From Acidobacteriota bacterium (lineage in GTDB: Bacteria > Acidobacteriota > Polarisedimenticolia > Gp22-AA2), in NCBI GenBank assembly GCA_046758905.1, contig JBHIBC010000005.1:4656-68655 (forward strand): a stretch of 64,000 bases of DNA, in the 5' to 3' direction. A program made the position numbers and the translations under genes. Shown here one piece after another: positions 1-64,000 of this stretch. The notes under the pieces are model-generated. The model searched no databases and was not told the DNA's origin. It saw nothing but the letters and a program-made list of their open reading frames with translations. How positions within the stretch are numbered: position 1 is the first letter of the stretch; each line of letters opens with the position of its first letter.

Positions 1-368
1 TCCTGGGTCGGGTCGGCGACCCTAGAGGTCACCTCCTGCTCCAGAAGCTGTTCGACCGCGATGTCCCTCGCCGCCGCCTCGAGCCTCAGGACGCGCTCGC
101 TGATCATCGCGTCGAGCACCTGCCGGCGGATCCGGTACTCGTCCATCCGGACCTTGCTGAGCCGGGTGGCGGCACGCGCGTCGACCTCCTCGAGGCTGAA
201 GACGTGCTCGCCGACGGTCGCGGCGACCGCGCCGGGGGCCTCGGCGGCCCGATCGGCGGAGGGCGCGGGGCCGACCTCGCCGGCGCTGCCGACGGACAGC
301 CCGATGATGATCGCCGCCAGGGCCGCGGCGGCGCTCAGGAACAAGGTCTGCGCTGGTCGCCGTGTCAT
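1..368 (-). CDS. Periplasmic thioredoxin/DsbA-like (or SurA-like) protein, N-terminal fragment (gene continues beyond window start)
   Basis: Minus-strand ATG at 368..366 preceded by AGGAGGG. Translation MTRRPAQTLFLSAAAALAAIIIGLSVG... is signal-peptide-like, followed by VATVGEHVFSLEEVDARAATRLSKVRMDEYRIRRQVLDAMISERVL, the pattern typical of N-termini of DsbA-family/SurA-like periplasmic proteins. Truncated by the window edge. Confidence 0.4.
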   Translation of the reverse strand, partial: MTRRPAQTLFLSAAAALAAIIIGLSVGSAGEVGPAPSADRAAEAPGAVAATVGEHVFSLEEVDARAATRLSKVRMDEYRIRRQVLDAMISERVLRLEAAARDIAVEQLLEQEVTSRVADPTQ

Positions 369-458
369 GAGAGCCCTCCTCGAGGCTCCGTCTTGGAGCG
401 CGAGCCGCATCATCTTAGCAGTGCGGCGCCTCGGCCGTAAAGACCGCCCGGCCGCGGA

Positions 459-3395
459 TCAGCCGCGGGTCGGCCCCGGCGCCCTGAACTCCATGTCGGC
501 GTCCAGGGCGGCGGTGATGCGGGCCCGGGCCTCGTCCAGGTGGGCCCGGGTGACCGCGTCGAGCCCGGCGCCCTCCCGGCCCAGGACCGAGTCGATGCCC
601 GAGCGGATCGCCGTCAGGTCGGCGCGCGCCAGCGTGCGGGCGTCGGCCGGGATGGTGGCCGGGCCCGCCTGCAGGAGGATCCCGATGAGGGTATCCAGGT
701 GCTTGCGCTGCAGGTTGCGGCGGAAGGAGTTGATGTTGCTCCGGTCGGCCAGCTCCTGCCAGATCGCCCGCCGCATCCCCGAGAACATCTCGGCCATCGT
801 GAAGGCCTCGGAGGCGCTCTCGTAGTGCGCCTCCAGATCGCTCAGGCGCGACAGGGTGATCGGGTGGTAGAGGCGGTCGATCGGCAGCGACTGGACCAGC
901 AGCACCAGGTCGTGGATCGGCAGATCGTTGCGCGCGCGCGTCCAGAACACCCCCTCCGGGTCCGGCAGGCGCTCCACCGCGAGCTTGTTCAGCAGCGCCG
1001 GGGGAAGCCGGAACGCGTCCGGGGCGAAGATCTCCCGCGTCAGGAAGCGCAGCGCGGCGCGCTGCTCGGCCGCCGCGACCGGATCGTAGGGGACGCGGCC
1101 GTTCGGGTCGCCGATGTGATCGCGGTGGTGGCGGATCCCGCCGACGTACTTGGGGACGTTGAGCGCCGCCGGCAGGAGCTCGCCGAAGCCCTGCCCGAAG
1201 ACCAGCAGCAGCTTCTGGTAGCGCGTCCCCGGCTCGCTGAACTTCTCGTCCATCACCGAGAACAGCTCGCGGGCGAGGCCGATGCGGTGCGTGTAGTACT
1301 CGAGGATCTCATCCCCGATGTCCCACATGCTCGAGTCCGGGTCCATGCCGCGCGGGCTCCCCGTGAAGGTGTCCTCGTCGGTCGCGTAGGCCAGCGTCGG
1401 GTCGGCGGCCCGGGAGGCGATCCTCTCGAGCTCCGGCCTCTCGCCCTGGATCGTCGCGGAGTCGATCGGCTTGTAGGCGTACTCGATCGCGAAGCGGTCG
1501 TAAGGACCGATGGTGGTCTGCCAGTACTGGCCCTGCGTCTGCCCCTCGAACGCGAGGTTGACCGGCGTGTAGTCCATGACCGATCCGGTCAGCCCGATCC
1601 GCTCGGTCATCTCCACGTCCTGGACCTCCGCGAGGGAGTGGATCTTGCTGGCCTTGAAGTTGTGGCGCAGCCCGAGCGTGTGCCCCACCTCGTGGAGGGT
1701 CACGTGGATGAGGAAGTCGTTGACGTAGTTCTCCTCCGTCTCCGGGTCCATCAGGCCCCGGGCCCGGAGGAGGCTCCAGCCGAGCGAGAGCTGGTGCCGC
1801 AGGCCGCGGGCGTAGTCGCAGTGCCCCAAGGCCGCGGGGGGCAGTCCGGGGCGCGCCCCCGCGCCGAGCATGGGGGGCGGGGCCTCCCCGAGGCCGGGGG
1901 TGCTGGCCAGAAGCGTCTCGGGGGAGAAGGGCCCGAGCAGCGCGGTCCATCCCTCGAGCCTCTTCAGGAGGGCCGCGGTGCCCGTGGACCCGGTCCCGGG
2001 CGGGAGCGGCCAGGCCAAAGGCGCCACCAGCTCGCCCGCCTCGCGGCGCACGTTGCGGATCATGTCGGCGCTGAAGCGGATGTCGGCGTCGTAGATCTGG
2101 CCGGTGTACGGGTCGATCCGCGAGGGCCCCTGGGCGAAGCCGGCGTGCGGGGCGACGATCCAGCGGATGGACGAGTAGCGCACGTCGGCGGGGTCCCAGT
2201 CCGGATCGTCCGGCGGGTCCTTGGCGACCACGGCGTTGCGGAACCCGATCGCCTCGAAGGCAGGGTTCCATCGCAGGATCCCCTGCCGGACCGCCTCGCG
2301 GTACGCGACCGGGATCGAGCGGTCCAGGTAGAACACGATCGGCTGCTTCGGCTCCGAGATCTCGGCCGAGGGGTCCGCCTTCTCCAGGTGCCAGCGCGTG
2401 ACGTATCGAAGGTGCGGGTCCTCGGGGCGATCGCTGCTGTAGTCGCCGGCCATCGCCAGGAAATGGCCGACGCGGTCGTCCGCGAGGCGCGGCCGGTAGC
2501 CGGTGTCGGGCAGCTCCGAGATCGAATAGTAGAAGCGGAACAGGAGGCTCCTCGGGTCCGCGGCGTAGACCACCGGCCGCTTGACGTCGTTCGTCCTGAA
2601 GTGCAGCACCGTCTCGAGATCGACGTTGTGCGGGAAGGCCTTCACCCGCGCCACCGAGCTGCGCTCCCGGTCGAACTGGAAGGGCAGCTCGAACAGCGCC
2701 TTGAGGTAGGGGGACAGGCCCTCGAGGTCCCCCAGGAAGATCGACCCCAGATCGACGAGCACGCTCTTCCTGTCGGGGTGCGGCCGGCTCAGGATCTTCC
2801 CCTGCCCGACGACGGCGTCGGGGGCGGCGAGCGAGGCCGGCTCGCGCAGGGTCGACCCCTCGTCGGCGCGGAACATGGTGTTCCGGTGGATCAGCTGGAC
2901 CCTCTTTCCCGCGCGGTGGAAGGAGACGACGTACTCCTGCAGCACGTCGGCCGGGTAGACGAACCCCTGGCCGAGTCCCGAGACCAGGGTCGGGTTCAGG
3001 AGGAACGGCTCGTCGAACTGGTCGGGGGAGATCTCCAGGAGGTACTTGCCCTCGTCCTCCTTGACGTAGACGTTGAACAGCCCCTTGTGGACCGTGGCGT
3101 CCTTGACCACCTTCTCGAAGGGCGGCTCCTTCGGCTTGTCCTTCCCCTTGCCGTCCTTGTCCTTCCCGGACTTGTCGTCGCCCTTGTCCTTGTCCTTTTT
3201 CCTGCGCTCGCGCTTTCCGCCCACCTGGCCGGTGAGGGGGTCGCCCGCGGCGGTCAGGGACTCCCATCCCCCGCCGGCGGCCCCGTCGGAGCGCACGGCC
3301 GGGGCGGCGGCCGCCGGGGCCGCTAGGAGGGCGCAGAGGGCCGCCGCCGCGGCGGCGGGACACAGGGACCAGAAGCGCGGGATGGATCCAGTCAT
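459..3395 (-). CDS. Secreted zinc-dependent metalloprotease (DUF4953/DUF5117/DUF5118 family)
   Basis: 979 aa. Start ATG at 3395..3393 with AGGAGG 6 nt upstream; signal peptide MTGSIPRFWSLCPAAAAAALCALLAAPAAAAP. HEXXH zinc motif LHEVGHTLGLRHNF with downstream SVMDY, characteristic of this family. The longer 1374-aa ORF extension upstream has no RBS and overlaps the next gene. Confidence 0.8.
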   Translation of the reverse strand: MTGSIPRFWSLCPAAAAAALCALLAAPAAAAPAVRSDGAAGGGWESLTAAGDPLTGQVGGKRERRKKDKDKGDDKSGKDKDGKGKDKPKEPPFEKVVKDATVHKGLFNVYVKEDEGKYLLEISPDQFDEPFLLNPTLVSGLGQGFVYPADVLQEYVVSFHRAGKRVQLIHRNTMFRADEGSTLREPASLAAPDAVVGQGKILSRPHPDRKSVLVDLGSIFLGDLEGLSPYLKALFELPFQFDRERSSVARVKAFPHNVDLETVLHFRTNDVKRPVVYAADPRSLLFRFYYSISELPDTGYRPRLADDRVGHFLAMAGDYSSDRPEDPHLRYVTRWHLEKADPSAEISEPKQPIVFYLDRSIPVAYREAVRQGILRWNPAFEAIGFRNAVVAKDPPDDPDWDPADVRYSSIRWIVAPHAGFAQGPSRIDPYTGQIYDADIRFSADMIRNVRREAGELVAPLAWPLPPGTGSTGTAALLKRLEGWTALLGPFSPETLLASTPGLGEAPPPMLGAGARPGLPPAALGHCDYARGLRHQLSLGWSLLRARGLMDPETEENYVNDFLIHVTLHEVGHTLGLRHNFKASKIHSLAEVQDVEMTERIGLTGSVMDYTPVNLAFEGQTQGQYWQTTIGPYDRFAIEYAYKPIDSATIQGERPELERIASRAADPTLAYATDEDTFTGSPRGMDPDSSMWDIGDEILEYYTHRIGLARELFSVMDEKFSEPGTRYQKLLLVFGQGFGELLPAALNVPKYVGGIRHHRDHIGDPNGRVPYDPVAAAEQRAALRFLTREIFAPDAFRLPPALLNKLAVERLPDPEGVFWTRARNDLPIHDLVLLVQSLPIDRLYHPITLSRLSDLEAHYESASEAFTMAEMFSGMRRAIWQELADRSNINSFRRNLQRKHLDTLIGILLQAGPATIPADARTLARADLTAIRSGIDSVLGREGAGLDAVTRAHLDEARARITAALDADMEFRAPGPTRG

Positions 3396-3566
3396 CGTCT
3401 CCTCCTGACGGGAAGGGAACGCCCCCCGGGCAAGGACGTTCCGGCGGGGGGTCCGGCGGCGCGCGCACCCCTGCGAAAATGAGCACAACGTCCTACTTGA
3501 AATGGCCGGGCCGCGGTACAATACCACTCTCCCGCAAAAAATCCCAGTCAGGAGGCCAGTGCGCCC

Positions 3567-4016
3567 ATGAAGTACCGTCAGCCCGGCTACAGGGACGGCG
3601 AATACAGGGAGGAGAGGGAACGCGAGCGCCAGGAGAGGCGCGGCCCGCGGGGCCCCCGCGGGCCCCGGGGCGCGCCGCGCGAGGCCACCCTCGTCCGGCG
3701 CTGCTTCCAGTGCGGCCACCAGGAGCCGGCCTCGCTCGGCGTCGAGCGGGGGACCCTGTGCCCCACCTGCAGCGCCCCCGCGCACTGCTGCCGCAACTGC
3801 GTCCACTTCGATCCGGGGGCCCGCTTCGAGTGCCGGGAGTCGATCCCGGCCCGGATTCCCTCCAAGACCGGGGCCAATGACTGCGCCTTCTTCCGCCCCG
3901 AGACGGTCCTCGACGCCACCGGGCGGCGCATCGTGACCCCGGGGCCCGACGAGGCCCGCGGCGGCAAGATCAGCGACGCCCGGGCCGCCTTCGACGCCCT
4001 GTTCAGGAAGAAGTAG
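3567..4016 (+). CDS. Hypothetical zinc-ribbon protein (Cys-rich)
   Basis: 149 aa; AGGAGG RBS 7 nt upstream of ATG. CFQCGH...CPTC...CCRNC...C cysteine cluster suggests a zinc ribbon. Basic/acidic low-complexity N-terminus. Confidence 0.5.
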   Translation: MKYRQPGYRDGEYREERERERQERRGPRGPRGPRGAPREATLVRRCFQCGHQEPASLGVERGTLCPTCSAPAHCCRNCVHFDPGARFECRESIPARIPSKTGANDCAFFRPETVLDATGRRIVTPGPDEARGGKISDARAAFDALFRKK

Positions 4017-4107
4017 CGGGCCGATCCCTAAGGGGCATGACATCCCGGCCCGCCGACGGCGCCGCGTCGGGGACGGCGGTCGGGGGCCCGGGGGCGGGCG
4101 TGCTACC

Positions 4108-4887
4108 ATGGCCGCGGGCATGGACCTCGGACTCCAGGGCCAGGTCGTCCTCCTCGTCGGCGCCAGCCGCGGGATCGGTTTCGCGACGGCCAGGGCGTTC
4201 GCGGCCGAGGGGTGCCGGGTGTCGATGGTGGCGCGCGGCGCCGGACCGCTGCGGGAGGCGGCGCGCGAGGTCGGGGCCCGAGCCGAGGTCTTGACGATCG
4301 CCGCCGACGCCGCCCGCGAGGAGGACGCCGCCAGGGCGGTCCGGGTGACGCTCGACCGCTTCGCGCGCATCGACGTCCTGGTTAACCTGGTCGGCGGGTC
4401 GCACGGCGAGGCCGGGATCGCCGCCGGCGATGCCGACTGGGAGGCGGTCCTCGACGCCAACCTGCGCGCCGCCGTCCGGATGACCCGTCTGGTCGTCCCC
4501 GGGATGCGCGAGCGGAGGCGCGGCGCGATCATCAACGTGTCGTCGATCTTCGGGCGCGAGTGGGGCGGCGCCGCCTCGTACAACGCCGCGAAAGCGGCGC
4601 TGATCGCCTACACCAAGAGCTGCGCGCGGGAGCTGGCGCCGCACGGGGTTCGCGTGAACAGCATCGCCCCCGGCTCGGTCCTCTTCCCCGGGGGCTCCTG
4701 GGACCGCCGCCGCAAGGCCGACCCGAAGAGGATCGAGGCCTTCGTCGAGCGGGAGCTCCCGCTCGGCCGCTTCGGGAAGCCCGAGGAGGTCGCCGCCGCG
4801 ATCGTGTTCGTGGCGTCGCCCGCGGCGTCGCTCGTCATCGGCGCCTGCCTGAACGTCGACGGCGGGCAGAGCCGGTCCCTCTTCTGA
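4108..4887 (+). CDS. SDR family NAD(P)-dependent oxidoreductase
   Basis: GASRGIG cofactor motif, NxxG, catalytic YNAAK (YxxxK), and a C-terminal region typical of short-chain dehydrogenases. Alternative start at ATG 4121 (MDLGLQG...). Confidence 0.85.
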   Translation: MAAGMDLGLQGQVVLLVGASRGIGFATARAFAAEGCRVSMVARGAGPLREAAREVGARAEVLTIAADAAREEDAARAVRVTLDRFARIDVLVNLVGGSHGEAGIAAGDADWEAVLDANLRAAVRMTRLVVPGMRERRRGAIINVSSIFGREWGGAASYNAAKAALIAYTKSCARELAPHGVRVNSIAPGSVLFPGGSWDRRRKADPKRIEAFVERELPLGRFGKPEEVAAAIVFVASPAASLVIGACLNVDGGQSRSLF

Positions 4888-4907
4888 GACGCAGGGGACG
4901 CTCGCGC

Positions 4908-5585
4908 ATGGCCAGCTTTCACCACCGCCTGCTCCGCGGCGCGGCGCCGGTCTGGCGCGCCGCGATCCGGCACCCGTTCCTGCTCCGGACGGCCGCTGGC
5001 ACCATCTCCCGGAGGGCCTTCGCCCGCTGGATGCGCCAGGACTACCTCTACGTCCGCTCGCTCGTCCCGTTCCTCCACATGGTCGCCGCCGGCTCCCCGC
5101 CCGGGGATCGCCGCGCCTACGCCGAGGCGATCGTCATCCTGCACGAGGAGATCGACCTCTTCGAGAGGATGGCCCGGGCCCGGGGCATCCGGCTGGGGGC
5201 GGGCCGGCGGGCGGACGAGGCGGCCATGGAGCCGGCCTGTCGCGCCTACGTGTCGTTCGTGATGGCGGTCGGGCGCGACCGCCCGCACCCCGAGGCGGTC
5301 GCCGTCCTGTACGGGCTCGAGAGGATCTACCTCGACTCGTGGCGCGGGGTCCGTCGGCGCCTCGGGAGGCGCCGGAGCCCCTGGAGGCCGTTCATCGAGC
5401 GGTGGTCCGGCCCGGGGTACCGGGCCTGGGTCGGTTGGCTCGGCCGGGCGGTCGATCGGGCGGCCCGCGCCGCCTCGCCCGCGACGCGTGCGAGGATGGT
5501 GCGGCTCTTCCTCGACACGGCGCGCCACGAGGTCCGCTTCTGGGACATGGCGCTCAGCGGCGGGCCGCGGCGCCTCCGCTCTTAG
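4908..5585 (+). CDS. TenA/PqqC-family protein (thiaminase II-like)
   Basis: 225 aa, starts 20 nt after the SDR stop. TenA_C-like helical bundle signature (WMRQDYLYVRSLVPF..., conserved acidic/aromatic pattern). Co-directional with the SDR gene. Confidence 0.65.
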   Translation: MASFHHRLLRGAAPVWRAAIRHPFLLRTAAGTISRRAFARWMRQDYLYVRSLVPFLHMVAAGSPPGDRRAYAEAIVILHEEIDLFERMARARGIRLGAGRRADEAAMEPACRAYVSFVMAVGRDRPHPEAVAVLYGLERIYLDSWRGVRRRLGRRRSPWRPFIERWSGPGYRAWVGWLGRAVDRAARAASPATRARMVRLFLDTARHEVRFWDMALSGGPRRLRS

Positions 5586-6531
5586 GCCTCGGCCGGCGCT
5601 TCTCCGCCAGGACGGCGAAGGTCTCGAAGATCATCTGCAGGGCGAGGAAGAGGGTGGCGCCGGTCGGATCGAGCGACGGGGCGACCTCCACCAGGTCCAT
5701 CGCGCGGATCGGGAGCTGCTGCACGAGGCCGCGCGTCAGATCGATCACCTGCCGGCTTGACAGGCCCCCGGGGCCCGGCGCGCCGGCCCCGGGCGCGCAC
5801 GCCGGGTCGGCGACGTCGATGTCGATCGTCAGGTAGACGCTCCCGATCCCCTTCAGGCGGTCCCGGGCCCGTCCGACCACGGCCTCCACCCCGCTCCGAT
5901 CGATCTCCCGCGCCGGGACGAACAGGATCCCCTTCTCCTTCATGAACGCCAGCTCCTCGACGTTGTAGGAGCGGGTCCCCAGGATCAGCAGGTGCTCCGG
6001 CTTCAGGCGGCCCCCGTCGAGCGCGCGGCGGGCGGCGCAGGCGCTCGACAGCCTCGAGCCGTCGTAGGTGTCGAACAGGTCGGGGTGGGCGTCCAGCAGG
6101 ACCAGGCCGAAGCCCTCCGGGAAGTGCGTGGAGAAGCCGCGCACCAGCGGGATGGTGAGCGAGTGATCGCCGCCGATCGACAGCACGAAGGCGTCGCCGG
6201 CGAGCGCCGCCGCCCGGAGCGTCGCGGCCGCCGCGCGCTCGATGCGGGCGAAGTAGTCCAGCCGGGCGCGGTCACGGTCGCGGCCTCCCGCCCCGGGATC
6301 GGGCGGCGCGTCCCCCGCGTCGCGCACCCGCAGCAGCGAGCGGTCGACCACGTACCCCGTCTCGGAGATCGCCGGGGAGGAGGCGGAGATCTCGCGCAGC
6401 CGCGCGGGGGCCTCCGCCGAGCCGCCCCGCCAGCAGGCTCCCCCCTCGTACGGGAGCCCCGTGATCACGACATCGTAAGGCGGCGCGAGATCGGGATCGG
6501 CGAGGCCGCCCCAGAGGTGGCGTCGGATCAT
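5554..6531 (-). CDS. Arginase/agmatinase/formiminoglutamase-family ureohydrolase
   Basis: Mn-binding motifs of the ureohydrolase fold: GGDHSLT, DAHPD, TIDIDVADP. Convergent 32-nt overlap with the TenA-like gene 3' end. Confidence 0.8.
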   Translation of the reverse strand: MIRRHLWGGLADPDLAPPYDVVITGLPYEGGACWRGGSAEAPARLREISASSPAISETGYVVDRSLLRVRDAGDAPPDPGAGGRDRDRARLDYFARIERAAAATLRAAALAGDAFVLSIGGDHSLTIPLVRGFSTHFPEGFGLVLLDAHPDLFDTYDGSRLSSACAARRALDGGRLKPEHLLILGTRSYNVEELAFMKEKGILFVPAREIDRSGVEAVVGRARDRLKGIGSVYLTIDIDVADPACAPGAGAPGPGGLSSRQVIDLTRGLVQQLPIRAMDLVEVAPSLDPTGATLFLALQMIFETFAVLAEKRRPRPKSGGAAARR

Positions 6532-6606
6532 GCGGGAATTGTATCAGCGGGCGGGGGGTTACAATCCACGGATGATGGCCGCGCGAACGGTTTCGAGGGA
6601 TGGCGC

Positions 6607-7158
6607 GTGAGGTCGGTCGTCTCGGCGTTCCTGACGATCGTACTGGTCGCCTCGGCCCTGCCGGGCTGCTCGAGGCGGGGCGGGGAGGCGGTGGCCGGCG
6701 ACGCTCCCGGGCGGGACGAAGGCCCCGCCGCGCCGGTCACCTTCGCCGACCTCGACCGGATCCACCGCGAGCTGGCCTCCCACCGGGGCCACCCGGTGCT
6801 GCTCAATTTCTGGGCGACCTGGTGCGTCCCCTGCATCCGGGAGCTGCCGACCCTGGCGTCGCTGGCCCGCGAGTACGAGCCGGACGGGCCGGCGTTCGTC
6901 GGCGTCTCCTTCGACGCCTGGGTCACCGGCGCGGGGGAGGAGACCGAGCGGCTGGTCCGCGAGTACCTCGCCGCGGCGGGCGTGTCCTACCCCAACCTGA
7001 TCTACTCGGGGGAGCAGGACCCCATCCTGTCCGGATACGACCTGCCGGGCTCCATCCCCTACTCGATCCTCTTCGATGCGGCGGGGCGCAGGGCCGCGGA
7101 CTGGGACGGCGCCCTCGACGCCGCCTCGGTGCGCGAGGCGGTCGACTCGCTCCCCTGA
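6607..7158 (+). CDS. TlpA-family thiol:disulfide oxidoreductase lipoprotein (redoxin)
   Basis: GTG start at 6607 with GAGGGA RBS; lipobox LVASALPGC; thioredoxin active site WATWCVPC (CxxC). The longer ORF from 5992 overlaps the arginase-family gene and is rejected. Confidence 0.8.
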   Translation: MRSVVSAFLTIVLVASALPGCSRRGGEAVAGDAPGRDEGPAAPVTFADLDRIHRELASHRGHPVLLNFWATWCVPCIRELPTLASLAREYEPDGPAFVGVSFDAWVTGAGEETERLVREYLAAAGVSYPNLIYSGEQDPILSGYDLPGSIPYSILFDAAGRRAADWDGALDAASVREAVDSLP

Positions 7159-7191
7159 GCGCTCGCCGCCGGCGCGCGGGCCGCGGCCCGA

Positions 7192-9219
7192 TCAGTACGC
7201 GAGCAGCTCCCGGATCGCGGCGGCGATCCCCTCCACGCTCGGCAGCACCGCCGCCTCCAGGTTGGGCGCGAACGGCACGAAGCAGTCGCGCGCCCCGAGC
7301 CGCCGCACCGGCGCGTCCAGGAACTCGAACGCCCGGTCGGCGATGAGCGCCGCCACCTCGCCGCCCATGCCGCCGAACAGGGGGGCCTCGTGCACCACCA
7401 GGGCCCGGCCGGTGCGCCGCACCGACTCGAGCACCGCGTCGATGTCCATCGGGACGATGGTGCGCAGGTCGATCAGCTCCACCGAGGGCCGGCCCCCGTC
7501 GCCCGCCATCTGGCTCAGGGCCTGCTGCGCCATGTGGACCGCGCGGCCCCAGGCGACGAGGGTGAGGTCGTCGCCCCGCAGGACGGTGCGGGCCTTGCCG
7601 AACGGGATCAGGTAGTCCGGCCCCGGCTCTGGGCTCTTGGAGTAGACCTGCCGGTACAGCCCCTTGTGCTCGAAGAACAGGACCGGGTCCTCCATCCGGC
7701 AGGCGGTCTTGATCAGCCCCTTGGCGTCGGACGCGGTGCTCGGGTAGGCGATGTACCAGCCGGGCGTGTGCGCGTACAGCGACTCCGGCGTCTGGGAGTG
7801 GAAGGGGCCGCCGCGGATGTAGCCGCCCACCGCGACGCGCACCACCATGGGACACGACCACGCCCCGCCGCTCCGCCAGCGCAGGGTCGGGATCTCGTTG
7901 CGCATCTGCATGTAGCCGGGGAAGGAGTAATCGGCGAACTGGATCTCGACCACCGGCCGGTAGCCGCCGATCGCCATCCCCTGCGCGATCCCGACGATGG
8001 TCGCCTCGGCCAGCGGCGAGTTCTCCACCCGTCCCGGGAAAGCTTCGGTCAGCCCGCGCGTGACCCCGAAGACGCCGCCCTTGGGGTCCTGAATGTCCTC
8101 GCCCCACATGACGATCCGGGGGTCGCGCTCCATCTCCTCCCGCAGCCCGTGGTTGATCGCCTCGACCATGGTCACCGGCCGCTCCGAGATCGGGGTGGGC
8201 TCCGGCTCCACGGCGATGACGCGGTTCGGGCTGAAGATGTCGCGCGTCGCGGTGGAGGCGTCGGGATAGGGCCGCTCATCGACGGCGCTCGCCGCCGCCT
8301 CGACCTCGCGCCGCGCGCGCTCGCGCCACTTGTCGATCTCCTTTCCGGTCAAAAGGCCCATCTCGAGGATGCGCATCTCCGTGTGGCGCAGCGGGTCCCG
8401 GCGCCGGGCCTCCTCCATGTCGTCCGGGTGGCGGTACTTGGTCTGATCGTCGGAGGAGGAGTGCGAGTCGATCCGCACCACCATCGCCTCGACGAACAGC
8501 GGGCCCGAGCCGCGGCGCACCTGCAGCACCAGAGGCGTGAGCGTGTTGTACATCTCGGTGAAGCGCGTCCCGTCGACGCGCACCGACCTCATCCCGAATC
8601 CCCGCGCCACCTCGAAGAGCCTGGAGGACGTCTGCTGGGCCTGCGGCACGCTGATGGCGTACCCGTTGTTCTGGATCAGGAACAGGATCGGCAGCCGGTC
8701 GCGCTGCGCCTTGTTGAGGGCCTCGAAGAACTCCCCTTCGGAGGTGGAGCCCTCGCCGCCGGAGACGTAGACGATCTCGTCGCGGCCGTCCATCCTGATC
8801 GCCCGCGCCATGCCCGCGGCGATCAGGAACTGCGTGCCGGTGCAGGCGGTCGGGGAGACGATCCGCAGATCGCGCGAGGAGAAATGCTCCGACATGTTCC
8901 GGCCGAGCGAGTTCGGGTCCCCCTCGCGCGACAGCATCCCGCGGAACAGGTCCTCCAGGGGCATCCCCAGGCCGACCATCAGCGCCTTCTCGCGGTAGTA
9001 CGGGAAGAACCAGTCGCGGCCGGGCTCGAGCAGCAGCGACATCGCGATCTGCACCTTCTCGTGTCCGCGCGCGGAGGCGTAGAAGGAGCACTTGCCCGCG
9101 CGCACGTAGAGGCGGCACCGCTCCTCGACGAAGTAGGCGCGGAGCATCCGCTCGTACAGCGCCAGGAAGGTCTCCGGCTTGATGGTCGGCCGCTTGGTCG
9201 CGACCTTGTTGACGGCCAT
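7192..9219 (-). CDS. TPP-dependent 2-oxoacid dehydrogenase E1 component, fused alpha/beta subunits
   Basis: 676 aa. Start ATG 9219..9217 (MAVNKV...) with GGAGGAG RBS. N-terminal half has the E1-alpha TPP-binding region (GGEGSTSEGEFFEALN, NNGYAIS). C-terminal half is an E1-beta transketolase-like domain (ADYSFPGYMQM, VVRVAVGG, HSQTPESLY). Confidence 0.85.
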   Translation of the reverse strand: MAVNKVATKRPTIKPETFLALYERMLRAYFVEERCRLYVRAGKCSFYASARGHEKVQIAMSLLLEPGRDWFFPYYREKALMVGLGMPLEDLFRGMLSREGDPNSLGRNMSEHFSSRDLRIVSPTACTGTQFLIAAGMARAIRMDGRDEIVYVSGGEGSTSEGEFFEALNKAQRDRLPILFLIQNNGYAISVPQAQQTSSRLFEVARGFGMRSVRVDGTRFTEMYNTLTPLVLQVRRGSGPLFVEAMVVRIDSHSSSDDQTKYRHPDDMEEARRRDPLRHTEMRILEMGLLTGKEIDKWRERARREVEAAASAVDERPYPDASTATRDIFSPNRVIAVEPEPTPISERPVTMVEAINHGLREEMERDPRIVMWGEDIQDPKGGVFGVTRGLTEAFPGRVENSPLAEATIVGIAQGMAIGGYRPVVEIQFADYSFPGYMQMRNEIPTLRWRSGGAWSCPMVVRVAVGGYIRGGPFHSQTPESLYAHTPGWYIAYPSTASDAKGLIKTACRMEDPVLFFEHKGLYRQVYSKSPEPGPDYLIPFGKARTVLRGDDLTLVAWGRAVHMAQQALSQMAGDGGRPSVELIDLRTIVPMDIDAVLESVRRTGRALVVHEAPLFGGMGGEVAALIADRAFEFLDAPVRRLGARDCFVPFAPNLEAAVLPSVEGIAAAIRELLAY

Positions 9220-9408
9220 CCGGCTCCTCCGCCCGGTTGACTGATAGTACATCTCCGGGCCGCCGCGCGCCAACCCGCGCCGGCCGGGGGGGCCCGCGGA
9301 TCCGGTAACCCGCCTCCTTGATCCTCCATTCTCCGCGTCCCTATATTCAGTGCGGTTTTCCCGGGCCGGGACGAGCGGCGCCGGGTCCCTCCCCGGCGGA
9401 GGCGGAGC

Positions 9409-11016
9409 GTGTTCGCAAAGAGGAAGCGGAAGGGCAAGGGCGCCTCCGGCCGGCGCGGCCGGCCGGCCGAGCCCGCCAAGATCGGGCGGTACGAGATCCT
9501 CGACTCGCTCGGCCAAGGCGGGATGGGGACCGTGTTCCTCGGTCACGATCCCGTGATCGGCCGCCGGGTGGCGATCAAGGTCATCTCGGTGCGCGGCGAC
9601 CTGACGGAGGAGGAGGCGCGCCAGTACCGCGAGAGGTTCCTGCGGGAAGCGCGGGCGGCGGGCGCGCTGCAGCACCCGAACATCGTCGCGGTGCACGACA
9701 TCGGCCTCGACCCGCGGCTCGAGCGGCCGTACATCGTGATGGAGTACGTCGAGGGGCGGGACCTCAAGGCCGTGCTGGCCTCGCGCGCCCCGCTGCCGCC
9801 CGCGGACGCGGTGCGCGTCGCGCTGCAGATCGCCTCCGGGCTGGATTTCGCACACCGGCGCGGCATCGTGCACCGCGACATCAAGCCGGCCAACGTCCTG
9901 ATCGGCGAGCGGGGCCAGGTGAAGATCACCGATTTCGGGGTGGCCCGGCTCCCGAACTCGGAGCTCACGCGCTCCGATCAGCTCGTCGGGTCGCCGGGCT
10001 TCGTCTCGCCGGAGCAGCTCCAGGGCGAGGCCGTGGACGGCCGATCCGACCTCTTCGCCCTAGGCGTCATCTTCTATCAGCTGCTCACCGGCCGCTCCCC
10101 GTTCGAGGGCGACAGCGTCTCCCAGGTCCTGTACAGGATCTCGTCGCAGCCGTTCACGCCGCCCAGCGCGGCCGTCGCCGGCCTGCCCGAGGCGTTCGAC
10201 CCCATCCTCGAGAGGGCCCTCAGCAAGGACCCCGCGTCGCGCTACCAGACCGGCCGCGACTTCATGGAGGCCCTTCTGGGAGTCCAGATGGCACTCGAGG
10301 CCGCTGGCCGAGGCTCGCCGGACGGGGCGGGGCCGGCCCCGCCGGCCCCCGGCGCCGGCGGGGGCGGACCGGAGGAGGGCCGCCCCGCCCCCGGGGGCCC
10401 TCCGGCGGCGCGCGAGCCGTCGCCGTGGCTCACCCTCACCAGCCAGTGGCGCATCGCGGCCCTGTTGGGGCTGCTCGTGCTGACCTTTCTCGGGGTGAAC
10501 TGGGCTATCTACGTCCTGCTCCGCGGTCCCCTGAGGGATCTCGCCCCGGGCGGGGAGGGGCCCCCGCGCGGGGCGACGCGCCCGGGCGGCGCTCCGGCGC
10601 GCGGCACGCTGGCGCCGATCGGCGGCGCTCGGCCGGCCCACCGCGCCGCGCCGCGGGCCGGCCCCGCGGTCGAGAGCGCCCGGCTTCAGGTGCGGCTGGA
10701 TCACCATCTCGCGTCCGGCCGCCTGGTCGTCGTGGTCGGCGGCCGGACGGCGCTGTCGAGGCCGTTCGACGCTCCTCGGGGCGCCGCCTCGGGGAGCCTC
10801 GTGCAGACGCTGTCGGTGCCGGCCGGGCGGCACGAGATCGAGGTGGAGCTGGTGGGACGGACGGGTCGGACCCGTGCGAGGTCGAGGATCACCGGCACGA
10901 TGACGGGCGGGCGGGTGGCCGTGCTGCGGATCGAGCAGTCGGGCGGGGCGGGCCGCTCGCTCCGCCTGCGTTGGGTCGCCCCCGAGGGCGGGGCGGCGGC
11001 GAGCGCCTCGCGTTGA
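9409..11016 (+). CDS. Serine/threonine protein kinase with transmembrane segment and C-terminal extracytoplasmic domain
   Basis: GTG start after GGCGGAGGCGGAG. Hanks kinase motifs GQGGMGTVF, AIK, HRDIKPANVL, DFGVAR, SPEQ. Pro/Gly-rich linker, TM helix WRIAALLGLLVLTFLGVNWAIYVLL, then about 170-aa C-terminal domain. Confidence 0.85.
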   Translation: MFAKRKRKGKGASGRRGRPAEPAKIGRYEILDSLGQGGMGTVFLGHDPVIGRRVAIKVISVRGDLTEEEARQYRERFLREARAAGALQHPNIVAVHDIGLDPRLERPYIVMEYVEGRDLKAVLASRAPLPPADAVRVALQIASGLDFAHRRGIVHRDIKPANVLIGERGQVKITDFGVARLPNSELTRSDQLVGSPGFVSPEQLQGEAVDGRSDLFALGVIFYQLLTGRSPFEGDSVSQVLYRISSQPFTPPSAAVAGLPEAFDPILERALSKDPASRYQTGRDFMEALLGVQMALEAAGRGSPDGAGPAPPAPGAGGGGPEEGRPAPGGPPAAREPSPWLTLTSQWRIAALLGLLVLTFLGVNWAIYVLLRGPLRDLAPGGEGPPRGATRPGGAPARGTLAPIGGARPAHRAAPRAGPAVESARLQVRLDHHLASGRLVVVVGGRTALSRPFDAPRGAASGSLVQTLSVPAGRHEIEVELVGRTGRTRARSRITGTMTGGRVAVLRIEQSGGAGRSLRLRWVAPEGGAAASASR

Positions 11017-11035
11017 CCACCGACAGGAGGCAGGC

Positions 11036-11650
11036 ATGAGCACGACGAGTGAGAGGAGCCGGCGACGCGACCGGGGGTGCTCGTCCGATGCGGCGGCGCG
11101 ATTGATCCGCAAGGAGAAGCCGCCTTCTCCGCCGAAGCCGCCGGCCCGCCCTCCCGCTCCGGGCGGCATCCGGGCGCCCGGCGACGCCGGATCGCCCGGC
11201 GGCATGGTCTGCCCCGGCGCCGGGCAGCCGCCGCGCTCGGCCGCGGGGCGCGGTGCGCAGCAGGCGATCGACGAGACCGTGCTGGAGACGCCCGCGCAGC
11301 GGACGTTCCGCAAGCCGGCGCTGCTCGGGGGCAAGTCGATCTGGCTCACCGTCACGGAGGGCGAGGACTCCGGGCGGTCCTTCGACATCACCGGGATCGG
11401 GACCTACACGATCGGCCGCAAGGAGTGCGACATCGTGCTCAGCGACGACAAGGTGTCCCGCAAGCACGCCGCGGTCATCATCGCCCGCGAGGGACAGTAC
11501 GCGGTCTCCGACCTGGCGAGCCGCAACGGCACGTTCGTCAACGGGGCCCGCCTGACGCGCCGCAACCTGCAGCACAACGACCTCATCCGGGTCGGCGACA
11601 CGACGCTGCGCTTTTCGGTCTTCGACGGGCCGGTGCCGGTGGAGCGCTAG
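11036..11650 (+). CDS. FHA domain-containing protein
   Basis: AGGAGG RBS. C-terminal FHA signature YTIGRKECDIVLSDDKVSRKHAAV...SRNGTFVNG..L...D.I.VG. Proline-rich N-terminus. 19 nt downstream of the STK gene. Confidence 0.85.
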   Translation: MSTTSERSRRRDRGCSSDAAARLIRKEKPPSPPKPPARPPAPGGIRAPGDAGSPGGMVCPGAGQPPRSAAGRGAQQAIDETVLETPAQRTFRKPALLGGKSIWLTVTEGEDSGRSFDITGIGTYTIGRKECDIVLSDDKVSRKHAAVIIAREGQYAVSDLASRNGTFVNGARLTRRNLQHNDLIRVGDTTLRFSVFDGPVPVER

Positions 11651-11710
11651 GCCCCGCGCCCGCCCGATAGTCCTTGCCTCGCCGGGCGGCCTCCTGTAGC
11701 CTGACCCCTC

Positions 11711-13834
11711 ATGAGCGCAGCCCGCCGCGCGAACCGGCTGGCCCGGGAGACCAGCCCCTACCTGAGGCAGCACGCCGACAATCCGGTGGACTGGTATCCC
11801 TGGGGCGAGGAGGCTCTGCGCCGCGCCCGCGACGAGGACCGGCCGATCTTCCTCTCGATCGGCTACTCGGCCTGCCACTGGTGCCACGTGATGGAACGGG
11901 AGTCCTTCGAGAGCGAGGCGATCGCGGCCATCATGAACGAGCGCTTCGTCAACATCAAGGTCGACCGCGAGGAGCGGCCCGACCTGGACGACATCTACAT
12001 GGCGGCGACCCAGCTGCTGAGCGGTCAGGGCGGCTGGCCGAACTCGGTGTTCCTGACGCCCGAGCTGAAGCCGTTCTTCGCCGGCACCTATTTCCCTCCC
12101 GACGCGCGCTGGGGCCGTCCCGGGTTCCGCGAGGTGCTGGTGGCCGTCTCGGAGGCCTACCGCGACAAGCGCAGGGAGATCGGGCGGGTGGCCGAGGAGG
12201 TGACCGAGCGGATCCGGCGGCTGTCCGACCTGAAGCCGTCCGCGCAGCGGCTGAGCGCGTCGTTGCTGAGCCGGGCCTTCGGCGATCTGGCCGGGCGCTT
12301 CGACAACCGTGAGGGGGGCTTCGGCGGCGCCCCCAAGTTCCCGCACAGCGCCGACATCTCCTTCCTGCTCCGCTATCACCGCAGGACCGGCAACCCGGAG
12401 GCCCTGCGGATGGCGGTCCTGAGCCTGGAGAAGATGGCCCGCGGCGGCATCTACGACCACCTCGGCGGCGGCTTCCACCGTTACTCGGTCGACGCCCGCT
12501 GGCTCGTCCCCCATTTCGAGAAGATGCTGTACGACAACGCCCTTCTGGCGTGCACCTACCTGGAGGCGGCCCGCGTCGTGGCGCGGCGGCCGGCGTCGCC
12601 CGCCGTCCCGTCCGGCGGCGACGTCGCGGCGGCGACCTTCCGCGAGGTGGCGCGCGAGACCCTCGACTGGGCGCTACGCGAGATGAGTTCCCCCGAGGGC
12701 GGCTTCCACTCCTCCCTGGACGCGGACAGCGAGGGGGAGGAGGGGCGCTTCTACGTCTGGACCCCCGCACAGATCGCAGAGGTGCTGGGGGCCCAGGAGG
12801 CCTCGCTGTTCTGCGGCCTGTACGGCGTCACGCCCTCGGGCAACCTCGAGAACGGGACCAGCATCCTTCACCTCGAGCGTCCGATCGCCGAGGCGGCCGA
12901 GGAGTACCGCAGCGACGGGGCGGAGCTGCGGCTGCGGGCGGCCAGCGCCCGCGCTCGGCTCCTGCAGGCGCGCGAGCGGCGGGTCCGCCCCGGCCGGGAC
13001 GACAAGATCCTGGGCGACTGGAACGGCCTGATGATCTCCGCGCTGGCGGCGGGCGGGCGGTTCCTGGAGGAGCCGCGCTATTTGGGCGCGGCCCGCCGGG
13101 CCGCGCGGCTGATACTCGACAGGATGCGGCGCGGCGGGCGGCTCCTGCACTCCTACAAGGACGGCGATGCTCGCCACCCCGCCTGCCTGGCCGACTACGC
13201 CAACGTGGCGGCGGCGCTGCTCGACCTCTACGAGGCGACCTTCGAGCCGGAGTGGGCGCGGGAGGCGGTCGCCCTGGCGGCTCGGATGATCGACCTGTTC
13301 GCGGACGACGCGGCGGGCGGCTTCTTCCTCACCGCCAGGGATCACGAGGCGCTCATCGCGCGCAGGCGCGAGGGGAGCGACGGCGCCACGCCGGCCGGGA
13401 GCTCGGTCGCCGCCCTGGTGCTGCCGCGGATCGCAGCGCTGACCGGGGAGTCCGGCCTCGTCAGGCGGGCGGAGGCCACGCTGCGGCTGTACGGCGACAC
13501 GATGGAGCGATTTCCCGCCGCCCTGAGCACCATGCTCTGCGCGCTCGACCAGCATCTGGACGGGGTGCGCGGCGTGGTGCTGGCGGGACGGGCCGACGAC
13601 CCGGCGCTGCGGCCGTTCCTGCGGGTCTTCAGTGAGTCCTATCTGCCGAACGCGGTCCTCGCCCTGGCCGATCCCTCCGACCCGGACGCCGGCAAGGCGA
13701 TCCCGATCCTCGAGGGCAAGGCCCCCGTCGACGAACGTCCATCCGCCCACATCTGCGAATCGGGGAGCTGCCGGCCTCCGGTGGCATCGGCGGAGGAGCT
13801 GGCCCGGGCCCTGTCGGGCGGCGGGGCGTCGTGA
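11711..13834 (+). CDS. Thioredoxin-domain protein YyaL/DUF255 family (thioredoxin-like N-domain plus N-acylglucosamine 2-epimerase-like alpha-toroid)
   Basis: N-terminal [22 protein letters not shown]...[22 protein letters not shown] is the canonical DUF255/YyaL signature. 707 aa. Third gene of the STK-FHA cluster. Confidence 0.85.
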
Positions 13835-13871
13835 TCGTCGGCGCCCGCGCGCCCGGGGGATCGGAACGCAC

Positions 13872-13900
13872 TTGACAGGACGGCGGCGGGCGCCTAGAGT
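13872..13900 (+). promoter_or_regulatory. Putative sigma70-type promoter of the cold-shock gene (TTGACA-17nt-TAGAGT) followed by about 125-nt 5'UTR
   Basis: TTGACA at 13872..13877, 17-nt spacer, TAGAGT at 13895..13900. Long leaders are typical of csp genes. Confidence 0.35.
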
Positions 13901-14028
13901 TGCTTGGACTTATCCCCCTTTCCATAGGGTTTTCGGGAGGTCGGCGGCGGGGGAAGGCTGGCCGTTGGCGCCAGGGCCGCTGAGGCGTCCGGGCCGCCGC
14001 AACCGAACAGTCGCAACGGGGGTCTCGT

Positions 14029-14250
14029 ATGGCACGTGGCACAGTGGCGAAGCTGGTCCGGGACCGCGGGTTCGGATTCATCCGCGGGAACGACGGCAAG
14101 GATGTCTTCTTCCACCGGTCGGGCCTGGTCGGCCTGAACTTCGATGAGCTGGAGCAGGGCCAGGTCGTCGACTTCGAGGTCGAGTCGGGCCCCAAGGGCC
14201 TGCGGGCCTCGAACATCCGGATCTCTGGAGGCCGCGCCCAGGCGGATTGA
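14029..14250 (+). CDS. Cold-shock protein (CspA family, S1-like OB fold)
   Basis: 73 aa; RNP1-like GFGFI and RNP2-like VFFH motifs; GTVAKLVRDRGFGFIRGNDGKDVFFH is a canonical CSD. Confidence 0.9.
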   Translation: MARGTVAKLVRDRGFGFIRGNDGKDVFFHRSGLVGLNFDELEQGQVVDFEVESGPKGLRASNIRISGGRAQAD

Positions 14251-14251
14251 C

Positions 14252-14270
14252 CGGGGCGTCGGCCGCCCCG
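14252..14270 (+). terminator. GC-rich hairpin 3' of csp (possible bidirectional terminator, no U-tract)
   Basis: CGGGGCG-tcggc-CGCCCCG 7-bp stem directly after the csp stop, between convergent genes. Confidence 0.25.
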
Positions 14271-14296
14271 CCCCCAGTCTCCCTCCATCCCATCCC

Positions 14297-15343
14297 TCAC
14301 GGGTCCACGAGGCGCCGGGTGAAGTCGTTGTACTGCGCCCGCCGCCGGGTGATCCGCGACAGGTTGAAGCCGCCGGCCGCGACCCGGTAGACGGCGTAAC
14401 GCTCCGGAGCGCCGGAGCCTTCGGGCGGCGGCGCCGGACCGGCGGTGAAGGCGATCGCTACCCCCGCCAGCAGGACGGGCTCGGAGGCGCCGAACGGCGC
14501 CGTCCGCCGGTCGGTGATCTGGCGTAGGCCCACGCGATCGCGATCCAGCGACAGGACGAACAGCTGCGCCGGGCGCCCCGCGGGCGAGCGGGCAAAGACG
14601 ATCGCGCGCTCGGAGAGGAACGCCGGCGCGGCGTCCGAGTAGGCCGTCCCGGGCGGGACGAAGCCCGGGTCCGGAGGCGCCGCGGCGCTCAGGTCGAGCG
14701 CCGCGGCAGACAGGCCCCGCGCGCCGAGATGTCGCAGCAGGGCGAGGCGCTTGCCGTCGCCTCGATCCGCAACGAAGGCCACCGAGCGGCCGTCGGGCGA
14801 GCCCGCGGGCGCCCCCTCGTCGCCGGGGCCGGCGGTCAGGCGCCGCAGGCCCGTGCCGTCCAGGCCGACCAGGTAGAGGTCCCGGGTCGCGCCGGGCGCG
14901 TCCGGATCGGTGCGCGCGAACACGATCCGGTTCCGGCCGAGCGGGGCGGGGTCGGAGTCGGCCACCCGCGGGCCCGGTGCCGATGCGGGCGCCCTCGGGC
15001 CCGGCGCGAGGCGATCGGGAAACAGGGGCCCCGCCGTGCCGGCACCCGGGTCGGCGACGAAGATCTCGGGAACGCCCCGGCGGTCCGAGACGAAGACCAC
15101 CCGCCCATCGGCCAGGCGCGCCGGCATGGCGTCCCGGTAGGAGGGGTCGGAGGCGTCGTCGGAGCCGATGAGGCGGGCCGCCGGGCCGGAGGCCGCCCTC
15201 TCGTAGATCCGCATGGCCCCTCCGCGGTCCGAGACGATCAGCAGGCCCGGCGCGGGCCGGCCGGCACCGGGCGCGCAGCCGGCGAGCCCCGGGATAAGCG
15301 CCGGGAGCAGCACCGTCAGCATGCGGGCGGGCGGCGGGCGCAT
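14297..15343 (-). CDS. PD40/TolB-like beta-propeller lipoprotein (hypothetical)
   Basis: Lipobox LIPGLAGC near the N-terminus. Repeated ...VFVSDRRG..EIFV / ...VAFVADRGDGKRLAL / ...IVFARSPAG..QLFV blocks resemble PD40 (WD40-like beta-propeller) repeats. Start could be 15343 or 15322; neither has an SD. Confidence 0.55.
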   Translation of the reverse strand: MRPPPARMLTVLLPALIPGLAGCAPGAGRPAPGLLIVSDRGGAMRIYERAASGPAARLIGSDDASDPSYRDAMPARLADGRVVFVSDRRGVPEIFVADPGAGTAGPLFPDRLAPGPRAPASAPGPRVADSDPAPLGRNRIVFARTDPDAPGATRDLYLVGLDGTGLRRLTAGPGDEGAPAGSPDGRSVAFVADRGDGKRLALLRHLGARGLSAAALDLSAAAPPDPGFVPPGTAYSDAAPAFLSERAIVFARSPAGRPAQLFVLSLDRDRVGLRQITDRRTAPFGASEPVLLAGVAIAFTAGPAPPPEGSGAPERYAVYRVAAGGFNLSRITRRRAQYNDFTRRLVDP

Positions 15344-15472
15344 CGTCCGGCATCGTAGATCGGGAGCCTGCGCCTCCGCGACCTTGATCCGCCAGTGAAG
15401 GGGCCGTAAACTCGCCGACTCGCCGGCGGGCGCTCCGGGCCTCCCGGGCGCCCGGCGGCCCGAGGAGGGGGT

Positions 15473-16858
15473 GTGGGGCAGGACCGCGGTCAGTGGGCGT
15501 CACGGGTCGGCTTCGTCCTGGCGGTCGCGGGCAGCGCGATCGGTCTGGGAAACCTCTGGAAGTTCCCCTACGTCACCTGGCAGAACCGCGGCGGCGGCTT
15601 CGTCCTCATCTACGTCATCTGCGTCACCGTCGTGGGGCTGCCGATCATGATGGCCGAGATGCTGATCGGGCGCAGGACCCGCCGGAACCCGGTGGGCGCG
15701 ATGCGCGCCGCCGCGGGGCCGCGGTGGGTCTGGGTCGGCGGTCTCGGCGTGCTCACCGGATTCGTCATCCTCGGGTACTACACCGTGGTCGCCGGCTGGA
15801 CGATCCGCTATTTCTTCCGCTGCCTGGGCTGGAGCCTCGCCGGCTACGCGCCGGGGGCCTCGAGCAGCGAGGCCTTCGGGGCCTTCGTCGCCAGCGGCGG
15901 GGTGCAGATCCTGCTGTCCGCCGTCTTCATGGGCTTCACGATGTCGGTGATCTACGCCGGGGTGGGCGGCGGCATCGAGCGGGTCGCCCGGCAGCTCATG
16001 CCGGTCCTCTTCGGCATCCTGGTCCTGCTCCTGATCAGCGCCCTCACCATGGACGGCGCCGGCCGGGCCCTCGCCTTCCTGTTCGTGCCGCGGCTCGACG
16101 CGCTGCCGGCGCGCGGCGTCCTGGAGGCCCTGGGGCAGGCCTTCTTCAGCCTGTCGCTCGGGATGGGGGCGATCATCACCTACGGCTCCTACATGGGACG
16201 CGACCAGTCGGTGGTCCGCTCCTCGGTGGCGGTGGTGGTGCTGGACACGCTGATCGCCGTCCTGGCCGCGGTGATCATGTTCTCGGTGATCTTCTCGACC
16301 GCGGGGATGGAGGAGCAGATCGGCAAGTCGACGGCCGGCATGCTGTTCATCACCCTGCCCGAGCTGTTCTACACGGTGGTCCCGCTGGGACGCCTGCTCG
16401 CCCCGCTGTTCTACGTGCTGGTCGGCTTCGCCGCCCTGACCTCCACCATCTCCCTGCTGGAGGTCATCGTGGCCTACTTCATCGACGAGCTGGGGTGGAG
16501 CCGGCGGCGCGCGACGACGCTGTGCGGGCTCGCCTGCTTCCTCCTGACCATCCTGTGCGGGCTGAGCCTCGGCGCCGCGGGCCCCCTCTCGAACCTCCGG
16601 ATCTTCGCCGGCAAGAGCGGCCTCTTCGTGACCCTCGACCACTTGGCCTCCAACTGGATGCTCCCGGTGGGAGGCTTCTTCATCACCCTGGCGGCCGGGT
16701 GGATCATGAGCCGCGACGCGACCCGCGGGGAGCTGATCGACGCCACCACGCCGTCCTTCTTCCGCTACGGCCTGTGGCGGCTGTTCATCCGGTTCCTGGC
16801 CCCGGCCTCCGTCGCGGCCATCATCGCCGGCGTGATCGGCGGGATGGATTTCAGCTAG
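15473..16858 (+). CDS. Sodium-dependent transporter, neurotransmitter:sodium symporter (NSS/SNF) family
   Basis: GTG start after GAGGAGGGGG. NSS TM1 signature GFVLAVAGSAIGLGNLWKFPY and about 12 predicted TM segments. Confidence 0.85.
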   Translation: MGQDRGQWASRVGFVLAVAGSAIGLGNLWKFPYVTWQNRGGGFVLIYVICVTVVGLPIMMAEMLIGRRTRRNPVGAMRAAAGPRWVWVGGLGVLTGFVILGYYTVVAGWTIRYFFRCLGWSLAGYAPGASSSEAFGAFVASGGVQILLSAVFMGFTMSVIYAGVGGGIERVARQLMPVLFGILVLLLISALTMDGAGRALAFLFVPRLDALPARGVLEALGQAFFSLSLGMGAIITYGSYMGRDQSVVRSSVAVVVLDTLIAVLAAVIMFSVIFSTAGMEEQIGKSTAGMLFITLPELFYTVVPLGRLLAPLFYVLVGFAALTSTISLLEVIVAYFIDELGWSRRRATTLCGLACFLLTILCGLSLGAAGPLSNLRIFAGKSGLFVTLDHLASNWMLPVGGFFITLAAGWIMSRDATRGELIDATTPSFFRYGLWRLFIRFLAPASVAAIIAGVIGGMDFS

Positions 16859-16894
16859 CGCGGCGCCGGGGCCGATCGTGGGAGGACGTCGGAG

Positions 16895-19051
16895 ATGTCG
16901 CGTCGGACGAGTCGACTAGCGGTGCGGCTGATGGCCGCGAGCCTCGTGCTGCTCGCCCAGGGATGCGGCCGCAGCGGCGGGCACGCGGGCGGGTCGGGAA
17001 GGGTGAACATGCCGGTTGAGCCTCCGGTGGCGGAGAGGGTCCCGCACGTCGAGACGCGCCACGGCGAGCGGGTGCGGGACGACTATTTCTGGCTGCGGGA
17101 CCGCTCGAACCCGGAGGTCGAGCGGTACCTGAAGGCCGAGAACGAGTACACCAGGCGGCTCATGCAGCCGACCGAGCCCCTCCAGGACCGCCTCTACAGG
17201 GAGATGCTGGCGCGGATCAAGCAGACCGACCTCTCGGTCCCCGAGAGGGAGGGCGACTACCGCTACTACCACCGGACCGAGGAGGGGAGGCAGTACCGGA
17301 TCCACTGCCGGAGGAAGGGGAGCCTGGAGGCGGCGGAGGAGGTCATCCTCGACGAGAACGAGCTGGCCCAGGGCGAGAGGTACTTCCGCCTCGGGGGGCT
17401 CGAGGTCAGTCCCGATCACCGCCTGCTCGCCTTCTCCGTGGACACCACCGGCGGCGAGCGCTACACGCTCTACATCAAGGACCTGGGGACTGGGCGGGTG
17501 CTGGAGGACGGCATCCCGAACACCTACTCGTTCGAGTGGGCCAACGACTCCCGGACCGTGTTCTACAGCACTCTGGACGAGGCGCACCGCCCGTACCGCC
17601 TGCACCGGCACCTGCTGGGGGCGCCGGCCTCCCGGGACGTCCTGGTCTACCAGGAGGACGACGACGCGTTCTTCCTCGACATCGACAGGACCCGGAGCCG
17701 CAGGTACCTGTTGCTCCAGCTCGGGAGCAACACCACGACAGAGATCCGCTACCTGGACGCCGACGATCCGACGGGGAGCTTCAGGCCGATCCAGCCGCGC
17801 CGGCACAGACTGGAGTACGCGGTCGAGCACTGGGGCGCTCGCTTCTTCATCCTCAACAACGACGGCGCCGTCAACTTCCGGCTCGTCGAGGCCCCGGTCG
17901 CCGACCCCTCGATGGAGAACTGGAAGGAGGTCATCCCGCACCGCGACGACGTCCTGCTCGAGAGCATCGAGGCGTTCGCCGGGCACCTGGCGCTGGTGCA
18001 GCGCAGGAACGGGCTGCGGGAGGTGCGGGTGATCGACCTGCCGGCCCGGACCGAGCACACCATCGAGTTCCCCGAGCCGGCCTACAGCTTGCGCCTAGGC
18101 CGCAACCCGGAGTTCGACACGCGCCTGCTGCGCTTCACCTACGAGTCGCCCGTGACGCCCGAATCGGTCTTCGACTACGACATGACCACGCGGGAGCGGA
18201 CCCTGCTCAAGGAGCAGGAGGTGCTCGGCGGCTACGACCGCACGGCCTACGAGGTGGAGCGGCTGTTCGCGACGGCGCCCGACGGGGCCCGGGTCCCGAT
18301 CACCCTGGCGCACAAGAAGGGCCTGAAGCGCGACGGGACCAACCCGCTGCTCCTGTACGGCTACGGGTCGTACGGCGCGGTCGTCGACCCGACCTTCTCC
18401 TCCAACCGCCTGAGCCTGCTCGACCGCGGCCTCGTCTACGCGATCGCCCACGTGCGCGGCGGGGGCGCGTTTGGCCGTCCGTGGTACGAGGACGGCAAGA
18501 TGCTCAGGAAGCGCAACACCTTCACCGACTTCATCGCCTGCGCCGAGCACCTGATCGCGCGCGGGTACAGCTCCGAGCGACGGCTGGCGATCCACGGCGG
18601 CAGCGCCGGGGGCCTGCTGGTGGGCGCGGTGATCAACATGCGCCCCGACCTGTTCAAGGTCGTGGTGGCCGACGTGCCGTTCGTGGACGTCGTCAACACC
18701 ATGCTGGACGCGTCGATCCCGCTGACCGCGATCGAGTGGGAGGAGTGGGGTGACCCGCGCGAGAAGGAGTATTACGACTACATGCGATCGTATTCCCCGT
18801 ACGACAACGTCGGGGCGAAGGACTATCCGGACCTGCTGATCACCACGAGCCTGAACGATCCCCGGGTCTCCTACTGGGAGCCCGCCAAGTGGGCGGCCAA
18901 GCTGCGCGCCCTCAAGACCGGCGACGGCCTGCTGCTGTTGAAGACCAACATGGACGCCGGCCACGGCGGCGCGTCCGGCCGCTACGAGAGGCTCAAGGAG
19001 CTCGCCTTCGAGTACGCCTTCCTCCTGAGCCGGCTGGGCGTCGAGCGGTAG
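16895..19051 (+). CDS. ptrB: S9 family serine peptidase, oligopeptidase B-like (prolyl oligopeptidase family), exported
   Basis: Signal/lipobox LVLLAQGCG. N-terminal beta-propeller. C-terminal alpha/beta-hydrolase catalytic domain with nucleophile elbow GGSAGGLLVG, the Asp and His regions (NDPRV..., DAGHGG), and the oligopeptidase-B-like block YRYYHRTEEG. Confidence 0.85.
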   Translation: MSRRTSRLAVRLMAASLVLLAQGCGRSGGHAGGSGRVNMPVEPPVAERVPHVETRHGERVRDDYFWLRDRSNPEVERYLKAENEYTRRLMQPTEPLQDRLYREMLARIKQTDLSVPEREGDYRYYHRTEEGRQYRIHCRRKGSLEAAEEVILDENELAQGERYFRLGGLEVSPDHRLLAFSVDTTGGERYTLYIKDLGTGRVLEDGIPNTYSFEWANDSRTVFYSTLDEAHRPYRLHRHLLGAPASRDVLVYQEDDDAFFLDIDRTRSRRYLLLQLGSNTTTEIRYLDADDPTGSFRPIQPRRHRLEYAVEHWGARFFILNNDGAVNFRLVEAPVADPSMENWKEVIPHRDDVLLESIEAFAGHLALVQRRNGLREVRVIDLPARTEHTIEFPEPAYSLRLGRNPEFDTRLLRFTYESPVTPESVFDYDMTTRERTLLKEQEVLGGYDRTAYEVERLFATAPDGARVPITLAHKKGLKRDGTNPLLLYGYGSYGAVVDPTFSSNRLSLLDRGLVYAIAHVRGGGAFGRPWYEDGKMLRKRNTFTDFIACAEHLIARGYSSERRLAIHGGSAGGLLVGAVINMRPDLFKVVVADVPFVDVVNTMLDASIPLTAIEWEEWGDPREKEYYDYMRSYSPYDNVGAKDYPDLLITTSLNDPRVSYWEPAKWAAKLRALKTGDGLLLLKTNMDAGHGGASGRYERLKELAFEYAFLLSRLGVER

Positions 19052-19114
19052 GCGGAGCGCGGTCGCGCCGGGGGGCTCGCCCCGGCCCCGCGGGGGCGGG
19101 TCCTGCGCCCCCGG

Positions 19115-19450
19115 CTAGAACGACCCGATCGCCTTCGACTCGTTGTCGAAGATCTGGAACACCAGATGGAGCTGGACGATCGACAGCACCTGGTAGACCG
19201 AGTCGGAGGGGAGCAGCAGCCGGATGTCGCCGCCGCCGGAGGCCGCCCGCTTCTTGCTGGCCACGAGCTCTCCGATCCCCGCGGAGTCGATGTAGTCCAC
19301 GTCCTTGAGGTTCAGGACGATCTGCGTGTGGCCGCCGCGCAGCAGGCCGGCCACCGTCTCATCGAGCGCCTTGACCCCGTCGCCGAGCGTGAGCTTCCCC
19401 TTCAGATCCACGATCCGGACCTTCCCCGCGTCTCTGACACTGGCCTTCAT
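19115..19450 (-). CDS. STAS-domain protein (anti-sigma-factor antagonist SpoIIAA-like)
   Basis: 111 aa; KLTLGDGV...LDETV..L...IVLNLKDVDYIDSAGIGELV matches the STAS fold signature with the conserved phospho-acceptor Ser context (DSAG). No partner kinase or anti-sigma factor is adjacent. Confidence 0.7.
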   Translation of the reverse strand: MKASVRDAGKVRIVDLKGKLTLGDGVKALDETVAGLLRGGHTQIVLNLKDVDYIDSAGIGELVASKKRAASGGGDIRLLLPSDSVYQVLSIVQLHLVFQIFDNESKAIGSF

Positions 19451-19626
19451 CGGGTCTCCTTACGAATGGCCCCCCGCGGGCGACCGCCGGGCGCCGGGCT
19501 CATGCGGATCGATGTCGGCTGGGCACGAGAGCGGGGGAAGACTACCCCTTTCGCGCGCCCGCAGTCAATCCGTCCGGGCCCTCGGGCCGGCCGCCGCCGC
19601 GGGCCCCGGGGCGCCGCGGGGAAGAC

Positions 19627-20049
19627 ATGCAGCAACTGCTCGCGATCGTCGGCGTCCTGATCCTCCTGCTGCTGGTCATGCGGGTCTCGCTCGCGAGGCG
19701 CGGCAAAAGCTTCGCCCTGCCGGGCGGGGTGACGGCCCTCAACCTCGCGACCGGCGCGCTCGCCGGGGCCGCGGCGGCCGTGCTGGCCGGGGATCTCGGG
19801 CGCCGGGGCGGCGCCGGGCTCCCCGGAGGGGTCGGGGGCGGCTACGCGCTGCTGCACGGGGCGCTGCTCTCGATCCTCCCTTTCGCCGGGGTCGTCCTCG
19901 GCGCCATGGCCGGCTACTTCCTGTGGGGGGGGCTGTGGTCCCGGCTCGTCCGCGGCGGCGGGGCCGCGGCGCGGGCCTGGCTGCGGCGCTCGCAGTGGGC
20001 GGCGATCGCCGCGGCGCTGCTCTACCTGATCCTCCGCCGCCGCGTCTGA
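19627..20049 (+). CDS. Hypothetical small membrane protein
   Basis: 140 aa; three hydrophobic helices; Gly/Ala-rich. No recognisable motif; codon usage consistent with coding. Confidence 0.4.
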   Translation: MQQLLAIVGVLILLLLVMRVSLARRGKSFALPGGVTALNLATGALAGAAAAVLAGDLGRRGGAGLPGGVGGGYALLHGALLSILPFAGVVLGAMAGYFLWGGLWSRLVRGGGAAARAWLRRSQWAAIAAALLYLILRRRV

Positions 20050-20087
20050 TCCGCTCCAGGGCGGGCGCCGCGCGAGGCCCCGGCGGG

Positions 20088-20453
20088 CTAGCCGGCGGGA
20101 GCCTCCCGCCGGTCGGTGCTCAGGACGATCTCGTGGATCTCCATGACGTTGGGCCCGGCGAACATCTCGGCCGGGGGGCGGTCGCTGTGGGCGGAGCGGA
20201 ACGACTCGCTGTTCGTCCAGCTCCAGAAATCCTCCTCGGTCTCCCAGTAGGTCTGCACCAGGTGGTACCCGGGCTCGGCGGTCTCTTTCCACCGTCCGGT
20301 CCGGTGGTCGAGCCGCCGCCGGACCGGACGCATGACCAGGTTCTTGATGAATCCGGGAGCCCGATCGATGAGGTGCGCCCGGTTCCTGAAGCGGTCCTCG
20401 AACGCCCGCTCCTGTCCCCTCGCGACGGGGATGCGATTGGTGACGACGAACAC
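20088..20453 (-). CDS. Antibiotic-biosynthesis-monooxygenase (ABM) domain protein
   Basis: 121 aa; MFVVTNRIPVARGQERAFEDRF...LVQTYWETEEDFWSW is the ferredoxin-like ABM/IsdG-type dimeric alpha+beta barrel pattern. Confidence 0.7.
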   Translation of the reverse strand: MFVVTNRIPVARGQERAFEDRFRNRAHLIDRAPGFIKNLVMRPVRRRLDHRTGRWKETAEPGYHLVQTYWETEEDFWSWTNSESFRSAHSDRPPAEMFAGPNVMEIHEIVLSTDRREAPAG

Positions 20454-20558
20454 TGTCTCTCCTCCTGGATCCGTCCGGATCCCCGAACCCGGGCCGGTGC
20501 GCCCGGCGGCCGGCGACGCCGCTCGGATGATATCACCCTCCCCCGCGGCGGGCCGGCG

Positions 20559-22808
20559 TCAGGAGATCCGGATCGGCTCGTTGGCGTTGACGAACAGGAC
20601 GTCGCGCAGCTGCGCGTGCGCCAGGAGGGCCCGCTCGGGGCTCTCGAAGATCTCCTTCTGCCTCAGGCCGAGGATGACCAGGTCCGCCTCGGACGAGCGC
20701 CTCGCGGTGGCCATCTCGAACGAGGTTTCGCCGCCGTAGGCGACCGGCGTGATCTTCTCGGGCGAGATCGGCAGGCGCCCCTCGGTGACGATCTGGTTGA
20801 CCTTCTCCATCTCCTCCTTGACCTCCGAGGCGGGGTAGCAGGCGAACAGGCGGATCTCCGCCTCCTCCCAGTCGGGATGGCCGAGGATGATGTAGGCGAG
20901 CAGGATCTGCAGCGGGGCGCTGGCCAGGTCGTCGGCGGTCAGCCAGATGTGGATGTCCTTGCGGTACCCGAAGCGGAACCCGGCCGAGCGCAGCACGCAC
21001 ACGTTGAAGCCGAGCGGGGCGAACAGCCGCGCCCCCTCGATCACCTCGGCCAGCTCCTCGGAATGCTCCTTCGAGAACTCGAGAAGCACGCCGTTGTTCG
21101 GCAGCCCCGACACCCCGGGCAGCTGCGCGACGTGGGAGAGGGCGGTCATGTACGAGGGGGCGACGATCGTCTTGACGAATACGCCGGCGCGGCTGGCCTC
21201 CGTCTGGACGATCAGCTTGCGGGCGATCTCCTCCGCCTTGCGGCTCGACTCGGGGGTCAGCGTCCCGTCGACCAGGTGGATGAGCTGCCCGAACCCGTGC
21301 CGCTGGCTGATCCAGCGCAGCAGGTCGAAATGATCGACCCGGTCGAGCGACTTCCTGGACAGCGCCACGAAGGAGGGCCGCCAGTCGCGGATCCGCCCCC
21401 CGGGGTCGCTCCGCTGCAGCGAGATCTGCAACCGGCGCGTCAGCTGGAACATCACCCCCTCGAAGATGGCGGCGAGGTCGCGCTCCTCGCGGCGCCTGTA
21501 CCCCAGCCCCTTGTAGATGGCGATCATGATCAGCAGCGCCAGCAGGGCGTAGAACGGCCGCATCTGGAACATCATCATGAAGCACATCACGGCGCCGAGC
21601 GCCGACAGGTACCATCGCGATCGGAACGTCGGGCGGTAGGAGGGATTGCCCGCGAAATGCTCCAGGAAGGAGACGCTGCACAGGGCGCCGTAGGTCACCA
21701 TGAAGAACATGCTGATGATCTGCGCCACGAAGTTGACGTCGCCCACGGCCACGAAGGCCAGGGCGACGGCGCTCGACACGAGGGTCGCCGCCACCGGCTC
21801 GTGGGCCGGACCGCGACCCCGGGCCAGGAAGGCGTTGAGCCTGACAGTGGGGAAGACCCGGTCGCGCGCCAGCGCCTGCAGGGTGCGGGGTGCGACCAGG
21901 ATCGACCCGACCGCCGAGGAGAGGGTCGCCGCGGCCAGCCCGATCGGGATGATCGGACCCCACAGGGCGATCCGGCTCATGATCAGCTGGTCGCCGGCCA
22001 GATCCCCGGGCGCGGCGCTCGCGGCCAGCTTGACGACCAGGGCGACGTAGACCAGCATGCCGGTCAGGGTGGCCGACAGCACCCCGAGGGGGATCGACCG
22101 GCGGGGGTTCTTCAGGTCCCCCGACAGGCCGACCCCGGCGGTCATCCCGGTGAACGCGGGGAAGCAGATGGCGAACACCAGGATGAACGGGTCGGGCCGG
22201 TCGATGTGGTGCGCCAGCGGGAGGCCGTGCGCGGCGTCGGCCGCCGGCCCGCCGCCGAGGAAGAAGAGGCCGAGCGACGCGGCCAGGATGCCGCAGACGA
22301 CCCACAGGGCCCTGACGCCCATGCTCGCGCCGCGCCTGAGGATGACGCCGAGCAGGATCAGCGAGGCGGGGAGGCTGACCATCCGGGGGTCGGTGGGGAT
22401 GCCGAAGCGCTCCTCCGCAACCTCGAGCAGACGCCCGAACGCCTCGGCGAAGGCGATCATGTAGAAGGCGACCGAGACGACCTGCGACAGGTAGAGGGGG
22501 ATCCCGATGGCGCCGCCGATGGTCCGGCCGAAGGATCGGCTGATGATGTGGTACTCGCCGCCTCCCTCCACCCGGCGGTTGGTGGCGATCTCGGCGATCG
22601 CCATCGCCGTCGGCACGGTCACCATGTGGCCGAGCAGGATCACCAGCAGGGATCCGATCAGGCCCAGGTGCCCCACGGCGTAGCCGAACCGCAGGAACAT
22701 GACGGCGCCCAGGATGGTGCTGACCGAGGCGAGGAACACCGGAGCGGTCCCGAACCCGTGACCCGTAAGCCGCCCGGCCGGGCCCTTCGCGGGCTGAGGA
22801 GTCGTCAT
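20559..22808 (-). CDS. SLC12-like cation:chloride cotransporter homolog (APC superfamily permease with CCC-type C-terminal cytoplasmic domain)
   Basis: 749 aa; start ATG 22808..22806 (MTTPQPAK...). Strong similarity to eukaryotic CCC TM1-TM3 signatures: FLRFGYAVGHLG; EIATNRRVEGGGEYHIISRSFGRTIGGAIGI (compare NKCC ...[28 protein letters not shown]). 12 TM segments, then a roughly 300-aa soluble C-terminal domain. The 1154-aa ORF extension is antisense to the LysM gene and rejected. Confidence 0.8.
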   Translation of the reverse strand: MTTPQPAKGPAGRLTGHGFGTAPVFLASVSTILGAVMFLRFGYAVGHLGLIGSLLVILLGHMVTVPTAMAIAEIATNRRVEGGGEYHIISRSFGRTIGGAIGIPLYLSQVVSVAFYMIAFAEAFGRLLEVAEERFGIPTDPRMVSLPASLILLGVILRRGASMGVRALWVVCGILAASLGLFFLGGGPAADAAHGLPLAHHIDRPDPFILVFAICFPAFTGMTAGVGLSGDLKNPRRSIPLGVLSATLTGMLVYVALVVKLAASAAPGDLAGDQLIMSRIALWGPIIPIGLAAATLSSAVGSILVAPRTLQALARDRVFPTVRLNAFLARGRGPAHEPVAATLVSSAVALAFVAVGDVNFVAQIISMFFMVTYGALCSVSFLEHFAGNPSYRPTFRSRWYLSALGAVMCFMMMFQMRPFYALLALLIMIAIYKGLGYRRREERDLAAIFEGVMFQLTRRLQISLQRSDPGGRIRDWRPSFVALSRKSLDRVDHFDLLRWISQRHGFGQLIHLVDGTLTPESSRKAEEIARKLIVQTEASRAGVFVKTIVAPSYMTALSHVAQLPGVSGLPNNGVLLEFSKEHSEELAEVIEGARLFAPLGFNVCVLRSAGFRFGYRKDIHIWLTADDLASAPLQILLAYIILGHPDWEEAEIRLFACYPASEVKEEMEKVNQIVTEGRLPISPEKITPVAYGGETSFEMATARRSSEADLVILGLRQKEIFESPERALLAHAQLRDVLFVNANEPIRIS

Positions 22809-23000
22809 GCGGGTCGCCGTCCTCGCGAGGAACCCCGCCTCTTTAGAGCAAACCGGCGGGAGTGTCAAGGCGGCCGATCGGGACCGCGTTGCCGGGCGTC
22901 GATCCCCTGTGATAGAAACGGCTCGGGAGCGGGTGCTCCCGGACGGCCGAACCGGCGTGGATCGTCGGCCGAAAGGCTCGAGGGGGAGGAGGAGCGGACG

Positions 23001-23834
23001 ATGCGTGGACGGATCGCACTGGCGGTGGGATGCGTCGTGCTGGCCGCGGGATGCGCTTCGCGCCCGCCGCAGGGAGTCACCGACCTGAACAGGATGTGGG
23101 GCGAGCTTCGCGAAGGCTGCGCGGGCGTATACGCCGCGGACGAGACGCGCTCGCTGGAGCCGGAGGTGGAGGCGATGAACGCCCTGGTCGCGGACGAGAA
23201 GTACCGCAAGGCCGGCAAGGAGGCGGAGGCGCTTCTCCCCCGGGTGGAGAGCCTCAGGGCCGGGGCCGAGGGGGCGCGGGTCGAGGCGAGGCAGCGGGCG
23301 GAGGCCGCCGTCGGCCGCGCCGAGGAGGCGCTGGCGGCCGCACAAGAGGCCGAGGCCGAGACCCACGACGCCGCCGGGTACGGCTCGGCGCGGTCGAAGC
23401 TGGACCTGGCGCGCCGGGAGCTCGGGGACCCGTGCGGGTATCGGCGTGCCGCGGAGCTGGCCGCCGAGGCTGAGCGGCTGGCCGGGCGCTCCAGATCGGC
23501 CGCCATCGCCGAGAAGCAGCGGATCGAGGCGGAGCGCCGGCGCGCCGAGGAGCAAGCGCGCCGCCTGGAGGAGGAGCGCCGCCGCAAGGCGAGGCCGCCG
23601 GCCTACACGGTCCGGCAGGGGGACTCCCTGTGGCGGATCTCCGGGATGGAGAAGGTCTACGGGAACCCCATCTACTGGCCGGTCTTGTACGAGGCCAACC
23701 GCGACCGGATCGGCGACCCGGACCTGATCTACCCGGACCAGGAGCTCCAGATCCCCCGCGAGATCCCCGAGGACGCGATGCGGGAGCGGGCCCGGCGCTT
23801 CTACCGCACCTACGCTCCGCCGTCGGCGGAGTGA
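23001..23834 (+). CDS. LysM-domain lipoprotein with coiled-coil (DUF4398-like) N-terminal region
   Basis: GGAGGAGGAG RBS; lipobox LAAGCAS; Ala/Glu/Arg-rich coiled-coil; C-terminal LysM YTVRQGDSLWRISGMEKVYGNPIYWPVLYEANRDRIGDPDLIYPDQELQIP. Confidence 0.75.
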   Translation: MRGRIALAVGCVVLAAGCASRPPQGVTDLNRMWGELREGCAGVYAADETRSLEPEVEAMNALVADEKYRKAGKEAEALLPRVESLRAGAEGARVEARQRAEAAVGRAEEALAAAQEAEAETHDAAGYGSARSKLDLARRELGDPCGYRRAAELAAEAERLAGRSRSAAIAEKQRIEAERRRAEEQARRLEEERRRKARPPAYTVRQGDSLWRISGMEKVYGNPIYWPVLYEANRDRIGDPDLIYPDQELQIPREIPEDAMRERARRFYRTYAPPSAE

Positions 23835-23934
23835 GGCCCCGCGCTGCGGCGCTCGTGGGCCGCGCCGCAGCGCCGGTTGACCCCGGCACGGGCCGGGATT
23901 ACGATGGCGCCCTTCCGCGGGAGGGGGTTCGCTG

Positions 23935-24423
23935 ATGGACGAGGATCTCAGGCTGCTGAGAGCGGTGCGGCTGTTCGAGCAGGCGTACGGGAAACAGAAG
24001 GAGGGCGAGATCGAGGAGGCCATCCGGCTCTACAAGGCCTCGATCGCGGAGCACCCGACCGCCGAGGCGTACACCTACCTGGGTTGGACCTACTCCTTCC
24101 AGGGCCGCTACGACGACGCGATCGAGCAGTGCAAGATCGCCATCACCGTCGACCCGCAGTTCGGGAACCCGTACAACGACATCGGGTCGTATCTCATCCA
24201 GAAGGGCCAGCTCGACCAGGCGATCTCCTGGCTGGAGCTGGCCAAGAAGGCGCCGCGGTACGAGCCGCGACACTTCCCCTACCTGAACCTGTTCCGCGTC
24301 TACCTGAAGCTCGGCCGGCTCGACGCGGCACAGCGGGAGCTGGAGCAGGCCAGGTTCATCGAACAGAGTCAGGAGATCGCCGCCGGCAACTACGACGAGG
24401 AGGCCGGCACCACCGTCAACTAG
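23935..24423 (+). CDS. Tetratricopeptide-repeat (TPR) protein
   Basis: 162 aa; three TPR-like helix pairs (AIRLYKASIAEHPTAEAYTYLGWTY..., GRYDDAIEQCKIAITVDP, ...AISWLELAKK). Confidence 0.7.
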   Translation: MDEDLRLLRAVRLFEQAYGKQKEGEIEEAIRLYKASIAEHPTAEAYTYLGWTYSFQGRYDDAIEQCKIAITVDPQFGNPYNDIGSYLIQKGQLDQAISWLELAKKAPRYEPRHFPYLNLFRVYLKLGRLDAAQRELEQARFIEQSQEIAAGNYDEEAGTTVN

Positions 24424-24424
24424 G

Positions 24425-26269
<1,845 letters not shown>

Positions 26270-26477
26270 GACCGTCCCCCTGCCTCCAAAGGGCGCGAGC
26301 GCGTTCCGGTTGCGCGGTACCGAGCGAACCTACTCCACCGCTCGGGCTTCGTCAAGACGCGGCCCGGGGAGCCCGTCGAGGGCGCCGCCCGGCGCCGGGC
26401 CGTGTGGACAAGCCTCTTCGCCGGAACTATATTTGGGTCCCACAACTCCCCGTGCCGCCTCGACATGGAGCCCTACG

Positions 26478-28418
26478 GTGTGCGGGATCTGCGGAGTCTT
26501 CGAGTTCGGTTCGGCTGAGCCCGCGGTCGACGAGGCCACCCTGACCCGGATGCGCGACACCCTCACCCACCGCGGGCCGGACGACGCCGGGCTGTACGTC
26601 TCCGCCGACCGGCGCGTGGGCTTCGGGCACCGGCGGTTATCGATCATCGACCTGTCGCCCGCCGGCCGGCAGCCGATGTCGAACGAGGACGGGACGGTCT
26701 GGATCACCTTCAACGGGGAGATCTACAACCACGCCGAGCTGCGCGTCGAGCTCGAGCGGCGGGGCCACGTCTACCGCTCCCGCACCGACACCGAGACCAT
26801 CGTCCACCTGTACGAGGAGGAGGGGGCCGACTGCGTGCGGCGGATCGAGGGCGACTTCGCCATCGCCGTCTGGGACGAGAGGCGCCGCCGGCTCCTCCTG
26901 GCGCGCGACCGCCTCGGCGTCAAGCCGCTGTACTACGCCCTGCTCCCCGGCCGTCTCCTGTTCGGCTCCGAGATCAAGGCGATCCTCGCCCACCCGGCCG
27001 TATCGCGCCGGCTCGACCTGGCGGCGCTGTATCACTACCTGACCTTCGTGGTCGCCCCGGCGCCGCGCACCCTGTTCGAGGGCGTGCGCAAGCTGCCCCC
27101 CGCGACCCGGGTGCTCGTCGATCGGGACGGCGGGCTGCGATCCGAGGTCTACTGGGACCCCCTGCTGCAGCCCGCGGAGGAGGGGGCGCGGTACGACGAT
27201 CCGGAGTTCTGCGCGGCCCGCATCCGGCAGCTCCTCGAGAGGTCGATCGCCAGGCGGATGATGTCGGACGTCCCGTTCGGGGTGTTCCTCTCGGGCGGCG
27301 TCGACTCGTCGGCCAACGTCGCCCTGATGGCGCGCCTGATGGACCGCCCGGTGCGCACCTTCTCGGTCGGCTTCCGGGATCATCCCTCCTACAACGAGTT
27401 CCGCTACGCGCGCAAGGTCGCCGCGGCGTTCGGCACCGAGCACCACGAGGTCGAGATCGGCTGGAGGGACCTGCTGGACTACATGCCCCGGCTGATCTTC
27501 CACCAGGACGAGCCGATCGCCGACTGGGTCTGCGTGCCGCTGCACTTCGTCTCCCGCCTGGCGCGCGAGACCGGGACGATCGTCGTCCAGGTCGGGGAGG
27601 GGAGCGACGAGCAGTTCTTCGGGTACGAGCACTACCGGCGCGCCTACGACCTGCACGCCCGGCACTTCGCGCGGCTGCTGCGCCTGCCGCGGGCGGCCCG
27701 CCTGGGCGCCTACGCCGTGGCGCGCGGCCTCGCGACGCTGCTGCGGCGCGACGGGGACCGGCTGCGGCTGCTGCGGGCCGCCGCCCTGGACGAGCCGTTC
27801 TTCTGGGGCGGCGCGATCGTCTGGCGGGAGCGCGAGAAGCGCCGCCTCCTCTCGGGCGGCGCCGCCGCGCTCGACGGCCTCGACTCGCGCCGGGTGATCG
27901 AGGAGCACCTCCGGCACGCCGAGGCGGCGCTGCCGGGGTCCGACTTCGGCCAGAGGATGAGCTACCTGGAGCTCAAGAACCGCCTGCCCGAGCTCCTCCT
28001 GATGCGGGTCGACAAGATCACCATGGCCTCCTCGGTCGAGGCCCGCGTCCCCTTCCTGGACCACCCGATCGTCGAGTTCGCGCTGCGCATCCCGACGCCG
28101 CTCAAGCTGCGCGCGGGGCGGACCAAGTTCCTGCTCAAGCGGGCGATGCGGGGGATCCTGCCCGACGAGATCATCCACCGGCCGAAGCAGGGGTTCGGCG
28201 CCCCGATCAGCGAGTGGCTGCGGGGCGACCTCCACCAGCACGCGCTCGACATCGTGCTGGGCTCGCGGCTGAGGGCCGAGGATCTCCTCGACTACCGGCA
28301 GGTGCGCGACCGGTTCGCGGCGCACCGGGCGGGACGCGGCGACCACTCCTGGCACCTGTGGACGCTGTACAACCTGACCCGCTGGTACGACTACTGGATC
28401 GCGGGCGAGGCCGCCTGA
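26478..28418 (+). CDS. asnB: Asparagine synthase (glutamine-hydrolysing), AsnB family amidotransferase
   Basis: GTG start giving (M)CGICGVF with Cys2 nucleophile of class-II glutaminase domain; SGGVDSS PP-loop of the synthetase domain. 646 aa. The in-frame upstream ORF portion from 26268 lacks a start or RBS. Confidence 0.85.
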   Translation: MCGICGVFEFGSAEPAVDEATLTRMRDTLTHRGPDDAGLYVSADRRVGFGHRRLSIIDLSPAGRQPMSNEDGTVWITFNGEIYNHAELRVELERRGHVYRSRTDTETIVHLYEEEGADCVRRIEGDFAIAVWDERRRRLLLARDRLGVKPLYYALLPGRLLFGSEIKAILAHPAVSRRLDLAALYHYLTFVVAPAPRTLFEGVRKLPPATRVLVDRDGGLRSEVYWDPLLQPAEEGARYDDPEFCAARIRQLLERSIARRMMSDVPFGVFLSGGVDSSANVALMARLMDRPVRTFSVGFRDHPSYNEFRYARKVAAAFGTEHHEVEIGWRDLLDYMPRLIFHQDEPIADWVCVPLHFVSRLARETGTIVVQVGEGSDEQFFGYEHYRRAYDLHARHFARLLRLPRAARLGAYAVARGLATLLRRDGDRLRLLRAAALDEPFFWGGAIVWREREKRRLLSGGAAALDGLDSRRVIEEHLRHAEAALPGSDFGQRMSYLELKNRLPELLLMRVDKITMASSVEARVPFLDHPIVEFALRIPTPLKLRAGRTKFLLKRAMRGILPDEIIHRPKQGFGAPISEWLRGDLHQHALDIVLGSRLRAEDLLDYRQVRDRFAAHRAGRGDHSWHLWTLYNLTRWYDYWIAGEAA

Positions 28419-29734
28419 TGCCGGGGATGACCTTCAGGCGCGGGGTGACGCTGACCCTCACGGTGCGGGCGCTGACGATCCTCGTGGGCCTCGTCAGCAG
28501 CATCGTCACCGCCCGCTGGCTCGGGCCGGAGGGGCGCGGCCTCCTCGTGACCCTGTCCGTCCTGACCGGGCTGGCGCTGCAGTTCGGCAACCTGGGCCTG
28601 CACAGCGGCAACATCTACTTCGTGGCCCGGGAGCCGAGCACCACCCCCGCGGTCCTCGGCAACTCCCTGTGGCTGAGCCTCCTGCTCGGCATCGCCGGGG
28701 GCGGCGCGATCGCGGCCCTGGGCGCCGCCCGTCCCGCCTGGTTCGCGGGCCTCCCGTACGCCCTGATCCTGGTGAGCGCCGCGGCGCTGCCGTTCCAGTT
28801 CATGATCTTCTACTTCCAGAACACCCTGCTGGGGCTTAAGGACGTCCGGGCCTTCAACGCGTTCGAGGCGGGGCTGAAGGTGGTCAGCTTCGCGTCCCTG
28901 GCGGTCTACCTGATCGGCTTCTCCGGAGGGCCGCGGGGGGCGGTCGTGATCCTGGCGATCGCGGCGGCCGCGGGAGGCCTCGCCTCCGTGGTCTACTGCG
29001 CCCGGCGCCACCCGTTCCGGCCCGGCCTCGACGCCGGCCTGCTCAGGCGGATGATCCCGTACGGCGGCAGGGTCTACCTCTCGTGTCTGCTCTCCTACCT
29101 GGTCATCCGCGTCGACATGCTGTTGGTGAACTACTTCCTGGGAACCGATCGCGCGGGGGTCTACTCCATCACGGTGCAGATCGCCGACGTGCTCCTCCTG
29201 CTCCCGGCGACCATCGGGATGATCCTGATGCCGCGGATCGCCGCCGAGGCCCGGGGCGGCCGCGACGCCGGCGCCGCGCGGCGGGACCAGGGAGCCATCA
29301 CCGCCCGGGTCTCCCGCCACGCCGCCCTGCTGATGACCCTGGTGTGCGGGGCGACGTTCTTCCTCGTCGACCCGCTCGTCGGCATCCTGTACGGCGAGCC
29401 GTTCCGGGGGGCCGTCCCCGCGACCCGGTGGCTGCTGCCCGGGCTATGGGCCCTGGGGATGAACGGCATCCTGATGAACCACTTCGCGGGCCAGGGCCTC
29501 CCGCGGATCGCGGTCATCTCCCCGCTGTGCGGCGTGGCGCTCAACCTCGGGCTGAATCTGGTCCTGATCCCGGCCGCCGGGATCGTGGGGGCCGCGATCG
29601 CCTCGTCCGCGGCCTACGCGGCGATGTTCGCCCTCGCCCTGGCGTATTTCGTCCGCTCCGGCCGCGTCGGCCTGCGGGAGACCTTCGTCCTCGCTCCGCG
29701 GGAGTTCTTCGGCCTTCTGGGCATCGGACCATGA
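28418..29734 (+). CDS. Polysaccharide biosynthesis protein / oligosaccharide flippase (MOP superfamily, Wzx-like)
   Basis: ATG overlaps the asnB stop (ATGA). 438 aa, about 12-14 TM helices, N-terminal Wzx-like pattern ...TILVGLVSSIVTARWLGPEGRGLL.... Confidence 0.75.
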   Translation: MPGMTFRRGVTLTLTVRALTILVGLVSSIVTARWLGPEGRGLLVTLSVLTGLALQFGNLGLHSGNIYFVAREPSTTPAVLGNSLWLSLLLGIAGGGAIAALGAARPAWFAGLPYALILVSAAALPFQFMIFYFQNTLLGLKDVRAFNAFEAGLKVVSFASLAVYLIGFSGGPRGAVVILAIAAAAGGLASVVYCARRHPFRPGLDAGLLRRMIPYGGRVYLSCLLSYLVIRVDMLLVNYFLGTDRAGVYSITVQIADVLLLLPATIGMILMPRIAAEARGGRDAGAARRDQGAITARVSRHAALLMTLVCGATFFLVDPLVGILYGEPFRGAVPATRWLLPGLWALGMNGILMNHFAGQGLPRIAVISPLCGVALNLGLNLVLIPAAGIVGAAIASSAAYAAMFALALAYFVRSGRVGLRETFVLAPREFFGLLGIGP

Positions 29735-30525
29735 GCTTCGAGGCGAAGGATGCCGCCCGGGCCGAGGAGCGGGTCAGGTCCGCCTACAGCGCCAACGCGG
29801 CCCGCGTGGAGGCCAGGGGCTTCCGCGACAACCCGATCTACCTGGCGACCAAGGCGCTGGTCGACTGGGACCTGCTGGAGGACATCGACCTGGGTACCAA
29901 GGACGTCCTGAACGTCGGCTGTTTCGAGCCGATCGACGAGATCCACTACGCGCGCCGCGTCCGGAGCTGGACGGCGATCGACGTGAACCCCGAGGCGATC
30001 GCCATGGCCCGGCGCATCGTCGACCGCGAGCTGGGGCCGCGGCTGCGCGAGCGCCTGCGCTTCCGGGTGGAGGACGCCACCCGCTTGTCGTTTCCGGACG
30101 CCAGCTTCGACGTGGCGGTCTCGTTCTCGGCCATCGAGCACATCCCCGCCGCGCCGCGCCGCCGGGCGGCGATGCGGGAGATGGCCCGGGTGCTGCGGCC
30201 GGGCGGGCACATGATCGTCACCGTGCCCAACCGGTACAGCACCTTCCTCCTCGCGCACCTGCGCAACCTCAAGCGGGGGAGCGACTACGGCTACTCGTAC
30301 CTGTACGGCCCGCTCGAGCTGAAGCGGGACATGAGGTCTGCGGGCCTCAGGATACTGAGGTTCTCCTCGGAGTGGCGCGCTCTGCTGGTGATGCCGTCGT
30401 TCATGCCGAAGCCCTTCAGGGACCTGCTCTTCCCGCTGGTCTATTTCGGGGAGAGGATCGGCTGCCTGGCCCGCAAGCCGGCGCCTCCCGGGGCGGATCC
30501 GGGGCCGGTCCCCGCTTCTCCCTGA
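29731..30525 (+). CDS. Class I SAM-dependent methyltransferase
   Basis: ATGA overlap with the flippase stop. Motif I LNVGCFEP, motif post-I AIDVNPEAI, and ...LRPGGHMIVTVPN (methyltransf_11-like). Confidence 0.75.
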   Translation: MSFEAKDAARAEERVRSAYSANAARVEARGFRDNPIYLATKALVDWDLLEDIDLGTKDVLNVGCFEPIDEIHYARRVRSWTAIDVNPEAIAMARRIVDRELGPRLRERLRFRVEDATRLSFPDASFDVAVSFSAIEHIPAAPRRRAAMREMARVLRPGGHMIVTVPNRYSTFLLAHLRNLKRGSDYGYSYLYGPLELKRDMRSAGLRILRFSSEWRALLVMPSFMPKPFRDLLFPLVYFGERIGCLARKPAPPGADPGPVPASP

Positions 30526-30530
30526 TGCGG

Positions 30531-30947
30531 TCACCCGTCCGCGCGGCGGCCCGTCCGGCCGGCGGCGCGCTCGAGGGTCGCGCGCTCCGCCCCCGTCAGC
30601 GGCCGCGCCCGGGAGGTCCCGGGATCGCGGACCACCAGGACGACGCGCGCCTCGGCGGCCAGCCGGCCGTCCAGGGTGGCGATCTCCTCCCGCAGGTGGA
30701 TGCTGGAGCTGCCGAGGCGGTCCAGCCGGCAGCGGACGATGACCGCGCCGTCCTTCTGGGTCAGCTCGCGGCGGTAGTCGATCTCCGCCCGCACGACGAC
30801 GTAGTCGATCGCCTCCCCCTTCGCCTCGAACATCTCCTGCATCCAGTCGTCGCGGTTCTCCTCCAGGTAGGTCAGGTAGACCGCGTTGTTGACGTGTCCG
30901 AAGGCGTCCATGTCGCGCCAGCGGATCTCGATCCGTTTCTCGTGCAT
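30531..30947 (-). CDS. Acyl-CoA thioesterase, hotdog fold (YbgC/4HBT-like)
   Basis: 138 aa; IRWRDMDAFGHVNNAVYLTYLEE is the 4HBT active-site region (DxxGHVNN). Confidence 0.7.
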   Translation of the reverse strand: MHEKRIEIRWRDMDAFGHVNNAVYLTYLEENRDDWMQEMFEAKGEAIDYVVVRAEIDYRRELTQKDGAVIVRCRLDRLGSSSIHLREEIATLDGRLAAEARVVLVVRDPGTSRARPLTGAERATLERAAGRTGRRADG

Positions 30948-31069
30948 CTTCTCACCCGGCGGAAGCGGCGCCGACGGGTCGGCATCGTATCATCGCGGGG
31001 GCCGCGGCGGACAGGGGCGGCCCGGCCCTGCTACCATTCGCGCGCAGCGCAGGCGCGAGGGAGGCTCTC

Positions 31070-31837
31070 TTGAGCGGTTCCGATCTCGATGTCAGCCGCG
31101 ACCGGTTCGACGCGGTCCTGCTCGACCTCGACGGCGTCCTGACGGCGACCGCCCGGATGCACGCGGCCTGCTGGAAGGCGATGTTCGACGCCTTCCTCAG
31201 CCGCCGGGCGGCGGCACGGGGAGAGCCGTTCGAGCCGTTCGACGCACAGTCCGACTACAGGCTGTACGTGGACGGGAGGCCCCGCTACGAGGGCGTGCGC
31301 AGCTTCCTCGAGTCCCGGAGCATCGGGCTGCCACACGGCGATCCCGCCGACCCCCCGGACGCCGAGACGATCTGCGGCCTGGGGAACCGCAAGAACGACC
31401 TGGTCAGGGAGGCGATCGCGTCGGGCGGGGTCGAGGTCTACGACGACTCCGTGGCCTGGGTCCGGCGGCTCCGCGATGCGGGGATCAGGACGGCGGTGGT
31501 CTCCTCGAGCCGCAACTGCGAGGCCATCCTGCGCGCCGCGGGGATCGCCGGCCTGTTCGACCTGCGGCTCGACGGGGAGGAGGCCGCCCGGCGCCGGCTG
31601 GCCGGCAAGCCGGCCCCCGACACCTTTCTGGAGGCCGCGAGACGGCTCGGGGTCGAGCCGCGGCGGGCCGTGGTCGTCGAGGATGCCATCTCCGGCGTCC
31701 GGGCCGGCCGCGCCGGCGGATTCGGCCTGGTGATCGGCCTCGCGCGGCAAGGGGACGCCGAGGCGCTCAGGCGCGCCGGCGCCGATCTCGTGGTGCGCGA
31801 GCTGGGCGAGCTCCTCCCGGGGCGGACCGCGGTGTGA
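31070..31837 (+). CDS. HAD-superfamily hydrolase, beta-phosphoglucomutase-like subfamily
   Basis: TTG start after GAGGGAGG. HAD motif I LLDLDGVLT, motif II VVSSS, motif III K...(GKPAPD), motif IV VVVEDAISGVRAG. Confidence 0.7.
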   Translation: MSGSDLDVSRDRFDAVLLDLDGVLTATARMHAACWKAMFDAFLSRRAAARGEPFEPFDAQSDYRLYVDGRPRYEGVRSFLESRSIGLPHGDPADPPDAETICGLGNRKNDLVREAIASGGVEVYDDSVAWVRRLRDAGIRTAVVSSSRNCEAILRAAGIAGLFDLRLDGEEAARRRLAGKPAPDTFLEAARRLGVEPRRAVVVEDAISGVRAGRAGGFGLVIGLARQGDAEALRRAGADLVVRELGELLPGRTAV

Positions 31838-31937
31838 TCCGCGCGGGCCGCGCGCCGGGCTCGCGTCCTGGTATATGATTCAGATCGGCGCGAGCGCGCG
31901 ACGGGGCGCGCGGATCTGGTCCGGGCCACCCGAGCGC

Positions 31938-32014
31938 GGGCCCATAGCTCAGTCCGGTAAGAGCAGCTGACTCATAATCAGTTGGTCCCTGGTTCGAATC
32001 CAGGTGGGCCCACC
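31938..32014 (+). tRNA. tRNA-Met (anticodon CAT; elongator-type, Ile-lysidine alternative not excluded)
   Basis: Cloverleaf folds by hand. Acceptor GGGCCCA/TGGGCCC, D-arm GCTC..GAGC, anticodon stem GCTGA/TCAGT with loop CTCATAA (CAT at 34-36), T-arm GGTTCGAATCC, discriminator A, CC encoded. G1-C72 paired, so not an initiator. Confidence 0.85.
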
Positions 32015-32075
32015 GACCGCTCCCTTCCCCCGGTCCGGCGTTCCGCGTTCCCGGGGAGGGCGGTCCCGCGACCGC

Positions 32076-32708
32076 TCAGGCTCCCTTCCTCCGCGTGTAG
32101 ACGATCTCCAGGTTCTTGAATTCCTTCCCGTCGGGGGTCGTGGCGAACATCTCGACGACGTACTTGTCGTCGCTGATGATCCGGGTGATCGACCGCATGG
32201 TCTCCTCCGAGCCGGTGGCCGGGTTGATGTAGCTCCCGCTCATCCGCAGGACCTTCCCGTCCTCCTCGCAGGTCCCCTCGCTCGGGTACATGAAGGTGCC
32301 CATCGAGTCGATCCAGATGTCGGTGTGCTTGCGCTTGAGGTTGTCGTACCCGCTGATGCCGATCCCCTCGAACTTCTGGCCCATGTACTCGCCCGTGAAG
32401 GTCGTCTGGAGGAAGCGGCCGCCGAGCGCCAGCTTTTGGACCGCCGTCCCTCTCGAGACCGTCGGCTCCGCGTCCGGGCCGCCCGTCCAGTTCTTCACCA
32501 CGGCGTCCCATGTGCCGGCGAGCTTGGCGAGATGCGCGTGGTGCTCGCCGGGCTGGGCGTACTTGGCGAACGCCGCCATGATGTCCTGCTGCTCGGGACT
32601 CGCTCCGGCCTTCTCGCCCGTCTCCCGCCCGCCGGCCAGAGCCGGGCCGGAGGCGAGAAGGGCGACGCCGACGAGCGCCGTCACTGTGAGAAGAGATCCT
32701 GTCCTCAT
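32076..32708 (-). CDS. Secreted hypothetical protein, DUF1579-like
   Basis: 210 aa; AGGGAGGG RBS; signal peptide MRTGSLLTVTALVGVALLASGPALA. The ...LAKLAGTWDAVVKNW... motif resembles DUF1579; assignment by recollection only. Confidence 0.5.
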   Translation of the reverse strand: MRTGSLLTVTALVGVALLASGPALAGGRETGEKAGASPEQQDIMAAFAKYAQPGEHHAHLAKLAGTWDAVVKNWTGGPDAEPTVSRGTAVQKLALGGRFLQTTFTGEYMGQKFEGIGISGYDNLKRKHTDIWIDSMGTFMYPSEGTCEEDGKVLRMSGSYINPATGSEETMRSITRIISDDKYVVEMFATTPDGKEFKNLEIVYTRRKGA

Positions 32709-32904
32709 GGAGACCCTCCCTGAATGGCTCCGCGGACGGAGGAGCCGGGGAAGCGACTTGCGAGTGGAACGGGCGCAGGCTAGCCCGGGAGCTCCCGCCG
32801 CGTCAAGAGGCCGACCCCGCGGGGCCGGGCGTATACTTCGGGCCGCCCATCTCGCACCGACCCGGGGGGCGCGCGCCGACCCCTTCGGAGAACAGGAGGG
32901 CACC

Positions 32905-34572
32905 ATGAACCGGGACCGATTCTCGGCCGAAACGCTCGTCTACGTCCTCGTCGGGATCGTCTTTCTGTGGATCTTCATCGCCTATTATCCGGCGGCCTTC
33001 CCGCAGGCCTCGATCCGCCTGGGCGTGACGCGCGACGAGGCCCGTCGGATCGCCGCCCGCTTCCTCGAGGAGCGCGGCTACGACCTCTCCGGGTACGAGA
33101 GCGCCGTGGTCTTCGACGCCGACAACACCGGGGCCGTCTTCCTGCAGAAGACGCAGGGGATGGAGCGGGCCAACCGGCTGATGGAGGGGGACGTGCCGAT
33201 CTGGCGCTGGCGCTGCCGCTGGTTCCGCTCCGCTGAGAAGGAGGAGTACCGCGTCTACGTCGACCCGTCCGGGGAGGTGATCCGCTTCCTGCACGCGATC
33301 GAGGACGACAAGGAGGGCGCCACCATCCCGCAGGAGGAGGGCGAGACGATGGCGTCGGAGTTCGTGGCGGGCGTGATGGGGATCGACCTGTCGGAGTACG
33401 AGCGGGTGGAAGCGTCCACCAAGAAGCAGGAGAACCGGACCGACCATCACTTCGAGTGGAAGAGGACCGGCTTCGAGATCGCCTGGAAGGGGGGGGACCC
33501 CGAGGCCGGGACGGGGACCCTGCGGGTGCGGGCGAGCGTGCGCGGGGACGAGGTCGGCGGCGTGCGGCGCTATTTCAAGACCCCGGAGGCGTTCGCCCGC
33601 GAATTCGAGAAGGTCCAGTCGCGGGGGGTGCTGCTCGCGCTCATCAGCACCGTCCTGATGTTCCTGACCGGCGTCGCGGCGCTGGTGGTGTTCATCATCA
33701 AGTACAAGGCGGGCGCCATCCACTGGCGGTTCGCCCTCGTGTTCGCGGGGCTGATCATGGCGCTGTACACGCTGCACACCCTCAACGCCTTCCCCGTGGT
33801 CAAGTCGAGCTACCAGACGACCATGGACTACGCCGTGTTCGTCGGCATCGTGGCGGCCGCGACCGTGCTGGTGAGCGTGATCTACGGCGGGTTCATCCTG
33901 TTCACCGGCGCCTCCGGCCACGCCCTGACCCGCGACCTGTACCCGAGCAGCCTGGGGACGCTCGAGCGGCTGCTGCGGGGGCGGATCTTCACCCGCTCGT
34001 TCTTCTTCTCCTCGGTCCGCGGCTACGCGCTGGCGTTCTTCTTCCTCGGCTACGTGACCCTGTTCTACTTGTTCGGACGCCGGTACCTGGGCGTCTTCCT
34101 GCCCGCCGAGGGGCCGTACTCGAACCTGCTCGGGACCCACCTGCCGTGGCTGGCGCCGCTGGCGGTCTCGCTGCTCGCGGCGGTGTCGGAGGAGTTCGTC
34201 TCCCGCCTGTTCTCGATCTCCTTCCTGAAGCGCTACCTGAGGCTGACCTGGCTGGCCCTGCTGATCCCGGCGGCCATCTGGGCCTTCGCACACTCCAGCT
34301 ATCCGGTGTTCCCCGTCTACGTGCGGGGGATCGAGCTGACGATCGCGGGGGTGATCTTCGGGATATTCTTCCTGCGGTTCAACATCATGACCTGCGTCGT
34401 GGCCCACTACGTGATCGACGCGGTGTTCCTCGGGATGCCGCTGCTCCGGTCGGGACACACCTACTACGTCGTCACCGGCGCCGTCGTCTGCCTGCTCGCG
34501 GCGGTCCCGCTCCTGGTCGGGATGACCGGGATGGCGCGCAACGAGCCGGATTCGGGCCCGGCCGCGGCGTAG
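32905..34572 (+). CDS. CPBP-family intramembrane metalloprotease (CAAX protease/Abi-like) with about 250-aa N-terminal extension
   Basis: AGGAGGG RBS. CPBP motifs 1-3: SEEFVSRLF (EExxxR), WAFAHSS (FxxxH), VAHYVIDAVF (HxxxN/D), within a multi-TM C-terminal half. Confidence 0.7.
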   Translation: MNRDRFSAETLVYVLVGIVFLWIFIAYYPAAFPQASIRLGVTRDEARRIAARFLEERGYDLSGYESAVVFDADNTGAVFLQKTQGMERANRLMEGDVPIWRWRCRWFRSAEKEEYRVYVDPSGEVIRFLHAIEDDKEGATIPQEEGETMASEFVAGVMGIDLSEYERVEASTKKQENRTDHHFEWKRTGFEIAWKGGDPEAGTGTLRVRASVRGDEVGGVRRYFKTPEAFAREFEKVQSRGVLLALISTVLMFLTGVAALVVFIIKYKAGAIHWRFALVFAGLIMALYTLHTLNAFPVVKSSYQTTMDYAVFVGIVAAATVLVSVIYGGFILFTGASGHALTRDLYPSSLGTLERLLRGRIFTRSFFFSSVRGYALAFFFLGYVTLFYLFGRRYLGVFLPAEGPYSNLLGTHLPWLAPLAVSLLAAVSEEFVSRLFSISFLKRYLRLTWLALLIPAAIWAFAHSSYPVFPVYVRGIELTIAGVIFGIFFLRFNIMTCVVAHYVIDAVFLGMPLLRSGHTYYVVTGAVVCLLAAVPLLVGMTGMARNEPDSGPAAA

Positions 34573-34680
34573 GGGATCCTCGCGGGCGGCGCGGACGGAG
34601 GGCTCGATCGCGCCCCGCCGGCTCATCCGGCGAGGGGAGATCGGCAGGGCCGGCCGGAGCGTCCAGGGAAGGGTCGAGCC

Positions 34681-35823
34681 TCACGCTCGCCGGGACTCCC
34701 GGCCCCGCTGCAGCCAGAAGCGGAGTCCCCCCCGGTGCAGGGCGCGCTCGAAGTGGTCGCCGTCGGGCGACAGCCCGTCGTATCCGCGGCGCAGCAGGAC
34801 CTCGATCATCGGCTCGAGCTGCCGGCCGTAGCGGCGCATGCAGGCCTCGGGATGGATCCCGGGCCAGGAGTAGCACGACACGACCGTGCGGCGGTGCCCG
34901 GAGGGGATGGAGGGCGGGACGGTGGCGTCCCAGTCCGGGTCGTCCGGGGCGAACAGGTACTTGTCGAGGTTCCCCTGCGGGATGCCCTCCAGGCCGCGCA
35001 CCACCGGCGGGTCGGTGTCGAGCGTGTACGGATCGACCGCCAGGTCGGCGACCACGGCGTGCTCCGGGAGCCAGCCCAGCCAGGCGTTCGGGATCACCGG
35101 CACGGATGGGTCGTAGCGCTGGCTGGCGTCGACCAGGACGTCGGTGCGGCGCATCAGCCGCTCCATGGTGGCGGCGTGGACCGTCCTGTTGCGGCCGGCG
35201 GTCAGGACGATGACGCCCGGGCCGCCGCCCTCGATGTGCCGGTTGTTGCGCTCGACGCTCCCGAGCTTGGTCGCGGCGTCGACCGCGTCCTTCCCGACCA
35301 TCCCGGAGCCGAGGACCAGCACCCGGATCGGGCCGCCGTCCGGCTTCATGAGCCCGGGGCAGCGCCGCTCCAGCACGTCGAAGGCCGCCTCCAGGCCGTT
35401 CCAGGCCACCGCCCGCATGTTCTCCACCAGGCGCTCGCTCGAGTCGTTCTCGATCCCGTCGAGCGAGATCGCCCGCAGCCCCAGCTCCCGGAGCAGGGCG
35501 ACGCGCCGCGGGCGGGTCGGGAAGTGCAGCATCGAGATGAGGCAGCCCCCCCGGCGCAGCAGGCTGAGCTCGCGCGGCTCGGGCGAGCGCAGCACGAGCA
35601 CCAGATCCTGACCGAAGGCCTCCTCCCGCGAGCACTCCCGCACGGCCGCGCCGGCGCGCCGGTAGTCGTCGAGGCTGTATCCGGAGCGCGAGCCGCACCC
35701 CGCCTCGAGGTGCGCGGTCACCCCCCGCCGGGCGAGGCGCCGGACGAACTCCGGGAGGAAGGCGCGCCGCTCCCCCCGCTCCTTCATCATGCGCGGGAAG
35801 CCGATCGTCCTCGGCAGGCTCAC
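34681..35823 (-). CDS. AlaDH/PNT-domain NAD(P)-dependent dehydrogenase (CEOS/saccharopine-dehydrogenase-like), paralog A
   Basis: GTG start at 35823..35821 overlapping the stop of the upstream paralog (GTGA). N-terminal AlaDH/PNT-N pattern (GFPRMMKERGERRAFLPEFVRRLARRG...VLVLRSP), Rossmann VLVLGSGMVGKDAV, distinct C-terminal SCYSWPG region. 380 aa. Confidence 0.6.
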   Translation of the reverse strand: MSLPRTIGFPRMMKERGERRAFLPEFVRRLARRGVTAHLEAGCGSRSGYSLDDYRRAGAAVRECSREEAFGQDLVLVLRSPEPRELSLLRRGGCLISMLHFPTRPRRVALLRELGLRAISLDGIENDSSERLVENMRAVAWNGLEAAFDVLERRCPGLMKPDGGPIRVLVLGSGMVGKDAVDAATKLGSVERNNRHIEGGGPGVIVLTAGRNRTVHAATMERLMRRTDVLVDASQRYDPSVPVIPNAWLGWLPEHAVVADLAVDPYTLDTDPPVVRGLEGIPQGNLDKYLFAPDDPDWDATVPPSIPSGHRRTVVSCYSWPGIHPEACMRRYGRQLEPMIEVLLRRGYDGLSPDGDHFERALHRGGLRFWLQRGRESRRA

Positions 35824-37008
35824 GACGGGAGCCTCGCGGCCGCCGGCGGCGCGCCCCCGCCGGCCGCCGAGGTCGTGCGGCTCGCGGGCGGCAGGCGGGA
35901 CAGCCGCGCCCGCGCGATCGCCCGCTCGAAGAACTTCCCTGCCGGTGAGATCTCGGCGACGCCGCCCTTCTCGATCAGCACGCGCAGGATCGGCCGCAGC
36001 TGCCGGCCGTAGACCTCCATGCACTCGCGAGGATACAGGCCCGGCCAGGAGTAGCAGGAGACGACGTGACGGCGGTGCCGGCGATCCAGCATCGGGGGGA
36101 GATCGTCGAACGCCGGATCGTCGGGCGCGAAGACGTACCCGTCGAGGTCCCCCTGCGGGATCCCCTCGATCCCCTTGACGAGGGGAGGGTCGCTCGCGAG
36201 GTCGTAGGGGTCGACCGACAGATCCAGGATGACGGCGTGCCGCGGAAGGTACGCGATCCAGCGGTTCGGGATGATCGGGCGGCTGGGGTCGGGCCGCCGC
36301 GTCGCGTCCACCAGGACGTCGGTGCGCTCCAGGATCTCCCGCATCAGCGCCGCGTGGGCGGTGATGTCGTGGTCCACCACACTGACCTGCACCCCCGGGG
36401 ACGCCCGCGGCGGCCAGCCGCGCCCGCAGCTCCTCGTCGCCGTAGCGGACCGCCGCGCGCACCGCGCGGCTCCCCACGGCCCCCGCCCCCAGCACGCTCA
36501 CGCGGATCGGCGGCCGCGCCGGGTCGTCGAGCCGGCCGCCGGGATAGGTCCCGCGCAGGGTCCGGAACGCCGTCTGGATGCCGTTCCAGGCGACCGCGGG
36601 CAGGTTCTCGACGAGGCGCCGCCCGGTGTCGTCGCTGATGGCGTCGAGCGAGATCGCCTCGAGGCCGAGCGAGCGCAAAAGCTCCGCGCGCTACGGCCGG
36701 GTCGGGAAGTGCAGCATGGACATCAGGCATGCGCCGCGCCGCATCGAGCGGATGTCCTCGTCGCGCGGGCAGCGCAGCACCAGGACGTAGTCCTGCCGGA
36801 AGGTCTCCTCGCGGGAGGCGAGGCGGGCCCCCGGTGCGGTCTCCAGATAGTCGCGCTCGTCGAACCCCATCCCGGAGCCGTAGCCGCGCTCCAAGACGGC
36901 CGCGGCCCCCCGGCGCTGGAGCAGGGAGATGAACTGCGGCAGGAAATCGCGCCGCTCCCCGGGCTCCTCCCGCATCCGGGGGAAGCCGACCCGCAGTCTC
37001 GGTGTCAT
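35820..37008 (-). pseudogene. AlaDH/PNT-domain dehydrogenase paralog B, disrupted (in-frame TAG at 36693..36691 plus +1 frameshift in a G5 run near 36396)
   Basis: Three ORF pieces (36691..37008, part of 34681..36678 frame, 35820..36392) together align collinearly to paralog A. The TAG replaces the Arg codon in conserved MLHFPTRP(R)R; the frame changes inside CCCCGGGGGTGCAG. Confidence 0.5.
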
Positions 37009-37082
37009 CTCCCTCCCCGGGCGCCGCGCGGCCGCGCTCCGGCGGCGTCCGTCCGGCGCGCCGTCCGCTCCCTCGGGGGCCT

Positions 37083-37913
37083 CTACGCCGCCGGCTTGCG
37101 GTACTTGTGCACGAACCGGTGGATGAAGTAGCGGTGGATCGGGGCGTCGTCCTCCCGCCCGTCGAAGTCGTAGGTGTCGCCGGGGTTCACCAGCAGGTCG
37201 GATGTCCCGGCCAGCTCGAACCCGGCCGCGGTGATCTCCCGGATCACCAGGTCCTCGTTGATCCGGTGGTACGGCTCGTCCACCCCCTCCTTGGGCGTGT
37301 ACGCCTCGACCACCCCGAGGATGCCGCCCGGCTTGAGGGCCCGCAGCAGCTCCGGCAGGACCGCGGTGCGCGCCGCCTCGTCCCCGAGGTCGTGATAGTT
37401 GCGGACCGTGATCATCACGTCGATGCTGTCGTCCGCCAGCTCGCTCAGGGGGCCGACGATCTCGACGTTTCTCAGCCCCCCGGCCTCGATCCGCTCGTTC
37501 AGCGCCTCGCGGACCCGCTGCTCGTACTTCTCCTGCGTGTAGAGCGGCCCGAGCACGGCCACGACCTTCCCGTCGTCTCCGACCAGGAAGGAGAGGAGGT
37601 GGGTGTGGTAGCCGCGGCCCGGCCAGACGTCGGCGACGGTCATGCCCGGCCTGATGCCGAAGAACTCATACACCTCGATCGGCTTGAACCCGCCGTCGCG
37701 GTAACGGTCGTCCTCGGTGCGGGACGGGTGGTCGAGCACGCTCCGGTCGAGGGCCTGCGCCCTGTGCGCCGGCTCCGCCGGCTCTTCCGGCTGCTGCTTC
37801 ACCTCCACCGTGCACGCCGCCCCGGCGGCCCACAGGAGCGTCAGGCAGGCCAGCGCGAGCAGCCGAGGCGCGGCGCCGCGGCGACGGGACCCATCGAGAC
37901 ACGCTTCGGACAT
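37083..37913 (-). CDS. Exported class I SAM-dependent methyltransferase-like protein
   Basis: Start at second ATG (37913) with AAGGAGG 7 nt upstream. Signal/lipobox-like LLALACLTLLWAAGAAC. Methyltransferase fold motifs (GMTVADVWPGRGYHT, LKPGGILGV). Confidence 0.65.
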   Translation of the reverse strand: MSEACLDGSRRRGAAPRLLALACLTLLWAAGAACTVEVKQQPEEPAEPAHRAQALDRSVLDHPSRTEDDRYRDGGFKPIEVYEFFGIRPGMTVADVWPGRGYHTHLLSFLVGDDGKVVAVLGPLYTQEKYEQRVREALNERIEAGGLRNVEIVGPLSELADDSIDVMITVRNYHDLGDEAARTAVLPELLRALKPGGILGVVEAYTPKEGVDEPYHRINEDLVIREITAAGFELAGTSDLLVNPGDTYDFDGREDDAPIHRYFIHRFVHKYRKPAA

Positions 37914-38175
37914 GGGAGTCCTCCTTGCTTCATGGGACATGGTTTGTCGGCCTCGTGAGGGCCATAGGGTAGGCGGATCCGGCTCTGCTGTCCAGGCCGG
38001 CCGGGACGGGCCGGCGCCCCGTTCGGCGTCCGTCCTTACGGGGGCGCGGCCCGGTCGTATCCTCCGAGGTCGAGCCGGCGAGTCCGTCCTCTATCAGCGA
38101 TGCCGTCCGGCCCGCGCCGAGGGGACGGCCCGCGCCGAATGGACGGCCCGCGCCGGCCGCCGGGAGGGCCCGAAC

Positions 38176-40689
38176 GTGCGCCACGGTTCCCACCGAGTCG
38201 CGGCTCGCTGCGGCTCGCTGCTGGCGGTCTTGTCGCTCGCCGCCTGCCGCGGGGCGGCGGCCCCGGGGCCGGGGACCGTCCGCCTGGTCGATCGCCGCGC
38301 CGCCGCGCTCGTGAGCGGCACGCCCGGAGGAGCCGGAGGGAGGCCGGGCGAAGCGCCGGGCGGGGGCCCGCCGCCGGCCGGGGCCGAGTGGCGCTTCGAG
38401 CGTCCGCCTCCAGGGCCCGGGACCGGCCACCGGGATCGGGCGGGGGCCGGGAAGATCGGGGCCGCGCGCGACTGGGAGCCGGGCCCCGGGGTCGCCGGCC
38501 TCGCCGTCCATGACGGGAAGCTGATCGGCCGCAGCAGCACCGATTTCCCCCTCATCCACCTCGAGCGCGGGGCGGGCCTCGACGATCAGGACCTGCTGCA
38601 CGAGATCCGGGTGCGGCTGCGGGTCTCGGCCGGCGCGAACCTGTCGCTCGCGCTGGATGATTCCGAGACGGTCGACCTGGTGAGGAAGGTGGCGGGCGCG
38701 CGGACCTTCCCATGGAGGCTCGCCACCCCGATCGTGCCGGGCGGCGAGCTCAGGACGTACGTCCTGCGGAGCCGCTGGCCGCACCGCGGAGCGGACATCC
38801 GGCACATCCTGATCCGGCCGACCGACGCGCCGGGGGCGACCTTCGAGATCGAGTCGGTCCGGCTCGTCTTCCGCAGACAGTACCTGGCCTCGATCCCCTC
38901 CGGGGCGGGCTGGCAGGGGCTCGGAGGGATCTATCGCGAGACGATCGTCTCCCGGGCGCCCGAGTCGATCCGGTTCGAGATCGACCTGCCCGACCGTCCG
39001 TGGCTCGACCTGGCGATCGGGACGATCGAGGGCGCTCCCGTGACCTTCCGCGTGACGGTGAGCCCGGCCGGGCCGGGCGCCGCCCCGGGGCCCGAGGGGA
39101 CCGGCGGCGGCGCGATCGTCCTCGAGCGCACGGTCACGACGCCGCGCCGCTGGGAGCCGGCGCCGATCGACCTGGCGTCATTCGCGGGGCGGCGCGTCGG
39201 GCTGACGCTGTCGCTGGCCGCCGATGCTCCGGGCAGGATCGGTTTCTGGGGCTCTCCGGTGGTGCGCCGGCGCCGAGCGCCGCCGGGCGGCCGCGGGCGC
39301 GGAGCGCCGCCGCGGGGCGTCATCCTGATCATGGCCGACACGCTGCGCCGGGACCACCTCGACGCCTACGGGTACGCCCGCGCCACCGGCCCCGCGCTGC
39401 GGGGGATGGCGGAGGAGGGGGCGCTGTTCGCCGACTGTCTGACCCAGGCGACCTGGACCAAGGTCGCGGCGCCGTCGCTCGTCACCTCGCTCTACCCGGC
39501 CGCGCACGGGGTGAGGGAGTTCGACCACCGCCTGCCCGGGAGCGCGGTGACGGCGGCCGAGATCTACCGCGACGCCGGGCACGCCACCGTCGCCTACTCC
39601 TCGAACCTGTTCACCGGGCGGTTCTCCAACATGCACCAGGGGTTCGAGGAGCTGCACGAGGACGGCTCGCTCGCCGATCCGGCCTCCAGCAAGACCTCGC
39701 GCGAGTATATGGACCGCGCGCTCGCCTGGATCGAGGCCCACCGGGACGTCCCGTTCTTCGTCTTCCTCCACCTCTACGACCCCCACGATCCGTACCGGCC
39801 GGGCCCGCCCTACGACGCGATCTGGGCCGACCCGTCGCGCCGCGAGGAGCACGAGCGGCAGGCGAGGCGGGTCCGCGAGCTGATCGCCGACCCCCAGCTC
39901 AGGAGGTTCGGCATGCCCAGCCGGGAGGAGCTGGCGAAGGCCGGCATCGACCCGGCGGCCTACGTGGGACGGGAGCGCGACCTGTACGACGGCTCCATCC
40001 GGGGGATGGACGCCGAGGTCGGCCGGCTCCTGGAGCGCCTGCGCGGGCTGCGGCTCGCGGACGCGACCCTCGTCGCCTTCGTCAGCGACCACGGGGAGGA
40101 GTTCCTGGAGCACGGCGAGATGTTTCACGGGCACACCGTCTACGGCGAGCTGACCGACGTGCCGCTGATCCTCTGGGGGCCCGGCGTCGTCCCGCGCGGC
40201 GCCGTGGTGGGCGAGACGGTCGAGCTGGTCGACGTCCTCCCGACGCTGCTCGAGCTGAGCGGCCTGCGGCCGCCGCCCGGCGCGCAGGGCCGCAGCCTGG
40301 TGCCGCTTCTGGGCGCGGCTCGAGCGCCTCCGCCCGGCTGGGAGAGCCGCCCCGCCCTCGTGGAGAAGGCGTCCATCGAGGACGTGGCCGGCCCGGGGCA
40401 CCGCGAGGAGGAGTCCTACGCGGCCGTGACCCGCGCATGGAAGCTGATCCACAACGTGAAGCGCCCCGTCGGCCGGCCGGAGTTCGAGCTGTACGATCGC
40501 CGCGCCGATCCGCTCGAGCGGAACGACGTCGCCGCGCGGCACCCCGCGGTGGTCGAGCGCCTGTCGCGCGAGCTGGCGGCGCGGCGCGATCGTGCCGCGG
40601 CCGGCCGGCTGCCGCCGGGCCCCGAGACCGCCGAGGAGATCGACCGGGAGCGGCTGGAGCGCCTCCGCGGCCTCGGCTACATCCGCTGA
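38176..40689 (+). CDS. Sulfatase-like hydrolase (alkaline-phosphatase superfamily) lipoprotein with large N-terminal domain
   Basis: GTG start with GGGAGGG 7 nt upstream; lipobox LSLAAC. C-terminal about 480 aa has the sulfatase/AP-superfamily pattern (VILIMADTLRRDHL...GYATVAYSSN...LHLYDPHDPY...VSDHGEEF). The canonical C/S-x-P-x-R formylglycine motif is not apparent (TQATWTKVAAPSL). Confidence 0.7.
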   Translation: MRHGSHRVAARCGSLLAVLSLAACRGAAAPGPGTVRLVDRRAAALVSGTPGGAGGRPGEAPGGGPPPAGAEWRFERPPPGPGTGHRDRAGAGKIGAARDWEPGPGVAGLAVHDGKLIGRSSTDFPLIHLERGAGLDDQDLLHEIRVRLRVSAGANLSLALDDSETVDLVRKVAGARTFPWRLATPIVPGGELRTYVLRSRWPHRGADIRHILIRPTDAPGATFEIESVRLVFRRQYLASIPSGAGWQGLGGIYRETIVSRAPESIRFEIDLPDRPWLDLAIGTIEGAPVTFRVTVSPAGPGAAPGPEGTGGGAIVLERTVTTPRRWEPAPIDLASFAGRRVGLTLSLAADAPGRIGFWGSPVVRRRRAPPGGRGRGAPPRGVILIMADTLRRDHLDAYGYARATGPALRGMAEEGALFADCLTQATWTKVAAPSLVTSLYPAAHGVREFDHRLPGSAVTAAEIYRDAGHATVAYSSNLFTGRFSNMHQGFEELHEDGSLADPASSKTSREYMDRALAWIEAHRDVPFFVFLHLYDPHDPYRPGPPYDAIWADPSRREEHERQARRVRELIADPQLRRFGMPSREELAKAGIDPAAYVGRERDLYDGSIRGMDAEVGRLLERLRGLRLADATLVAFVSDHGEEFLEHGEMFHGHTVYGELTDVPLILWGPGVVPRGAVVGETVELVDVLPTLLELSGLRPPPGAQGRSLVPLLGAARAPPPGWESRPALVEKASIEDVAGPGHREEESYAAVTRAWKLIHNVKRPVGRPEFELYDRRADPLERNDVAARHPAVVERLSRELAARRDRAAAGRLPPGPETAEEIDRERLERLRGLGYIR

Positions 40690-40785
40690 GGGGCCCCGCC
40701 GCCGCTCCTGAGCTTTCGGGGTACAATCCGGCGCCCCCTGCAACGAACCGAGCTCCGGGAGCGACCCGTCTTCGGAGGAAGACCG

Positions 40786-43497
40786 ATGCCGAGCTTCTGT
40801 CGCAGAGCCTTCACACCCAGCCTACTGATCGCCTCCACCCTGGCCCTGGCCGTCTGCCTCGCGCCCGGGCCGGCGGGCGCCGACGCGCCCGCCGCCGCGG
40901 CGGGGCGCGAGCTCACGGCCGACGATCTCAAGGGCCTCGAGTGGCGCAGCGTCGGGCCGGCGAACATGGGCGGGCGGGTGGCGGCGATCGCCCTCGTCCC
41001 GGGGAGCCGGACCAGCTTCTACGTCGGCTACGGCACCGGCGGCGTCTTCAGGACGGACAACCTGGGGACCACCTTCGAGCCGGTGTTCGACAAGTACCCC
41101 GTGCTGTCGATCGGCGCCATCGCCGTCGCCGACGCGCCGCCGGAGGGCGAGGGGGAGCCCGAGGGCAGGGGGAAGATCGTCTGGGTCGGGACCGGCGAGG
41201 CCAACGGGCGGAACAGCTCGTCGTGGGGCGGCGGCGTCTACCGCTCGACCGACGGCGGCGAGACCTTCACCTACGTCGGCCTGAGGCAGACGCACGACAT
41301 CCCGCGCCTGGCGGTCGACCCGCGCGACCCGGACGTCTGCTACGTGGCGGCGCTCGGACACCTGTGGGGGTACAACCCCGAGCGCGGCGTCTTCAAGACG
41401 GAGGACGGGGGCAGGACCTGGAAGCACGTCCTGAAGGTGGACGAGCGGACCGGCGCCGCGGACGTGGTCATCGATCCGACCAGCCCGGACACCGTCTACG
41501 CGGCGCTTTACGCCCGGCGCCGGACGCCCTGGAGCTTCTCCGGGAACAGCGACAGGGGAGGCATCTTCCGATCCGACGACGCCGGCCGCAGCTGGAAGAA
41601 GCTGACGAGCGGGCTCCCCCCGCGCAGCGGCCGGATCGGGCTGACCATCTATCCGAAGGACACGCGCATCCTGTACGCCGTGGTGGAGAGCGACTACGGC
41701 GGCCGGGGGCGCGACATGTTCGACAACTACTCCCCCAGCGGCGGCCTGTTCCGCACCGAGGACCGCGGCGAGACCTGGACCCGGGTCAGCCCGCTCAGCT
41801 TCCGGCCGTTCTACTTCTCGCGCGTGGCCGTCGACCCGAACGACGACCGGCGCGTCTACCTGCCGGGGTGGGACCTGGCGATCTCGGACGACGGCGGGAG
41901 GACGTTCCGCCGCTCCGGGAGCGAGAACGTCCACGTCGACTTCCACGCCATCGTCGTCAACCCGATCGACCCGCGGCAGATCCTCATCGGCACCGACGGC
42001 GGCCTGTACGTCTCCGAGGACCGGGCGAAGACCTGGCGCTTCCTCGACAACGTCGCCGCGGGGCAGTTCTACCGGGTCGCGGTCGACATGCTCGACCCGT
42101 ACCGGATCGGCGGCGGGCTGCAGGACAACGGCTCCTGGATCGGCCCCTCCGAGACGCTCTTCCTGACCGAGGACCAGAGGGCCGACGGCATCCTGAACTC
42201 CGACTGGCGGATGATCCACGGCGGCGACGGCTTCACCGTCGCCTTCGACCCGACCGACCCGAACCTGGTGTACGCCACGTCGCAGGGCGGGTACCTGGTC
42301 CGCATCCGGCTGGACGACAACGTCAAGAAGCTCATCAAGCCGGCGGCCCTCGAGGGGGACGAGCGGCTCCGCTTCAACTGGGACGCGCCGTTCCTGATCT
42401 CGCACCACGACCCGAGCGTCCTCTACCTGGGAGGCAACCGGGTCTTCAAGCTGACGGAGCGGGGCGAGCTGGCGTTTCCCATCGGCGGCGAGCTCAGCCG
42501 GGACGAGCCGGGCAAGACCGAGACGGTCGGCTCGGAGGCCGAGACCTACGGCACGGTGGTCTCGCTGGCGGAGTCGCCCCTGCAGCAGGGGCTCCTCTGG
42601 GCCGGCACCGACGACGGCCTCATCCACGTGACCCAGGACGACGGAAGGACCTGGACCGAGGTGACGCCGGAGCAGGTCGGCGGGCTGTACGTGTCGCGGA
42701 TCGCCGCGTCGCGGCACGCCGCTCGGACCGCCTACGTCGCGGTCGACGGCCACCGCAGCGACGTGTTCCGCCCGATCGTGTTGATGACCGAGAACGCGGG
42801 ACGGCGCTGGCGGGACATCACCGGCGACCTGCCGGACGGCGGGCCCGTGCGGGTCGTGGTCGAGGACGTGGCGAGCCCGCAGGTGCTCTATGCGGGGACC
42901 GAGTTCGGCATCTACGTCACCCTCGACCGCGGCCGCCGGTGGGTGCGGATGAACGGCTCGACCTTGCCCCCCGTGGCGGTCCACGACATCGTGCAGCACC
43001 CGCGCGAGAGGGATCTGGTGGTCGGCACGCACGGCCGCAGCGTCTACGTGCTCGACGACGCCTCGATGTTCGCGCAGCTCACGCCAAAGGTGCGCGGCCG
43101 GCCGCTGGCGCTGCTCGAGATCCTGCCCGGCACCCCGCGCCTGTACACGCGGCGCAGCTACGGATCCGGCCACGCCATCTTCCGCGCCAAGAACCCGCCG
43201 CTAGGGGCCGCCATCAACTACTGGCTGCGCGAGGAGGCCGGCCGGCCGGTCAAGGTCGAGATCACCGACGCCCACGACACCGTCATCCGCGAGCTTCAGG
43301 GCCCCGGCTATCGCGGCCTGAACCGCGTCGTCTGGGACCTGCAGGCCGATCCCAAGCACCGCATCCCGACGGTGGACGTGGCGTGGAACGAGCAGACCGA
43401 GTTCGTCCCGGCCGGCGAGTACAAGGTCACGCTCGAGGTGGGCGAGGAGAAGGTGGAGGGCACGGTCGAGGTGCGGCCGGCCCCGAACGCTCCGTGA
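40786..43497 (+). CDS. BNR/Asp-box repeat beta-propeller protein (sortilin/VPS10-like, GH74-like), secreted
   Basis: Signal peptide; at least 9 Asp-box repeats (STDGGETF, TEDGGRTW, SDDAGRSW, TEDRGETW, SDDGGRTF, SEDRAKTW, TQDDGRTW, TENAGRRW, TLDRGRRW). 903 aa, typical of two-propeller sortilin-like proteins. Confidence 0.8.
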   Translation: MPSFCRRAFTPSLLIASTLALAVCLAPGPAGADAPAAAAGRELTADDLKGLEWRSVGPANMGGRVAAIALVPGSRTSFYVGYGTGGVFRTDNLGTTFEPVFDKYPVLSIGAIAVADAPPEGEGEPEGRGKIVWVGTGEANGRNSSSWGGGVYRSTDGGETFTYVGLRQTHDIPRLAVDPRDPDVCYVAALGHLWGYNPERGVFKTEDGGRTWKHVLKVDERTGAADVVIDPTSPDTVYAALYARRRTPWSFSGNSDRGGIFRSDDAGRSWKKLTSGLPPRSGRIGLTIYPKDTRILYAVVESDYGGRGRDMFDNYSPSGGLFRTEDRGETWTRVSPLSFRPFYFSRVAVDPNDDRRVYLPGWDLAISDDGGRTFRRSGSENVHVDFHAIVVNPIDPRQILIGTDGGLYVSEDRAKTWRFLDNVAAGQFYRVAVDMLDPYRIGGGLQDNGSWIGPSETLFLTEDQRADGILNSDWRMIHGGDGFTVAFDPTDPNLVYATSQGGYLVRIRLDDNVKKLIKPAALEGDERLRFNWDAPFLISHHDPSVLYLGGNRVFKLTERGELAFPIGGELSRDEPGKTETVGSEAETYGTVVSLAESPLQQGLLWAGTDDGLIHVTQDDGRTWTEVTPEQVGGLYVSRIAASRHAARTAYVAVDGHRSDVFRPIVLMTENAGRRWRDITGDLPDGGPVRVVVEDVASPQVLYAGTEFGIYVTLDRGRRWVRMNGSTLPPVAVHDIVQHPRERDLVVGTHGRSVYVLDDASMFAQLTPKVRGRPLALLEILPGTPRLYTRRSYGSGHAIFRAKNPPLGAAINYWLREEAGRPVKVEITDAHDTVIRELQGPGYRGLNRVVWDLQADPKHRIPTVDVAWNEQTEFVPAGEYKVTLEVGEEKVEGTVEVRPAPNAP

Positions 43498-43505
43498 CGC
43501 CGGCC

Positions 43506-43838
43506 TCAGGCCGGGCGCGAATCGCCGCAGTCGCCGCAGAGGAGGAGGAAGTAGCAGCGCCGGGCGACGCGATCGCACAGCGAGTGGACCGTGCGCCGCC
43601 GGCCCCCGCACGCCGGGCAGGCGGTCTCGCGGGCGGCCCGGCTGACCGCCTCGTAGCGCTCCCGATGGGTGGGGAGGATCTCGGCGTCGTACACCCTGCC
43701 GCACTCCCGGCAGGTCGCGACGCTCAGGCACTCCCGAATCGCGCTGTCGCACCGGAGGGCGACCTGCATCGACGAGGTGCCGCAGGTCGCGCAGATGAGA
43801 TCGGCCGCCCGCGTCTCGATCTTCGCGAATGATGTCAT
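43506..43838 (-). CDS. Hypothetical double zinc-ribbon protein (four CxxC motifs)
   Basis: 110 aa; CATC...CREC...CPAC...CGDC. Divergent from the DUF3179 gene. Confidence 0.45.
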   Translation of the reverse strand: MTSFAKIETRAADLICATCGTSSMQVALRCDSAIRECLSVATCRECGRVYDAEILPTHRERYEAVSRAARETACPACGGRRRTVHSLCDRVARRCYFLLLCGDCGDSRPA

Positions 43839-43919
43839 ATCATGCGCAACGCGAGCGCGGGAGCGACTATTCCCGGAATGCCCCGGGCCGGCGCGGCTCG
43901 AGTCGGAAAGCGCGCTTCG

Positions 43920-44822
43920 ATGAGCTTCGATCCCCGAAAGGCGGTGCTGCGCGGGCCCGACCACTTCGAGCGGTTCCGCGTTCCCGATTCCGCCGCGCGG
44001 CTGGCCGACCTGCGACTCCCCCCCGGGGAGATGCTGCTCGTCGTCGAGCGCGGCGGCGAGAGGCGTGCGCTGCTCGTCTCGCAGATGGCCTACCACCACG
44101 CCGCCCAGGGGAGGCTGGCGGGCCGGCCGTACCTGGTCTCGTTCTGAATGATCTGCCACTCGGGGGTCGGTCTGACCCCCGTCGTCGAGGGGCGGCTCCA
44201 CCACTTCAGCGCCGGGGGCCTGCACAACGGGCTGATCCTGCTGATCGACGACGAGACCCGCACCTACTGGGACCACATCACGGGCGAGGCGGTACGCGGC
44301 CCGCTCCGCGGCAGGCGGCTCGAGAGTTGGGCCGTGCGGATGACCACCGCCGGTGCGGCGCTGGCGGGCGATCCGGATCTAGCGATCTCCCGCTCGGGGC
44401 GCGGTCTTCTGGCCCGCTGGCTCGGGGGCCTGGCCCGGTGGCAGGTGCGCGGGCGCGGCCTGATGCCCTTCTTCTTCCATCGCACCATGGAGCCGAAGGA
44501 CCGTCGCCGCCCGACGATGGACCAGGGCCTAGGGGTCGTGGTCGGGACGCGCGCCCGGTACTACCCGCTCGAGGCGCTCCGCGCGGGAGCGAGGGCGGGG
44601 ACGGGCGCGCCTGCCGGCCTGGCCGACGACTGGTCGGGGCGCAGGCTGCGCCTCTTCATCGACCCGGCCGACCGCATCCCGGCCGCGGAGTGGGAGGACG
44701 GCGGCCGGCCGTTCCAGATCTTCACCCGCTGGTACGGCTTCTCCTTCACCTATCCCGGCTGCGAGATCTACCGGGGGCCGGGAGGGGGACCCGGGGGCGC
44801 CGGATCCGGGACGGCGGTGTAG
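43920..44822 (+). CDS. DUF3179-family protein with in-frame TGA (candidate selenocysteine) at 44145..44147; UxxC in place of the family CxxC
   Basis: ORFs 43842..44147 and 44148..44822 are in the same frame and together span one DUF3179-like domain (...ERGGERRALLVSQMAYHHAAQGRLAGRPYLVSF-TGA-MICHSGVGL...GGLHNGLILLIDDETRTYWDHITGEAVRGPL..). The TGA sits where family members (as I recall them) have the first Cys of (V/L)TYCPLC. Start uncertain: ATG 43920, 43878 or 43842. Confidence 0.55.
44161..44181 (+). other. bSECIS-like mRNA hairpin 13 nt downstream of the in-frame UGA (8-bp GC stem, apical loop GGUCU)
   Basis: CGGGGGUC-GGUCU-GACCCCCG. Loop GGUCU is the same as the SelB-contacting apical loop of E. 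coli fdhF SECIS. The UGA-to-loop distance (about 24 nt) is within the bSECIS range. Confidence 0.45.
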
Positions 44823-44874
44823 ACTGGCGCTCGCGACCGCCGGGCTAATCGGCGAAGGCGGGGAGGCTCCGACA

Positions 44875-46896
44875 TTGGCGACTCGATCGCGGCGGCACGG
44901 CGGCCCGGAGCGAGGGACGCGGGGGGAGTTCGCGACGGCGCGCGGGCGCCGCGCGGGTGCGGGAGTGGGCGCGCGGCGCGCGGGGGCTGGCGCGCCGGCC
45001 ACGGTCGCGCTCGCGTGCGCGCTGTCTCTGATCTCGTGCCAGGCGGGGGGACCGGGCGCTTCCCGTGGCGGCGGGGGATCCGGGCGCGCCGCTCAGGGCG
45101 GCGCGGTGCCGGCCCGCGACATCCACTCCTTCAGCCGGCCGGAGGACGTGAGGGTCACCCACGCGGAGATCGACTGGACCGTCGACTTCGAGGCCCGGCG
45201 CATCCGCGGCAGCGTCACCTGGACGATCGAGCGCGCGCCCGGCGCTGAGGACGAGCCGCTCCTCCTCGACACGCGCGATCTGACGATCGAGTCGGTGGCC
45301 ACGCCGTCGGGCGCGCCGCTCGAGCACGAGCTTGCGCACCAGCACCCGGCCCTCGGCAAGGCGCTCGGGATCCAGGTGCCTCCGGGCGGGGACCGGGTCG
45401 TCATCCGCTACCGCACCGGGCCCGACGCGAAGGCGCTGCAGTGGCTGTCGCCGGAGCAGACCGCCGGGAGGAAGAGGCCGTACCTGTTCTCCCAGGCGGA
45501 GTCGATCCTGGCCCGCACCATGCTGCCGTGCCAGGACAGCCCCGCGGTGCGGTTCACCTACGGCGCCCGGGTGCGCGTCCCCGCGGGCCTGCGCGCGGTG
45601 ATGGCGGCACGGATGCTCCCGGGCGGCGGCGACGGCGAGCCGTTCCGGTTCGCGATGCCGCAGCCGATCCCGAGCTACCTGTTCGCCATCGCCGTCGGCG
45701 ACATCGCGTTCCGCGAGATCGGCCCGCGGTCGGGGGTCTACGCCGAGCCGTCGGTGGTCGAGCGGGCCGCCTGGGAGTTCGCCGACACCGAGAGGATGAT
45801 GGAGGCGGCCGAGCGGCTCTACGGGCCGTACCGCTGGGAGCGCTACGACATCCTGGTGCTGCCTCCGAGCTTCCCCTTCGGCGGGATGGAGAACCCGCGG
45901 CTGACCTTCGCCACGCCGACGGTGCTGGCCGGCGACCGCTCTCTCGTCTCGCTGGTGGCCCACGAGCTGGGGCACTCCTGGTCGGGGAACCTGGTCACCA
46001 ACGCCACCTGGGCCGACTTCTGGCTGAACGAGGGGTTCACGGTCTACCTGACCCGGCGGATCCTGGAGGAGCTGTACGGGAAGGAGCGGGCGGAGATGAA
46101 CGCGGTGCTCGGCAAGCAGGACCTGCTCGCGGAGATGCCGGACCTCGAGCCCGGCTTCACCGCGCTGCACAACGTGTCGCTGGACGGACGCGACCCCGAC
46201 GACGCCTTCAACGAGGTCCCCTACGAGAAGGGGTACCTGTTCCTGCGCCTGCTCGAGGAGGAGGTCGGGCGCCGGCGCTTCGACGCCTTCCTGAGGAGGT
46301 GGTTCGACGGCAACGCCTTCCGGAGCCGCACGACCTTCGACCTGGAGGAGGCGCTGCGCTCGGAGCTGTTCGCCGGGGACGAGGCCCGGCTTGAGGCGCT
46401 CCGGGTGAAGGAGTGGCTCTACGGGGAGGGGCTGCCGGACAACGCCCCCGAGCCGCGGACCGAGGCGTTCGCCCGCACGGGGGCCGAGGCGGCGGCGTTC
46501 GCGGCGGGCGAGAGACGGGCGCCGGACATCCCGGCGGGAGCCTGGACCACCCGGGAGTGGCAGCACTTCCTGCGCGCCCTGCCGCACGACGTTCCGGCCG
46601 CGAAGATGGCCGAGCTCGACGCCGCCTGGTCGCTCACCCGGTCGGGCAACGCGGAGATCCTGTTCGAGTGGCTCCTGCGCTCGATCCGCGCCCGCTACGA
46701 GCCGGCCTACCCGGCGCTGAGGAGGTTCCTCACCGAGCAGGGCCGGCGCAAGTTCCTCAAGCCCCTCTACACCGAGCTGGCGAAGACCGCGGAAGGGAAG
46801 CGGCGCGCCCTGGCGATCTACCGGGAGGCGCGGCCGCTGTACCATCCGGTCTCCAGCAGCACGATCGACGCCATCCTCGAGTACACGCCCGCCTGA
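44875..46896 (+). CDS. M1-family aminopeptidase, leukotriene-A4-hydrolase/cold-active aminopeptidase-like, lipoprotein
   Basis: TTG start with GGGGAGG 8 nt upstream; lipobox LISCQ. Exopeptidase motif GGMENP, zinc site VAHELGHSWSGN plus NEGFTVYL (HEXXH-18-E), LTA4H-like C-terminal ARM domain. Confidence 0.85.
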   Translation: MATRSRRHGGPERGTRGEFATARGRRAGAGVGARRAGAGAPATVALACALSLISCQAGGPGASRGGGGSGRAAQGGAVPARDIHSFSRPEDVRVTHAEIDWTVDFEARRIRGSVTWTIERAPGAEDEPLLLDTRDLTIESVATPSGAPLEHELAHQHPALGKALGIQVPPGGDRVVIRYRTGPDAKALQWLSPEQTAGRKRPYLFSQAESILARTMLPCQDSPAVRFTYGARVRVPAGLRAVMAARMLPGGGDGEPFRFAMPQPIPSYLFAIAVGDIAFREIGPRSGVYAEPSVVERAAWEFADTERMMEAAERLYGPYRWERYDILVLPPSFPFGGMENPRLTFATPTVLAGDRSLVSLVAHELGHSWSGNLVTNATWADFWLNEGFTVYLTRRILEELYGKERAEMNAVLGKQDLLAEMPDLEPGFTALHNVSLDGRDPDDAFNEVPYEKGYLFLRLLEEEVGRRRFDAFLRRWFDGNAFRSRTTFDLEEALRSELFAGDEARLEALRVKEWLYGEGLPDNAPEPRTEAFARTGAEAAAFAAGERRAPDIPAGAWTTREWQHFLRALPHDVPAAKMAELDAAWSLTRSGNAEILFEWLLRSIRARYEPAYPALRRFLTEQGRRKFLKPLYTELAKTAEGKRRALAIYREARPLYHPVSSSTIDAILEYTPA

Positions 46897-46935
46897 GGCC
46901 GGCGGAGCAACGCGGCCGCGGCCGCAGGGCGCCGC

Positions 46936-47832
46936 CTAGATCAGGGTCCCTTCGGTCCAGCCGAGCCGGGCGACCTCGATGCGGGAGGGATCGGCGACGC
47001 CGAGGCGGTACCTCTCGTCGGCCAGCCGGATGTGCCGGGGCGGGACGGCGAACGGCCGGTCGTCCCCGAAGTACTCCCGCCGCTTCGCCTCCAGGATCCT
47101 GAGCCCGGTCGCGTCGACCGCGACCGGATCGGAGCCGACGATCAGGCCGCGGTAGGGCCAGGTGTAGCGCGCCTGGAAGTGGTGCGGCCCCTTGCCGTGG
47201 AACAGCGGCGTCAGCATCACCAGGACGTTGAGGCGCGTCTTCCCCCTCACCGCGGGCAGCTCCCACAGGCCGCCCAGGTTCGCGCAGGCGTGGTCGTGCC
47301 AGCTCGGGGGGTCGGGGGAGAACATGATGTAGTTCTTGATGCAGCTCCCGACGCCGGCCCAGTGGTGCGTGCGCATCGGCCGGACGTTGACGAGCGCCGT
47401 GGCCCTGCGGAACAGCGGGTTCTTGAGCACGCCGCGGTCGTCGACGCCGATCCGCTCGGCCGGCACGCCGGCCCCGAGGACCCGCCGCCGGATCGCGTCC
47501 TCGATCTCGCGCGGCGTGGGCAGGAAGCGCCACACGTTGCTCTTGATCCCCACAGTGTCGCCCGGACGCACCAAGCGCTCCCAGGCCGCCGCGGCCGACG
47601 GCGCGCCGAGCAGGGCCGCCACGCCGAGGTCCAGCATGCGGGCGACCACCTCCGGGCGGGGCCGCCGATCGGCGTCGAGGGCGTCCGGGTCGCGCACCAG
47701 CACCACCCGCGCCGTGCGCCCGCCCTCGGCGCCGCACAGGATCGACATGCCGCCGGCCGTCCCGACGAGCGCGGCGGATGCGGCGCCGCGGAGGAACTCC
47801 CTTCGGGTCCACCTCGCGGCCGTCGGTCGCAT
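46936..47832 (-). CDS. DUF362-domain protein with twin-arginine (Tat) signal
   Basis: Start ATG 47832 with GGGAGG 9 nt upstream. Tat motif TRREFLRGAASAALVGTAGG. DUF362-like core (family call from memory). Confidence 0.6.
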   Translation of the reverse strand: MRPTAARWTRREFLRGAASAALVGTAGGMSILCGAEGGRTARVVLVRDPDALDADRRPRPEVVARMLDLGVAALLGAPSAAAAWERLVRPGDTVGIKSNVWRFLPTPREIEDAIRRRVLGAGVPAERIGVDDRGVLKNPLFRRATALVNVRPMRTHHWAGVGSCIKNYIMFSPDPPSWHDHACANLGGLWELPAVRGKTRLNVLVMLTPLFHGKGPHHFQARYTWPYRGLIVGSDPVAVDATGLRILEAKRREYFGDDRPFAVPPRHIRLADERYRLGVADPSRIEVARLGWTEGTLI

Positions 47833-47899
47833 CGCTCGTCGCCTCCCGCAGGCTGCGTCCGCCCGCCGCCCGCGGGCGGATCGGGGCCCGCTCCGCCGG

Positions 47900-48886
47900 C
47901 TACCGGCCCCGGGCCCGCAGGATCTGCTCGACCAGCCTCCCGATCCCGGGCCGGTCCGCCGCGTCCAGGACCACGACCACGAGCTCCCCGGCGGCGCGCG
48001 CCGCGGCCCAGGTGCCGTCCGCGCGCCGGCCGACCCCATCCGCGTCGGCGGCCGGCAGGTATCCGGACAGAAACCCCGCCAGGGCGCGCCGGGCCCGTGC
48101 CGCCGACGGGTAGCGGACCACCATGAGCGTGAACGAGCCCGTCCCCGCCCCGCCGGATCCCCCCCCGGTGCCGCGGTAGCGCGCCAGGATCCCTTCCGTC
48201 TCGCCGTCGAGCAGGAGCAGGTTGTCCTCGGCGAGCGCGCAGCGCGTGTTCAGGTAAGTCCAATCGTGGAAGTAGGACACCCGGGCGGGGTCGAGCCCCT
48301 CCGCGGGCAGCAGCCGGAGCACCTCCGGCGCCGCGCCGGGACGCGGGATGCGCCCGGCTATCGCCCGGCCGAGCGCCAGCATCGCCTCCCGCGCCGGCCC
48401 CGTGTCGTCGAGGGCGACGATGGAGACGAAGAAGCGCCCCTTCCGGAAGGCGAGCGCGCCGCCCCCGATCTCGGACTCGTCGCCGATGCCCGGGTCCCGC
48501 CCGTCGCGCATGTCGTGGTGGTAGGCGCCGAAGGCGTCCCGGGAGGACCCCATGTCGAAGACGTCGACGAGGATGTCGGGCGCGCCGCGCCTGCCGTAGC
48601 GCCGGCTCGCCACCCGGCGGACGTTGAAGGCGCGGTACACCTCGGCGCCGCCGTCGATGAGATCGAACAGCGTCTCGGAGCTGTAGAGCCTGTCTTCCCC
48701 CACGGGCGAGTAGCCGAGCGCCCCGGCGGGAAGCAGGGCGGCCGGGCCGGCGGCTGCGGGACGGGTCGGGCCCGCCCCGGCGCTGCCCCGCGCGGCGGAC
48801 GGCGCACACAGGATCAGGATGCACGCCAGCGCCGCCGCTCTGGCGGCCCGGGACGGTGCCTGGCTGCGGGACATCGGTGAGCGCAC
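47900..48886 (-). CDS. Hypothetical exported protein
   Basis: 328 aa; N-terminal signal peptide LACILILCAPSAARG; no recognisable catalytic motif. Confidence 0.45.
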   Translation of the reverse strand: MRSPMSRSQAPSRAARAAALACILILCAPSAARGSAGAGPTRPAAAGPAALLPAGALGYSPVGEDRLYSSETLFDLIDGGAEVYRAFNVRRVASRRYGRRGAPDILVDVFDMGSSRDAFGAYHHDMRDGRDPGIGDESEIGGGALAFRKGRFFVSIVALDDTGPAREAMLALGRAIAGRIPRPGAAPEVLRLLPAEGLDPARVSYFHDWTYLNTRCALAEDNLLLLDGETEGILARYRGTGGGSGGAGTGSFTLMVVRYPSAARARRALAGFLSGYLPAADADGVGRRADGTWAAARAAGELVVVVLDAADRPGIGRLVEQILRARGR

Positions 48887-49030
48887 GCTACCATCCGCTT
48901 CGCGAGGGTGTCAAGGCGGCGACCCGCCGCGCCGCGCCGTCCGGAGCCGGCCGCGGGAGCCGCTCAGGCCCGAACGGCGCTTGCTGGAGGGCGGCGGCCG
49001 ACGTATAGTTCGGGGCATCAGCCCCCGAAA

Positions 49031-50737
49031 GTGGTGATTCGAGCCGTGCTGAATCGGGCCGTGGCACGTGATCGCGCGGCGCGGCTTCTCGTCGCGACCG
49101 CGCTTTTGTGCCAGCTCCCCGGCTGCGCCCGGGACGCCGAGGACGGTCCCGGCCCCGATCCGCCCGGCCGCACCGGAGGGAGCCTCCGCCTGGACGCGCC
49201 CCAGCTCGACCAGCTGAGGAGCCTTGACCCCGTGCGGGTCACCGACGTCAACAGCGGCTCGGTCGCGGCGGCGATCTACGAGGGCCTGCTGGGCTATTCG
49301 CCGGACTCCCCGGGCCACCTGGTCCCGCTGCTCGCCTCGTGGTGGGAGACGTCGGAGGAGGGCAGGGTCTGGACCTTCGGCCTGCGCGACGGGGTCCGCT
49401 TTCACGACGACCCCTGCTTCGAGGGCGGCCGGGGACGGCCCGTGACGGTCGAGGACGTGCGCGACTCGATCGTCCGGAGCCTGAGAGAGGGCGAGCGGGC
49501 CGCCCCGCTGTCGCTGCGCGACCTCATCGAGGGCGCCGGCGATCTCGGGGGCGGTCCGTCGGGCGAGGTCCCGGGCATAGAGATCGTGGACGAGACGACG
49601 ATCCGCTTCAGGATCGTGCGGGCCAGCGACGCCTTTCCGCACGCCCTCGCGACCTCGGCCGGCTGGGTGGTCCCGTGGGAGGCCCTGCGGCGGTACGGGG
49701 CCGGGTTCGGCCACCATCCGGTCGGGACCGGGCCGTTCCGCCTGGCCGGCTGGAACACCGAGACGATGGTGCTGGTGCGCAACGACCACTACTGGAGGAC
49801 GGACGCGGACGGAAGACGCCTCCCCTATCTCGACAGCATCGTCATGCGGCGCGGCGAGTTCTCCGGCCGCCGGCGCACGGTGCTGTCCGCCCTGCTGGAC
49901 GGGAGCCTCCACGCCGTGTACTTCACGGGGGAGCTCGACTGGGCGGAGTTCGGCCGCCTCTCCGAGTTCATGGGGGACAGGGGGGTCGGGACCGTCCGCA
50001 CGCCGAAGTTAAATACCATCTTCTACGGTTGGAACATGGCCCGGGACAACGTCTGGACGCGCCACCCCGAGCTGCGTCGCGCTGTGTTCCACGCGGTGAA
50101 CCGGCCGGCGCCGACCGACCTGATGGAGCCCGCCTCGGGCCTCCTCCCTCCGGGGCTCACCGAGTGCGCCGCGACCGAGCCGGCCCGGCGGGATCCGCGC
50201 CGCGCCCGCGAGCTGCTCCGCGAGGCCGGGTTTCCCGGGGGCCGGGGCCTGCCGCCGCTGCGGATCGGAGCCGTGGGCAGGACCGAGTACCTGCTGCGCA
50301 ACGTCCTCGAGCCCCTGGAGGAGGTCGGGATCGAGACCGATGTCCGGGTCACTCCCTGGGACCTTCACTGGGAGGCCCTCGAGCGCGGGGAGTACGAGTT
50401 CTTCCGGGACGGGTGGATCGCCGACTACCCCGACCCGGGGAACTTCTACCAGCTCTTCTACTCCGGCTCGGCCATGAACCACACCCGCTACTCCGACCCG
50501 ACCTACGACCGGCTGTTCGAGCGGTTCCAGGCGCTGCCCGCCGACAGCCCCGAGAGGCGCCGGATCTGCGCCCGGCTGGAGGCCATCCTGCGCCGGGACT
50601 GCCCGGCGGTCTTCCTCTATCACGAGCGATCGGTCTATCTGGTGCGGCGCGAGGTCCGAAACGTCGACGCCTTCGTCAATCCGTTCGAGCGCAAGTTCTA
50701 CGAGCTGGTGTGGCTGGATCGAGGGGCGCGGCCGTGA
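49031..50737 (+). CDS. Periplasmic solute-binding protein, family 5 (OppA/DppA/NikA-like), lipoprotein; no ABC permease or ATPase genes adjacent
   Basis: Lipobox LLCQLPGCA; SBP_bac_5 pattern (...RLPYLDSIV..., ...NHTRYSDPTYDRL..., ...AVFLYHERSVYLVRREVRN...). Start codon uncertain (GTG 49031/49034; the ORF opens at 48908). Stop overlaps the HK start (GTGA). Confidence 0.75.
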   Translation: MVIRAVLNRAVARDRAARLLVATALLCQLPGCARDAEDGPGPDPPGRTGGSLRLDAPQLDQLRSLDPVRVTDVNSGSVAAAIYEGLLGYSPDSPGHLVPLLASWWETSEEGRVWTFGLRDGVRFHDDPCFEGGRGRPVTVEDVRDSIVRSLREGERAAPLSLRDLIEGAGDLGGGPSGEVPGIEIVDETTIRFRIVRASDAFPHALATSAGWVVPWEALRRYGAGFGHHPVGTGPFRLAGWNTETMVLVRNDHYWRTDADGRRLPYLDSIVMRRGEFSGRRRTVLSALLDGSLHAVYFTGELDWAEFGRLSEFMGDRGVGTVRTPKLNTIFYGWNMARDNVWTRHPELRRAVFHAVNRPAPTDLMEPASGLLPPGLTECAATEPARRDPRRARELLREAGFPGGRGLPPLRIGAVGRTEYLLRNVLEPLEEVGIETDVRVTPWDLHWEALERGEYEFFRDGWIADYPDPGNFYQLFYSGSAMNHTRYSDPTYDRLFERFQALPADSPERRRICARLEAILRRDCPAVFLYHERSVYLVRREVRNVDAFVNPFERKFYELVWLDRGARP

Positions 50738-52578
50738 AGCGGCGGATGCAGCGCAACCTGGTGCTGCTGTTTCTCGGCTCCTCGGCGGTGCCCCTGGCCG
50801 TGGTGGCGGGGATCGGGTACTACGTCTCGACGCGCTCCATCGTGTCGATGGTGAGGCGGCGGGCCGCCTTCTCCTGTAAGGAGATCGACCGGCGCTTCAC
50901 GCGGCGGATGCGCAGGGTCGAGGACCAGTTCCAGCTGGTCGCCGGCGGCGGGGGCACCCTGCCGGGGGAGTGGGAGGCGCGGGCACGGCTGCGGGACGGC
51001 CGGGCGGAGTTCTACGTCGAGGACCTCGTCCTGGAGGCGGGCCTCGACCGGAGGTTCACGCGCCTCGTGATCCTGGACGCCGACGGCGCCCCGCGCTACA
51101 AGATCGACTATCGCCGCGTGCCGGTGCGGGGACCCGGCGGCCCGCGCTACTTCCTGCAGACCGCCCGCTTCCGGCCGGAGGACGCACGGGGCTACGAGGA
51201 GGCGGCGCGGCTCGGGCCCTCCGAGACCCGCGTGCTGCTGCCGGGCCCGGACGCCGGGACCATGGTGATCCGCCTGGCCACCCCCCTGTTCTCGGGGCGG
51301 CGGCGCCTCGGCACGCTGCTGGCCGACTTCGACGCGGCGGGCATCCTGGAGTCGGTGATCGGGGGCATGAGCCTCGGCAAGGACGCGTTCCACTTCCTGG
51401 TCGATTCGAGAAGCGGCGTGCTCCTGTCCCACCCGGACTACTCGCGCAGGAACCAGCTCCTGGCGGTGGCCATGCCCTCCCTCGGCCCGGACTTCCTCGG
51501 CGGGCGGGCGGACGGATGGGCGAGATTCCGCGACGCCGGCGGGCAGGAGTGGATCGTCTCCCGGCGCAGGCTGGCGGGCACGCCCTGGGTGGTCGCGGTG
51601 GCGGGCCCTTTGGGCTCCTTCCTCGCGCCGATCCAAAGGGTCGGGCGGCTGCTCCTGTTGCTGGTCCTCTTCGTCCTGACCGGGGCCTCCCTGGTGATCC
51701 TCCTGGCGACCAGGCGGTTCCGGCGCTCGCTGGCCTCGCTGACCGCGGCGGCGCAGTCGTTCTCATCGGGCGACCTGAGCCGGCGGGTGGAGGTGCGCTC
51801 GGACGACGAGATGGGGGCGCTAGGGCGCACTCTCAACAGCATGGCGCGCGACCTCCGGCGGGAGATCGAGCGGAGGGAGCAGAGCGCCCGCATCGAGTCG
51901 TTCAACCGGCTGGCGGCGGCGGTCGCCCACGACCTCAAGAGCTCCCTCTTCAGCCTGTCGCTCCTGCTGGACAATCTCGACCGGCACGCGGGCGAGCGGC
52001 AGTTCATGAAGGACTCCGCGCTGACCATCCGCAAGGCGCTCGAGAAGCTGAAGAAGACCAGCGAGAGGTTGGCGTGCCCCCCGTCGGGCGCCGCGGTGCG
52101 CCTCGAGCCGCTGGAGCTGTCGTCGCTTCTTCGGGCCGCCCTCGACGAGTCGGGCGCCGGGCGCCGCCCCGGGCTGCGGGTCGAGGCGGACCTGCCGGAG
52201 GGGGTGAGCGCCCTCGGCGAGCGGGAGGAGACCGGGAGGCTGTTCCTGAACCTGGTGCAGAACGCCGTGGAGGCGATGCCCGGCGGGGGCACCCTGCGCC
52301 TCTCGTGCAGGCGAGTCGAGGATCGGGCCGGCGGCGCGGCCTGGGCGGAGGTCACGGTGGAGGATTCGGGCGCCGGGATGTCGTCCGACTTCCTGCGCCG
52401 GAGGCTGTACCGCCCGTTCGCCAGCACCAAGGCCGGGGGGATCGGGCTCGGCCTGTATACCTGCCGGGAGATCGTCGAGCGCCACGGGGGCCGGATCGAG
52501 GTGCGGAGCGAGCCGGCCCGGGGGAGCGTGTTCCACGTCCGGCTGCCCGCCCCGGCCGCGCGGGCGACCCACGCATGA
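50734..52578 (+). CDS. Sensor histidine kinase with periplasmic Cache-like domain, HAMP, HisKA, HATPase_c
   Basis: TM1 LVLLFLGSSAVPLAVVAGIGYYV, about 270-aa periplasmic domain, TM2 LLLLLVLFVLTGASLVILLA, HAMP, H-box AAVAHDLKSSL, N/G boxes (NLVQNAVEAM, DSGAGM, GGIGLGL). Alternative start ATG 50746. Confidence 0.8.
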   Translation: MKRRMQRNLVLLFLGSSAVPLAVVAGIGYYVSTRSIVSMVRRRAAFSCKEIDRRFTRRMRRVEDQFQLVAGGGGTLPGEWEARARLRDGRAEFYVEDLVLEAGLDRRFTRLVILDADGAPRYKIDYRRVPVRGPGGPRYFLQTARFRPEDARGYEEAARLGPSETRVLLPGPDAGTMVIRLATPLFSGRRRLGTLLADFDAAGILESVIGGMSLGKDAFHFLVDSRSGVLLSHPDYSRRNQLLAVAMPSLGPDFLGGRADGWARFRDAGGQEWIVSRRRLAGTPWVVAVAGPLGSFLAPIQRVGRLLLLLVLFVLTGASLVILLATRRFRRSLASLTAAAQSFSSGDLSRRVEVRSDDEMGALGRTLNSMARDLRREIERREQSARIESFNRLAAAVAHDLKSSLFSLSLLLDNLDRHAGERQFMKDSALTIRKALEKLKKTSERLACPPSGAAVRLEPLELSSLLRAALDESGAGRRPGLRVEADLPEGVSALGEREETGRLFLNLVQNAVEAMPGGGTLRLSCRRVEDRAGGAAWAEVTVEDSGAGMSSDFLRRRLYRPFASTKAGGIGLGLYTCREIVERHGGRIEVRSEPARGSVFHVRLPAPAARATHA

Positions 52579-52582
52579 CGGG

Positions 52583-52708
52583 GGCGCGGACGGCGGCGGT
52601 GCGGGCGACGGCGGCGCGGATGACGGCGGCACGGACGGCGGCGGTGCGGACGGCGGCGGTGCGGGCGACGGCGGCGCGGATGACGACGGCGCGGGCGACG
52701 GCGGCGCG
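52583..52708. repeat. Imperfect 15-nt tandem repeat (GACGGCGGCGGTGCG-like, about 8 copies; two 45-nt super-units) in the HK to RR intergenic region
   Basis: Direct inspection: gacggcggcggtgcgggc/gacggcggcgcggatgac/ggcggcacg... repeats twice. Ends immediately at the bEBP ATG (52712), which has no obvious SD. Confidence 0.6.
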
Positions 52709-52711
52709 GAC

Positions 52712-54103
<1,392 letters not shown>

Positions 54104-54128
54104 GCGGCCCGCGCCCGCCGGTCTTCCT

Positions 54129-54300
54129 GATCGCCGCGCTTGCCCGGCGCGCGACCGTCCCGATCGCCGCGCTTGCCCGCCCGCTGTCCTCCCGGCCGTC
54201 GCGCTTGCTCGCCCGCGCTCCTCGCGGCCGCCGGCTCTCGCGCCCGCGATCGTCCCGATCGGCACGGCTCCGGCGCCGCTGATCGTCCCGAACGGGACGG
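54129..54300. promoter_or_regulatory. Cluster of direct repeats, candidate enhancer (UAS) sites upstream of the sigma54 promoter
   Basis: GATCGCCGCGCTTGCCCG twice (about 54129 and 54162), variant GTCGCGCTTGCTCGCCCG (about 54198), and GATCGTCCCGATCGGCACGG / GATCGTCCCGAACGGGACGG (about 54249 and 54281). 110-280 bp upstream of the -24/-12 element. Confidence 0.35.
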
Positions 54301-54408
54301 CCGGTCCCGCGCCGCGCCTGCCCGGATCGCCGTCGCCGCGCGGCGGGAGCGGCCCAACCCTCCACGGGGCGATAAGTTGCGGCCGCGGCGGCCGGGCCGC
54401 CCGCGCGC

Positions 54409-54425
54409 CTGGCACGCCGCGTGCT
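54409..54425 (+). promoter_or_regulatory. Sigma-54 (RpoN) -24/-12 promoter: CTGGCACGccgcgTGCT
   Basis: Matches the YTGGCACGr-N3-TTGCW consensus at 16/17 positions, with exact GG to GC spacing (GG 54411-12, GC 54423-24). 46 nt upstream of the receiver gene and directly downstream of the bEBP gene. Confidence 0.6.
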
Positions 54426-54481
54426 GGAAGGACCAGAGGACGGCCCGCCTCGGCGACGAGGTCGAGCGAGCGGGAGGGACC

Positions 54482-54853
54482 GTGGGCGGGAAGACCAGAG
54501 TCCTGATCGTCGATGACGACCCGGAGGTCCTGAGCCAGCTCCGCTGGGCGCTGCGGGAGGAGTTCGACCTGCTGCTGGCGGCCAGCCCCCCGGAGGTCGA
54601 GGCGCTGCTGCTCGAGGCGAGCCCGCCGGCGGCCGCGCTGGTCGACCTGCACCTGCCGCCCGAGACCTCGTCCATCGACGGGGGTATCGCCGTCATCCGC
54701 GCGCTGAGGAGGGCCTCCGCCGCCACCCGGATCGTCGCCATCTCCGCCTACCCGAGCGAGGACTCGGACCGGCGTTCCCGCTCCGCGGGGGCGTCGATGC
54801 TGCTGAGCAAGCCGGTGCGGCGCGCGCGGCTTCTGGAGCTGCTGGGCGGATGA
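54482..54853 (+). CDS. Response regulator, receiver (CheY-like) domain only
   Basis: GTG start with GGGAGGG just upstream. VLIVDDD...D(LLLAA)...LVDLHLPP phospho-acceptor Asp, ...VIALSAYPS.. and K in LLSKP: a complete REC fold with no output domain. Confidence 0.7.
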   Translation: MGGKTRVLIVDDDPEVLSQLRWALREEFDLLLAASPPEVEALLLEASPPAAALVDLHLPPETSSIDGGIAVIRALRRASAATRIVAISAYPSEDSDRRSRSAGASMLLSKPVRRARLLELLGG

Positions 54854-54932
54854 GCCGCTTTATCACGTCACGAACGCCGCAATCGCCGTTGGGCGGGTGA
54901 GGTTTCCGATGGTCGCCAATCAGAGGAGCGAG

Positions 54933-57900
54933 ATGAAGGTCACACGACGCGTCGCTCGGGCGCGTGCCGCCTGGGCGATCCCGCTGACGGCCCTGCTCCT
55001 GTTCGCCCTCGGGGGGCGCGCGCCGGTCGAGAGGGACGAGCACGGGCGCATCCGGAACAGGCCTGTTCGCAGGGTGGAGCTGCAGGGGATCAGGGTCACG
55101 CTCGAGCAGCTGCAGCGCATCGACGCGCAGCTCGGGAAGCCCGAGCGCAGGGTCATTCCGTTCATGGAGCGGCCGGCACCAACGGAGCTTTCCGAGCCGG
55201 CGTCCTCCTCTCCGGCGCCGTCGGAGGGGAGAAGCCTCGAGCGCGAGCCGAGTCCGCGGGAGCCCGGCGCCGGCCCGCCCCAGGCACAGGGGGCGGAGCA
55301 GGGAGGATATGAATCGGCCGCCTCCCCGGCGGCGGCGCCTCTGGCCAACGATTTCCCGGGCATGAAGGACGATCTGACGGTGATCCCGCCCGACACCCAC
55401 GGGGCCGCCGGTCCCGACTTCCTCGTGAGCGTCCTCAACCGCGGCTTCGCCGTCTTCGACAAGGCGACCGGGACGATCGTCTTCGGGCCGATCTCCCTGC
55501 AGGCGTTCTGGGCCCCCCTGGGCACGGCGCCCGGGGATCCGGCGAGCGATCCATTCGATCCGAGGGTGATCTACGACCAGTACGCCGGCCGGTTCATCGT
55601 CACCTCGGCCGGCGGACGCTGCGGTCCCGCCTCCTGGATCCTGGTGGCGATCTCGATCTCGAGCGACCCGAACGCGGGGTTCACCCTGTACGCCGTCCGG
55701 GCGGACGCGACGACCCCGGGGCAGTGGGCGGACTATCCTGCGGTCGGCGTCAATCCCGACAACATCTACATCACCGCCAACATGTTCGACAACGCCGGCA
55801 GCTGCCCCCGGGGCGCCGCCTCTCACCCCGCCAAGTTCTGGGCGATCGAGAAGGCCGCGCTTGTGGGCGGAACGCTCGCGTTCAGCGAGTTCATCGATGT
55901 CGTCGGCGGCGGGACGTGGCAGCCCACCCACGCCTTCGGCCCGACCCCGGTCAACTACATCATCAACGAGGGATGGTCGGTGAGCCCCGGCACGAGGCAG
56001 CTGCGCATCCAGGAGTTCTCGGGCCCGGTCGGATCGCCGATCCTCACGGATCTCGGCTTCATCCAGGTCGCCCGCTACGGCCTGGACCTGATCGAGGACG
56101 CCCCGCAGCTCAACTGCTCGGCGAGGATCGAGACGAACGACTTTCGGCTGCTCGACGCCGTCCTCAGGAACAACAAGATCTGGGCGACGCACCACGTGGA
56201 CGACCCGGTCGCGGACGGCGTCGGGAGGACGGAGGTCGCCTGGTACGAGATCGATCCGACCCAGGCGATGCCGTCTCCCGGCCCCTTCGCCGGCCCGATC
56301 CAGCAGGGACGGGTGAGCGGCGGCCCCCCCGCGGGCCTCAGGTACTACTACCCGTCCATCGCGGTGAACGCCGCCGAGTGCGTGGCGCTGGGGTTCTCGG
56401 GGTCGGACGGCTTCAACCCCGCGAGCGGCTTCTACACCTCGCGGGAGCCGAACGATCCGCCCGGAACGATGGGCCCGGTCTCGCCCCTCAAGGGCGGGGT
56501 GGATCCCTACTTCAAGGAGTTCCTCCCGCCGCTGTGCGCGGTGAGCGTCCAGTTCGAGGCGGAGCCCCCGCCCCCTCCCCCCCCGCCGAACCAGTTCGTG
56601 GTCGGGTCGACCATCTTCGACCCGGGCGCGATCATGACCGTCACTCCCTTCTTCTTCAGCGACGGCACGCAGTTCAGCGGCGGGTACGCCGAGATCTCCC
56701 TGGCGAACCAGGCGCTGGGGACGGGCCAGGAGCTGGCCATCAACAACGTCAACATCGACTTCAGCTTCAGCTGCACCGAGGGCGCGACGATCCCCAACCT
56801 GACGCTGAAGTACGCCGAGCTCGGCGGCAACATCAATATGGAGATCAACGGCGACTTCAGGAACTTCCAGGACTTCATCAACGTCAGCGGGCTGGTCATC
56901 GGCGGCGTCCGGGTCACCGCCACGGACTTCGGCCCGCCCGGCAACGGTCCCGGGATCCTCTCCCTCCAGGGGACGATCTTCTCCTTCAGCCTCGGCGGTC
57001 AGGAGCTGTGGATCGACGACGTCAGGAGCTCGCTCGCGGCGTTCACGAGGAACCGCTGGGGCGATTACAGCGCCACGGTGATCGACCCGAGCGACGGGAG
57101 CTTCTGGACCATCCAGGAGTACGCCGAGCAGGAGCTGGCGCCGGGGTGCAACGCCCCCGACACCGGCGTGTGGGGGACCTGGTGGGGCAACTTCGCCTGC
57201 GCGGCGATCCCCTGCAGCGTCGACGCCGACTGCGACGACGGGGTCTTCTGCAACGGCGCCGAGGTCTGCCAGAACGGCCTCTTCTGCGGGCCCGGCACAC
57301 GGCCTTCCTGCGACGACGGGAACCCCTGCACGATCGACAGCTGCGACACCGGCTCCGACTCGTGCCTGAACGCTCCCGCCCCCGACACGGAGAGAGCCGC
57401 GGGTGCCGACGGCAACTGCGACACGGCGGACGACAACCTGGATCTCTTCGGTCCCGACGGCCTCTGCGGCACGAGCGACGACGGAGCGGGGGACGGCACC
57501 TGCGACGCCGTCGACAACTGCCCGGGCAGGTACAACCCCGGCCAGGAGGACGCCGACCGGGACGGGCTCGGGGACGTCTGCGACGCCGATCCGTGTCCGG
57601 CCGGGCTCGTCTACGTGACCGAGTCGGGCGGCGCCAGTGGAGAGCTGTCGGTGGTCGACCTCCTCACGGGGACCGTCTCGGTCATAACGAGCGGGCTCTC
57701 CGGCCCGAGCGGGGTCTCCCTCAACACGGCCGGGACCAAGGCCTACGTTTCGGAGTCGGGCGGCCAGCAGCTGCTGGAGATCGATCTCGCGACCGGCGTG
57801 CCCAGCTTCATTTACGGGCAGTGGCCCCAGGAGGGGGTGGCCGTCTGCGACCTCGGGACCCACGGCTACGTGACCGAGGTCGTGATGGGCAACGCCGGCG

Positions 57901-59825
57901 CCCTCACGATGGTGAACCTCGGCAGCGGCTCGATCTTCCCCTTCAACGTCGGCGCCCCGCCGACGGGCGTCGACCTCAACGGAGCCAACACCGCCGCCTA
58001 TGTCCTGGAGCCCGGCCCCGGGACGCTCGAGGAGGTGATACTCGGCGGGGTGTGCGGGGTCCCCGCACTCATCAACACCGTGACCGGCGCGCTGAGCAGC
58101 CCCGAGAAGATCGCGGTCAACGCCGCGGGCACCCTCGCGTACGTCACCGAGCTCGGGACCGGGAGCCTCCTGGAGATCGATCTCGCCACGGGGATCCGGA
58201 CGGCCATCGCCACGAGCCTGATCAACCCGACGGGTGTCGATCTCAACCCGGCCGAGACCACGGCCTACGTGACCGAGCAAGGGAGCGGGCGACTGCTGTC
58301 GGTCGACCTCGCCACCGGCAACGTGACGACCGAGGCGTTCGGCCTGTCCGTCGCCACGGACGTGGCGTTTCAGCCCGGGGGCAACACGATCAGCATGCCC
58401 GACGGCGTCACTGGCTTCTCCGGCTCGAGCATCGTGGTCCCGGTGAGTCTCACGGACATCACCGGCCAGGGGGTCTTCTCCGTCGATCTGACGGTCCGCT
58501 ACAACAGGGCCGTGCTTCAGATCCCGACCACGCCCGCGCCCAACGGCGGCGTGGCGCTCGGGAGCCTGGCGAGCGGCTGCACGCTGACGACCAATCTGAA
58601 CACCCCCGGCGAGGCGGTCATCTCGGTGTTCTGCAGCTCCGCCATGAGCGGCTCCGGCTCCCTGGTGGAGATCACCTTCAACGTCATCGGCGCCGCCGGG
58701 ACCGGAAGCCCGCTCGACATCGTCACCGCCGCGCTCAACGAGGGGACCCCGGGCGTCTGCGTGGACGACGGTTCCGTCTCGATCCCCGAGTTCATCGCCG
58801 GGGCGATCCGCTACTACCGGGACCAGGCGAGCGCCACGGAGCCCGGGACGCAGCCGGTCGACGCCGCGGCGGTCGATCTCACCGGGTTCATCAATACGAC
58901 GACGAGCACCGACTGCAGCGGCGCCTACACCTTCACCCCCGTGACCCTGAACCAGGACTACAGAGTCACTCCGGGCAAGCTGAACGACTTCGACGCGGGG
59001 ATCGACCCGTTCGACGCCTCGCTGAACGCCCAGCACGTGGTCGGCCTCATCACTCTCACGCCGAATCAGCAGCTGGCGGCCGACGTGACGGGCAACGGGA
59101 CACTCACCTCCTTCGACTCCGCCATGATCGCGCGCTTCACGGTCGGGTCGATCACGCGGTTCCCCGTGGCGACGACCAACGGCAGCGACTGGACCTTCGT
59201 CCCGGTCCCGCAGACGGAGCCGAACCAGACGGTGGTCAACCCCGTGCCGTCGGCGGGCGTTCAGGGGAGCATCTCCTACACGCCGCTCGCCCGCTCGGCC
59301 GCCTCGCAGGATCTCCTGGGGGTCCTCTACGGGGATGTCTCGGGCAACTGGCAATCGAGCTGCACCTCGGGCGCGGCGAGCCTGCCCTTTGCCGCCTCAC
59401 TCGAGGCGCCCAAAGGTGTGAGGCAGCACGGCCCCGCCGGCCGTCTCGTCCTGCCCGCGGTCGCGGCGCGGCCGGGCGAGCTGATCCAGGTGCCGATCAG
59501 GGCCCTGGGGACCGGGGATGCGGTCTCCTTCTACCTGGATCTGCGTTTCGACCCCTCCGTCCTGAGCGTCGAGCGGATCGAGGTGGGGGACGCGGCCCCC
59601 GGCTTCAGCCTCGCGTCGAATCGGGACGACCCCGGGCGGGCGCGGATGGCCCTGTTCCATACGCTTCCCTTGCGGGCCGGGGGCGAGGTCGCGGTCGTCA
59701 CCTTCCTGGTGGTCGGCAAGCCGGGTGACGCGACGGCGCTCACGCTGCCGGCCTTCACGGTCAACGAGGGGCGGATCAGGGCCGTGGTGAAAGAGGGGCT
59801 GGTCCGAGTCGTCCCCGGACGCTGA
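54933..59825 (+). CDS. Giant secreted multi-domain surface protein (1630 aa): N-terminal unknown domain, poly-Pro linker, Cys-rich (Myxococcus-type) repeats, thrombospondin-type-3-like Ca-binding repeats, YVTN/NHL-like beta-propeller, cohesin-like and dockerin-like modules, C-terminal cohesin-like domain
   Basis: ATG 54933 with AGAGGAG RBS; signal peptide. PPPPPPPP linker (about aa 545). CDDGNPCTIDSCD-type repeats. DxDxDG Ca-binding loops (GADGNCDTADDNLD, DADRDGLGDVCDADPC). Five repeats of ..AYVTE.G.G.LL.IDLATG.. (propeller blades). Cohesin-like beta-sandwich segments (VPVSLTDITGQGVFSVDLTVRYNRAVLQ; LIQVPIRALGTGDAVSFYLDLRFDPSVLS). Dockerin-like segment DVTGNGTLTSFDSAMIARFTVG. Confidence 0.8.
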   Translation: MKVTRRVARARAAWAIPLTALLLFALGGRAPVERDEHGRIRNRPVRRVELQGIRVTLEQLQRIDAQLGKPERRVIPFMERPAPTELSEPASSSPAPSEGRSLEREPSPREPGAGPPQAQGAEQGGYESAASPAAAPLANDFPGMKDDLTVIPPDTHGAAGPDFLVSVLNRGFAVFDKATGTIVFGPISLQAFWAPLGTAPGDPASDPFDPRVIYDQYAGRFIVTSAGGRCGPASWILVAISISSDPNAGFTLYAVRADATTPGQWADYPAVGVNPDNIYITANMFDNAGSCPRGAASHPAKFWAIEKAALVGGTLAFSEFIDVVGGGTWQPTHAFGPTPVNYIINEGWSVSPGTRQLRIQEFSGPVGSPILTDLGFIQVARYGLDLIEDAPQLNCSARIETNDFRLLDAVLRNNKIWATHHVDDPVADGVGRTEVAWYEIDPTQAMPSPGPFAGPIQQGRVSGGPPAGLRYYYPSIAVNAAECVALGFSGSDGFNPASGFYTSREPNDPPGTMGPVSPLKGGVDPYFKEFLPPLCAVSVQFEAEPPPPPPPPNQFVVGSTIFDPGAIMTVTPFFFSDGTQFSGGYAEISLANQALGTGQELAINNVNIDFSFSCTEGATIPNLTLKYAELGGNINMEINGDFRNFQDFINVSGLVIGGVRVTATDFGPPGNGPGILSLQGTIFSFSLGGQELWIDDVRSSLAAFTRNRWGDYSATVIDPSDGSFWTIQEYAEQELAPGCNAPDTGVWGTWWGNFACAAIPCSVDADCDDGVFCNGAEVCQNGLFCGPGTRPSCDDGNPCTIDSCDTGSDSCLNAPAPDTERAAGADGNCDTADDNLDLFGPDGLCGTSDDGAGDGTCDAVDNCPGRYNPGQEDADRDGLGDVCDADPCPAGLVYVTESGGASGELSVVDLLTGTVSVITSGLSGPSGVSLNTAGTKAYVSESGGQQLLEIDLATGVPSFIYGQWPQEGVAVCDLGTHGYVTEVVMGNAGALTMVNLGSGSIFPFNVGAPPTGVDLNGANTAAYVLEPGPGTLEEVILGGVCGVPALINTVTGALSSPEKIAVNAAGTLAYVTELGTGSLLEIDLATGIRTAIATSLINPTGVDLNPAETTAYVTEQGSGRLLSVDLATGNVTTEAFGLSVATDVAFQPGGNTISMPDGVTGFSGSSIVVPVSLTDITGQGVFSVDLTVRYNRAVLQIPTTPAPNGGVALGSLASGCTLTTNLNTPGEAVISVFCSSAMSGSGSLVEITFNVIGAAGTGSPLDIVTAALNEGTPGVCVDDGSVSIPEFIAGAIRYYRDQASATEPGTQPVDAAAVDLTGFINTTTSTDCSGAYTFTPVTLNQDYRVTPGKLNDFDAGIDPFDASLNAQHVVGLITLTPNQQLAADVTGNGTLTSFDSAMIARFTVGSITRFPVATTNGSDWTFVPVPQTEPNQTVVNPVPSAGVQGSISYTPLARSAASQDLLGVLYGDVSGNWQSSCTSGAASLPFAASLEAPKGVRQHGPAGRLVLPAVAARPGELIQVPIRALGTGDAVSFYLDLRFDPSVLSVERIEVGDAAPGFSLASNRDDPGRARMALFHTLPLRAGGEVAVVTFLVVGKPGDATALTLPAFTVNEGRIRAVVKEGLVRVVPGR

Positions 59826-59842
59826 CCGCCGGAGGTCGTGGG

Positions 59843-60712
59843 ATGGGACGCGTGGAGCGGCCTGTGAGGCACGACCCGGGGCGGCGCGACCCGGGACGGT
59901 GCGACCCGGGGCGGCGCGACCCGGGACGGCGCGACCGTTGCCAATCTCGGTTCGGGCCACGGCGGGCCGCACTCGGGATGATCCTGCTCCTGCTGGCGGG
60001 CTCAGGCTCGTCGGGCCTCGCCGCGACCCTGAGCCTGCCAGCCGGCGCGGGCGCACCACCGGGCGCCTCCACGGTGGTCCCTCTCCAGGTCGACGACGCG
60101 GCGGGGATGCTGGGGACCGACATCCTCATCGCCTACGACCCCGCGGTGGCGATCGCCACCGGCGTCTCCCCGACCCCCCTCTCGGCGAGCCAGACGCTGA
60201 CCGTGAACCTGAACGGTCCCGGCGTGATCGTCATCTCGCTGTTCGGCGCGTACCCCCTGGACGGGAGCGGGGCCCTGCTGGATCTCTCCTTCACCTCGGT
60301 CGGACCCCTGAACAGCCGGACGGTCCTCGACCTCGCGTCGGCCGACATCAACGAGGGGGGGATCCCGGTGATGCTGCTCGACGGGCAATACTGCGTACAG
60401 GGGCCGACCGAGGAGGTTCGGGGCCTCGAGGCCGGCCTCGCCGCGCCCGGTTCCACGGTGGCGATACTGAGCTGGGCCCCCGATCCCTTGGCGGCCTCCT
60501 TCAACGTCTATCGTGGCGAGAGCCCCGACCTGAGCGATCTCGCCTGCTTCCTTCCCGGCGTCACGGGCACCTCGACCGCGGACGACGGAGCCCTCCCGCC
60601 GGGCGGGCTGTTCGTCTACATGGTGACTGCGGCCAACTGCCGAGGCGAATCGACGCTGGGGTTCGACTCGACCGGCTCGGAGCGGATGAACTCAGCGCCC
60701 TGCAGCCCTTAG
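59843..60712 (+). CDS. Cohesin-domain-containing secreted protein with C-terminal FN3-like module
   Basis: ATG 59843 has GGAGGT 7 nt upstream (alternative ATG 59978, before the hydrophobic MILLLLAGSGSSGLAA). Cohesin-like type segment VVPLQVDDAAGMLGTDILIAYDPAVAIATGVSP...LLDLSFTSVG. The C-terminus ...ILSWAPDPLAASFNVYRGES... resembles an Ig/FN3-like domain. Confidence 0.65.
   Translation: MGRVERPVRHDPGRRDPGRCDPGRRDPGRRDRCQSRFGPRRAALGMILLLLAGSGSSGLAATLSLPAGAGAPPGASTVVPLQVDDAAGMLGTDILIAYDPAVAIATGVSPTPLSASQTLTVNLNGPGVIVISLFGAYPLDGSGALLDLSFTSVGPLNSRTVLDLASADINEGGIPVMLLDGQYCVQGPTEEVRGLEAGLAAPGSTVAILSWAPDPLAASFNVYRGESPDLSDLACFLPGVTGTSTADDGALPPGGLFVYMVTAANCRGESTLGFDSTGSERMNSAPCSP
59872..59937. repeat. 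15-nt tandem repeat CGACCCGGGRCGGYG x about 4.4 (encodes (DPGRR)n if the upstream start is used)
   Basis: Direct inspection of 59872..59937: perfect 15-nt periodicity with R/Y alternation. Confidence 0.6.
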
Positions 60713-61030
60713 GCCGAGCCTTCATCCTCCGATGCCGTCCCCAACATCTCGCCCGGGGAGGCGTGGCCCGCGATCCGTCTCGATACGTCGCGTGCCACCC
60801 GGCGGTTCGCCGGCCGTCGGGGCGACGGGCTCCGCCGCCTCCATAACGGCGGACCCGTCCGGCCGCCAGCGTGGGGCGCGAATGTCGATTGTCAAAGAGC
60901 CAGGGCTCTCGAGGCGGCGACGGCTGCCTGAGTTCCGCGCCGGGCCGACGGCTTCCAGAGCCTGACGTGAGGCGCGCCTCCCCGCGCGAGAAGCGGGCGC
61001 GGGGGTGGGCGCGCCTCCCGACGCGCGACC

Positions 61031-61215
61031 GTGGGGGCGGGCGCGGCCCGCGAGGAGCCGGCGCGCCGACACGCAGCTCCCGAAGAACTAGCGTGGGGGC
61101 GGGCGCGGCTCGCGAGGAGCCGGCGCGCCGACACGCAGCTCCCGAAGAACTAGCGTGGGGGCGGGCGCGGCTCGCGAGGAGCCGGCGCTAAGGCGCACGC
61201 GCGTCGCGAAAGACT
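61031..61215. repeat. 62-bp direct tandem repeat, about 3 copies (GTGGGGGCGGGCGCGGCYCGCGAGGAGCCGGCGCGCCGACACGCAGCTCCCGAAGAACTAGC), third copy degenerate
   Basis: Copies at 61031..61092 and 61093..61154 differ by one base; a third at 61155.. diverges after 35 nt. Lies in the convergent intergenic region between the cohesin gene and the HNH gene, overlapping the HNH 3' end. No spacers, so not CRISPR. Confidence 0.7.
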
Positions 61216-63869
61216 AGCGCCAGGGCGGGCGCAGGCACCTCTCGGGAACCGGGCGTCCCGCCAACCGGCGCGCGGTCCCGGGGAGCCCGGCCGGTCCCGC
61301 GGAGGCTCTCGCCGAGGTAGCGCGCCAGAGGGGGGCCGTCGGGCCTGACGCCCAGCTCCCACCACAGATCCGAGTTCGCACGGCCGGAGCAGCGCAGCCA
61401 TCCCTGGTGGATTCCCCGCTGGTGATGTCCCACGCACAGGGTGATGAGGTTGTCGTCCTCGTCGCCTCCGCCGCGCGAGCGGAAGATGATGTGGTGCTCG
61501 TTGAGGTTGCTGCGCGAGGAGCACCCGGGGACCCGGCAACGCCAGCCGTCGCGCTCGAAGATGCGATAGCGCCGGCGCCAGCCCGCGTCGCCCGGGTTGT
61601 CCCACGTCTCGCGCAGCGACCGGATGAGCATGACGAGACACTCCCAGTCGCGGAGATCGCGGCCCGCGACGCCGCGGCACGCGCGCAAGGCGCTGTGCCA
61701 GAGTGCGGCGACGTCCGTGGGCGCCCAGAAGGAGATCCGGTGAATCGGCCACCACCACGCCTGGGTCCGGCCCCGGCGATCGGCCTGTCCCGTGGGGTCG
61801 GCCGCGGCGGCTGGCGCCGGGCTCTTGGGGCGCGCAGACGTGTGCCGCGCGGTCCCGGGGCGAGGGGACGGGTCCGCAGGCGGGAGGGGCGCGCCCGATC
61901 GCCCGTCCCAGGACAGGGTCCGGGCCAGCGCGCAGATGTGTGCCGCCTCGGGGGCGGGGGCGGCGGGTGTATCCCCTGTGTCCGGGACCGGGGGCCCGCT
62001 CGCCGACTCCGAGGGTGCGGGGGCGCGCGTCCCGCTCGGGACCGGGGGCCTGGTCGCCGCGGGCGGGGCGGCGGGTGGGTCGGCGGGCGCCGCGGCGGGC
62101 GGGGCGGTGGCGTCCTCCCGCATCGCCGTGGCGATGTCGCAGAGGGCCACGACCTCCTCGAGGCGGCGCACCGTCACGCGCCGGGCGTAGCGGATCCACC
62201 GGCCCTGGGTCTCGGGCCGGACGACCCGGACCAGATGGCGCGCGTGGCACCAGGTGATGAGGCCTCGCCTGTAAGCGTCGGCCAGCAGCGGGAGGCTGCG
62301 AAGTCGCCGATCCAGCGCGATCAGGTAGCGGGCGCGCCGGGGCGACATCCCGAGCGCGGCGCGGCACCAGTCGCCCAACGAGTCGGACCCCAGATCGCGA
62401 TAGAGCCGGGTCCCGGCCAGGGTGGCGAGAAGGCGACCCTGGCGCCATGCGAGCGACTGGCGGAGACGGACCAGCCCCCGAAGCCGTGCGTCCAGATCCC
62501 AGGGGTCGGGCGCCTGCCCCGCCGATTCGCCTCCGGCCCGGGCTCCGTCCGCGCCGGCCGCCTGACCGGGAGCGACCGCGCCGGAGCGGGCTCCGGACCC
62601 GAGAGCGTCCGCACGGGAATCGACCGCCAGGGCGCCCGCCGGCAGCGACGACCCGGGATCGGGAGGGATCTCCGGCGCGCGGCCCGCGAGAATGCTCTCG
62701 GGATCGGCGGCGGAGCCCAGGGGGCTCAGAGCCTCCCGGACAACGGCGGATACCTCCGACCAGACGCGCAGGCCGAGGAGCCCCTCGGCGGCGCCGGTGG
62801 ACGGGCGGGGCGCATCCGCGCCGCCTCCCGCGCGGTCGGCCTCGCTCGCGGCGGCTGGAGGGGGTGGCGGGGCCGCGTCCGTACCGGGGCCCGCGCCGTC
62901 AGGCTCGATCGTGGTGCCGGGAGTGGGCGCTGGGAGCGCGTCCGCGGGTGGAGATGGGATCGCGCCGGCGGCGCCGGGATTCCTCGAGGTGGTGAGGGGG
63001 ACCGTGCCGTTCGCTCGGTCCGGAGCGTCCTTGACATCGGGGACTCCGGAGAGGAAGTCGGCGGCCAGGTACTCGGCGCAGCGCCAGGCCGGCTCCTGGT
63101 GACCGGCGACGCGACGGATGAGATCGAGCGCCCAGTGCCAGAGGGCCACGACCTGCCCCGGCGCCTTAAAAGAGATGAAGCGGCCCGGGTCGTCCTGCCC
63201 CACGGCGGCGTCGGCCTGCGGCGCAGATGTGTGCCGCTGAGGAGCGGCCGGCTGCGCAGCCCTGTGCCGGTGGGGCAGGGACGTCTCGGCGGTCGTCTCG
63301 CCCGTGGTCGTGGTGGCTCCGTCGGGCGCGGCGTCCGGATCCCTCGGGAGCCGAGCCGGGTCATCGGGCTCTCGGCCCGGCTGGGGCTGGGAGCATCCCG
63401 GATCTGCGGGCGTTTGGGGCGGCCGGCGCCCTGCGGACCCCGGACCCTCGGGCGCGGGGGTCTGGCGGCGCTCCACGCGCGCCAGGTCCTCCAGCTCGCG
63501 GACCGTCAGGCGCCGGGCCCGCGCGAGCCACAGTGCCTGGGTGGCGGCGGTGGAGGCGGCGGCGATGACCCGAAGCTTCGACGGCGGGAGGTCGCCGGCG
63601 TCGAAGGCGCGGGCGACGTGCGGCAGGACGCGCAGGGCGCGGTCCATCCTGAGGAGCGACTGGGCGCGGCGGAGGCTCATCCCGAGCCGCTCCGTCAGGT
63701 AGTCGGCGAGCCGGACGTAGCCGAGCCGCCGGAAGCGGCCCTCGCCGCTCATCAGGTAGAGGCCCCTGCCGAGTCGGCGCTCGATGACGGCGCCGGCGCG
63801 GGTCAGGCGCAGGAGCTGAGACTCGAGAAGGCGGGCCGCCAGGCCGCTGGTGACGGCGGAAGCATCGAC
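61188..63869 (-). CDS. HNH endonuclease with duplicated DUF222-like N-terminal domains
   Basis: Start ATG 63869 with AAGGAGG 4-5 nt upstream (MMPRPG...). C-terminal HNH: RDGWRCRVPGC...NLNEHHIIFRSRGGGDEDDNLITLCVGHHQRGIHQGW. Two internal repeats of a DUF222-like module (...LTVRELEDLARVER...ISFKAPGQVVALWHWALDLIRRVAG and ...VTVRRLEEVVALCD...ISFWAPTDVAALWHSALRACRGVAG), separated by Pro/Ala-rich low-complexity linkers. Confidence 0.8.
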   Translation of the reverse strand, partial: VDASAVTSGLAARLLESQLLRLTRAGAVIERRLGRGLYLMSGEGRFRRLGYVRLADYLTERLGMSLRRAQSLLRMDRALRVLPHVARAFDAGDLPPSKLRVIAAASTAATQALWLARARRLTVRELEDLARVERRQTPAPEGPGSAGRRPPQTPADPGCSQPQPGREPDDPARLPRDPDAAPDGATTTTGETTAETSLPHRHRAAQPAAPQRHTSAPQADAAVGQDDPGRFISFKAPGQVVALWHWALDLIRRVAGHQEPAWRCAEYLAADFLSGVPDVKDAPDRANGTVPLTTSRNPGAAGAIPSPPADALPAPTPGTTIEPDGAGPGTDAAPPPPPAAASEADRAGGGADAPRPSTGAAEGLLGLRVWSEVSAVVREALSPLGSAADPESILAGRAPEIPPDPGSSLPAGALAVDSRADALGSGARSGAVAPGQAAGADGARAGGESAGQAPDPWDLDARLRGLVRLRQSLAWRQGRLLATLAGTRLYRDLGSDSLGDWCRAALGMSPRRARYLIALDRRLRSLPLLADAYRRGLITWCHARHLVRVVRPETQGRWIRYARRVTVRRLEEVVALCDIATAMREDATAPPAAAPADPPAAPPAATRPPVPSGTRAPAPSESASGPPVPDTGDTPAAPAPEAAHICALARTLSWDGRSGAPLPPADPSPRPGTARHTSARPKSPAPAAAADPTGQADRRGRTQAWWWPIHRISFWAPTDVAALWHSALRACRGVAGRDLRDWECLVMLIRSLRETWDNPGDAGWRRRYRIFERDGWRCRVPGCSSRSNLNEHHIIFRSRGGGDEDDNLITLCVGHHQRGIHQGWLRCSGRANSDLWWELGVRPDGPPLARYLGESLRGTGRAPRDRAPVGGTPGSREVPAPALALVFRDARAP

Positions 63870-63936
63870 GCCTGGCCGGGGCATCATGCGACCTCCTTTC
63901 CGAGGGGGCCAGGTCAATCGACGCGGGCGATGGCGA

Positions 63937-63964
63937 GTATGGTGTAAGTCAAGCGAAAAGTCAA
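63937..63964 (-). promoter_or_regulatory. Putative sigma70 promoter for the HNH gene inside an AT-rich island (TTGACT-17-CATACT on the minus strand) with upstream A/T tract (UP-element-like)
   Basis: Minus-strand reading ...aaatttttttgcattttcttcTTGACTtttcgcttgacttacacCATACTcgcc...; local GC far below the window average. Confidence 0.35.
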
Positions 63965-64000
63965 GAAGAAAATGCAAAAAAATTTCCGGCCCCGCCGGGC

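Follow-up and report, generated by a model that had tools for sequence, protein, structure and literature searches.

The window, by which we mean the whole 64,000-nucleotide stretch of DNA analysed here, carries two neighbouring genes for paralogous enzymes of the AlaDH/PNT superfamily. The downstream gene (A) is intact; the upstream gene (B) is interrupted twice, by an in-frame TAG codon and by a change of frame in a run of five G. We regard it as probable (roughly 0.78) that B is a real pseudogene in a conserved B→A pair, and that its inactivation occurred very recently or is still segregating in the population.

Both genes are read from the minus strand, and the stop codon of B overlaps the start codon of A in the tetranucleotide GTGA, as a preliminary description of this DNA had stated (Table 1). 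This layout is consistent with translational coupling of B and A. The GAGG sequence ahead of A could also serve as a ribosome-binding site of its own, in which case A would be translated without B or coupling. A scan for promoters and terminators was uninformative, the DNA being GC-rich. The product of A matches the NCBI protein MFQ5876389.1 (ACE5JH_01670) exactly, and none of 99 conserved A-type columns was mismatched. Direct reading of the sequence also bore out the two lesions reported for B. The TAG lies six codons past the invariant His of B, whose counterpart in the alignment with alanine dehydrogenase is the catalytic His95. It falls before the NAD-binding domain, and a product of 105 aa can therefore not be an enzyme. 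The change of frame takes place within GTC CCC GGG GGT GCA. When one G was deleted from the G5 run, B read AAGVPGVQVSVVDHD (over a longer stretch, AAGVPGVQVSVVDHDITAH) and continued to the TGA that overlaps A. Reconstructed in this way, and with the TAG read as a sense codon, B comprised 395 aa and was 53–71% identical to intact orthologs of 375–395 aa. A and reconstructed B were 55% identical over 364 residues, more than the 45–50% estimated earlier by eye.

Table 1. Features of the gene pair, in positions of the window.
Feature	Position	Strand	Reading and evidence
Gene A, intact downstream member	34681..35823	minus	ORF and translation: GTG start, 380 aa, TGA stop, uninterrupted
GAGG, candidate ribosome-binding site of A	35832..35835	minus	8 nt upstream of GTG; read from sequence
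GTGA overlap of B stop TGA (35822..35820) and A start GTG (35823..35821)	35820..35823	minus	Sequence
Gene B, disrupted upstream member	35820..37008	minus	ATG at 37008; three-frame translation
GGAGG, Shine-Dalgarno-like, just upstream of the ATG of B	37012..37016	minus	Read from sequence; inferred role
In-frame amber TAG, codon 106 of B	36691..36693	minus	Context SMLHFPTRP-TAG-RAELLRSLGLEAISLD
G5 run with one extra G	36392..36396	minus	Shifts the frame of B by +1 after Gly205 and before Val206
105-aa ORF, N-terminal fragment of B	36691..37008	minus	GenBank 'hypothetical protein' MFQ5876391.1 / ACE5JH_01680
190-aa ORF in the shifted frame, starting from a GTG, C-terminal fragment of B	35820..36392	minus	Translation

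A set of 5.8 billion proteins was searched with the reconstructed B, and intact proteins of up to 71% identity were recovered, mostly from Anaerolineae/Chloroflexota; the best of these B-type orthologs is closer to B than A is. The preliminary description had proposed that orthologous loci be compared for an intact second copy. From 100 loci that were fetched we obtained 92 B-type and 75 A-type genes, all uninterrupted, and B was followed by A in 74 loci besides the window. The B→A module was present in about 75 genomes, Anaerolineae and others, and 476 relatives of the pair were found among GTDB species genomes. Bellilinea caldifistulae GOMI-1 and Thermanaerothrix solaris are examples of carriers that are in culture. 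Within the recovered loci the median identity was 0.64 from A to A and 0.60 from B to B, and 0.46 (up to 0.55) from A to B. The nearest neighbour of every A and every B sequence was always of its own type, and the same genome (L005) was nearest to both the A and the B of the window, which points to an ancient duplication and to a pair that moves as a unit. Judged by these identities, A and B are two old, reciprocally exclusive ortholog groups, and the B of the window is orthologous to the upstream one of the pair. The closest relative found was a JGI contig (L101), whose B is 70.8% and whose A is 67.8% identical; its stop/start overlap is also 4 nt, as ATGA. A complete Anaerolineales genome (L002) contained a B-type and then an A-type gene with an overlap of 8 nt. 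Clustering of the flanking ORFs at about 95 loci showed no conserved flanking genes beyond the pair itself: TetR, an MBL-fold protein and acyl-CoA dehydrogenases were each near the pair in only 5–7 of these loci. The context therefore gives no clue to the substrate.

The orthologs show which states preceded the lesions most simply. At the column of the TAG, 74 B-type orthologs had Q (32), E (13), G (10), K (4), L (4), A (3) and R (2), and the A-types had K (29), Q (10) and R (8). The codons used there by B-type orthologs were CAA (17), CAG (15) and GAG (11). The amber had been placed at a conserved Arg in the preliminary description; this has to be corrected, because the column is variable, with mostly Gln in B-types, and is in fact the x of a T-R-P-x-R motif, the other positions of which are all invariant. 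It is the residue right after it that is the invariant Arg. The closest relative has CAG at this site, and given the codons of the orthologs a single C-to-T change from CAG to TAG is the simplest origin of the amber, thus a CAG ancestry seems probable. At the site of the frame change the orthologs read V/I-P-G-V-Q with an invariant Gly and stay in frame (for example GTC CCC GGC GTG CAG; CCC GGA GTC in the closest relative), and an insertion by slippage from G4 to G5 fits the sequence of the window. No stop or shift was found at either site in any of the 92 B-type orthologs.

Synonymous sites were saturated at the identities available (≤70% at the amino acid level), and a relative-rate regression and a conserved-column test were therefore used in place of dN/dS. 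When B–B identity was regressed on A–A identity for all genome pairs, the residual of the window was −0.004 (SD per genome 0.013; rank 31 of 75). Among the 97 columns with a conservation of 95% or more in B orthologs, the B of the window was mismatched in one, by Q237R in DATQRPD. The orthologs had 1.39 mismatches on average, and 69% of them had as many as the window or more. Both tests would detect only divergence beyond a few percent extra. By these measures B shows no excess divergence relative to A and no sign of relaxed constraint, which is compatible only with a very recent inactivation, if it is a pseudogene. An old pseudogene is excluded by the two tests, and a very young pseudogene and an intact gene with errors would look alike in them.

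The lesions were also present in a second assembly. The Logan contig SRR29324601_126547 (7,130 nt) is 100% identical to positions 31985..39111 of the window (7127 nt), both lesions included, and its gene caller likewise made two products of B, one of 105 aa and one of 186 aa. A literature search for this run found nothing. Both assemblies were probably built from the same reads; their agreement therefore argues against an assembler artefact and not against a read-level one, and a systematic read error or a minority or strain-specific allele would be compatible with it. A misassembly by collapse of the two paralogs is unlikely, as exact words common to A and B reached 20 nt at most and each 31-mer of B occurred just once in the window.

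To place the two lesions in the background of the window as a whole, genes were called from codon-position GC and about 40 of them were scanned against Pfam. In about 40 other genes the Pfam domains were covered over their full length, e.g. Peptidase_M2 (4–581 of 581), Peptidase_S9_N (1–414 of 414), Asn_synthase (2–353 of 354), Sigma54_activat (1–167 of 168) and the E1_dh and transketolase domains. No other gene-breaking lesion was found among the about 40 genes checked in the 64 kb; B alone was broken. From the gene lengths, the probability that two random errors in 64 kb hit the same gene is about 2%. TAG was the terminator of at least 11 Pfam-supported genes and is an ordinary stop in the window. 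The only tRNA found in the window was tRNA-Met, and neither a suppressor tRNA nor an Rfam recoding element was detected there. An alternative genetic code or a suppressor tRNA was rejected on these grounds.

It is unlikely, in our view, that the organism has an intact B and that the lesions are sequencing or consensus errors, i.e. a miscalled base and a miscounted homopolymer in DNA of 72% GC. Such errors would be in keeping with a B that is indistinguishable from a functional ortholog apart from its lesions, with the C4G5 homopolymer context of one of them, and with a fully intact partner A in a pair that is otherwise strongly conserved. The identical sequence given over 7.1 kb by a second assembler speaks against them, and a contig of 7 kb from a 31-mer-based assembly, which is how Logan contigs are made, implies that the reads were accurate and that the k-mers were supported repeatedly. 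The errors would moreover have to meet in one 1.2-kb gene and spare all the others that were checked, and a stop produced by miscalling C as T does not belong to the homopolymer type of error.

Far less probable still is that the broken locus yields useful products, either as separate fragments of B or as a fusion that starts past the TAG. An ORF of 665 aa (34681..36678) does run in the N-terminal frame of B past the shift and stays open into A, and GenBank as well as the Logan annotation list the fragments of B as separate proteins. However, the 105-aa fragment breaks off within the substrate domain, and the one of 190 aa, which holds the remaining Rossmann domain and the SCYSWPG motif, is without the glycine-rich loop of the Rossmann fold. 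The fusion would hold about 190 out-of-frame residues. That this stretch is open is unsurprising at 72% GC, where we estimate that about 1.3 stops would be expected and that the probability of none is about 0.28; a fusion or split architecture was found in none of the orthologs. The least credible of the alternatives is that B is made by recoding, with read-through of the amber and a +1 slip on CCC-GGG-G that would yield exactly VPGVQV. The column of the TAG is indeed the one that varies most in a motif invariant elsewhere, CCC GGG G permits +1 re-pairing in the P site by tRNA-Pro or tRNA-Gly, slippage at CCC-N being a recognised +1 mechanism, and B has kept all its conserved residues but for the single mismatched column. 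The recoding sites are not conserved, though: at both of them the orthologs stay in frame and use sense codons, and TAG ends many genes of the window. Two inefficient events in series would also give a negligible yield. The TGA within a DUF3179 domain elsewhere in the window has a SECIS-like hairpin and belongs to a (seleno)protein family, and B has nothing comparable. That a bypass of the lesions gives a low, possibly regulated amount of full-length B, which would set the B:A ratio of a heteromeric enzyme, is accordingly hardly to be expected.

Under the preferred reading of a very recent pseudogenisation, an ancient B→A module of two paralogous enzymes of the AlaDH/PNT superfamily would have lost its upstream member through two common types of mutation, a single-base change to TAG, most simply from CAG (Gln), and the expansion of a G4 run by one G. 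Translation of B would then end at codon 106, just past the region of the catalytic His, and the product would be without the NAD-binding domain, with A remaining intact and provided with its own candidate ribosome-binding site. The lesions would thus be true alleles and not read errors, and A is presumably still expressed. In carrying a nonsense mutation and a homopolymer frameshift, the commonest types, among intact orthologs and intact flanking genes, B resembles an ordinary bacterial pseudogene; unlike one, it shows no detectable build-up of further substitutions. The pseudogene would thus be either very young or unfixed in the population. The preliminary description had offered a decaying duplicate, or pseudogene, as one possible state of B. 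The pseudogene is supported by the agreement of two assemblies, by B being the sole broken gene among those checked, by the occurrence of both lesions in it and by the intact orthologs. The decaying duplicate is not, as A and B belong to old ortholog groups and B shows no measurable decay apart from its lesions. No relative of B above 71% identity was found; the best were at 66% among genome contigs, 62% among metagenome contigs and 71% in the set of 5.8 billion proteins. The comparison was therefore one of orthologs, and not of alleles with a near-identical intact B.

The assignment of an AlaDH/PNT N-domain to both proteins proved correct. Pfam PF05222 (AlaDh_PNT_N) scored 67.4 bits for A and 49.7 bits for reconstructed B, both above the cut-off of 30.4. 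The NAD-binding C-domain (PF01262, cut-off 23) scored 24.6 bits for B and 16.6 bits for A. Searches of the PDB with a single sequence and with a 15-sequence profile returned only alanine dehydrogenases and domain I of transhydrogenase, with E-values from 1e-17 to 1e-6. A likeness to CEOS and saccharopine dehydrogenase had been suggested earlier, and the Lys1-type saccharopine dehydrogenase and CEOS do belong to the same broad AlaDH/PNT superfamily. Yet no saccharopine dehydrogenase was found at E ≤ 1 with the single sequence or the profile, nor among the top 50 Foldseek matches of an AlphaFold2 model of A (pLDDT 85.6, pTM 0.83), and a literature search on CEOS and saccharopine dehydrogenase returned nothing relevant. 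Alanine dehydrogenase and transhydrogenase domain I were closest in the sequence, profile and fold searches alike. The predicted fold of A and B is thus like that of AlaDH and PntA domain I, and not demonstrably like that of CEOS or saccharopine dehydrogenase.

The best match by sequence, profile and fold was L-alanine dehydrogenase (PDB 1pjb, 2vhx, 2eez), with E of about 1e-17 and TM of about 0.66 over the full length. A and B share with it the two-domain architecture with a GxGxxG Rossmann domain, this motif being present in both, and all A- and B-types keep the residues equivalent to His95 and Asp269. They differ from it in several respects. The identity was only about 20%, and the alanine dehydrogenase model TIGR00518 scored 56.1 bits for A and 43.4 bits for B against a cut-off of 391.85. 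The catalytic Lys74 (1pjb numbering) aligned with an Arg79 that is invariant in both paralog types, the C-terminal approximately 100 residues of A and B, including the invariant SCYSWPG, were left unaligned in the sequence searches, and the genes form a conserved paralog pair. Domain I of PntA (PDB 1x13, 1f8g, 4izh) is likewise related by superfamily and fold (E 1e-12 to 1e-16, TM about 0.55–0.66). However, NF006942 and TIGR00561 gave only 60 and 44 bits against cut-offs of 383 and 444, A and B are without a membrane domain, and no pntB-like gene was found among the conserved neighbours. By these scores and residues, A and B are a distinct, uncharacterised branch of the AlaDH/PNT superfamily and not bona fide alanine dehydrogenases.

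The two paralog types differed at the end of strand beta2 of the Rossmann fold, where B-types have D-x-D and A-types have G-R-N (Gly-Arg-Asn). An Asp at this position is typical for NAD, and G-R-N looks NADP-like. This suggests NAD as the cofactor of B and NADP as that of A. The A and B proteins presumably work together, and a heteromer of NAD-type and NADP-type subunits for some reaction is more likely than a bypass of the lesions.

For annotation, the two 'hypothetical protein' fragments of B in GenBank should be merged into one pseudogene, or into a single gene should the reads contradict the assembly. Provided that the lesions are real, this metagenome-assembled genome is a natural knockout of one partner in a strongly conserved pair, and an A on its own may last for some time or remain functional. 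The module is widespread and uncharacterised, it has no close solved structure, and its contrasting cofactor signatures deserve attention. Current understanding is not challenged by these results; their value lies in the corrected annotation and in the pointer to a two-gene dehydrogenase module.

Besides the TAG of B, the window had just one in-frame stop, the TGA at 44145..44147, inside the DUF3179 domain mentioned above. The Pfam score of this domain rose from 34 to 81 bits once the TGA was read through. The hairpin, with a SECIS-like GGUCU loop, lies just downstream of it, and over the whole of the folded sequence the energy was no better than that of shuffled controls (z = −0.04). In NCBI this protein and its homologs are called 'DUF3179 domain-containing (seleno)protein', and by these sequence features the TGA is a known selenocysteine site and not an error.

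Among the best 80 genome matches, the tandem pair, in which the broken dehydrogenase-like gene B lies upstream of its intact paralog A, was found overwhelmingly in Anaerolineae/Chloroflexota, whereas the window belongs to an Acidobacteriota MAG. The GC3 of the window pair was like that of its neighbouring genes, and one further Acidobacteriota MAG (locus L009) also contained the pair. Because of this distribution, the neighbour-like GC3 and the presence of the pair in L009, the sequences suggest an old inter-phylum transfer in which the pair would have moved as a unit.

The two gene types differed in the residues where strand beta2 of the Rossmann domain ends. In the window pair (34681..37008) and in the homologous loci fetched from other genomes and contigs (L002-L097), the B-types consistently carried D-x-D, whereas the A-types carried G-R-N. 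Judged by these motifs, the B-types would be NAD-like and the A-types NADP-like, and the difference hints at either a heteromer using two cofactors or two coupled reactions. Within the window A and B were 55% identical, the highest value among 75 same-genome pairs (median 46%). Both a GC-driven convergence of the amino acids and a partial gene conversion are possible explanations for this high identity. The longest exact word common to the two window genes was 20 nt and was located directly upstream of the in-frame TAG of B. The N-terminal frame of B stayed open past the frameshift, across the remainder of B, and continued in frame into A, which creates an ORF of 665 aa; this open frame across both genes is probably an accident of the 72% GC.

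In other MAGs the A-type partner was seemingly split or truncated (L014, L068 and L018, in the latter at about 5117..6287, where it was recovered as two tblastn pieces), and therefore breaks in the B-A pair appear to occur outside the window as well. Five loci (L016, L024, L053, L077 and L079) contained a B-type and no adjacent A-type, although in each of them the sequence extended 2.5 kb or more beyond the B-type gene on its downstream side. Thus B-types can exist without a neighbouring A.

Elsewhere in the window, a DUF3179 gene contained an in-frame TGA. Its product is a known selenoprotein, since the NCBI name for the product and its homologs reads 'DUF3179 domain-containing (seleno)protein'. 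When the TGA was read through, the Pfam score of the product increased from 34 to 81 bits; the deposited protein of 224 aa corresponded to the portion 3' of the Sec codon. A hairpin, GGGGGUC-GGUCU-GACCCCC, was located 19 nt downstream of the TGA, and we take its GGUCU loop to be similar to the SECIS loop of E. coli fdhF. The fold energy of the whole folded segment with this hairpin was not better than that of shuffled controls. The window also contained a single tRNA gene.

Coordinates of further features in the window
Feature	Position	Strand	Remark
tRNA-Met (CAT)	31938..32014	+	between DUF1579 gene and HAD hydrolase gene
665-aa ORF	34681..36678	-	
DUF3179 gene	43920..44822	+	in-frame TGA at 44145..44147

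Follow-up and report, generated by a model that had tools for sequence, protein, structure and literature searches.

Selenoproteins of the DUF3179 family have been catalogued before, with selenocysteine (Sec) in the motif UxxC/T (PMC9312934, PMC13188914). Both reviews credit the family to the study of Olavius symbionts by Zhang & Gladyshev (2007) (PMC1976440); the family name was not found in the text of that paper, so the two reviews are the basis of the attribution. Neither an experimental demonstration of selenium nor functional work was found in the literature on DUF3179, which came to three papers. In bacteria, the SECIS element lies directly 3' of the UGA, where SelB carrying Sec-tRNA(Sec) binds it in competition with RF2 (PMC4513850), and it has been generalised as a stem of 6–8 bp with a conserved loop G approximately 20 nt past the UGA (PMC4605307).

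The locus described here comes from a metagenome-assembled genome of the Acidobacteriota, and lies in a 64-kb stretch of DNA with a G+C content of 72%, the whole of which is referred to below as the window. It is a further member of the catalogued family and not a new one. An earlier note on this DNA had taken a Sec-containing DUF3179 protein to be undescribed, which is at odds with the listing of the family in the two reviews and with the product name 'DUF3179 domain-containing (seleno)protein' that NCBI gives to the downstream fragment and to many of its relatives. With the known DUF3179 selenoproteins the locus shares a match to the Pfam family PF11376 and Sec as the first residue of UxxC, and it differs from them in nothing essential, the PF11376 match being partial here (profile positions 17–206 of 292, covered by residues 28–221 of the fused protein). 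Bacterial SECIS elements, for which that of E. coli fdhF is the paradigm, likewise have a hairpin within the ORF just past the UGA, a stem of this length and a loop G; the DUF3179 hairpin differs in that no bulged U is evident in its conserved stem. The fdhF loop also reads GGUC, and its G and U are contacted by SelB.

Reading frame and domain of the DUF3179 gene

The TGA at 44145..44147 is the sole in-frame interruption before the terminal TAG, whether the frame is followed from ATG 43842 or from ATG 43920. The ORFs that flank it (43842/43920..44147 and 44148..44822) share one frame, and the second opens with an ATG at 44148 that abuts the TGA. The start codon at 43920 (MSFDPRKA...) matches the N-termini of homologues (M..FD..RA.L..PD.F.RF), while that at 43842 does not. 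Coding signal is strong on both sides of the TGA, with a GC3 of 0.84 and 0.92 for the upstream and downstream halves, respectively. Over 361 nt, TGA included, the sequence agrees in every base with the independent Logan assembly of run SRR29324601.

The fused protein scored 72.4 bits against PF11376 (gathering cut-off 27), compared to 16.4 bits for the upstream ORF and 34.2 bits for the downstream ORF. The upstream ORF covers profile positions 17–64 and the downstream ORF positions 67–206, so that the domain crosses the TGA. The ORF reading and the Pfam scores thus uphold two claims of the earlier note, namely that one frame is interrupted by this TGA alone and that one DUF3179 domain extends across both ORFs. 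The public record nevertheless holds two CDSs, MFQ5876396.1 (75 aa, hypothetical protein) and MFQ5876397.1 (224 aa, the fragment with the '(seleno)protein' name), and the Logan gene calls likewise give two. A scan of the fused protein against NCBIfam matched no family, which indicates that no NCBIfam HMM of this release is the source of the '(seleno)protein' name.

Judged from sequence, 43920..44822 is one gene encoding a 300-residue DUF3179-family protein that has been mis-split in the public record, and the NCBI gene model is wrong in the manner that is usual for selenoproteins. Users of the split records lose the N-terminal third of the protein, including the predicted active-site Sec. The features of the gene are collected in Table 1.

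Table 1. Predicted features of the DUF3179 locus, in window coordinates.
Feature	Position	Strand	Basis or detail
Predicted DUF3179 selenoprotein gene	43920..44822	+	300 residues, Sec at residue 76; one frame and Pfam domain across the stop
Terminal stop codon TAG	44820..44822	+	
UGA, predicted Sec76, position one of U-x-x-C	44145..44147	+	Sec/Cys pairing; TGA across species
Cys79 codon, second residue of the U-x-x-C motif	44154..44156	+	Invariant in homologue alignment
His59 and His60 codons, 16 residues N-terminal of Sec	44094..44099	+	His60 invariant; His59 at least 90%
Putative bacterial SECIS hairpin	44161..44181	+	8 bp here; conserved core 44163..44168 : 44174..44179; loop 44169..44173

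Sec and Cys forms among homologues

When the fused protein, with the stop written as X, was searched against the database, 204 relatives were obtained, and those listed all carry PF11376. The best 120 of the 204 comprised approximately 40 full-length proteins (about 280 aa) and approximately 80 fragments of roughly 200 aa. Among the 40 full-length homologues, at least 90% have Cys in the column aligned to the TGA, and all keep the second Cys (Cys79), the motif reading ...VSF-C-x-x-C-(H/N)-(S/T)-G-V-G.... The UGA therefore stands where a CxxC motif has its first Cys, as had been proposed from the window sequence. Twelve of the fragments were inspected; they start at or just past the Sec position (e.g., MxCHSGVG, VVCNSGVG), apart from one that starts farther downstream, a pattern expected of gene callers that stop at a Sec codon. 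About two thirds of the closest homologues (among the best 120 of 204) are cut to a similar length.

One scan of the GTDB species-representative genomes yielded 80 loci from other species, which were translated in register. The codon at the Sec position is TGA in 61 of them and TGC or TGT in 18, with one locus (L075) unclear and neither TAA nor TAG in any. The predicted Sec form is thus the majority form of this DUF3179 subfamily (61/80 species). Together with the window sequence, the 61 loci make up a set of 62 Sec forms, which was compared with the 18 Cys forms. The equivalent of Cys79 is Cys in all members of both sets (62/62 and 18/18), and the open frame upstream of the TGA extends for at least 76 codons in every Sec-form locus. 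The UGA is conserved at one codon across species with coding conserved on both sides, and it stands in frame opposite a conserved Cys, seen both in the 40 homologues and in the 18 TGC/TGT loci, as is characteristic of prokaryotic selenoproteins.

The TGA-form loci are exclusively bacterial and span at least eight phyla. They occur in Acidobacteriota, Gemmatimonadota, Planctomycetota, Myxococcota and Chloroflexota, and also in Thermodesulfobacteriota, Rokubacteria, Marinimicrobia and Alphaproteobacteria. The 18 Cys forms include four from cyanobacteria and seven from archaea (Thermoplasmata, Thaumarchaeota); Acaryochloris marina MBIC11017 (locus L029; NC_009925.1 near 3.28 Mb) is available in culture and carries the Cys form. 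Sec use is apparently absent from Cyanobacteria, and its archaeal users are very few (Methanococcales, Methanopyrales) (PMC9312934). The Cys forms hence fall partly in lineages that are reported not to use Sec, which counts in favour of reading the TGA as a Sec codon.

The hairpin downstream of the TGA

In the window, the 5' arm at 44161..44168 (CGGGGGUC) and the 3' arm at 44174..44181 (GACCCCCG) form a stem of 8 bp, seven of which are G-C, closed by the apical loop GGUCU (44169..44173). The spacer from the UGA is 13 nt to this stem and 15 nt to the part of it that is conserved, and the first loop G is located 21 nt past the UGA. Stem, loop and spacing are present exactly as the earlier note had described them. 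In the window sequence alone, the fold is not above chance for DNA of 72% GC (z = -0.86). When the Rfam SECIS models were run in E-value mode on 44100..44260, the best was SECIS_3 at 14.1 bits (E = 1.3), below its gathering score of 63, and the hairpin therefore lacks the match to a curated SECIS model that might have been expected of it. This miss carries little weight, the coverage of this class of hairpin by the Rfam SECIS families being uncertain. It is the comparative data, and not the window sequence singly, that are decisive for the predicted hairpin.

The 54 nt from the Sec/Cys codon onwards were aligned without gaps for the 62 Sec forms and the 18 Cys forms. The Sec-form consensus is GGN-GUC / GGUCU / GAC-N'-CC, in which N and N' are the third bases of the codons for Gly82 and Thr86, respectively, both of them synonymous sites. 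The pair that these two bases make (44165:44177, alignment positions 21:33) is CG in 18 Sec forms, GC in 15, AU in 13, GU in six and UA in six, with four unpaired; it is formed in 58/62 Sec forms, compared to 5/18 Cys forms. The covariation score of the Sec set was 0.250, against 0.100 for shuffles (0/500 reached the score), and was above every slid control, whereas that of the Cys set, used as a control, was 0.167 against 0.159 for shuffles (175/500). For the Sec set, RNAalifold without a supplied structure returned the matching stem of 6 bp with its loop of 5 nt; for the Cys set (n = 18), it predicted no pairs. The hairpin had been called bSECIS-like on its appearance, and these compensatory changes at synonymous sites, seen in the Sec forms only, bear that description out.

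The loop reads GGUCU in 51/62 Sec forms, and a subgroup rich in Gemmatimonadota has alternatives such as AGUCU, AGUUU and AGGAU. Its second base (44170) is G in 62/62 Sec forms, and its third base (44171) is U in 57/62 Sec forms compared to 1/18 Cys forms, despite being a synonymous Gly position. The outermost two pairs of the 8-bp stem in the window are poorly kept (paired in 10/62 and 24/62), and the stem conserved in the family is the inner 6 bp only. Minimum free energy of the +3..+57 region did not separate Sec from Cys forms (Mann-Whitney p = 0.29); what distinguishes the two, as far as alignments can tell, is a specific conserved hairpin and not overall stability. As in other bacterial SECIS elements, a stem of 6–8 bp follows the UGA within the ORF and presents a loop G at a distance of about 20 nt, compensatory change is found in the Sec forms, and the structure is missing from the Cys homologues. 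The putative SECIS also constrains the peptide G-V-G-L-T-P of the Sec forms and their Gly codon GGU, so that the locus neatly illustrates how an RNA element can shape protein sequence.

The UGA at 44145..44147 very probably encodes Sec by way of this downstream SECIS. A ribosome arriving at the UGA would find the hairpin 44161..44181 (core 44163..44179) acting as the SECIS, which would recruit SelB-GTP-Sec-tRNA(Sec); Sec would be inserted in place of termination, and translation would proceed past Sec76 to the TAG at 44820..44822. That SelB binds and that Sec is in fact inserted in the host organism is presumed here on the strength of the established bacterial mechanism (PMC4513850, PMC4605307). 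Neither selA, selB nor selD was found among the 30 high-GC3 ORFs of the window that were scanned against Pfam, and ARAGORN found no tRNA-Sec in the 64 kb, the single tRNA there being a tRNA-Met, which was also the only hit of Rfam at gathering thresholds across the whole window. The lack of Sec machinery from 64 kb of a several-megabase genome is uninformative.

Two ordinary explanations of the TGA have to be weighed against Sec insertion. The TGA could end a 75-aa protein and ATG 44148 open an independent, translationally coupled DUF3179 protein of 224 aa, an arrangement that agrees with the adjoining ATG, with the two CDSs annotated by both NCBI and Logan, with TGA being the commonest ordinary stop codon in the window, and with the absence of Sec machinery among the window genes. 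It would, however, cut a single Pfam domain at a conserved Cys, and the full-length Cys homologues are single chains. Moreover, the TGA and the invariant Cys are separated by two codons, neither of which is ATG, GTG or TTG in 40/62 TGA orthologues (22/62 have some start codon there), so that a separate downstream gene would lose this Cys. The choice of stop codon also speaks against two genes: the interrupting in-frame stop is TGA in 62/62 cases, compared to 63% for the stops that terminate these genes (TGA 39, TAG 12, TAA 11), and the chance of such uniformity, were these ordinary stops, is P ~3e-13. The covarying hairpin is retained solely where the TGA is present. A pair of genes is a very improbable account of the locus.

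Even less credible is that the TGA is an artefact of sequencing or assembly, or that a nonsense mutation has recently turned the gene into a pseudogene. The source is a metagenome-assembled genome, in which single-base errors do occur, but the independent assembly of SRR29324601 is identical, the TGA is shared by 61 other species, and both halves of the gene retain coding signal and conserved residues. Elsewhere in the window, the TGA junctions at 459..461 (-), 20559..20561 (-) and 40687..40689 (+), where high-GC3 ORFs adjoin in the same frame, were considered as further selenoproteins and rejected: the domains differ between the two sides, a start resembling a signal peptide lies at 40786, and all three look like ordinary boundaries between genes.

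Candidate roles of the Sec-containing site

An AlphaFold2 model built from a 41-sequence alignment was of high confidence (pLDDT 90.6, pTM 0.88), and in it strands 61–66 and 69–74 pair as a beta hairpin, the register of which would place residues 59/60 opposite 75/76. His60, and possibly His59, are on this basis candidates to share an active or metal site with Sec76 and Cys79. Rieske [2Fe-2S] domains have their ligands in the spacing C-x-H-x15-17-C-x-x-H, and where they carry C-x-H ... C-x-x-H the DUF3179 protein has Y58-H59-H60 ... U/C76-x-x-C79. The spacing of His60...Sec76-x-x-Cys79 thus mirrors that of the Rieske ligands with other residues, which favours a metal centre of Rieske derivation. 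We tentatively suggest that the N-terminal beta domain may be derived from a Rieske domain, and that Sec76, Cys79 and His60, possibly with His59, may make up a redox centre that binds metal at the site of the Rieske cluster, with a selenolate replacing a Cys thiolate. The broader proposition, that DUF3179 is a metalloprotein family derived from the Rieske fold, with a redox metal or Fe-S centre that is selenolate-liganded in most bacterial members of the subfamily, seems rather unlikely. To our knowledge, a selenocysteine ligand has not been described in any protein of the Rieske fold.

The DUF3179 protein may be Rieske-like in fold, at most, and is not classed here as a Rieske protein. The motif CxH...CxxH is not present in it as such, and the fused protein had no match to the Pfam Rieske family (PF00355) at E <= 1. 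It also differs from Rieske ferredoxin domains and the cluster-less, Rieske-like NirD in carrying an additional domain of about 150 residues at its C-terminus. Variation of Tyr58 and His59 in some orthologues counts against a metal site. Searching the PDB by sequence gave nothing beyond a weak match to the designed propeller Tako8. Across the gene neighbourhoods of the 80 loci, compared by tblastn of the neighbours and by all-against-all clustering of flanking ORFs, nothing was recurrent apart from the DUF3179 gene and the shadow ORFs antisense to it.

U76-x-x-C79 could instead be a metal-free selenol/thiol–selenenylsulfide motif, like those of thiol-disulfide oxidoreductases, with His60 tuning the nucleophile. 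Most prokaryotic selenoproteins have Sec in redox motifs of the UxxC, CxxU or UxxS type (PMC1976440). The motif UxxC/T given in the reviews implies that the second Cys is replaceable in some members, as resolving cysteines are, and this is more in keeping with a redox nucleophile than with a metal ligand; position 80 (His/Asn) is not conserved. The pairing of U-x-x-C with C-x-x-C in Cys homologues is shared with the thioredoxin-fold UxxC/CxxU selenoproteins, such as the thiol:disulfide interchange and AhpC/Prx-like proteins. The DUF3179 protein differs from these in having no thioredoxin-like match in Pfam or among the structural matches listed, and a thioredoxin-fold oxidoreductase was rejected on those grounds. 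The metal-free selenenylsulfide motif is accordingly no firmer a proposal than the Rieske-derived metal centre, and we consider the two about equally likely. The earlier note had drawn a thiol/selenol redox function as the implication of a Sec-containing DUF3179 protein; this is one possibility only, as the fold evidence fits a metal-ligand role too.

As regards Sec itself, the DUF3179 locus is a modest confirmation rather than a discovery. The predominance of the predicted Sec form marks residue 76 as functionally critical within a family of no known function. The possible Rieske-like fold, together with the arrangement His...Sec-x-x-Cys, provides a concrete hypothesis that is testable on a Cys homologue and, if it were true, a Rieske-derived selenolate centre would assign a function to this widespread family.

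Other open reading frames and in-frame TGA codons in the window

At 72% GC, the window has very long open reading frames that are shadow frames, and the real frames were told from these by the G+C content at third codon positions (GC3). An ORF of 1706 aa in 38712..43832 (+), which overlaps the sulfatase and sortilin genes, was among those rejected as genes on these grounds. Two further very large ORFs carry little annotation (see table). With an angiotensin-converting-enzyme-type peptidase, an M1 peptidase, a prolyl oligopeptidase and a DUF4953 Met-zincin, the window is rich in peptidases.

Besides the codon of the DUF3179 selenoprotein gene, there are three further sites in the window at which a TGA joins two high-GC3 ORFs in one frame. 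The domains differ across each TGA, and all three sites resemble ordinary gene ends rather than selenocysteine (Sec) codons.

Features of the window
Feature	Position	Strand	Remarks
DUF4953 Met-zincin	462..4607
Prolyl oligopeptidase	16859..19048
Angiotensin-converting-enzyme-type peptidase	24428..26329	-	full-length; Peptidase_M2, 772 bits
M1 peptidase	44875..46893
Cys-rich ORF, 110 aa	43509..43841	-	gene call in the independent Logan assembly
Very large ORF, 1672 aa	54807..59822	+	cohesin domain
Very large ORF, >930 aa	61191..63998	-	runs past window end; marginal HNH match only
TGA junction	459..461	-	Met-zincin / SurA-like
TGA junction	20559..20561	-	amino-acid permease / ABM monooxygenase
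TGA junction	40687..40689	+	sulfatase / sortilin/BNR with signal-peptide-like start

Directly upstream of the selenoprotein gene, in divergent orientation, lies the Cys-rich ORF, which contains four CxxC pairs and has a weak, below-threshold match to a Zn-ribbon (20.5 bits). It was absent as a neighbour of the DUF3179 gene in all 80 other loci.

Similarity to a designed propeller and an aberrant orthologue

Tako8 (6y7o, 6g6m) is a computationally designed, 8-bladed beta-propeller. It was weakly matched by the family profile (E = 2e-6), with no single stretch passing alone; the matching part covers protein residues 111-173 (window about 44250..44438), in the segment GGLYNGLVLLIDDET.TYWDHITG.

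Among the orthologues, only L075, a locus in a Planctomycetota MAG (about 6001..6300), lacks both TGA and Cys at the Sec position, where it reads ...GNRGWFPSGVVCNSG... The sequence there suggests a local frameshift or decay of this copy.

The SECIS hairpin, its variants and the protein sequence

One subgroup of Sec forms, mostly from Gemmatimonadota (L065, L067, L071-L074, L076, L077, L080, L081), carries the apical loops AGUCU, AGUUU, AGGAU, AGGGU or UGGAU instead of GGUCU. With A25 and U29 paired, the stem would extend to 7 bp and leave a loop of 3 nt. These hairpins may be a SECIS variant suited to a different SelB.

Across the conserved core of the SECIS, the 62 Sec forms encode the peptide G-V-G-L-T-P, with Leu85 in 57 and Thr86 in 54 of them, whereas among the 18 Cys forms residue 85 is Met in nine and residue 86 is Thr or Asp. 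The codon for Gly84 is GGU in Sec forms but almost never so in Cys forms. The protein sequence encoded at 44163..44179 is constrained by the SECIS.

Follow-up and report, generated by a model that had tools for sequence, protein, structure and literature searches.

Introduction

Does a short motif in GC-rich DNA that resembles a sigma-54 (RpoN) promoter work as one, and if so, which regulator serves it and which genes does it drive? The question is raised by the 17-nt sequence CTGGCACGCCGCGTGCT at positions 54409-54425 of the 64,000-nt stretch of DNA analysed here (hereafter, the window), which an earlier note had taken for a sigma-54 promoter served by the neighbouring enhancer-binding protein and driving a receiver-only gene together with surface-protein genes. 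This core reading is supported by the conservation of the element in nine loci, by upstream palindromes, by the domains and GAFTGA loop of the adjacent activator, and by the synteny of one related locus. What sequence and comparison establish is a predicted promoter element, conserved palindromes, the domains of the encoded proteins and the synteny; beyond these, the motif very probably functions as a sigma-54 promoter, which related uncultured bacteria retain along with two palindromes upstream of it. With good confidence, although short of certainty, we consider 54409-54425 to be the -24/-12 element of an RpoN promoter heading an operon of the receiver gene and the genes of a 1642-aa and a 289-aa protein, driven in the manner proposed below. 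The deciding evidence is the conservation of the element and the enhancer sites, not the motif score.

The Predicted Promoter Element and Its Immediate Surroundings

The element and the features that frame it are the following:

52712-54103, plus strand: gene for a sigma-54 enhancer-binding response regulator (bEBP) of REC-AAA+-HTH_8 architecture (Pfam and GAFTGA motif), the proposed activator
54409-54425, plus strand: predicted sigma-54 -24/-12 promoter element CTGGCACGCCGCGTGCT, with GG at 54411-54412, GC at 54423-54424 and a predicted transcription start near 54436
54472-54478, plus strand: Shine-Dalgarno sequence GGGAGGG, 3 nt before the GTG start
54482-54853, plus strand: stand-alone receiver (REC-only) gene (Pfam Response_reg), the conserved first gene behind the promoter

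Position, strand and canonical GG-to-GC spacing (GG-N10-GC, exact) can be read directly from the DNA and agree with what had been reported. The agreement with the consensus YTGGCACGR-N3-TTGCW is somewhat lower than first counted: two mismatches (C for R at -19, G for T at -15) leave 12 of the 14 informative positions, that is 15 of 17 overall rather than 16, and a pattern search of the 64-kb window finds no match with at most one mismatch. Allowing two mismatches, the 17-mer matches once in the window, against 1.36 matches expected in shuffles; the shorter form TGGCAC-N5-TTGC, with at most one mismatch, also matches once, against 1.68 expected in dinucleotide shuffles. By its motif score alone the element is thus no rarer than chance in a window of 72% GC, and the score does not by itself set it apart from the GC-rich background there. 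Since the score is unremarkable, any case for a promoter must rest on context and comparison.

Regarding context, the element is the sole match of such quality in the 64 kb, and is placed within the 378-nt intergenic gap 54104-54481, co-oriented with the receiver gene and directly downstream of the only bEBP gene in the window. It begins 305 nt past the bEBP stop (54103), matching the approximate 300 nt noted before, and 56 nt separate its end from the GTG with which the receiver gene starts (54482). The 46 nt formerly given for this latter distance does not describe the gap from motif to gene; it fits the distance from the predicted transcription start, which we would place near 54436, to the start codon. 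The contig L086, which is identical to the window, carries a gene call with the same receiver start (GTG 54482), and GGAGG-type sites precede the start codon also in four related loci (L081, L082, L084, L088).

Other signals in the region are scarce. An Rfam scan detected no RNA family in the intergenic region and only a tRNA in the whole window; a scan for sigma-70-type promoters on both strands of 52400-61300 returned no promoter-like site; and the search for intrinsic terminators over the same interval found a single terminator-like site, on the minus strand, with none between the bEBP and receiver genes. A rival reading would make the motif a chance look-alike in GC-rich DNA, with transcripts of the receiver operon either continuing from the bEBP gene or starting at a housekeeping promoter that escaped recognition. 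In its favour, 1.4-1.7 matches at this mismatch level turn up in shuffled windows, and no terminator was predicted that would stop transcripts arriving from the bEBP gene. This reading meets its test in the comparison with other loci.

Conservation of the Element in Related Loci

In public assemblies, the receiver-only protein has one identical copy and ten orthologues with 55-70% identity. The contigs of all of them were retrieved for comparison, leaving out of the locus count the one identical to the window (L086). Upstream of the receiver start, a -24/-12 element is present in eight other distinct metagenomic loci, nine with the window:

L081: TGGCACGGACCCTGCT
L082/L083: TGGCACGACCCCTGCA
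L084: CGGCACGGCCCGTGCT
L085: TGGCACGCTCCCTGCT
L087: TGGCACGATCCGTGCT
L088: TGGCACGCTCCCTGCT, equal to that of L085
L108: TGGCACGCGACCTGCT
L110: TGGCACGGGCCGTGCT

The lineage consensus that emerges is TGGCACG-N3-C-(C/G)-TGCT, with a range over the sites of [T/C]GGCACG-N3-C-[C/G]-TGC[T/A]. The GG-N10-GC spacing is exact in all nine sites, and all nine carry C or G instead of T at -15, so the G of the window at this position is lineage-typical and no defect. Over the seven loci measured, predicted 5' UTRs range from 14 to 52 nt. Two receiver orthologues (L089, L109) stand directly behind another gene, and the upstream region read there shows no -24/-12 element.

Against a chance look-alike, the element is kept in place in eight other diverged loci, in which the surrounding spacer is otherwise essentially unalignable; an analytic estimate from base composition puts the chance of such a match within 120 nt of one strand at about 2e-4 per locus. 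A PWM built from six non-window sites, and therefore blind to the window, ranks the window site (54410) first of approximately 128,000 positions with 16.6 bits, the runner-up reaching 12.0 bits at 45509, inside an M1 peptidase gene. Likewise, when six upstream regions are aligned with MAFFT (alignment A1), invariant columns form substantial runs only at GGCACG..C.TGC and at two palindromes, described below. Read-through is further disfavoured by two loci (L081, L088) in which the upstream gene is not a bEBP, yet palindromes and promoter are retained; because the enhancer sites and promoter persist there without an upstream bEBP, they point to an autonomous promoter. Taken against these observations, a chance match with transcription from elsewhere appears highly improbable.

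The comparison also bears on a second alternative, namely that GCACG-N3-CGTGC is the palindromic operator of a conventional dimeric repressor or activator and not an RpoN site. The core is indeed a perfect or near-perfect inverted repeat in the window (GCACGccgCGTGC), in L087 (GCACGatcCGTGC) and in L110 (GCACGggcCGTGC). However, five of the nine sites have the non-palindromic CCTGC; the invariant GG 5' of GCAC lacks a symmetric partner, the 3' flank being TGCT(C/G) and not TGCCA; the GG-to-GC distance is exact in every site; and a GAFTGA-bearing bEBP together with palindromes at enhancer distance fit RpoN. We regard an operator as scarcely credible, and retain the reading as a sigma-54 promoter.

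What is gained is a lineage RpoN consensus, TGGCACG-N3-C-S-TGCT, along with a defined regulon head, and what was a bare motif match can now serve to annotate regulation in an uncultured lineage of high GC.

Upstream Palindromes as Candidate Enhancer Sites

The intergenic region between the bEBP gene and the element contains these features:

54113-54339: array of about six to seven phased 32-33-bp units, each with a (G)TCCCGATCG-like left half-site; window-specific
54156-54171: CGTCCCGATCGCCGCG, weak third activator-site candidate (scored at 9.3 bits by the palindrome PWM of the other loci)
54251-54266: CGTCCCGATCGGCACG, distal enhancer (UAS) candidate centred near -177 (19.5 bits, top match of the window), aligned to a conserved island in A1
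54284-54299: CGTCCCGAACGGGACG, proximal enhancer (UAS) candidate, a perfect palindrome centred near -144 (18.5 bits, second in the window), in a conserved island in A1
54370-54379: AT-rich patch cgATAAGTTg near -60, where the DNA may bend or an architectural protein may bind

Two 16-bp palindromes (CGTCCCGAtCGGgACG), 33 bp apart, are thus found 111-159 bp upstream of the window element, the proximal one (CGTCCCGAACGGGACG) differing from GTCCCGATCGGGAC at one position. In a symmetric PWM trained on non-window loci only, the sites at 54251 and 54284 are the two best matches of the entire window, and the consensus of the candidate activator site is GTCCCGAtCGGGAC. Palindrome pairs are also present in L081, L082, L084 and L088, with copies 31-33 bp apart, a spacing that holds in five of the six loci measured; the exception is L087, whose two half-matching sites, 22 bp apart, coincide in part with a longer inverted repeat. 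In L108, a similar pair with a spacing of about 32 bp was recognised by eye. Across loci the pair stands approximately 75-125 bp upstream of the element, with about 75-111 nt between the proximal site and the element. In the window, the palindromes are embedded in the phased array that fills the long intergenic region (repeat family D2; periods of 32 and 33 with 79-80% matches in Tandem Repeats Finder), and the weak third candidate CGTCCCGATCGCCGCG looks like the degenerate sites seen in L108, L084 and L087.

Between the candidate sites and the promoter, each of the six loci analysed has its AT maximum at -60, averaging 0.58 vs 0.13-0.25 at -50 to -20. The IHF consensus WATCAA-N4-TTR, sought in the spacer between UAS and promoter, gave best matches with 2-4 mismatches and no call.

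Two other natures were considered for the palindromes and rejected. A terminator hairpin is at odds with the 2-nt loop that the dyad leaves, with the lack of a T-run and with the presence of the palindromes where no bEBP gene precedes them; a dispersed repeat is at odds with the confinement of strong copies to this intergenic region.

An exact metagenome-wide scan for a half-palindrome followed, after 95-125 nt, by TGGCACG-N3-CSTGCW produced 18 matches, none of them before a receiver orthologue. Twelve correspond to one recurrent gut-metagenome coding sequence and two more are apparently coding, and the known JGI loci (L082, L083, L085) are not among the 18. This outcome agrees with a rough estimate that chance matches rival real ones, and the regulon was not expanded by it.

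The Proposed Activator and the Neighbouring Sensor Genes

Upstream of the bEBP gene, two further genes complete the conserved sensor block:

48908-50737, plus strand: gene for a family-5 periplasmic solute-binding protein (SBP; Pfam SBP_bac_5, E 6.6e-59), the first gene of the block
50728-52578, plus strand: gene for a sensor histidine kinase with a dCache-HAMP-kinase core (Pfam dCache_1, HAMP, HATPase_c); the start is approximate (GTG 50728 or ATG 50740)

That the upstream gene encodes a bEBP, as formerly suggested, is borne out by its domains (Pfam Response_reg, E 5.8e-20; Sigma54_activat, E 6.5e-69; AAA_lid_14; HTH_8, E 6e-11) and by an intact GAFTGA loop at window position 53381, which together give the NtrC-family architecture of a receiver, a sigma-54 AAA+ domain with GAFTGA and a Fis-type HTH. 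Its best NCBIfam match is PrsR (TIGR02915; 472.3 bits, cutoff 502.6), followed by NtrC (443) and AtoC (433), and by these profiles it is PrsR/NtrC-like. The kinase core comes closest to PrsK (165.8 bits against a cutoff of 300), with only profile positions 463-679 aligning. In the 64-kb window, a search for an ORF with an RpoN box found none.

The association of this sensor block with the promoter extends beyond the window. L082 keeps the full order of SBP (55% identity), kinase (51%), activator (66%), promoter and receiver (55%). A bEBP gene that shares the HTH motif GGN[RK]T[RQ]AA..LG..RHVL adjoins upstream in the window, L082, L084, L087 and L108, in the last three as a bEBP C-terminus that ends close in front of the palindromes, and a bEBP is therefore the upstream neighbour in five of the seven loci in which an upstream gene is visible, L081 and L088 being the other two. 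On this adjacency, we infer that the neighbouring bEBP would be the protein that binds the palindromes, and the adjacent kinase would be its partner.

A real sigma-54 promoter could nonetheless have its palindromes bound by another activator, encoded elsewhere, with the neighbouring kinase and bEBP controlling other targets. Promoter and palindromes do occur in L081 and L088 without an adjacent bEBP gene, and bEBPs of this family are numerous, 192 relatives being confirmed in a single scan of a genome collection. On the other side stand the same HTH segment immediately upstream in five of the seven informative loci, the position of the palindromes, which begin only 2-22 nt past the bEBP stop codon in L084, L087, L108 and L082, and the lack of a second bEBP in the window. 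A distant activator is, in our judgement, unlikely, and the adjacent bEBP is kept as the proposed one.

The best of the 192 relatives belongs to a species-representative genome, a Candidatus Krumholzibacteriia MAG (L001; 56% identity). Its locus was rejected as an orthologous regulatory region: the HTH is different, the gene downstream is a convergent repeat-protein gene, and no matching promoter is present. The other 79 loci listed from the scan are paralogues with about 40-46% identity. The similarity to L001 is a loose taxonomic hint only.

Proposed Mechanism

From these components a course of events can be proposed. The dCache-HAMP kinase, possibly informed by the co-encoded family-5 SBP, would phosphorylate the adjacent NtrC/PrsR-like activator, which would then oligomerise on the palindromes at 54251-54266 and 54284-54299; because these are 33 bp apart, they would lie on the same face of the DNA. 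Further degenerate activator sites may exist in the 33-bp array. DNA looping, perhaps aided by the AT-rich patch near -60, would bring the activator to the closed complex of the RpoN holoenzyme at -24/-12, where ATP hydrolysis via the GAFTGA loop would open the promoter, with transcription from about 54436. The first product would be a phosphorylatable receiver resembling the activator's own, which most likely competes for the phosphoryl groups of the kinase and acts as a self-induced brake. The wiring had been called feed-forward, a misnomer for what would be a linear cascade, perhaps with an arm that feeds back.

The Receiver-Only Protein

The receiver protein has 123 aa, with Response_reg as the sole domain detected by Pfam. 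An alignment of 13 receiver sequences shows no variation at D11, D12, D13, D55 and K110-P111, and S or T occupies the conserved A[FI][ST]A position across the orthologues. With this full set of phospho-acceptor residues, it is predicted to be a phosphorylatable single-domain response regulator. Among NCBIfam profiles it matches the receiver portion of PrsR best (46.5 bits, vs 30 or fewer for other families), and its alpha-1 segment, TQLRWAL.DEF, resembles the TQLSWALGDEH of the bEBP receiver; overall identity between the two is about 30%, and the BLAST alignment spans the first 35 residues only.

The role of the receiver is the part of the scheme for which an alternative deserves most weight. 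The most economical reading, and the most likely one, is that of a self-induced competitor for the phosphoryl groups of the kinase, that is, a sink or brake, a plausible role that the earlier note had also suggested. The promoter may also be as described while the receiver is an output or connector that, upon phosphorylation, binds, for instance, a protein partner for secretion, folding or another pathway, and drains nothing. Single-domain receivers often have protein partners (CheY, DivK, CpdR); the invariant first place of the receiver, in front of cargo that varies, fits a general signalling part equally well; and an identity of only about 30% to the bEBP receiver is compatible with a separate function. 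On the other hand, no conserved partner gene accompanies the receiver, and a shared kinase is favoured since receiver and bEBP both match a PrsR-type receiver best and have like alpha-1 segments. We hold the connector role to be a substantial possibility, somewhat below an even chance, and continue with the sink as the preferred reading.

Comparison With Known Systems

The locus is a textbook, ordinary sigma-54 architecture in a new place, and it leaves the general view of sigma-54 regulation unchanged. The closest parallel in layout is NtrB/NtrC at glnAp2, with which it has in common a two-component kinase and REC-AAA+-HTH activator, a -24/-12 promoter and two dyad sites about three helical turns apart upstream. 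Enteric NtrC sites at glnAp2 are near -140 and -108, roughly 100-150 bp upstream, whereas those of the window are near -177 and -144, 33 bp apart; the NtrC site is TGCACC-N5-GGTGCA, whereas that of the window is GTCCCGAtCGGGAC. Further differences are found in the sensor (a membrane dCache-HAMP kinase beside an SBP, NtrB being cytoplasmic), in the bEBP score, which is below the NCBIfam NtrC cutoff (443 vs 558.6 bits), and in the targets, a receiver and secreted proteins instead of nitrogen assimilation genes.

By profile, the nearest named family is PrsK/PrsR, the best-scoring one for the bEBP (472 bits), the kinase core (166) and the receiver (46.5). The PrsK/PrsR system of PEP-CTERM proteins features a 17-nt activator motif, repeated in some cases, that precedes the -24/-12 element by some tens of nt, with promoters that average 71 nt before genes of secreted or surface proteins with long intergenic regions; its motif 1 ends in TTTACA and the motif is confined to Proteobacteria (Haft et al., 2006; PMC1569441). 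Membership of TIGR02915/TIGR02916 was rejected on the cutoffs (472 < 502.6 and 166 < 300), on the sensor, which has dCache and HAMP here and not the PrsK-specific membrane domain, and on the DNA motif, GTCCCGAtCGGGAC palindromes in place of a TTTACA-ended one. Pfam and NCBIfam scans of the two downstream proteins detected no PEP-CTERM domain, which also counts against membership. The palindrome consensus GTCCCGAtCGGGAC offers a candidate recognition sequence for a PrsR/NtrC-like activator subfamily with no known site.

With regard to the conserved product, the locus resembles ZraSR-zraP and PspF-pspA, sigma-54 systems with a main target that acts back on the sensor or activator, in which the RpoN promoter likewise yields a small regulator of the same pathway and not a metabolic enzyme. 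ZraP and PspA contain no receiver domains and act by protein binding, whereas feedback here would proceed via competition for phosphoryl groups. With phosphate-sink CheY1 of Sinorhizobium meliloti the locus has in common a stand-alone receiver whose phospho-acceptor pocket is complete and which has no output domain, beside a two-component system that it could drain. Phosphate sinks such as CheY1 belong to chemotaxis pathways; in contrast, the putative sink described here would be induced by a sigma-54 activator, and we know of no phosphate-sink receiver induced by the sigma-54 activator of its own pathway.

Variable Genes Behind the Receiver

Downstream of the receiver gene, the window contains:

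54897-59825, plus strand: gene for a 1642-aa secreted or surface protein with a cohesin domain, propeller-like repeats and TSP3-like calcium-binding repeats; locus-specific
59843-60712, plus strand: gene for a 289-aa cohesin-like protein (weak Pfam Cohesin match, E 3.4e-4, below cutoff)
61188-63977, opposite strand: HNH-type gene (Pfam)

The 1642-aa protein has a Pfam Cohesin match (E 1e-15), a weak SGL match and a hydrophobic, signal-like segment at the N-terminus; a PDB sequence search with residues 1-834 returned no relative, and the protein is not conserved in the orthologous loci. The 289-aa protein is 35% identical to its cohesin region. The gap between the two genes is 17 nt and the next gene is on the opposite strand, the 289-aa protein gene being probably the last of the operon.

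Surface proteins had been named as the output of the promoter, and such genes are found behind it in the window; across loci, however, the conserved output is the receiver, constant as first gene, and the cargo differs. A constant output consisting of a small receiver and not of the large secreted proteins hints at self-limiting signalling. The conserved unit may even be a portable cassette of two palindromes, AT-rich patch, RpoN promoter and a receiver paralogous to the activator's PrsR-like receiver, behind which lineages swap cargo, although we put this forward tentatively and consider it more doubtful than not. Were its receiver a self-induced decoy for the phosphoryl groups of the kinase, such a cassette would supply a sigma-54 two-component system with negative feedback of its own, for pulses or adaptation, in a lineage that is uncultured and possibly related to Krumholzibacteriota. 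The place taken in the window by the cohesin giant is occupied in L081, L082, L087 and L110 by a common family of large secreted proteins, with a MopE-type metal-binding motif detected in the L082 member; in L085 by a C39-like protein, also with a MopE-type motif; in L084 by a subtilase; in L108 by an unrelated secreted protein; and in L088 by groES, which overlaps the receiver gene by 4 nt.

Repeat Arrays Around the Activator Gene

In the window, the activator (bEBP) gene (52712-54103) is accompanied by repeat arrays on both sides:

52570-52711: G-rich tandem array (repeat family D1), about 9 copies of a 15-nt unit, GACGGCGGCGCGGAC, with 80% matches
54113-54339: phased array of 6-7 units of 32-33 bp, intergenic, in the gap between the activator and receiver genes

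The region separating the activator from the stand-alone receiver gene is unusually long in the window compared with the orthologous loci. The phased array lying in it is specific to the window and looks like an activator-site unit duplicated in tandem, with the intact palindrome (the 16-bp candidate activator site) kept in only two of the 6-7 units. On the other side, 133 nt separate the stop codon of the kinase gene (52578) from the start of the activator gene (52712), and nearly all of this gap is taken up by the GACGGCGGCGCGGAC array, which is non-coding in both the kinase and the activator frames; at L082, a syntenic metagenomic locus, the kinase and activator genes overlap by 4 nt and no insert of this type is present.

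Receiver Orthologues in Other Arrangements

Other genetic contexts have also been found for the receiver among the metagenomic loci. At L088 (1421-2073), a receiver-only orthologue preceded by the same palindromes and -24/-12 element (the predicted sigma-54 promoter) is followed by groES (Cpn10, E 3.6e-30), with a 4-nt overlap of both genes; such an arrangement would put a chaperonin gene downstream of a predicted sigma-54 promoter. The orthologues P0006 and P0008 (loci L089 3-1562 and L109 1-839) are situated directly 3' of another gene. The preceding genes have similar C-termini, as judged by eye, and that of L089 carries thrombospondin type 3 repeats. L089 and L109 constitute a sub-lineage with a different arrangement; the -24/-12 element was not found in the upstream stretch read at these loci, and their promoter may be located farther upstream.

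Metagenomic Matches to the Promoter Pattern

The metagenome-wide search for a half-palindrome followed by a -24/-12 element also retrieved 12 contigs (L092, L095, L096, L098-L102 and L104-L107) with one common sequence of approximately 50% GC, which fits the pattern and is apparently coding (by eye). At least one of these contigs is labelled as human gut. This sequence is unconnected with the promoter finding in the window, and its matches illustrate the chance hit rate of the pattern. Four further matches were obtained (coordinates on the matched strand):

L097: 911-1035
L103: 269-409
L093: 2372-2503
L094: 2717-2847

All of them present a good -24/-12 element in apparently non-coding sequence (by eye), and none of the four has a receiver orthologue downstream; they could be true sigma-54 promoters belonging to systems that are unrelated to this one or only distantly related to it. 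In L097 (68% GC), ATGGCACGCAGCCTGCT lies 12 nt upstream of a 309-aa ORF whose N-terminus is signal- or lipobox-like.

Other Matches and Genes Within the Window

Two lower-ranking matches to the matrices, which were built only from non-window loci, fall inside ORFs. The third-ranking palindrome match, TGCTCCGGTCGGGACA (34442-34457, 15.9 bits), is inside a long ORF (32290-34572) with no -24/-12 match nearby, and the second-ranking match of the lineage sigma-54 matrix, TGGCCCGCACCATGCTG (45509-45525, 12.0 bits), is within an M1 aminopeptidase gene (44875-46896); both are probably chance matches. The following genes were also recorded:

31938-32014: tRNA-Met (CAT) gene (Rfam, ARAGORN)
61188-63977, minus strand: 929-aa ORF with an HNH endonuclease motif at its end, weakly matched in Pfam (E 4e-4, slightly under the cutoff)

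The tRNA is the only RNA gene detected in the 64 kb by Rfam and ARAGORN. The 929-aa ORF, convergent with the end of the receiver-cohesin operon, contains many low-complexity Pro/Ala segments and a palindrome match with one mismatch, GTCCCGCTCGGGAC (62029-62042).

Follow-up and report, generated by a model that had tools for sequence, protein, structure and literature searches.

An unusual 1630-aa protein is encoded on the forward strand of the window, by which we mean the whole 64-kb stretch of DNA analysed. The ORF is real. It opens with ATG downstream of a GAGGAG Shine-Dalgarno sequence and has a GC3 of 0.93, and its product matches a deposited protein of an Acidobacteriota MAG (MFQ5876405.1) at 100% identity. 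An independent Logan assembly (P0278) also holds the sequence unchanged. The protein is a mosaic whose types of part are mostly recognisable (Table 1). As a whole, its anatomy is very probably that of a multi-module secreted protein, the head of which is an N-terminal beta-propeller with a jelly-roll nested in one of its loops. Behind the head come, in this order, a disulfide- and Ca2+-stabilised stalk of Cys-rich and TSP3 repeats, a six-repeat YVTN propeller, a cohesin, an Ig-like segment with a dockerin, and another cohesin.

Table 1. Features of the 1630-aa ORF and its flanks (positions in the window)
Feature	Residues	Positions	Strand	Basis or remark
Sigma-54-type -24/-12 element TGGCACgccgcgTGCT		54410..54425	+	Single one-mismatch site
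Stand-alone response-regulator receiver gene, upstream		54483..54853	+	Likely start GTG 54483, not TTG 54140
Whole ORF, 1630 aa, ATG 54933 to stop 59825		54933..59825	+	NCBI MFQ5876405.1, 'MAG: cohesin domain-containing protein [Acidobacteriota bacterium]'
Leader	1-134	54933..55334	+	Sequence, BLASTP alignment to P0001
N-terminal propeller, piece 1	135-530	55335..56522	+	DSSP string: blades 1-6 and first strand of last blade
Nested jelly-roll, second unnamed family	531-700	56523..57032	+	BLASTP, family alignments, AF2
Octaproline	545-552	56565..56588	+	Sequence, alignment
N-terminal propeller, piece 2	701-755	57033..57197	+	Propeller-closing invariant motifs RWGDYS...DP...FWTxQEYA...WGTWWG
Cys-rich repeats, then Asp-rich TSP3-type Ca2+-binding repeats	756-890	57198..57602	+	Pfam, NCBIfam, phmmer
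YVTN/NHL-type beta-propeller	891-1145	57603..58367	+	Six repeats of about 44 aa
Cohesin 1	about 1146-1290	58368..58802	+	Pfam, structure-sequence match
Ig-like segment, dockerin-like duplicated segment, conserved segment	1291-1500	58803..59432	+	Pfam, family profile
Dockerin-like duplicated segment	about 1338-1413	58944-59171	+	Family profile
Cohesin 2, C-terminus	about 1501-1630	59433..59822	+	Pfam, family profile
Downstream 289-aa protein MFQ5876406.1		59843..60712	+	Family profile, synteny

The leader begins with an Arg-rich N-terminus, followed at about residues 14-28 by a hydrophobic stretch that may be either a signal peptide or a signal anchor. A short segment at about residues 47-75 (VELQGIRVTLEQLQRIDA) is conserved among the closest homologues in BLASTP alignments, and a linker rich in Pro, Ser, Ala and Glu closes the leader. 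Acidobacteriota have an outer membrane, and inspection of the sequence after cohesin 2 revealed no recognisable C-terminal sorting signal; for these reasons, surface exposure of the protein is an assumption.

The receiver gene upstream may open the transcription unit of the large ORF. The sigma-54-type element lies 58 nt 5' of the start of this gene and 3' of a gene for an NtrC-type activator (52712-54103). A scan of the whole window for the sigma-54 motif gave 8 matches against 11.3 expected, which is not above chance, and the element is therefore a lead only.

The N-terminal domain and its nested insert

The initial annotation had placed an N-terminal domain at residues 60-520, matching no family that it could name, and an octaproline linker behind it. 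The lack of a known family was borne out. At E ≤ 10, Pfam returned no match to the domain, and searches of the PDB with a profile for either family, propeller or insert, returned nothing; NCBIfam matched neither the domain nor representatives of the two families. When 24 short members of the propeller family were scanned against Pfam, again at E ≤ 10, accessory domains were found and nothing fell within the propeller. The boundaries of the domain had to be redrawn, however. BLASTP and family alignments place it in two pieces, at about residues 135-530 and 701-755, and assign residues 1-134 to the leader and linker; the discontinuity is seen in the alignments to homologues P0001 and P0059. AF2 modelling from an 81-sequence alignment yielded an all-beta fold of about 7 groups of four strands (pLDDT 89.5, pTM 0.79). 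The N-terminal domain is thus modelled with high confidence as an all-beta propeller of about seven four-stranded sheets.

We found at least 248 homologues of the propeller, with relatives in the genomes of at least 585 GTDB species from many phyla. The family is characterised by the motifs IPPDTxGAxGP, FDP...YD...GRF, WADYP, APQ, PSIAVN, RWGDYS...DP...FWTxQEYA and WGTWWG. Eleven polar residues are invariant in 74 sequences (D154, N169, D209, D215, D267, Q392, N479, R708, D711, D718 and Q728) and four more are nearly so (R220, R412, Y526 and E729); the 1630-aa protein retains all of them. Position 163 is His in 70 of the 74 family members, P0001 among them, and Phe in this protein. With the invariant residues complete and the nearly invariant His163 alone differing (alignments A2 and A5), the domain belongs to this unnamed propeller family. 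Judging from the alignment, Phe163 could represent the loss of a catalytic or metal-binding residue. Accessory modules borne by family members are FN3, FG-GAP/VCBS, Calx-beta, TIG, CARDB, TSP3 and cohesin.

Foldseek identified GH183 EndoMA1, GH43 xylosidases, trans-sialidases and GH32 enzymes as the nearest solved folds of the propeller, with E-values of 1e-7 to 1e-5. TM-scores were generally 0.2-0.3, with a maximum of 0.48 when normalised to a neuraminidase, and the matches convey little beyond 'beta-propeller'. The likeness to GH183/DUF4185, GH43, GH32 and GH33 is one of fold, no sequence-profile match having been obtained in Pfam or the PDB at E ≤ 10; nor did sequence profiles tie the propeller to any other glycosidase, lyase or lectin family. 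The neighbourhoods of three homologues (L001, L002 and L028) had no conserved neighbours and shared no carbohydrate-related genes. A PF13088 (BNR_2) match in homologue P0024 was considered as a link to sialidases and rejected, because no family member has such a match inside the propeller region.

Between the two pieces of the propeller sits a 170-aa domain whose family, the second of the protein, is likewise unnamed. This domain, just past its first strand, contains the octaproline, which is therefore not a linker behind the N-terminal domain. The proline run enlarges the loop that follows this strand, at a point where other members of the family read L-x-L-G, and AF2 confidence is low there. 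The host loop that the insert replaces has 9 residues in 64 of 73 homologues and 3-14 residues in all 73, against 181 in the 1630-aa protein, and the insert adjoins the invariant RWGDYS motif of the host. None of the 120 propeller homologues listed and none of 80 genome loci contains the nested domain.

Elsewhere, the family of the nested domain is normally free-standing or arranged in tandem arrays, with up to 8 matched stretches per protein. It comprises 1656 cluster representatives at E ≤ 1e-3, that is, at least 1656 clusters at 50% identity, and its members bear markers of secretion or surface location (PEP-CTERM, T9SS C-terminal domain, dockerin and HYR). The family motifs are NNVNL, GEYGGNLNxxINGDFRNF and GGQELWIDD, together with a terminal Cys pair (CxDFE ... 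DDVC). The insert matched the family profile at 2e-63 and keeps 11 of 11 invariant residues (alignments A1 and A3). In place of the two terminal Cys it has Ser538 and Arg698, which would fit an arrangement in which the host loop holds the termini instead. The AF2 model of the nested domain has a pLDDT of 91.7; its best structural matches in the PDB, all of them weak, were CBM6, CBM29 and CBM-bearing enzymes, and no jelly-roll matched the model at E ≤ 1e-3 or better. DUF7901 of homologue P0095, considered as a counterpart of the insert, showed no similarity in BLASTP. The nesting of the two families is rare and marks a likely functional site on the propeller, at the loop beside RWGDYS.

Stalk, second propeller and cohesin-dockerin tail

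The stalk starts with Cys-rich repeats of the patterns CDDGxFCNG and CDDGNPCTxDxCD. These had been taken for Myxococcus-type repeats, an assignment that the profiles did not bear out: TIGR02232 gave no row in the NCBIfam scan at E ≤ 1, and the best Pfam match, at residues 792-811, was to Dicty_CTDC, whose score of 19.6 bits falls short of the cutoff (27). The segment at 756-890 also contains an Omp28_seleno domain match (2.7e-8). In the Asp-rich part, the sequence DNCPGRYNPGQEDADRDGLGDVCD can be read directly against the pattern sought, DxDxDGxxDxxDxC. The TSP3-like loops of the initial annotation are retained as one TSP3-like repeat, residues 849-886, which phmmer matched to COMP (3fby) at 1.6e-6 and to thrombospondin-2 at 2e-3; PF02412 itself produced no row for the protein at E ≤ 1. 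Among NCBIfam entries, this part comes closest, though weakly, to MtsC and MtsD, cell-cell cohesion proteins of myxobacteria.

The YVTN/NHL-like propeller was assigned to the correct type, with a blade count of five that had to be raised to six. AYVTE-type motifs recur at residues 893, 937, 978, 1022, 1069 and 1111, and residues 900-1161 matched the structure 1l0q at 5e-10 and designed Pizza proteins at about 1e-5. TIGR02276 scored 15.8 bits against a cutoff of 27.85, and Pfam propeller families likewise remained below their cutoffs; the fold is therefore assigned from the 1l0q match and the six regular repeats.

Both cohesin-like domains of the initial annotation were confirmed. With two matching stretches, the protein as a whole scored 58.6 bits for Pfam PF00963 (cutoff 24.1), and cohesin 2 on its own scored 21.8 bits, under that cutoff. 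We built a tail profile from 19 homologues of the C-terminal 341 aa. It matched about 30 solved cohesins, led by 2xdh (1.2e-10) and including 3l8q, 4ums and 6kg8, as well as about 10 solved dockerins, including 8x39 (1.1e-10), 4uyq_B (9e-9) and 5m2o_B (1.5e-5), the weakest at 8.7e-4. No unrelated EF-hand proteins were matched.

A dockerin was defined as two tandem 12-residue Ca2+ loops, with Asp or Asn at positions 1, 3, 5, 9 and 12, each followed by a helix. The first segment, LNDFDAGIDPFD, has D3, D5, D9 and D12, with Leu at position 1; the second, DVTGNGTLTSFD, has D1, N5 and D12 and carries Thr at positions 3 and 9. For the dockerin-like repeat at 1354-1413, support comes from the match of the tail profile to solved dockerins, but on the single sequence Dockerin_1 (PF00404) stayed below its cutoff of 22.9 bits, at 17.9 for the whole protein and 20.3 for the C-terminal fragment. 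Precomputed annotation assigns PF00404 to 11 of the tail homologues, several of which bear PF00404 and PF00963 together. Around the dockerin-like part, an Ig-like segment (CarboxypepD_reg/SdrD_B-like, sub-threshold) precedes and a conserved segment, GSDWxFxP...YGDVSGNW, follows, and 18 homologues share this [Ig]-[dockerin]-[X]-[cohesin] cassette. Profile searches thus neither placed the N-terminal domain in a known family nor exposed the cohesin and dockerin calls as spurious.

In the downstream protein, a hydrophobic leader is followed by one cohesin, at about residues 60-190, and by an FN3-like tail flanked by Cys. The protein begins 18 nt past the large ORF if ATG 59843 is its start; an alternative is Met46, at 59978. 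Its cohesin matched the tail family profile at 1.3e-23. Another metagenome contig (L004) preserves the synteny of the C-terminal cassette with the small cohesin gene, at 54% and 58% identity. Together, the two genes encode three cohesins and only one dockerin.

Proposed function and its alternatives

Our main reading combines the anatomy described above with a mechanism in which a glycan-targeting head is coupled to cohesin-dockerin assembly. We give this blend a probability of about 0.45; the mechanism by itself is put forward tentatively. The propeller and its nested jelly-roll would form a glycan-recognising, possibly glycan-cleaving, head, in which the CBM-like module may add or redirect substrate binding beside the conserved site of the propeller. 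The cohesin-dockerin tail would keep the protein in an extracellular assembly, which might be reached head to tail through its own dockerin, through the co-encoded cohesin protein, or through dockerin-bearing proteins encoded elsewhere. Expression may hinge on the adjacent NtrC-type/sigma-54 two-component genes. In a bolder form, which we regard as improbable, the unnamed propeller is a new and widespread family of carbohydrate-active enzymes (hydrolases or lyases) of soil and groundwater bacteria, and the 1630-aa protein is a natural 'mini-cellulosome-like' device. A catalytic head would then have gained a substrate-binding module by domain nesting, and its display and multimerisation would fall to a cohesin-dockerin system of non-cellulosomal type, for which a dedicated cohesin partner is co-encoded.

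The protein might instead be a non-catalytic adhesin or matrix protein. The propeller would then be a platform for binding ligands or proteins only, the other modules would be adhesive or structural, and the nested jelly-roll, Cys-rich/TSP3 repeats, YVTN propeller and cohesins would build an extracellular matrix or cell-cell contacts. We find this possible, if rather doubtful. The replacement of the 95%-conserved His163 by Phe is in keeping with it, as are the matches of the TSP3 part to MtsC and MtsD, the adhesin type of all accessory modules on family members, and the homologue neighbourhoods, in which glycan-utilisation genes were not found. Yet the eleven polar residues are invariant down to about 30% identity across many phyla, with R220, R412, Y526 and E729 nearly so, an invariance seen more typically in pockets for catalysis or small ligands than on surfaces that bind proteins, and the structural neighbours of the propeller are enzymes. 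An uncleaved signal anchor would hold the protein at the inner membrane, with its modules working in the diderm periplasm. The hydrophobic stretch without a clear A-x-A cleavage site, the segment behind it that is conserved in close homologues, and the missing C-terminal sorting signal all suit this location, which we nevertheless think quite unlikely: relatives of both unnamed domains bear T9SS C-terminal domains or PEP-CTERM signals, pointing to export past the outer membrane, and cohesin, dockerin and TSP3 are Ca2+-dependent modules of extracellular type.

Two further alternatives concern the parts themselves. Among about 200 relatives examined, the 170-aa insertion is confined to the 1630-aa protein, as would be expected of an assembly or binning chimera. 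However, the second assembly source holds an identical protein, the insertion is in frame, the host propeller resumes precisely on either side, the GC3 of the insert (0.97) is in line with the remainder of the gene, and the joint AF2 model of host and guest is of high confidence; an artefact is hardly credible. Spurious cohesin and dockerin calls, reflecting generic Ig-like and EF-hand-like folds, are suggested by the sub-cutoff Pfam scores of Dockerin_1 and of the isolated second cohesin. This explanation is very improbable and largely refuted by the whole-protein cohesin score, by the choice of solved cohesins and dockerins by the tail profile without unrelated EF-hand proteins, by homologues that pass Pfam for cohesin and dockerin alike, and by the second dockerin segment, which reads much like a canonical 12-residue Ca2+ loop.

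Two sizeable extracellular domain families without a Pfam, NCBIfam or PDB entry are delineated here, one in at least 585 species-level genomes and the other in at least 1656 clusters. Should the propeller prove to be an enzyme or a lectin, it would represent a new family that Acidobacteriota, Planctomycetota, Nitrospirota and Bacteroidota commonly carry. The cohesin-Ig/dockerin-cohesin cassette with its syntenic small cohesin gene offers a compact, testable example of putative assembly outside cellulolytic Firmicutes. If none of these readings is true, the protein is another large modular surface protein without an assigned function.

Comparison with known systems

In its repeat period of about 44 aa, the second propeller resembles the YVTN propeller of a Methanosarcina mazei surface-layer protein (1l0q) and the six-bladed 'Pizza' designs; it has six repeats, and its TIGR02276 and Pfam propeller scores are below cutoff. 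The combination of beta-propeller and beta-sandwich in the head is shared with GH183 EndoMA1 (8ic1 and 8hhv), GH43 beta-xylosidases, GH32 enzymes and GH33 trans-sialidases. EndoMA1 has a 5-bladed propeller and a beta-sandwich that is a putative CBM and binds oligosaccharide (PMC10509167). Compared with these enzymes, the head shows 7-11% identity, TM-scores of 0.2-0.3 and no sequence-profile link; the strand count gives it about seven blades, against five or six in these enzymes, and its sandwich is nested in a blade loop rather than appended. A nested carbohydrate-binding domain is known from GH3 beta-glucosidases with an inserted PA14 domain. There, as in the 1630-aa protein, a whole beta-sandwich module occupies a loop of the host domain near its functional site, a putative one in our case. 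Host fold and guest family both differ.

Like adaptor scaffoldins of the ScaB type, the 1630-aa protein carries cohesins and a dockerin in one polypeptide, and so could both receive and be received. Solved modules of this type (4uyq, 4uyp and 3l8q) are among the matches of the tail profile. Unlike such adaptors, the protein has no recognisable glycoside hydrolase, CBM3 or SLH anchoring module. It comes from a Gram-negative Acidobacteriota MAG and has only two cohesins, and the rest of it is without a scaffoldin counterpart.

Literature searches on non-cellulosomal cohesin-dockerin systems in Acidobacteria returned cellulosome papers only. A cohesin-dockerin pair of Archaeoglobus fulgidus was reportedly described by Voronov-Goldman and colleagues in 2011, and we take 2xdh, named simply 'COHESIN' in the table of matches, to be the A. 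fulgidus cohesin. Archaeal ORFs of this type likewise hold cohesin and dockerin within one polypeptide. For the non-cellulosomal A. fulgidus pair, high-affinity binding is stated in PMC9705933, where the 2011 work is cited, and sets a precedent beyond cellulosomes; in the 1630-aa protein, binding is putative. Its modules, unlike those of the archaeal pair, end a two-propeller mosaic, the dockerin sits within an Ig-like/X cassette, and a separate small cohesin protein is co-encoded. In both organisms, cohesin and dockerin modules occur outside any cellulosome context.

The discontinuous N-terminal domain

The large-protein gene begins with an ATG preceded by a GAGGAG Shine-Dalgarno sequence, and its GC3 of 0.93 is as expected for a real gene in a window of about 72% G+C. 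The product (1630 aa) matches NCBI MFQ5876405.1, a protein of the public collection encoded on a 72.5-kb contig, at 100% identity; a Logan assembly holds an identical copy with the start called differently. The module order is shown in the table.

Features of the large protein (residues) and its surroundings (window nucleotides)
Feature	Position	Description	Evidence
Large-protein ORF	54933-59825 (+)	ATG to stop	
Leader region	residues 1-134	Arg-rich N-terminus with hydrophobic stretch; short segment conserved in close relatives; Pro/Ser/Ala-rich linker	sequence and BLASTP
Cys-rich repeats	residues 756-830		Dicty_CTDC 19.6 bits, sub-threshold
TSP3-type repeats	residues 849-886		COMP match at 1.6e-6
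YVTN-type propeller	residues 900-1161	six regular repeats	1l0q match at 5e-10
Cohesin 1 and cohesin 2	residues ~1146-1290, ~1501-1630	two stretches	Pfam Cohesin 58.6 bits
Dockerin-like segment	residues ~1338-1413		Dockerin_1 17.9 and 20.3 bits (cutoff 22.9)
Sigma-54 activator gene	52712-54103	NtrC type, same strand	
Intergenic region	54104-54482	~380 nt	
Receiver gene, TTG start	54140-54853	237 aa	Response_reg domain from residue 121
Candidate -24/-12 element	54410-54425	TGGCACgccgcgTGCT	one mismatch
Small-protein gene	59843-60712	MFQ5876406.1, 289 aa; one cohesin and FN3-like tail	Pfam 21.2 bits; cassette profile 1.3e-23
Tandem repeat	59868-59936	15-nt unit GGCGCGACCCGGGAC, 4.6 copies	
Convergent ORF	61188-63977 (-)	929 aa	HNH endonuclease and ParB-HTH matches, sub-threshold

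In BLASTP comparisons with P0001, its closest homologue, and with the distant P0059, the large protein aligned in two pieces, the first from about residue 135 to 530 and the second from about 700 (NRWGDYSATVIDP...FWTIQEYAE...WGTWWG). Both pieces are contiguous in the two homologues, indicating that residues 531-700 are an insertion. The N-terminal domain is thus not the uninterrupted block of residues ~60-520 proposed in the initial annotation. The loop between Tyr526 and Arg708 spans 181 residues in the large protein versus 3-14 in 73 aligned homologues (9 in 64 of them), and the insertion point falls where the family is most conserved, within LKxGxxxYxK-[loop]-RWGDYS. No match to the insert was found among the 120 homologues listed or in 80 genome loci. 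These comparisons show a discontinuous propeller with a unique nested jelly-roll domain.

That the N-terminal domain belongs to no recognised family, as initially reported, was borne out. Pfam gave zero matches at E ≤ 10 for residues 101-750, NCBIfam none in the N-terminal region or on two homologues, and phmmer matches to PDB sequences were confined to the downstream modules. A profile of 74 family members matched no PDB chain at E ≤ 10, and a Pfam scan of 24 short members yielded no match that could be placed in the propeller domain.

The fold was approached with an AlphaFold2 model of residues 130-765, built from an 81-sequence alignment. The model is all-beta (mean pLDDT 89.5, pTM 0.79), and its DSSP string, the insert aside, contains seven four-strand groups, with the insertion falling between strands 1 and 2 of the last. 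The N-terminal domain is accordingly predicted to be a beta-propeller, with strand groups suggesting seven blades. Foldseek returned many PDB matches (E 1e-7 to 1e-5, identity 7-11%) with low TM-scores of 0.2-0.3, the maximum being 0.48 on normalisation to influenza neuraminidase. They are GH183 EndoMA1, GH43 beta-xylosidases, trans-sialidases and GH32, all of them enzymes with a beta-sandwich in addition to the propeller.

At least 248 homologues of the domain were found (identity 30-59%), and, with each GTDB species represented by a single genome, a scan located relatives in at least 585 of these genomes. They occur in Acidobacteriota, Planctomycetota, Nitrospirota, Deltaproteobacteria/Myxococcota, Bacteroidota, Ignavibacteria, Chloroflexota, Verrucomicrobiota and Binatota, as well as in an archaeal Candidatus Methanoperedens MAG and the cultured Firmicute isolate Fictibacillus iocasae (loci L009 and L028). 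In all relatives the domain is N-terminal, preceded by a hydrophobic leader and followed by variable extracellular modules: FN3, FG-GAP/VCBS, TSP3, Calx-beta, TIG, T9SS C-terminal domains, dockerin and cohesin. F. iocasae encodes a stand-alone 471-aa copy, followed by a second protein of 479 aa without a Pfam match; this cultured strain offers a handy experimental source of the family. At another locus, in an Actinomycetes MAG (L083, 6001-8364), about 410 residues of the query are matched by tblastn over 2364 nt, almost double the normal span, which suggests an insertion or duplication there; the jelly-roll family is absent from this region.

The nested jelly-roll family

Queried alone, residues 531-700 first matched seven secreted proteins, all small (175-200 aa) and one of them with a PEP-CTERM signal. 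When 1.84 billion cluster representatives were then searched with a profile, at least 1656 proteins matched at E ≤ 1e-3, 474 of them at E ≤ 1e-30; they have a single copy of the domain or, often, tandem arrays of up to eight matched stretches, and are up to 3108 aa long (representatives P0128-P0277 listed). Among the best 150 of these representatives, only the large protein combines it with the propeller. In ten representatives, Pfam left the jelly-roll domain unmatched, the other modules being HYR, dockerin and the T9SS C-terminal domain; NCBIfam likewise returned nothing. With no model in either database, this large family seems to be an extracellular repeat domain that has yet to be described.

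Modelled alone from a 25-sequence alignment, the insert is a beta-sandwich (pLDDT 91.7, pTM 0.87). No PDB match reached E ≤ 1e-3; the best were CBM6, CBM29, CBM-like domains of GH43 enzymes and Ape1, and gingipain adhesin domains. Propeller and insert are thus new as families but ordinary as folds.

Family members usually start with CxDFExLxLG and end with GGQELWIDDVC, and we infer that the two Cys form a disulfide linking the adjacent termini of the jelly-roll. Both positions are lost in the large protein (Ser538 and Arg698). The octaproline at 545-552, formerly read as a linker after the N-terminal domain, enlarges the loop after the first jelly-roll strand and so forms part of a loop within the guest domain itself. 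The GC3 of the insert (0.97) is in line with the rest of the gene, ruling out a recent foreign patch or chimera.

Downstream modules and neighbouring genes

The initial annotation had described the downstream modules largely correctly. The TSP3-like Ca2+ loops are supported by the COMP match, and the YVTN-like propeller was of the type proposed, with six repeats instead of five. The Cys-rich repeats, by contrast, gave no match to TIGR02232, the Myxococcus-type model to which they had been ascribed. The cohesin and dockerin-like modules both stood, even though the dockerin of this single sequence scores below the Pfam cutoff. Proteins homologous to the final 341 residues share a recurrent cassette, [Ig-like]-[dockerin]-[X segment, conserved and ending YGDVSGNW]-[cohesin], and several of them exceed the Pfam threshold for both Dockerin_1 and Cohesin. 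The cassette profile matches solved dockerins (8x39, 1.1e-10; 4uyq_B, 9e-9; 5m2o_B, 1.5e-5; 1ohz_B, 8.7e-4) and about 30 solved cohesins (best 2xdh, 1.2e-10), indicating that both calls are sound. N-terminal to the dockerin lies a CarboxypepD_reg/SdrD_B-like match, to the first half of those profiles only; C-terminal to it are conserved strand-like segments, GSDWxFxP...YGDVSGNW, with invariant G, D, G, N and W. Residues 1291-1500 (58803-59432) may hold a dockerin nested in a host domain, a second domain-in-domain arrangement.

The small cohesin protein is encoded 18 nt downstream. On JGI contig L004 (1-2602), only 8 nt separate a 5'-truncated orthologue of the C-terminal half of the large protein (P0280, 54% identity) from a downstream gene for a 271-aa protein with 58% identity to the small protein, showing that the gene pair is conserved; this contig ends before any propeller or insert region. 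The tandem repeat at the 5' end of the small-protein gene would encode (RRDPG)x4, or be intergenic should translation in fact begin at Met46 (59978); in L004, too, the N-terminus of the orthologue is Arg-rich. The window encodes no further cohesin, dockerin, propeller or jelly-roll belonging to these families. The convergent 929-aa ORF may belong to a mobile element or be related to defence. Two other secreted glycan-related candidates are encoded at 37717-43497, one with a sulfatase domain (990 aa) and one a propeller protein of Sortilin/BNR Asp-box type (903 aa); they are not homologous to the N-terminal propeller.

Upstream, the activator gene is followed by the receiver gene, whose TTG start is probably over-extended; GTG 54483, with a GGGAGGGA Shine-Dalgarno sequence, would give a typical 123-aa stand-alone receiver. 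The sigma-54-type element lies 58 nt upstream of this probable start and is only a lead, as the window shows no overall enrichment of sites of this type. Direct repeats spaced 32-33 nt (CCxGATCGCCGCGCTTGCCCG at 54126 and 54159; weaker copies at 54179 and 54242) may serve the activator encoded just upstream as enhancer sites.

Proposed role of the large protein

Eleven residues are invariant across the 74 propeller sequences (D154, N169, D209, D215, D267, Q392, N479, R708, D711, D718 and Q728) and four nearly so (R220, R412, Y526 and E729); the large protein retains them all. As judged from conservation, this acidic, basic and amide set may form a small-ligand or catalytic pocket, and the insertion beside the conserved stretch may add a binding module. 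We infer that propeller and jelly-roll make up a head that would recognise or process glycan, and the tail would mediate Ca2+-dependent assembly with itself, the small cohesin protein or dockerin proteins encoded elsewhere. Overall, the initial annotation is partly confirmed in its description of the protein, with the corrections given above, and partly supported in its interpretation. Export across the outer membrane is presumed from relatives with T9SS or PEP-CTERM signals; the large protein itself has neither.

The main rival explanation is that the large protein is purely adhesive and non-catalytic. It is favoured by the Phe at position 163, where 70 of the 74 propeller sequences have His, and by the adhesin-type accessory modules found across the family.

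In EndoMA1, one of the fold-level matches to the N-terminal propeller, a five-bladed propeller is joined to an oligosaccharide-binding beta-sandwich, a putative CBM (PMC10509167). For the tail, a high-affinity non-cellulosomal cohesin-dockerin pair from Archaeoglobus fulgidus provides a precedent (PMC9705933). The large protein is a modular secreted protein of an already known kind, with non-cellulosomal cohesin and dockerin modules; what is new is its two uncatalogued domain families, uniquely nested.
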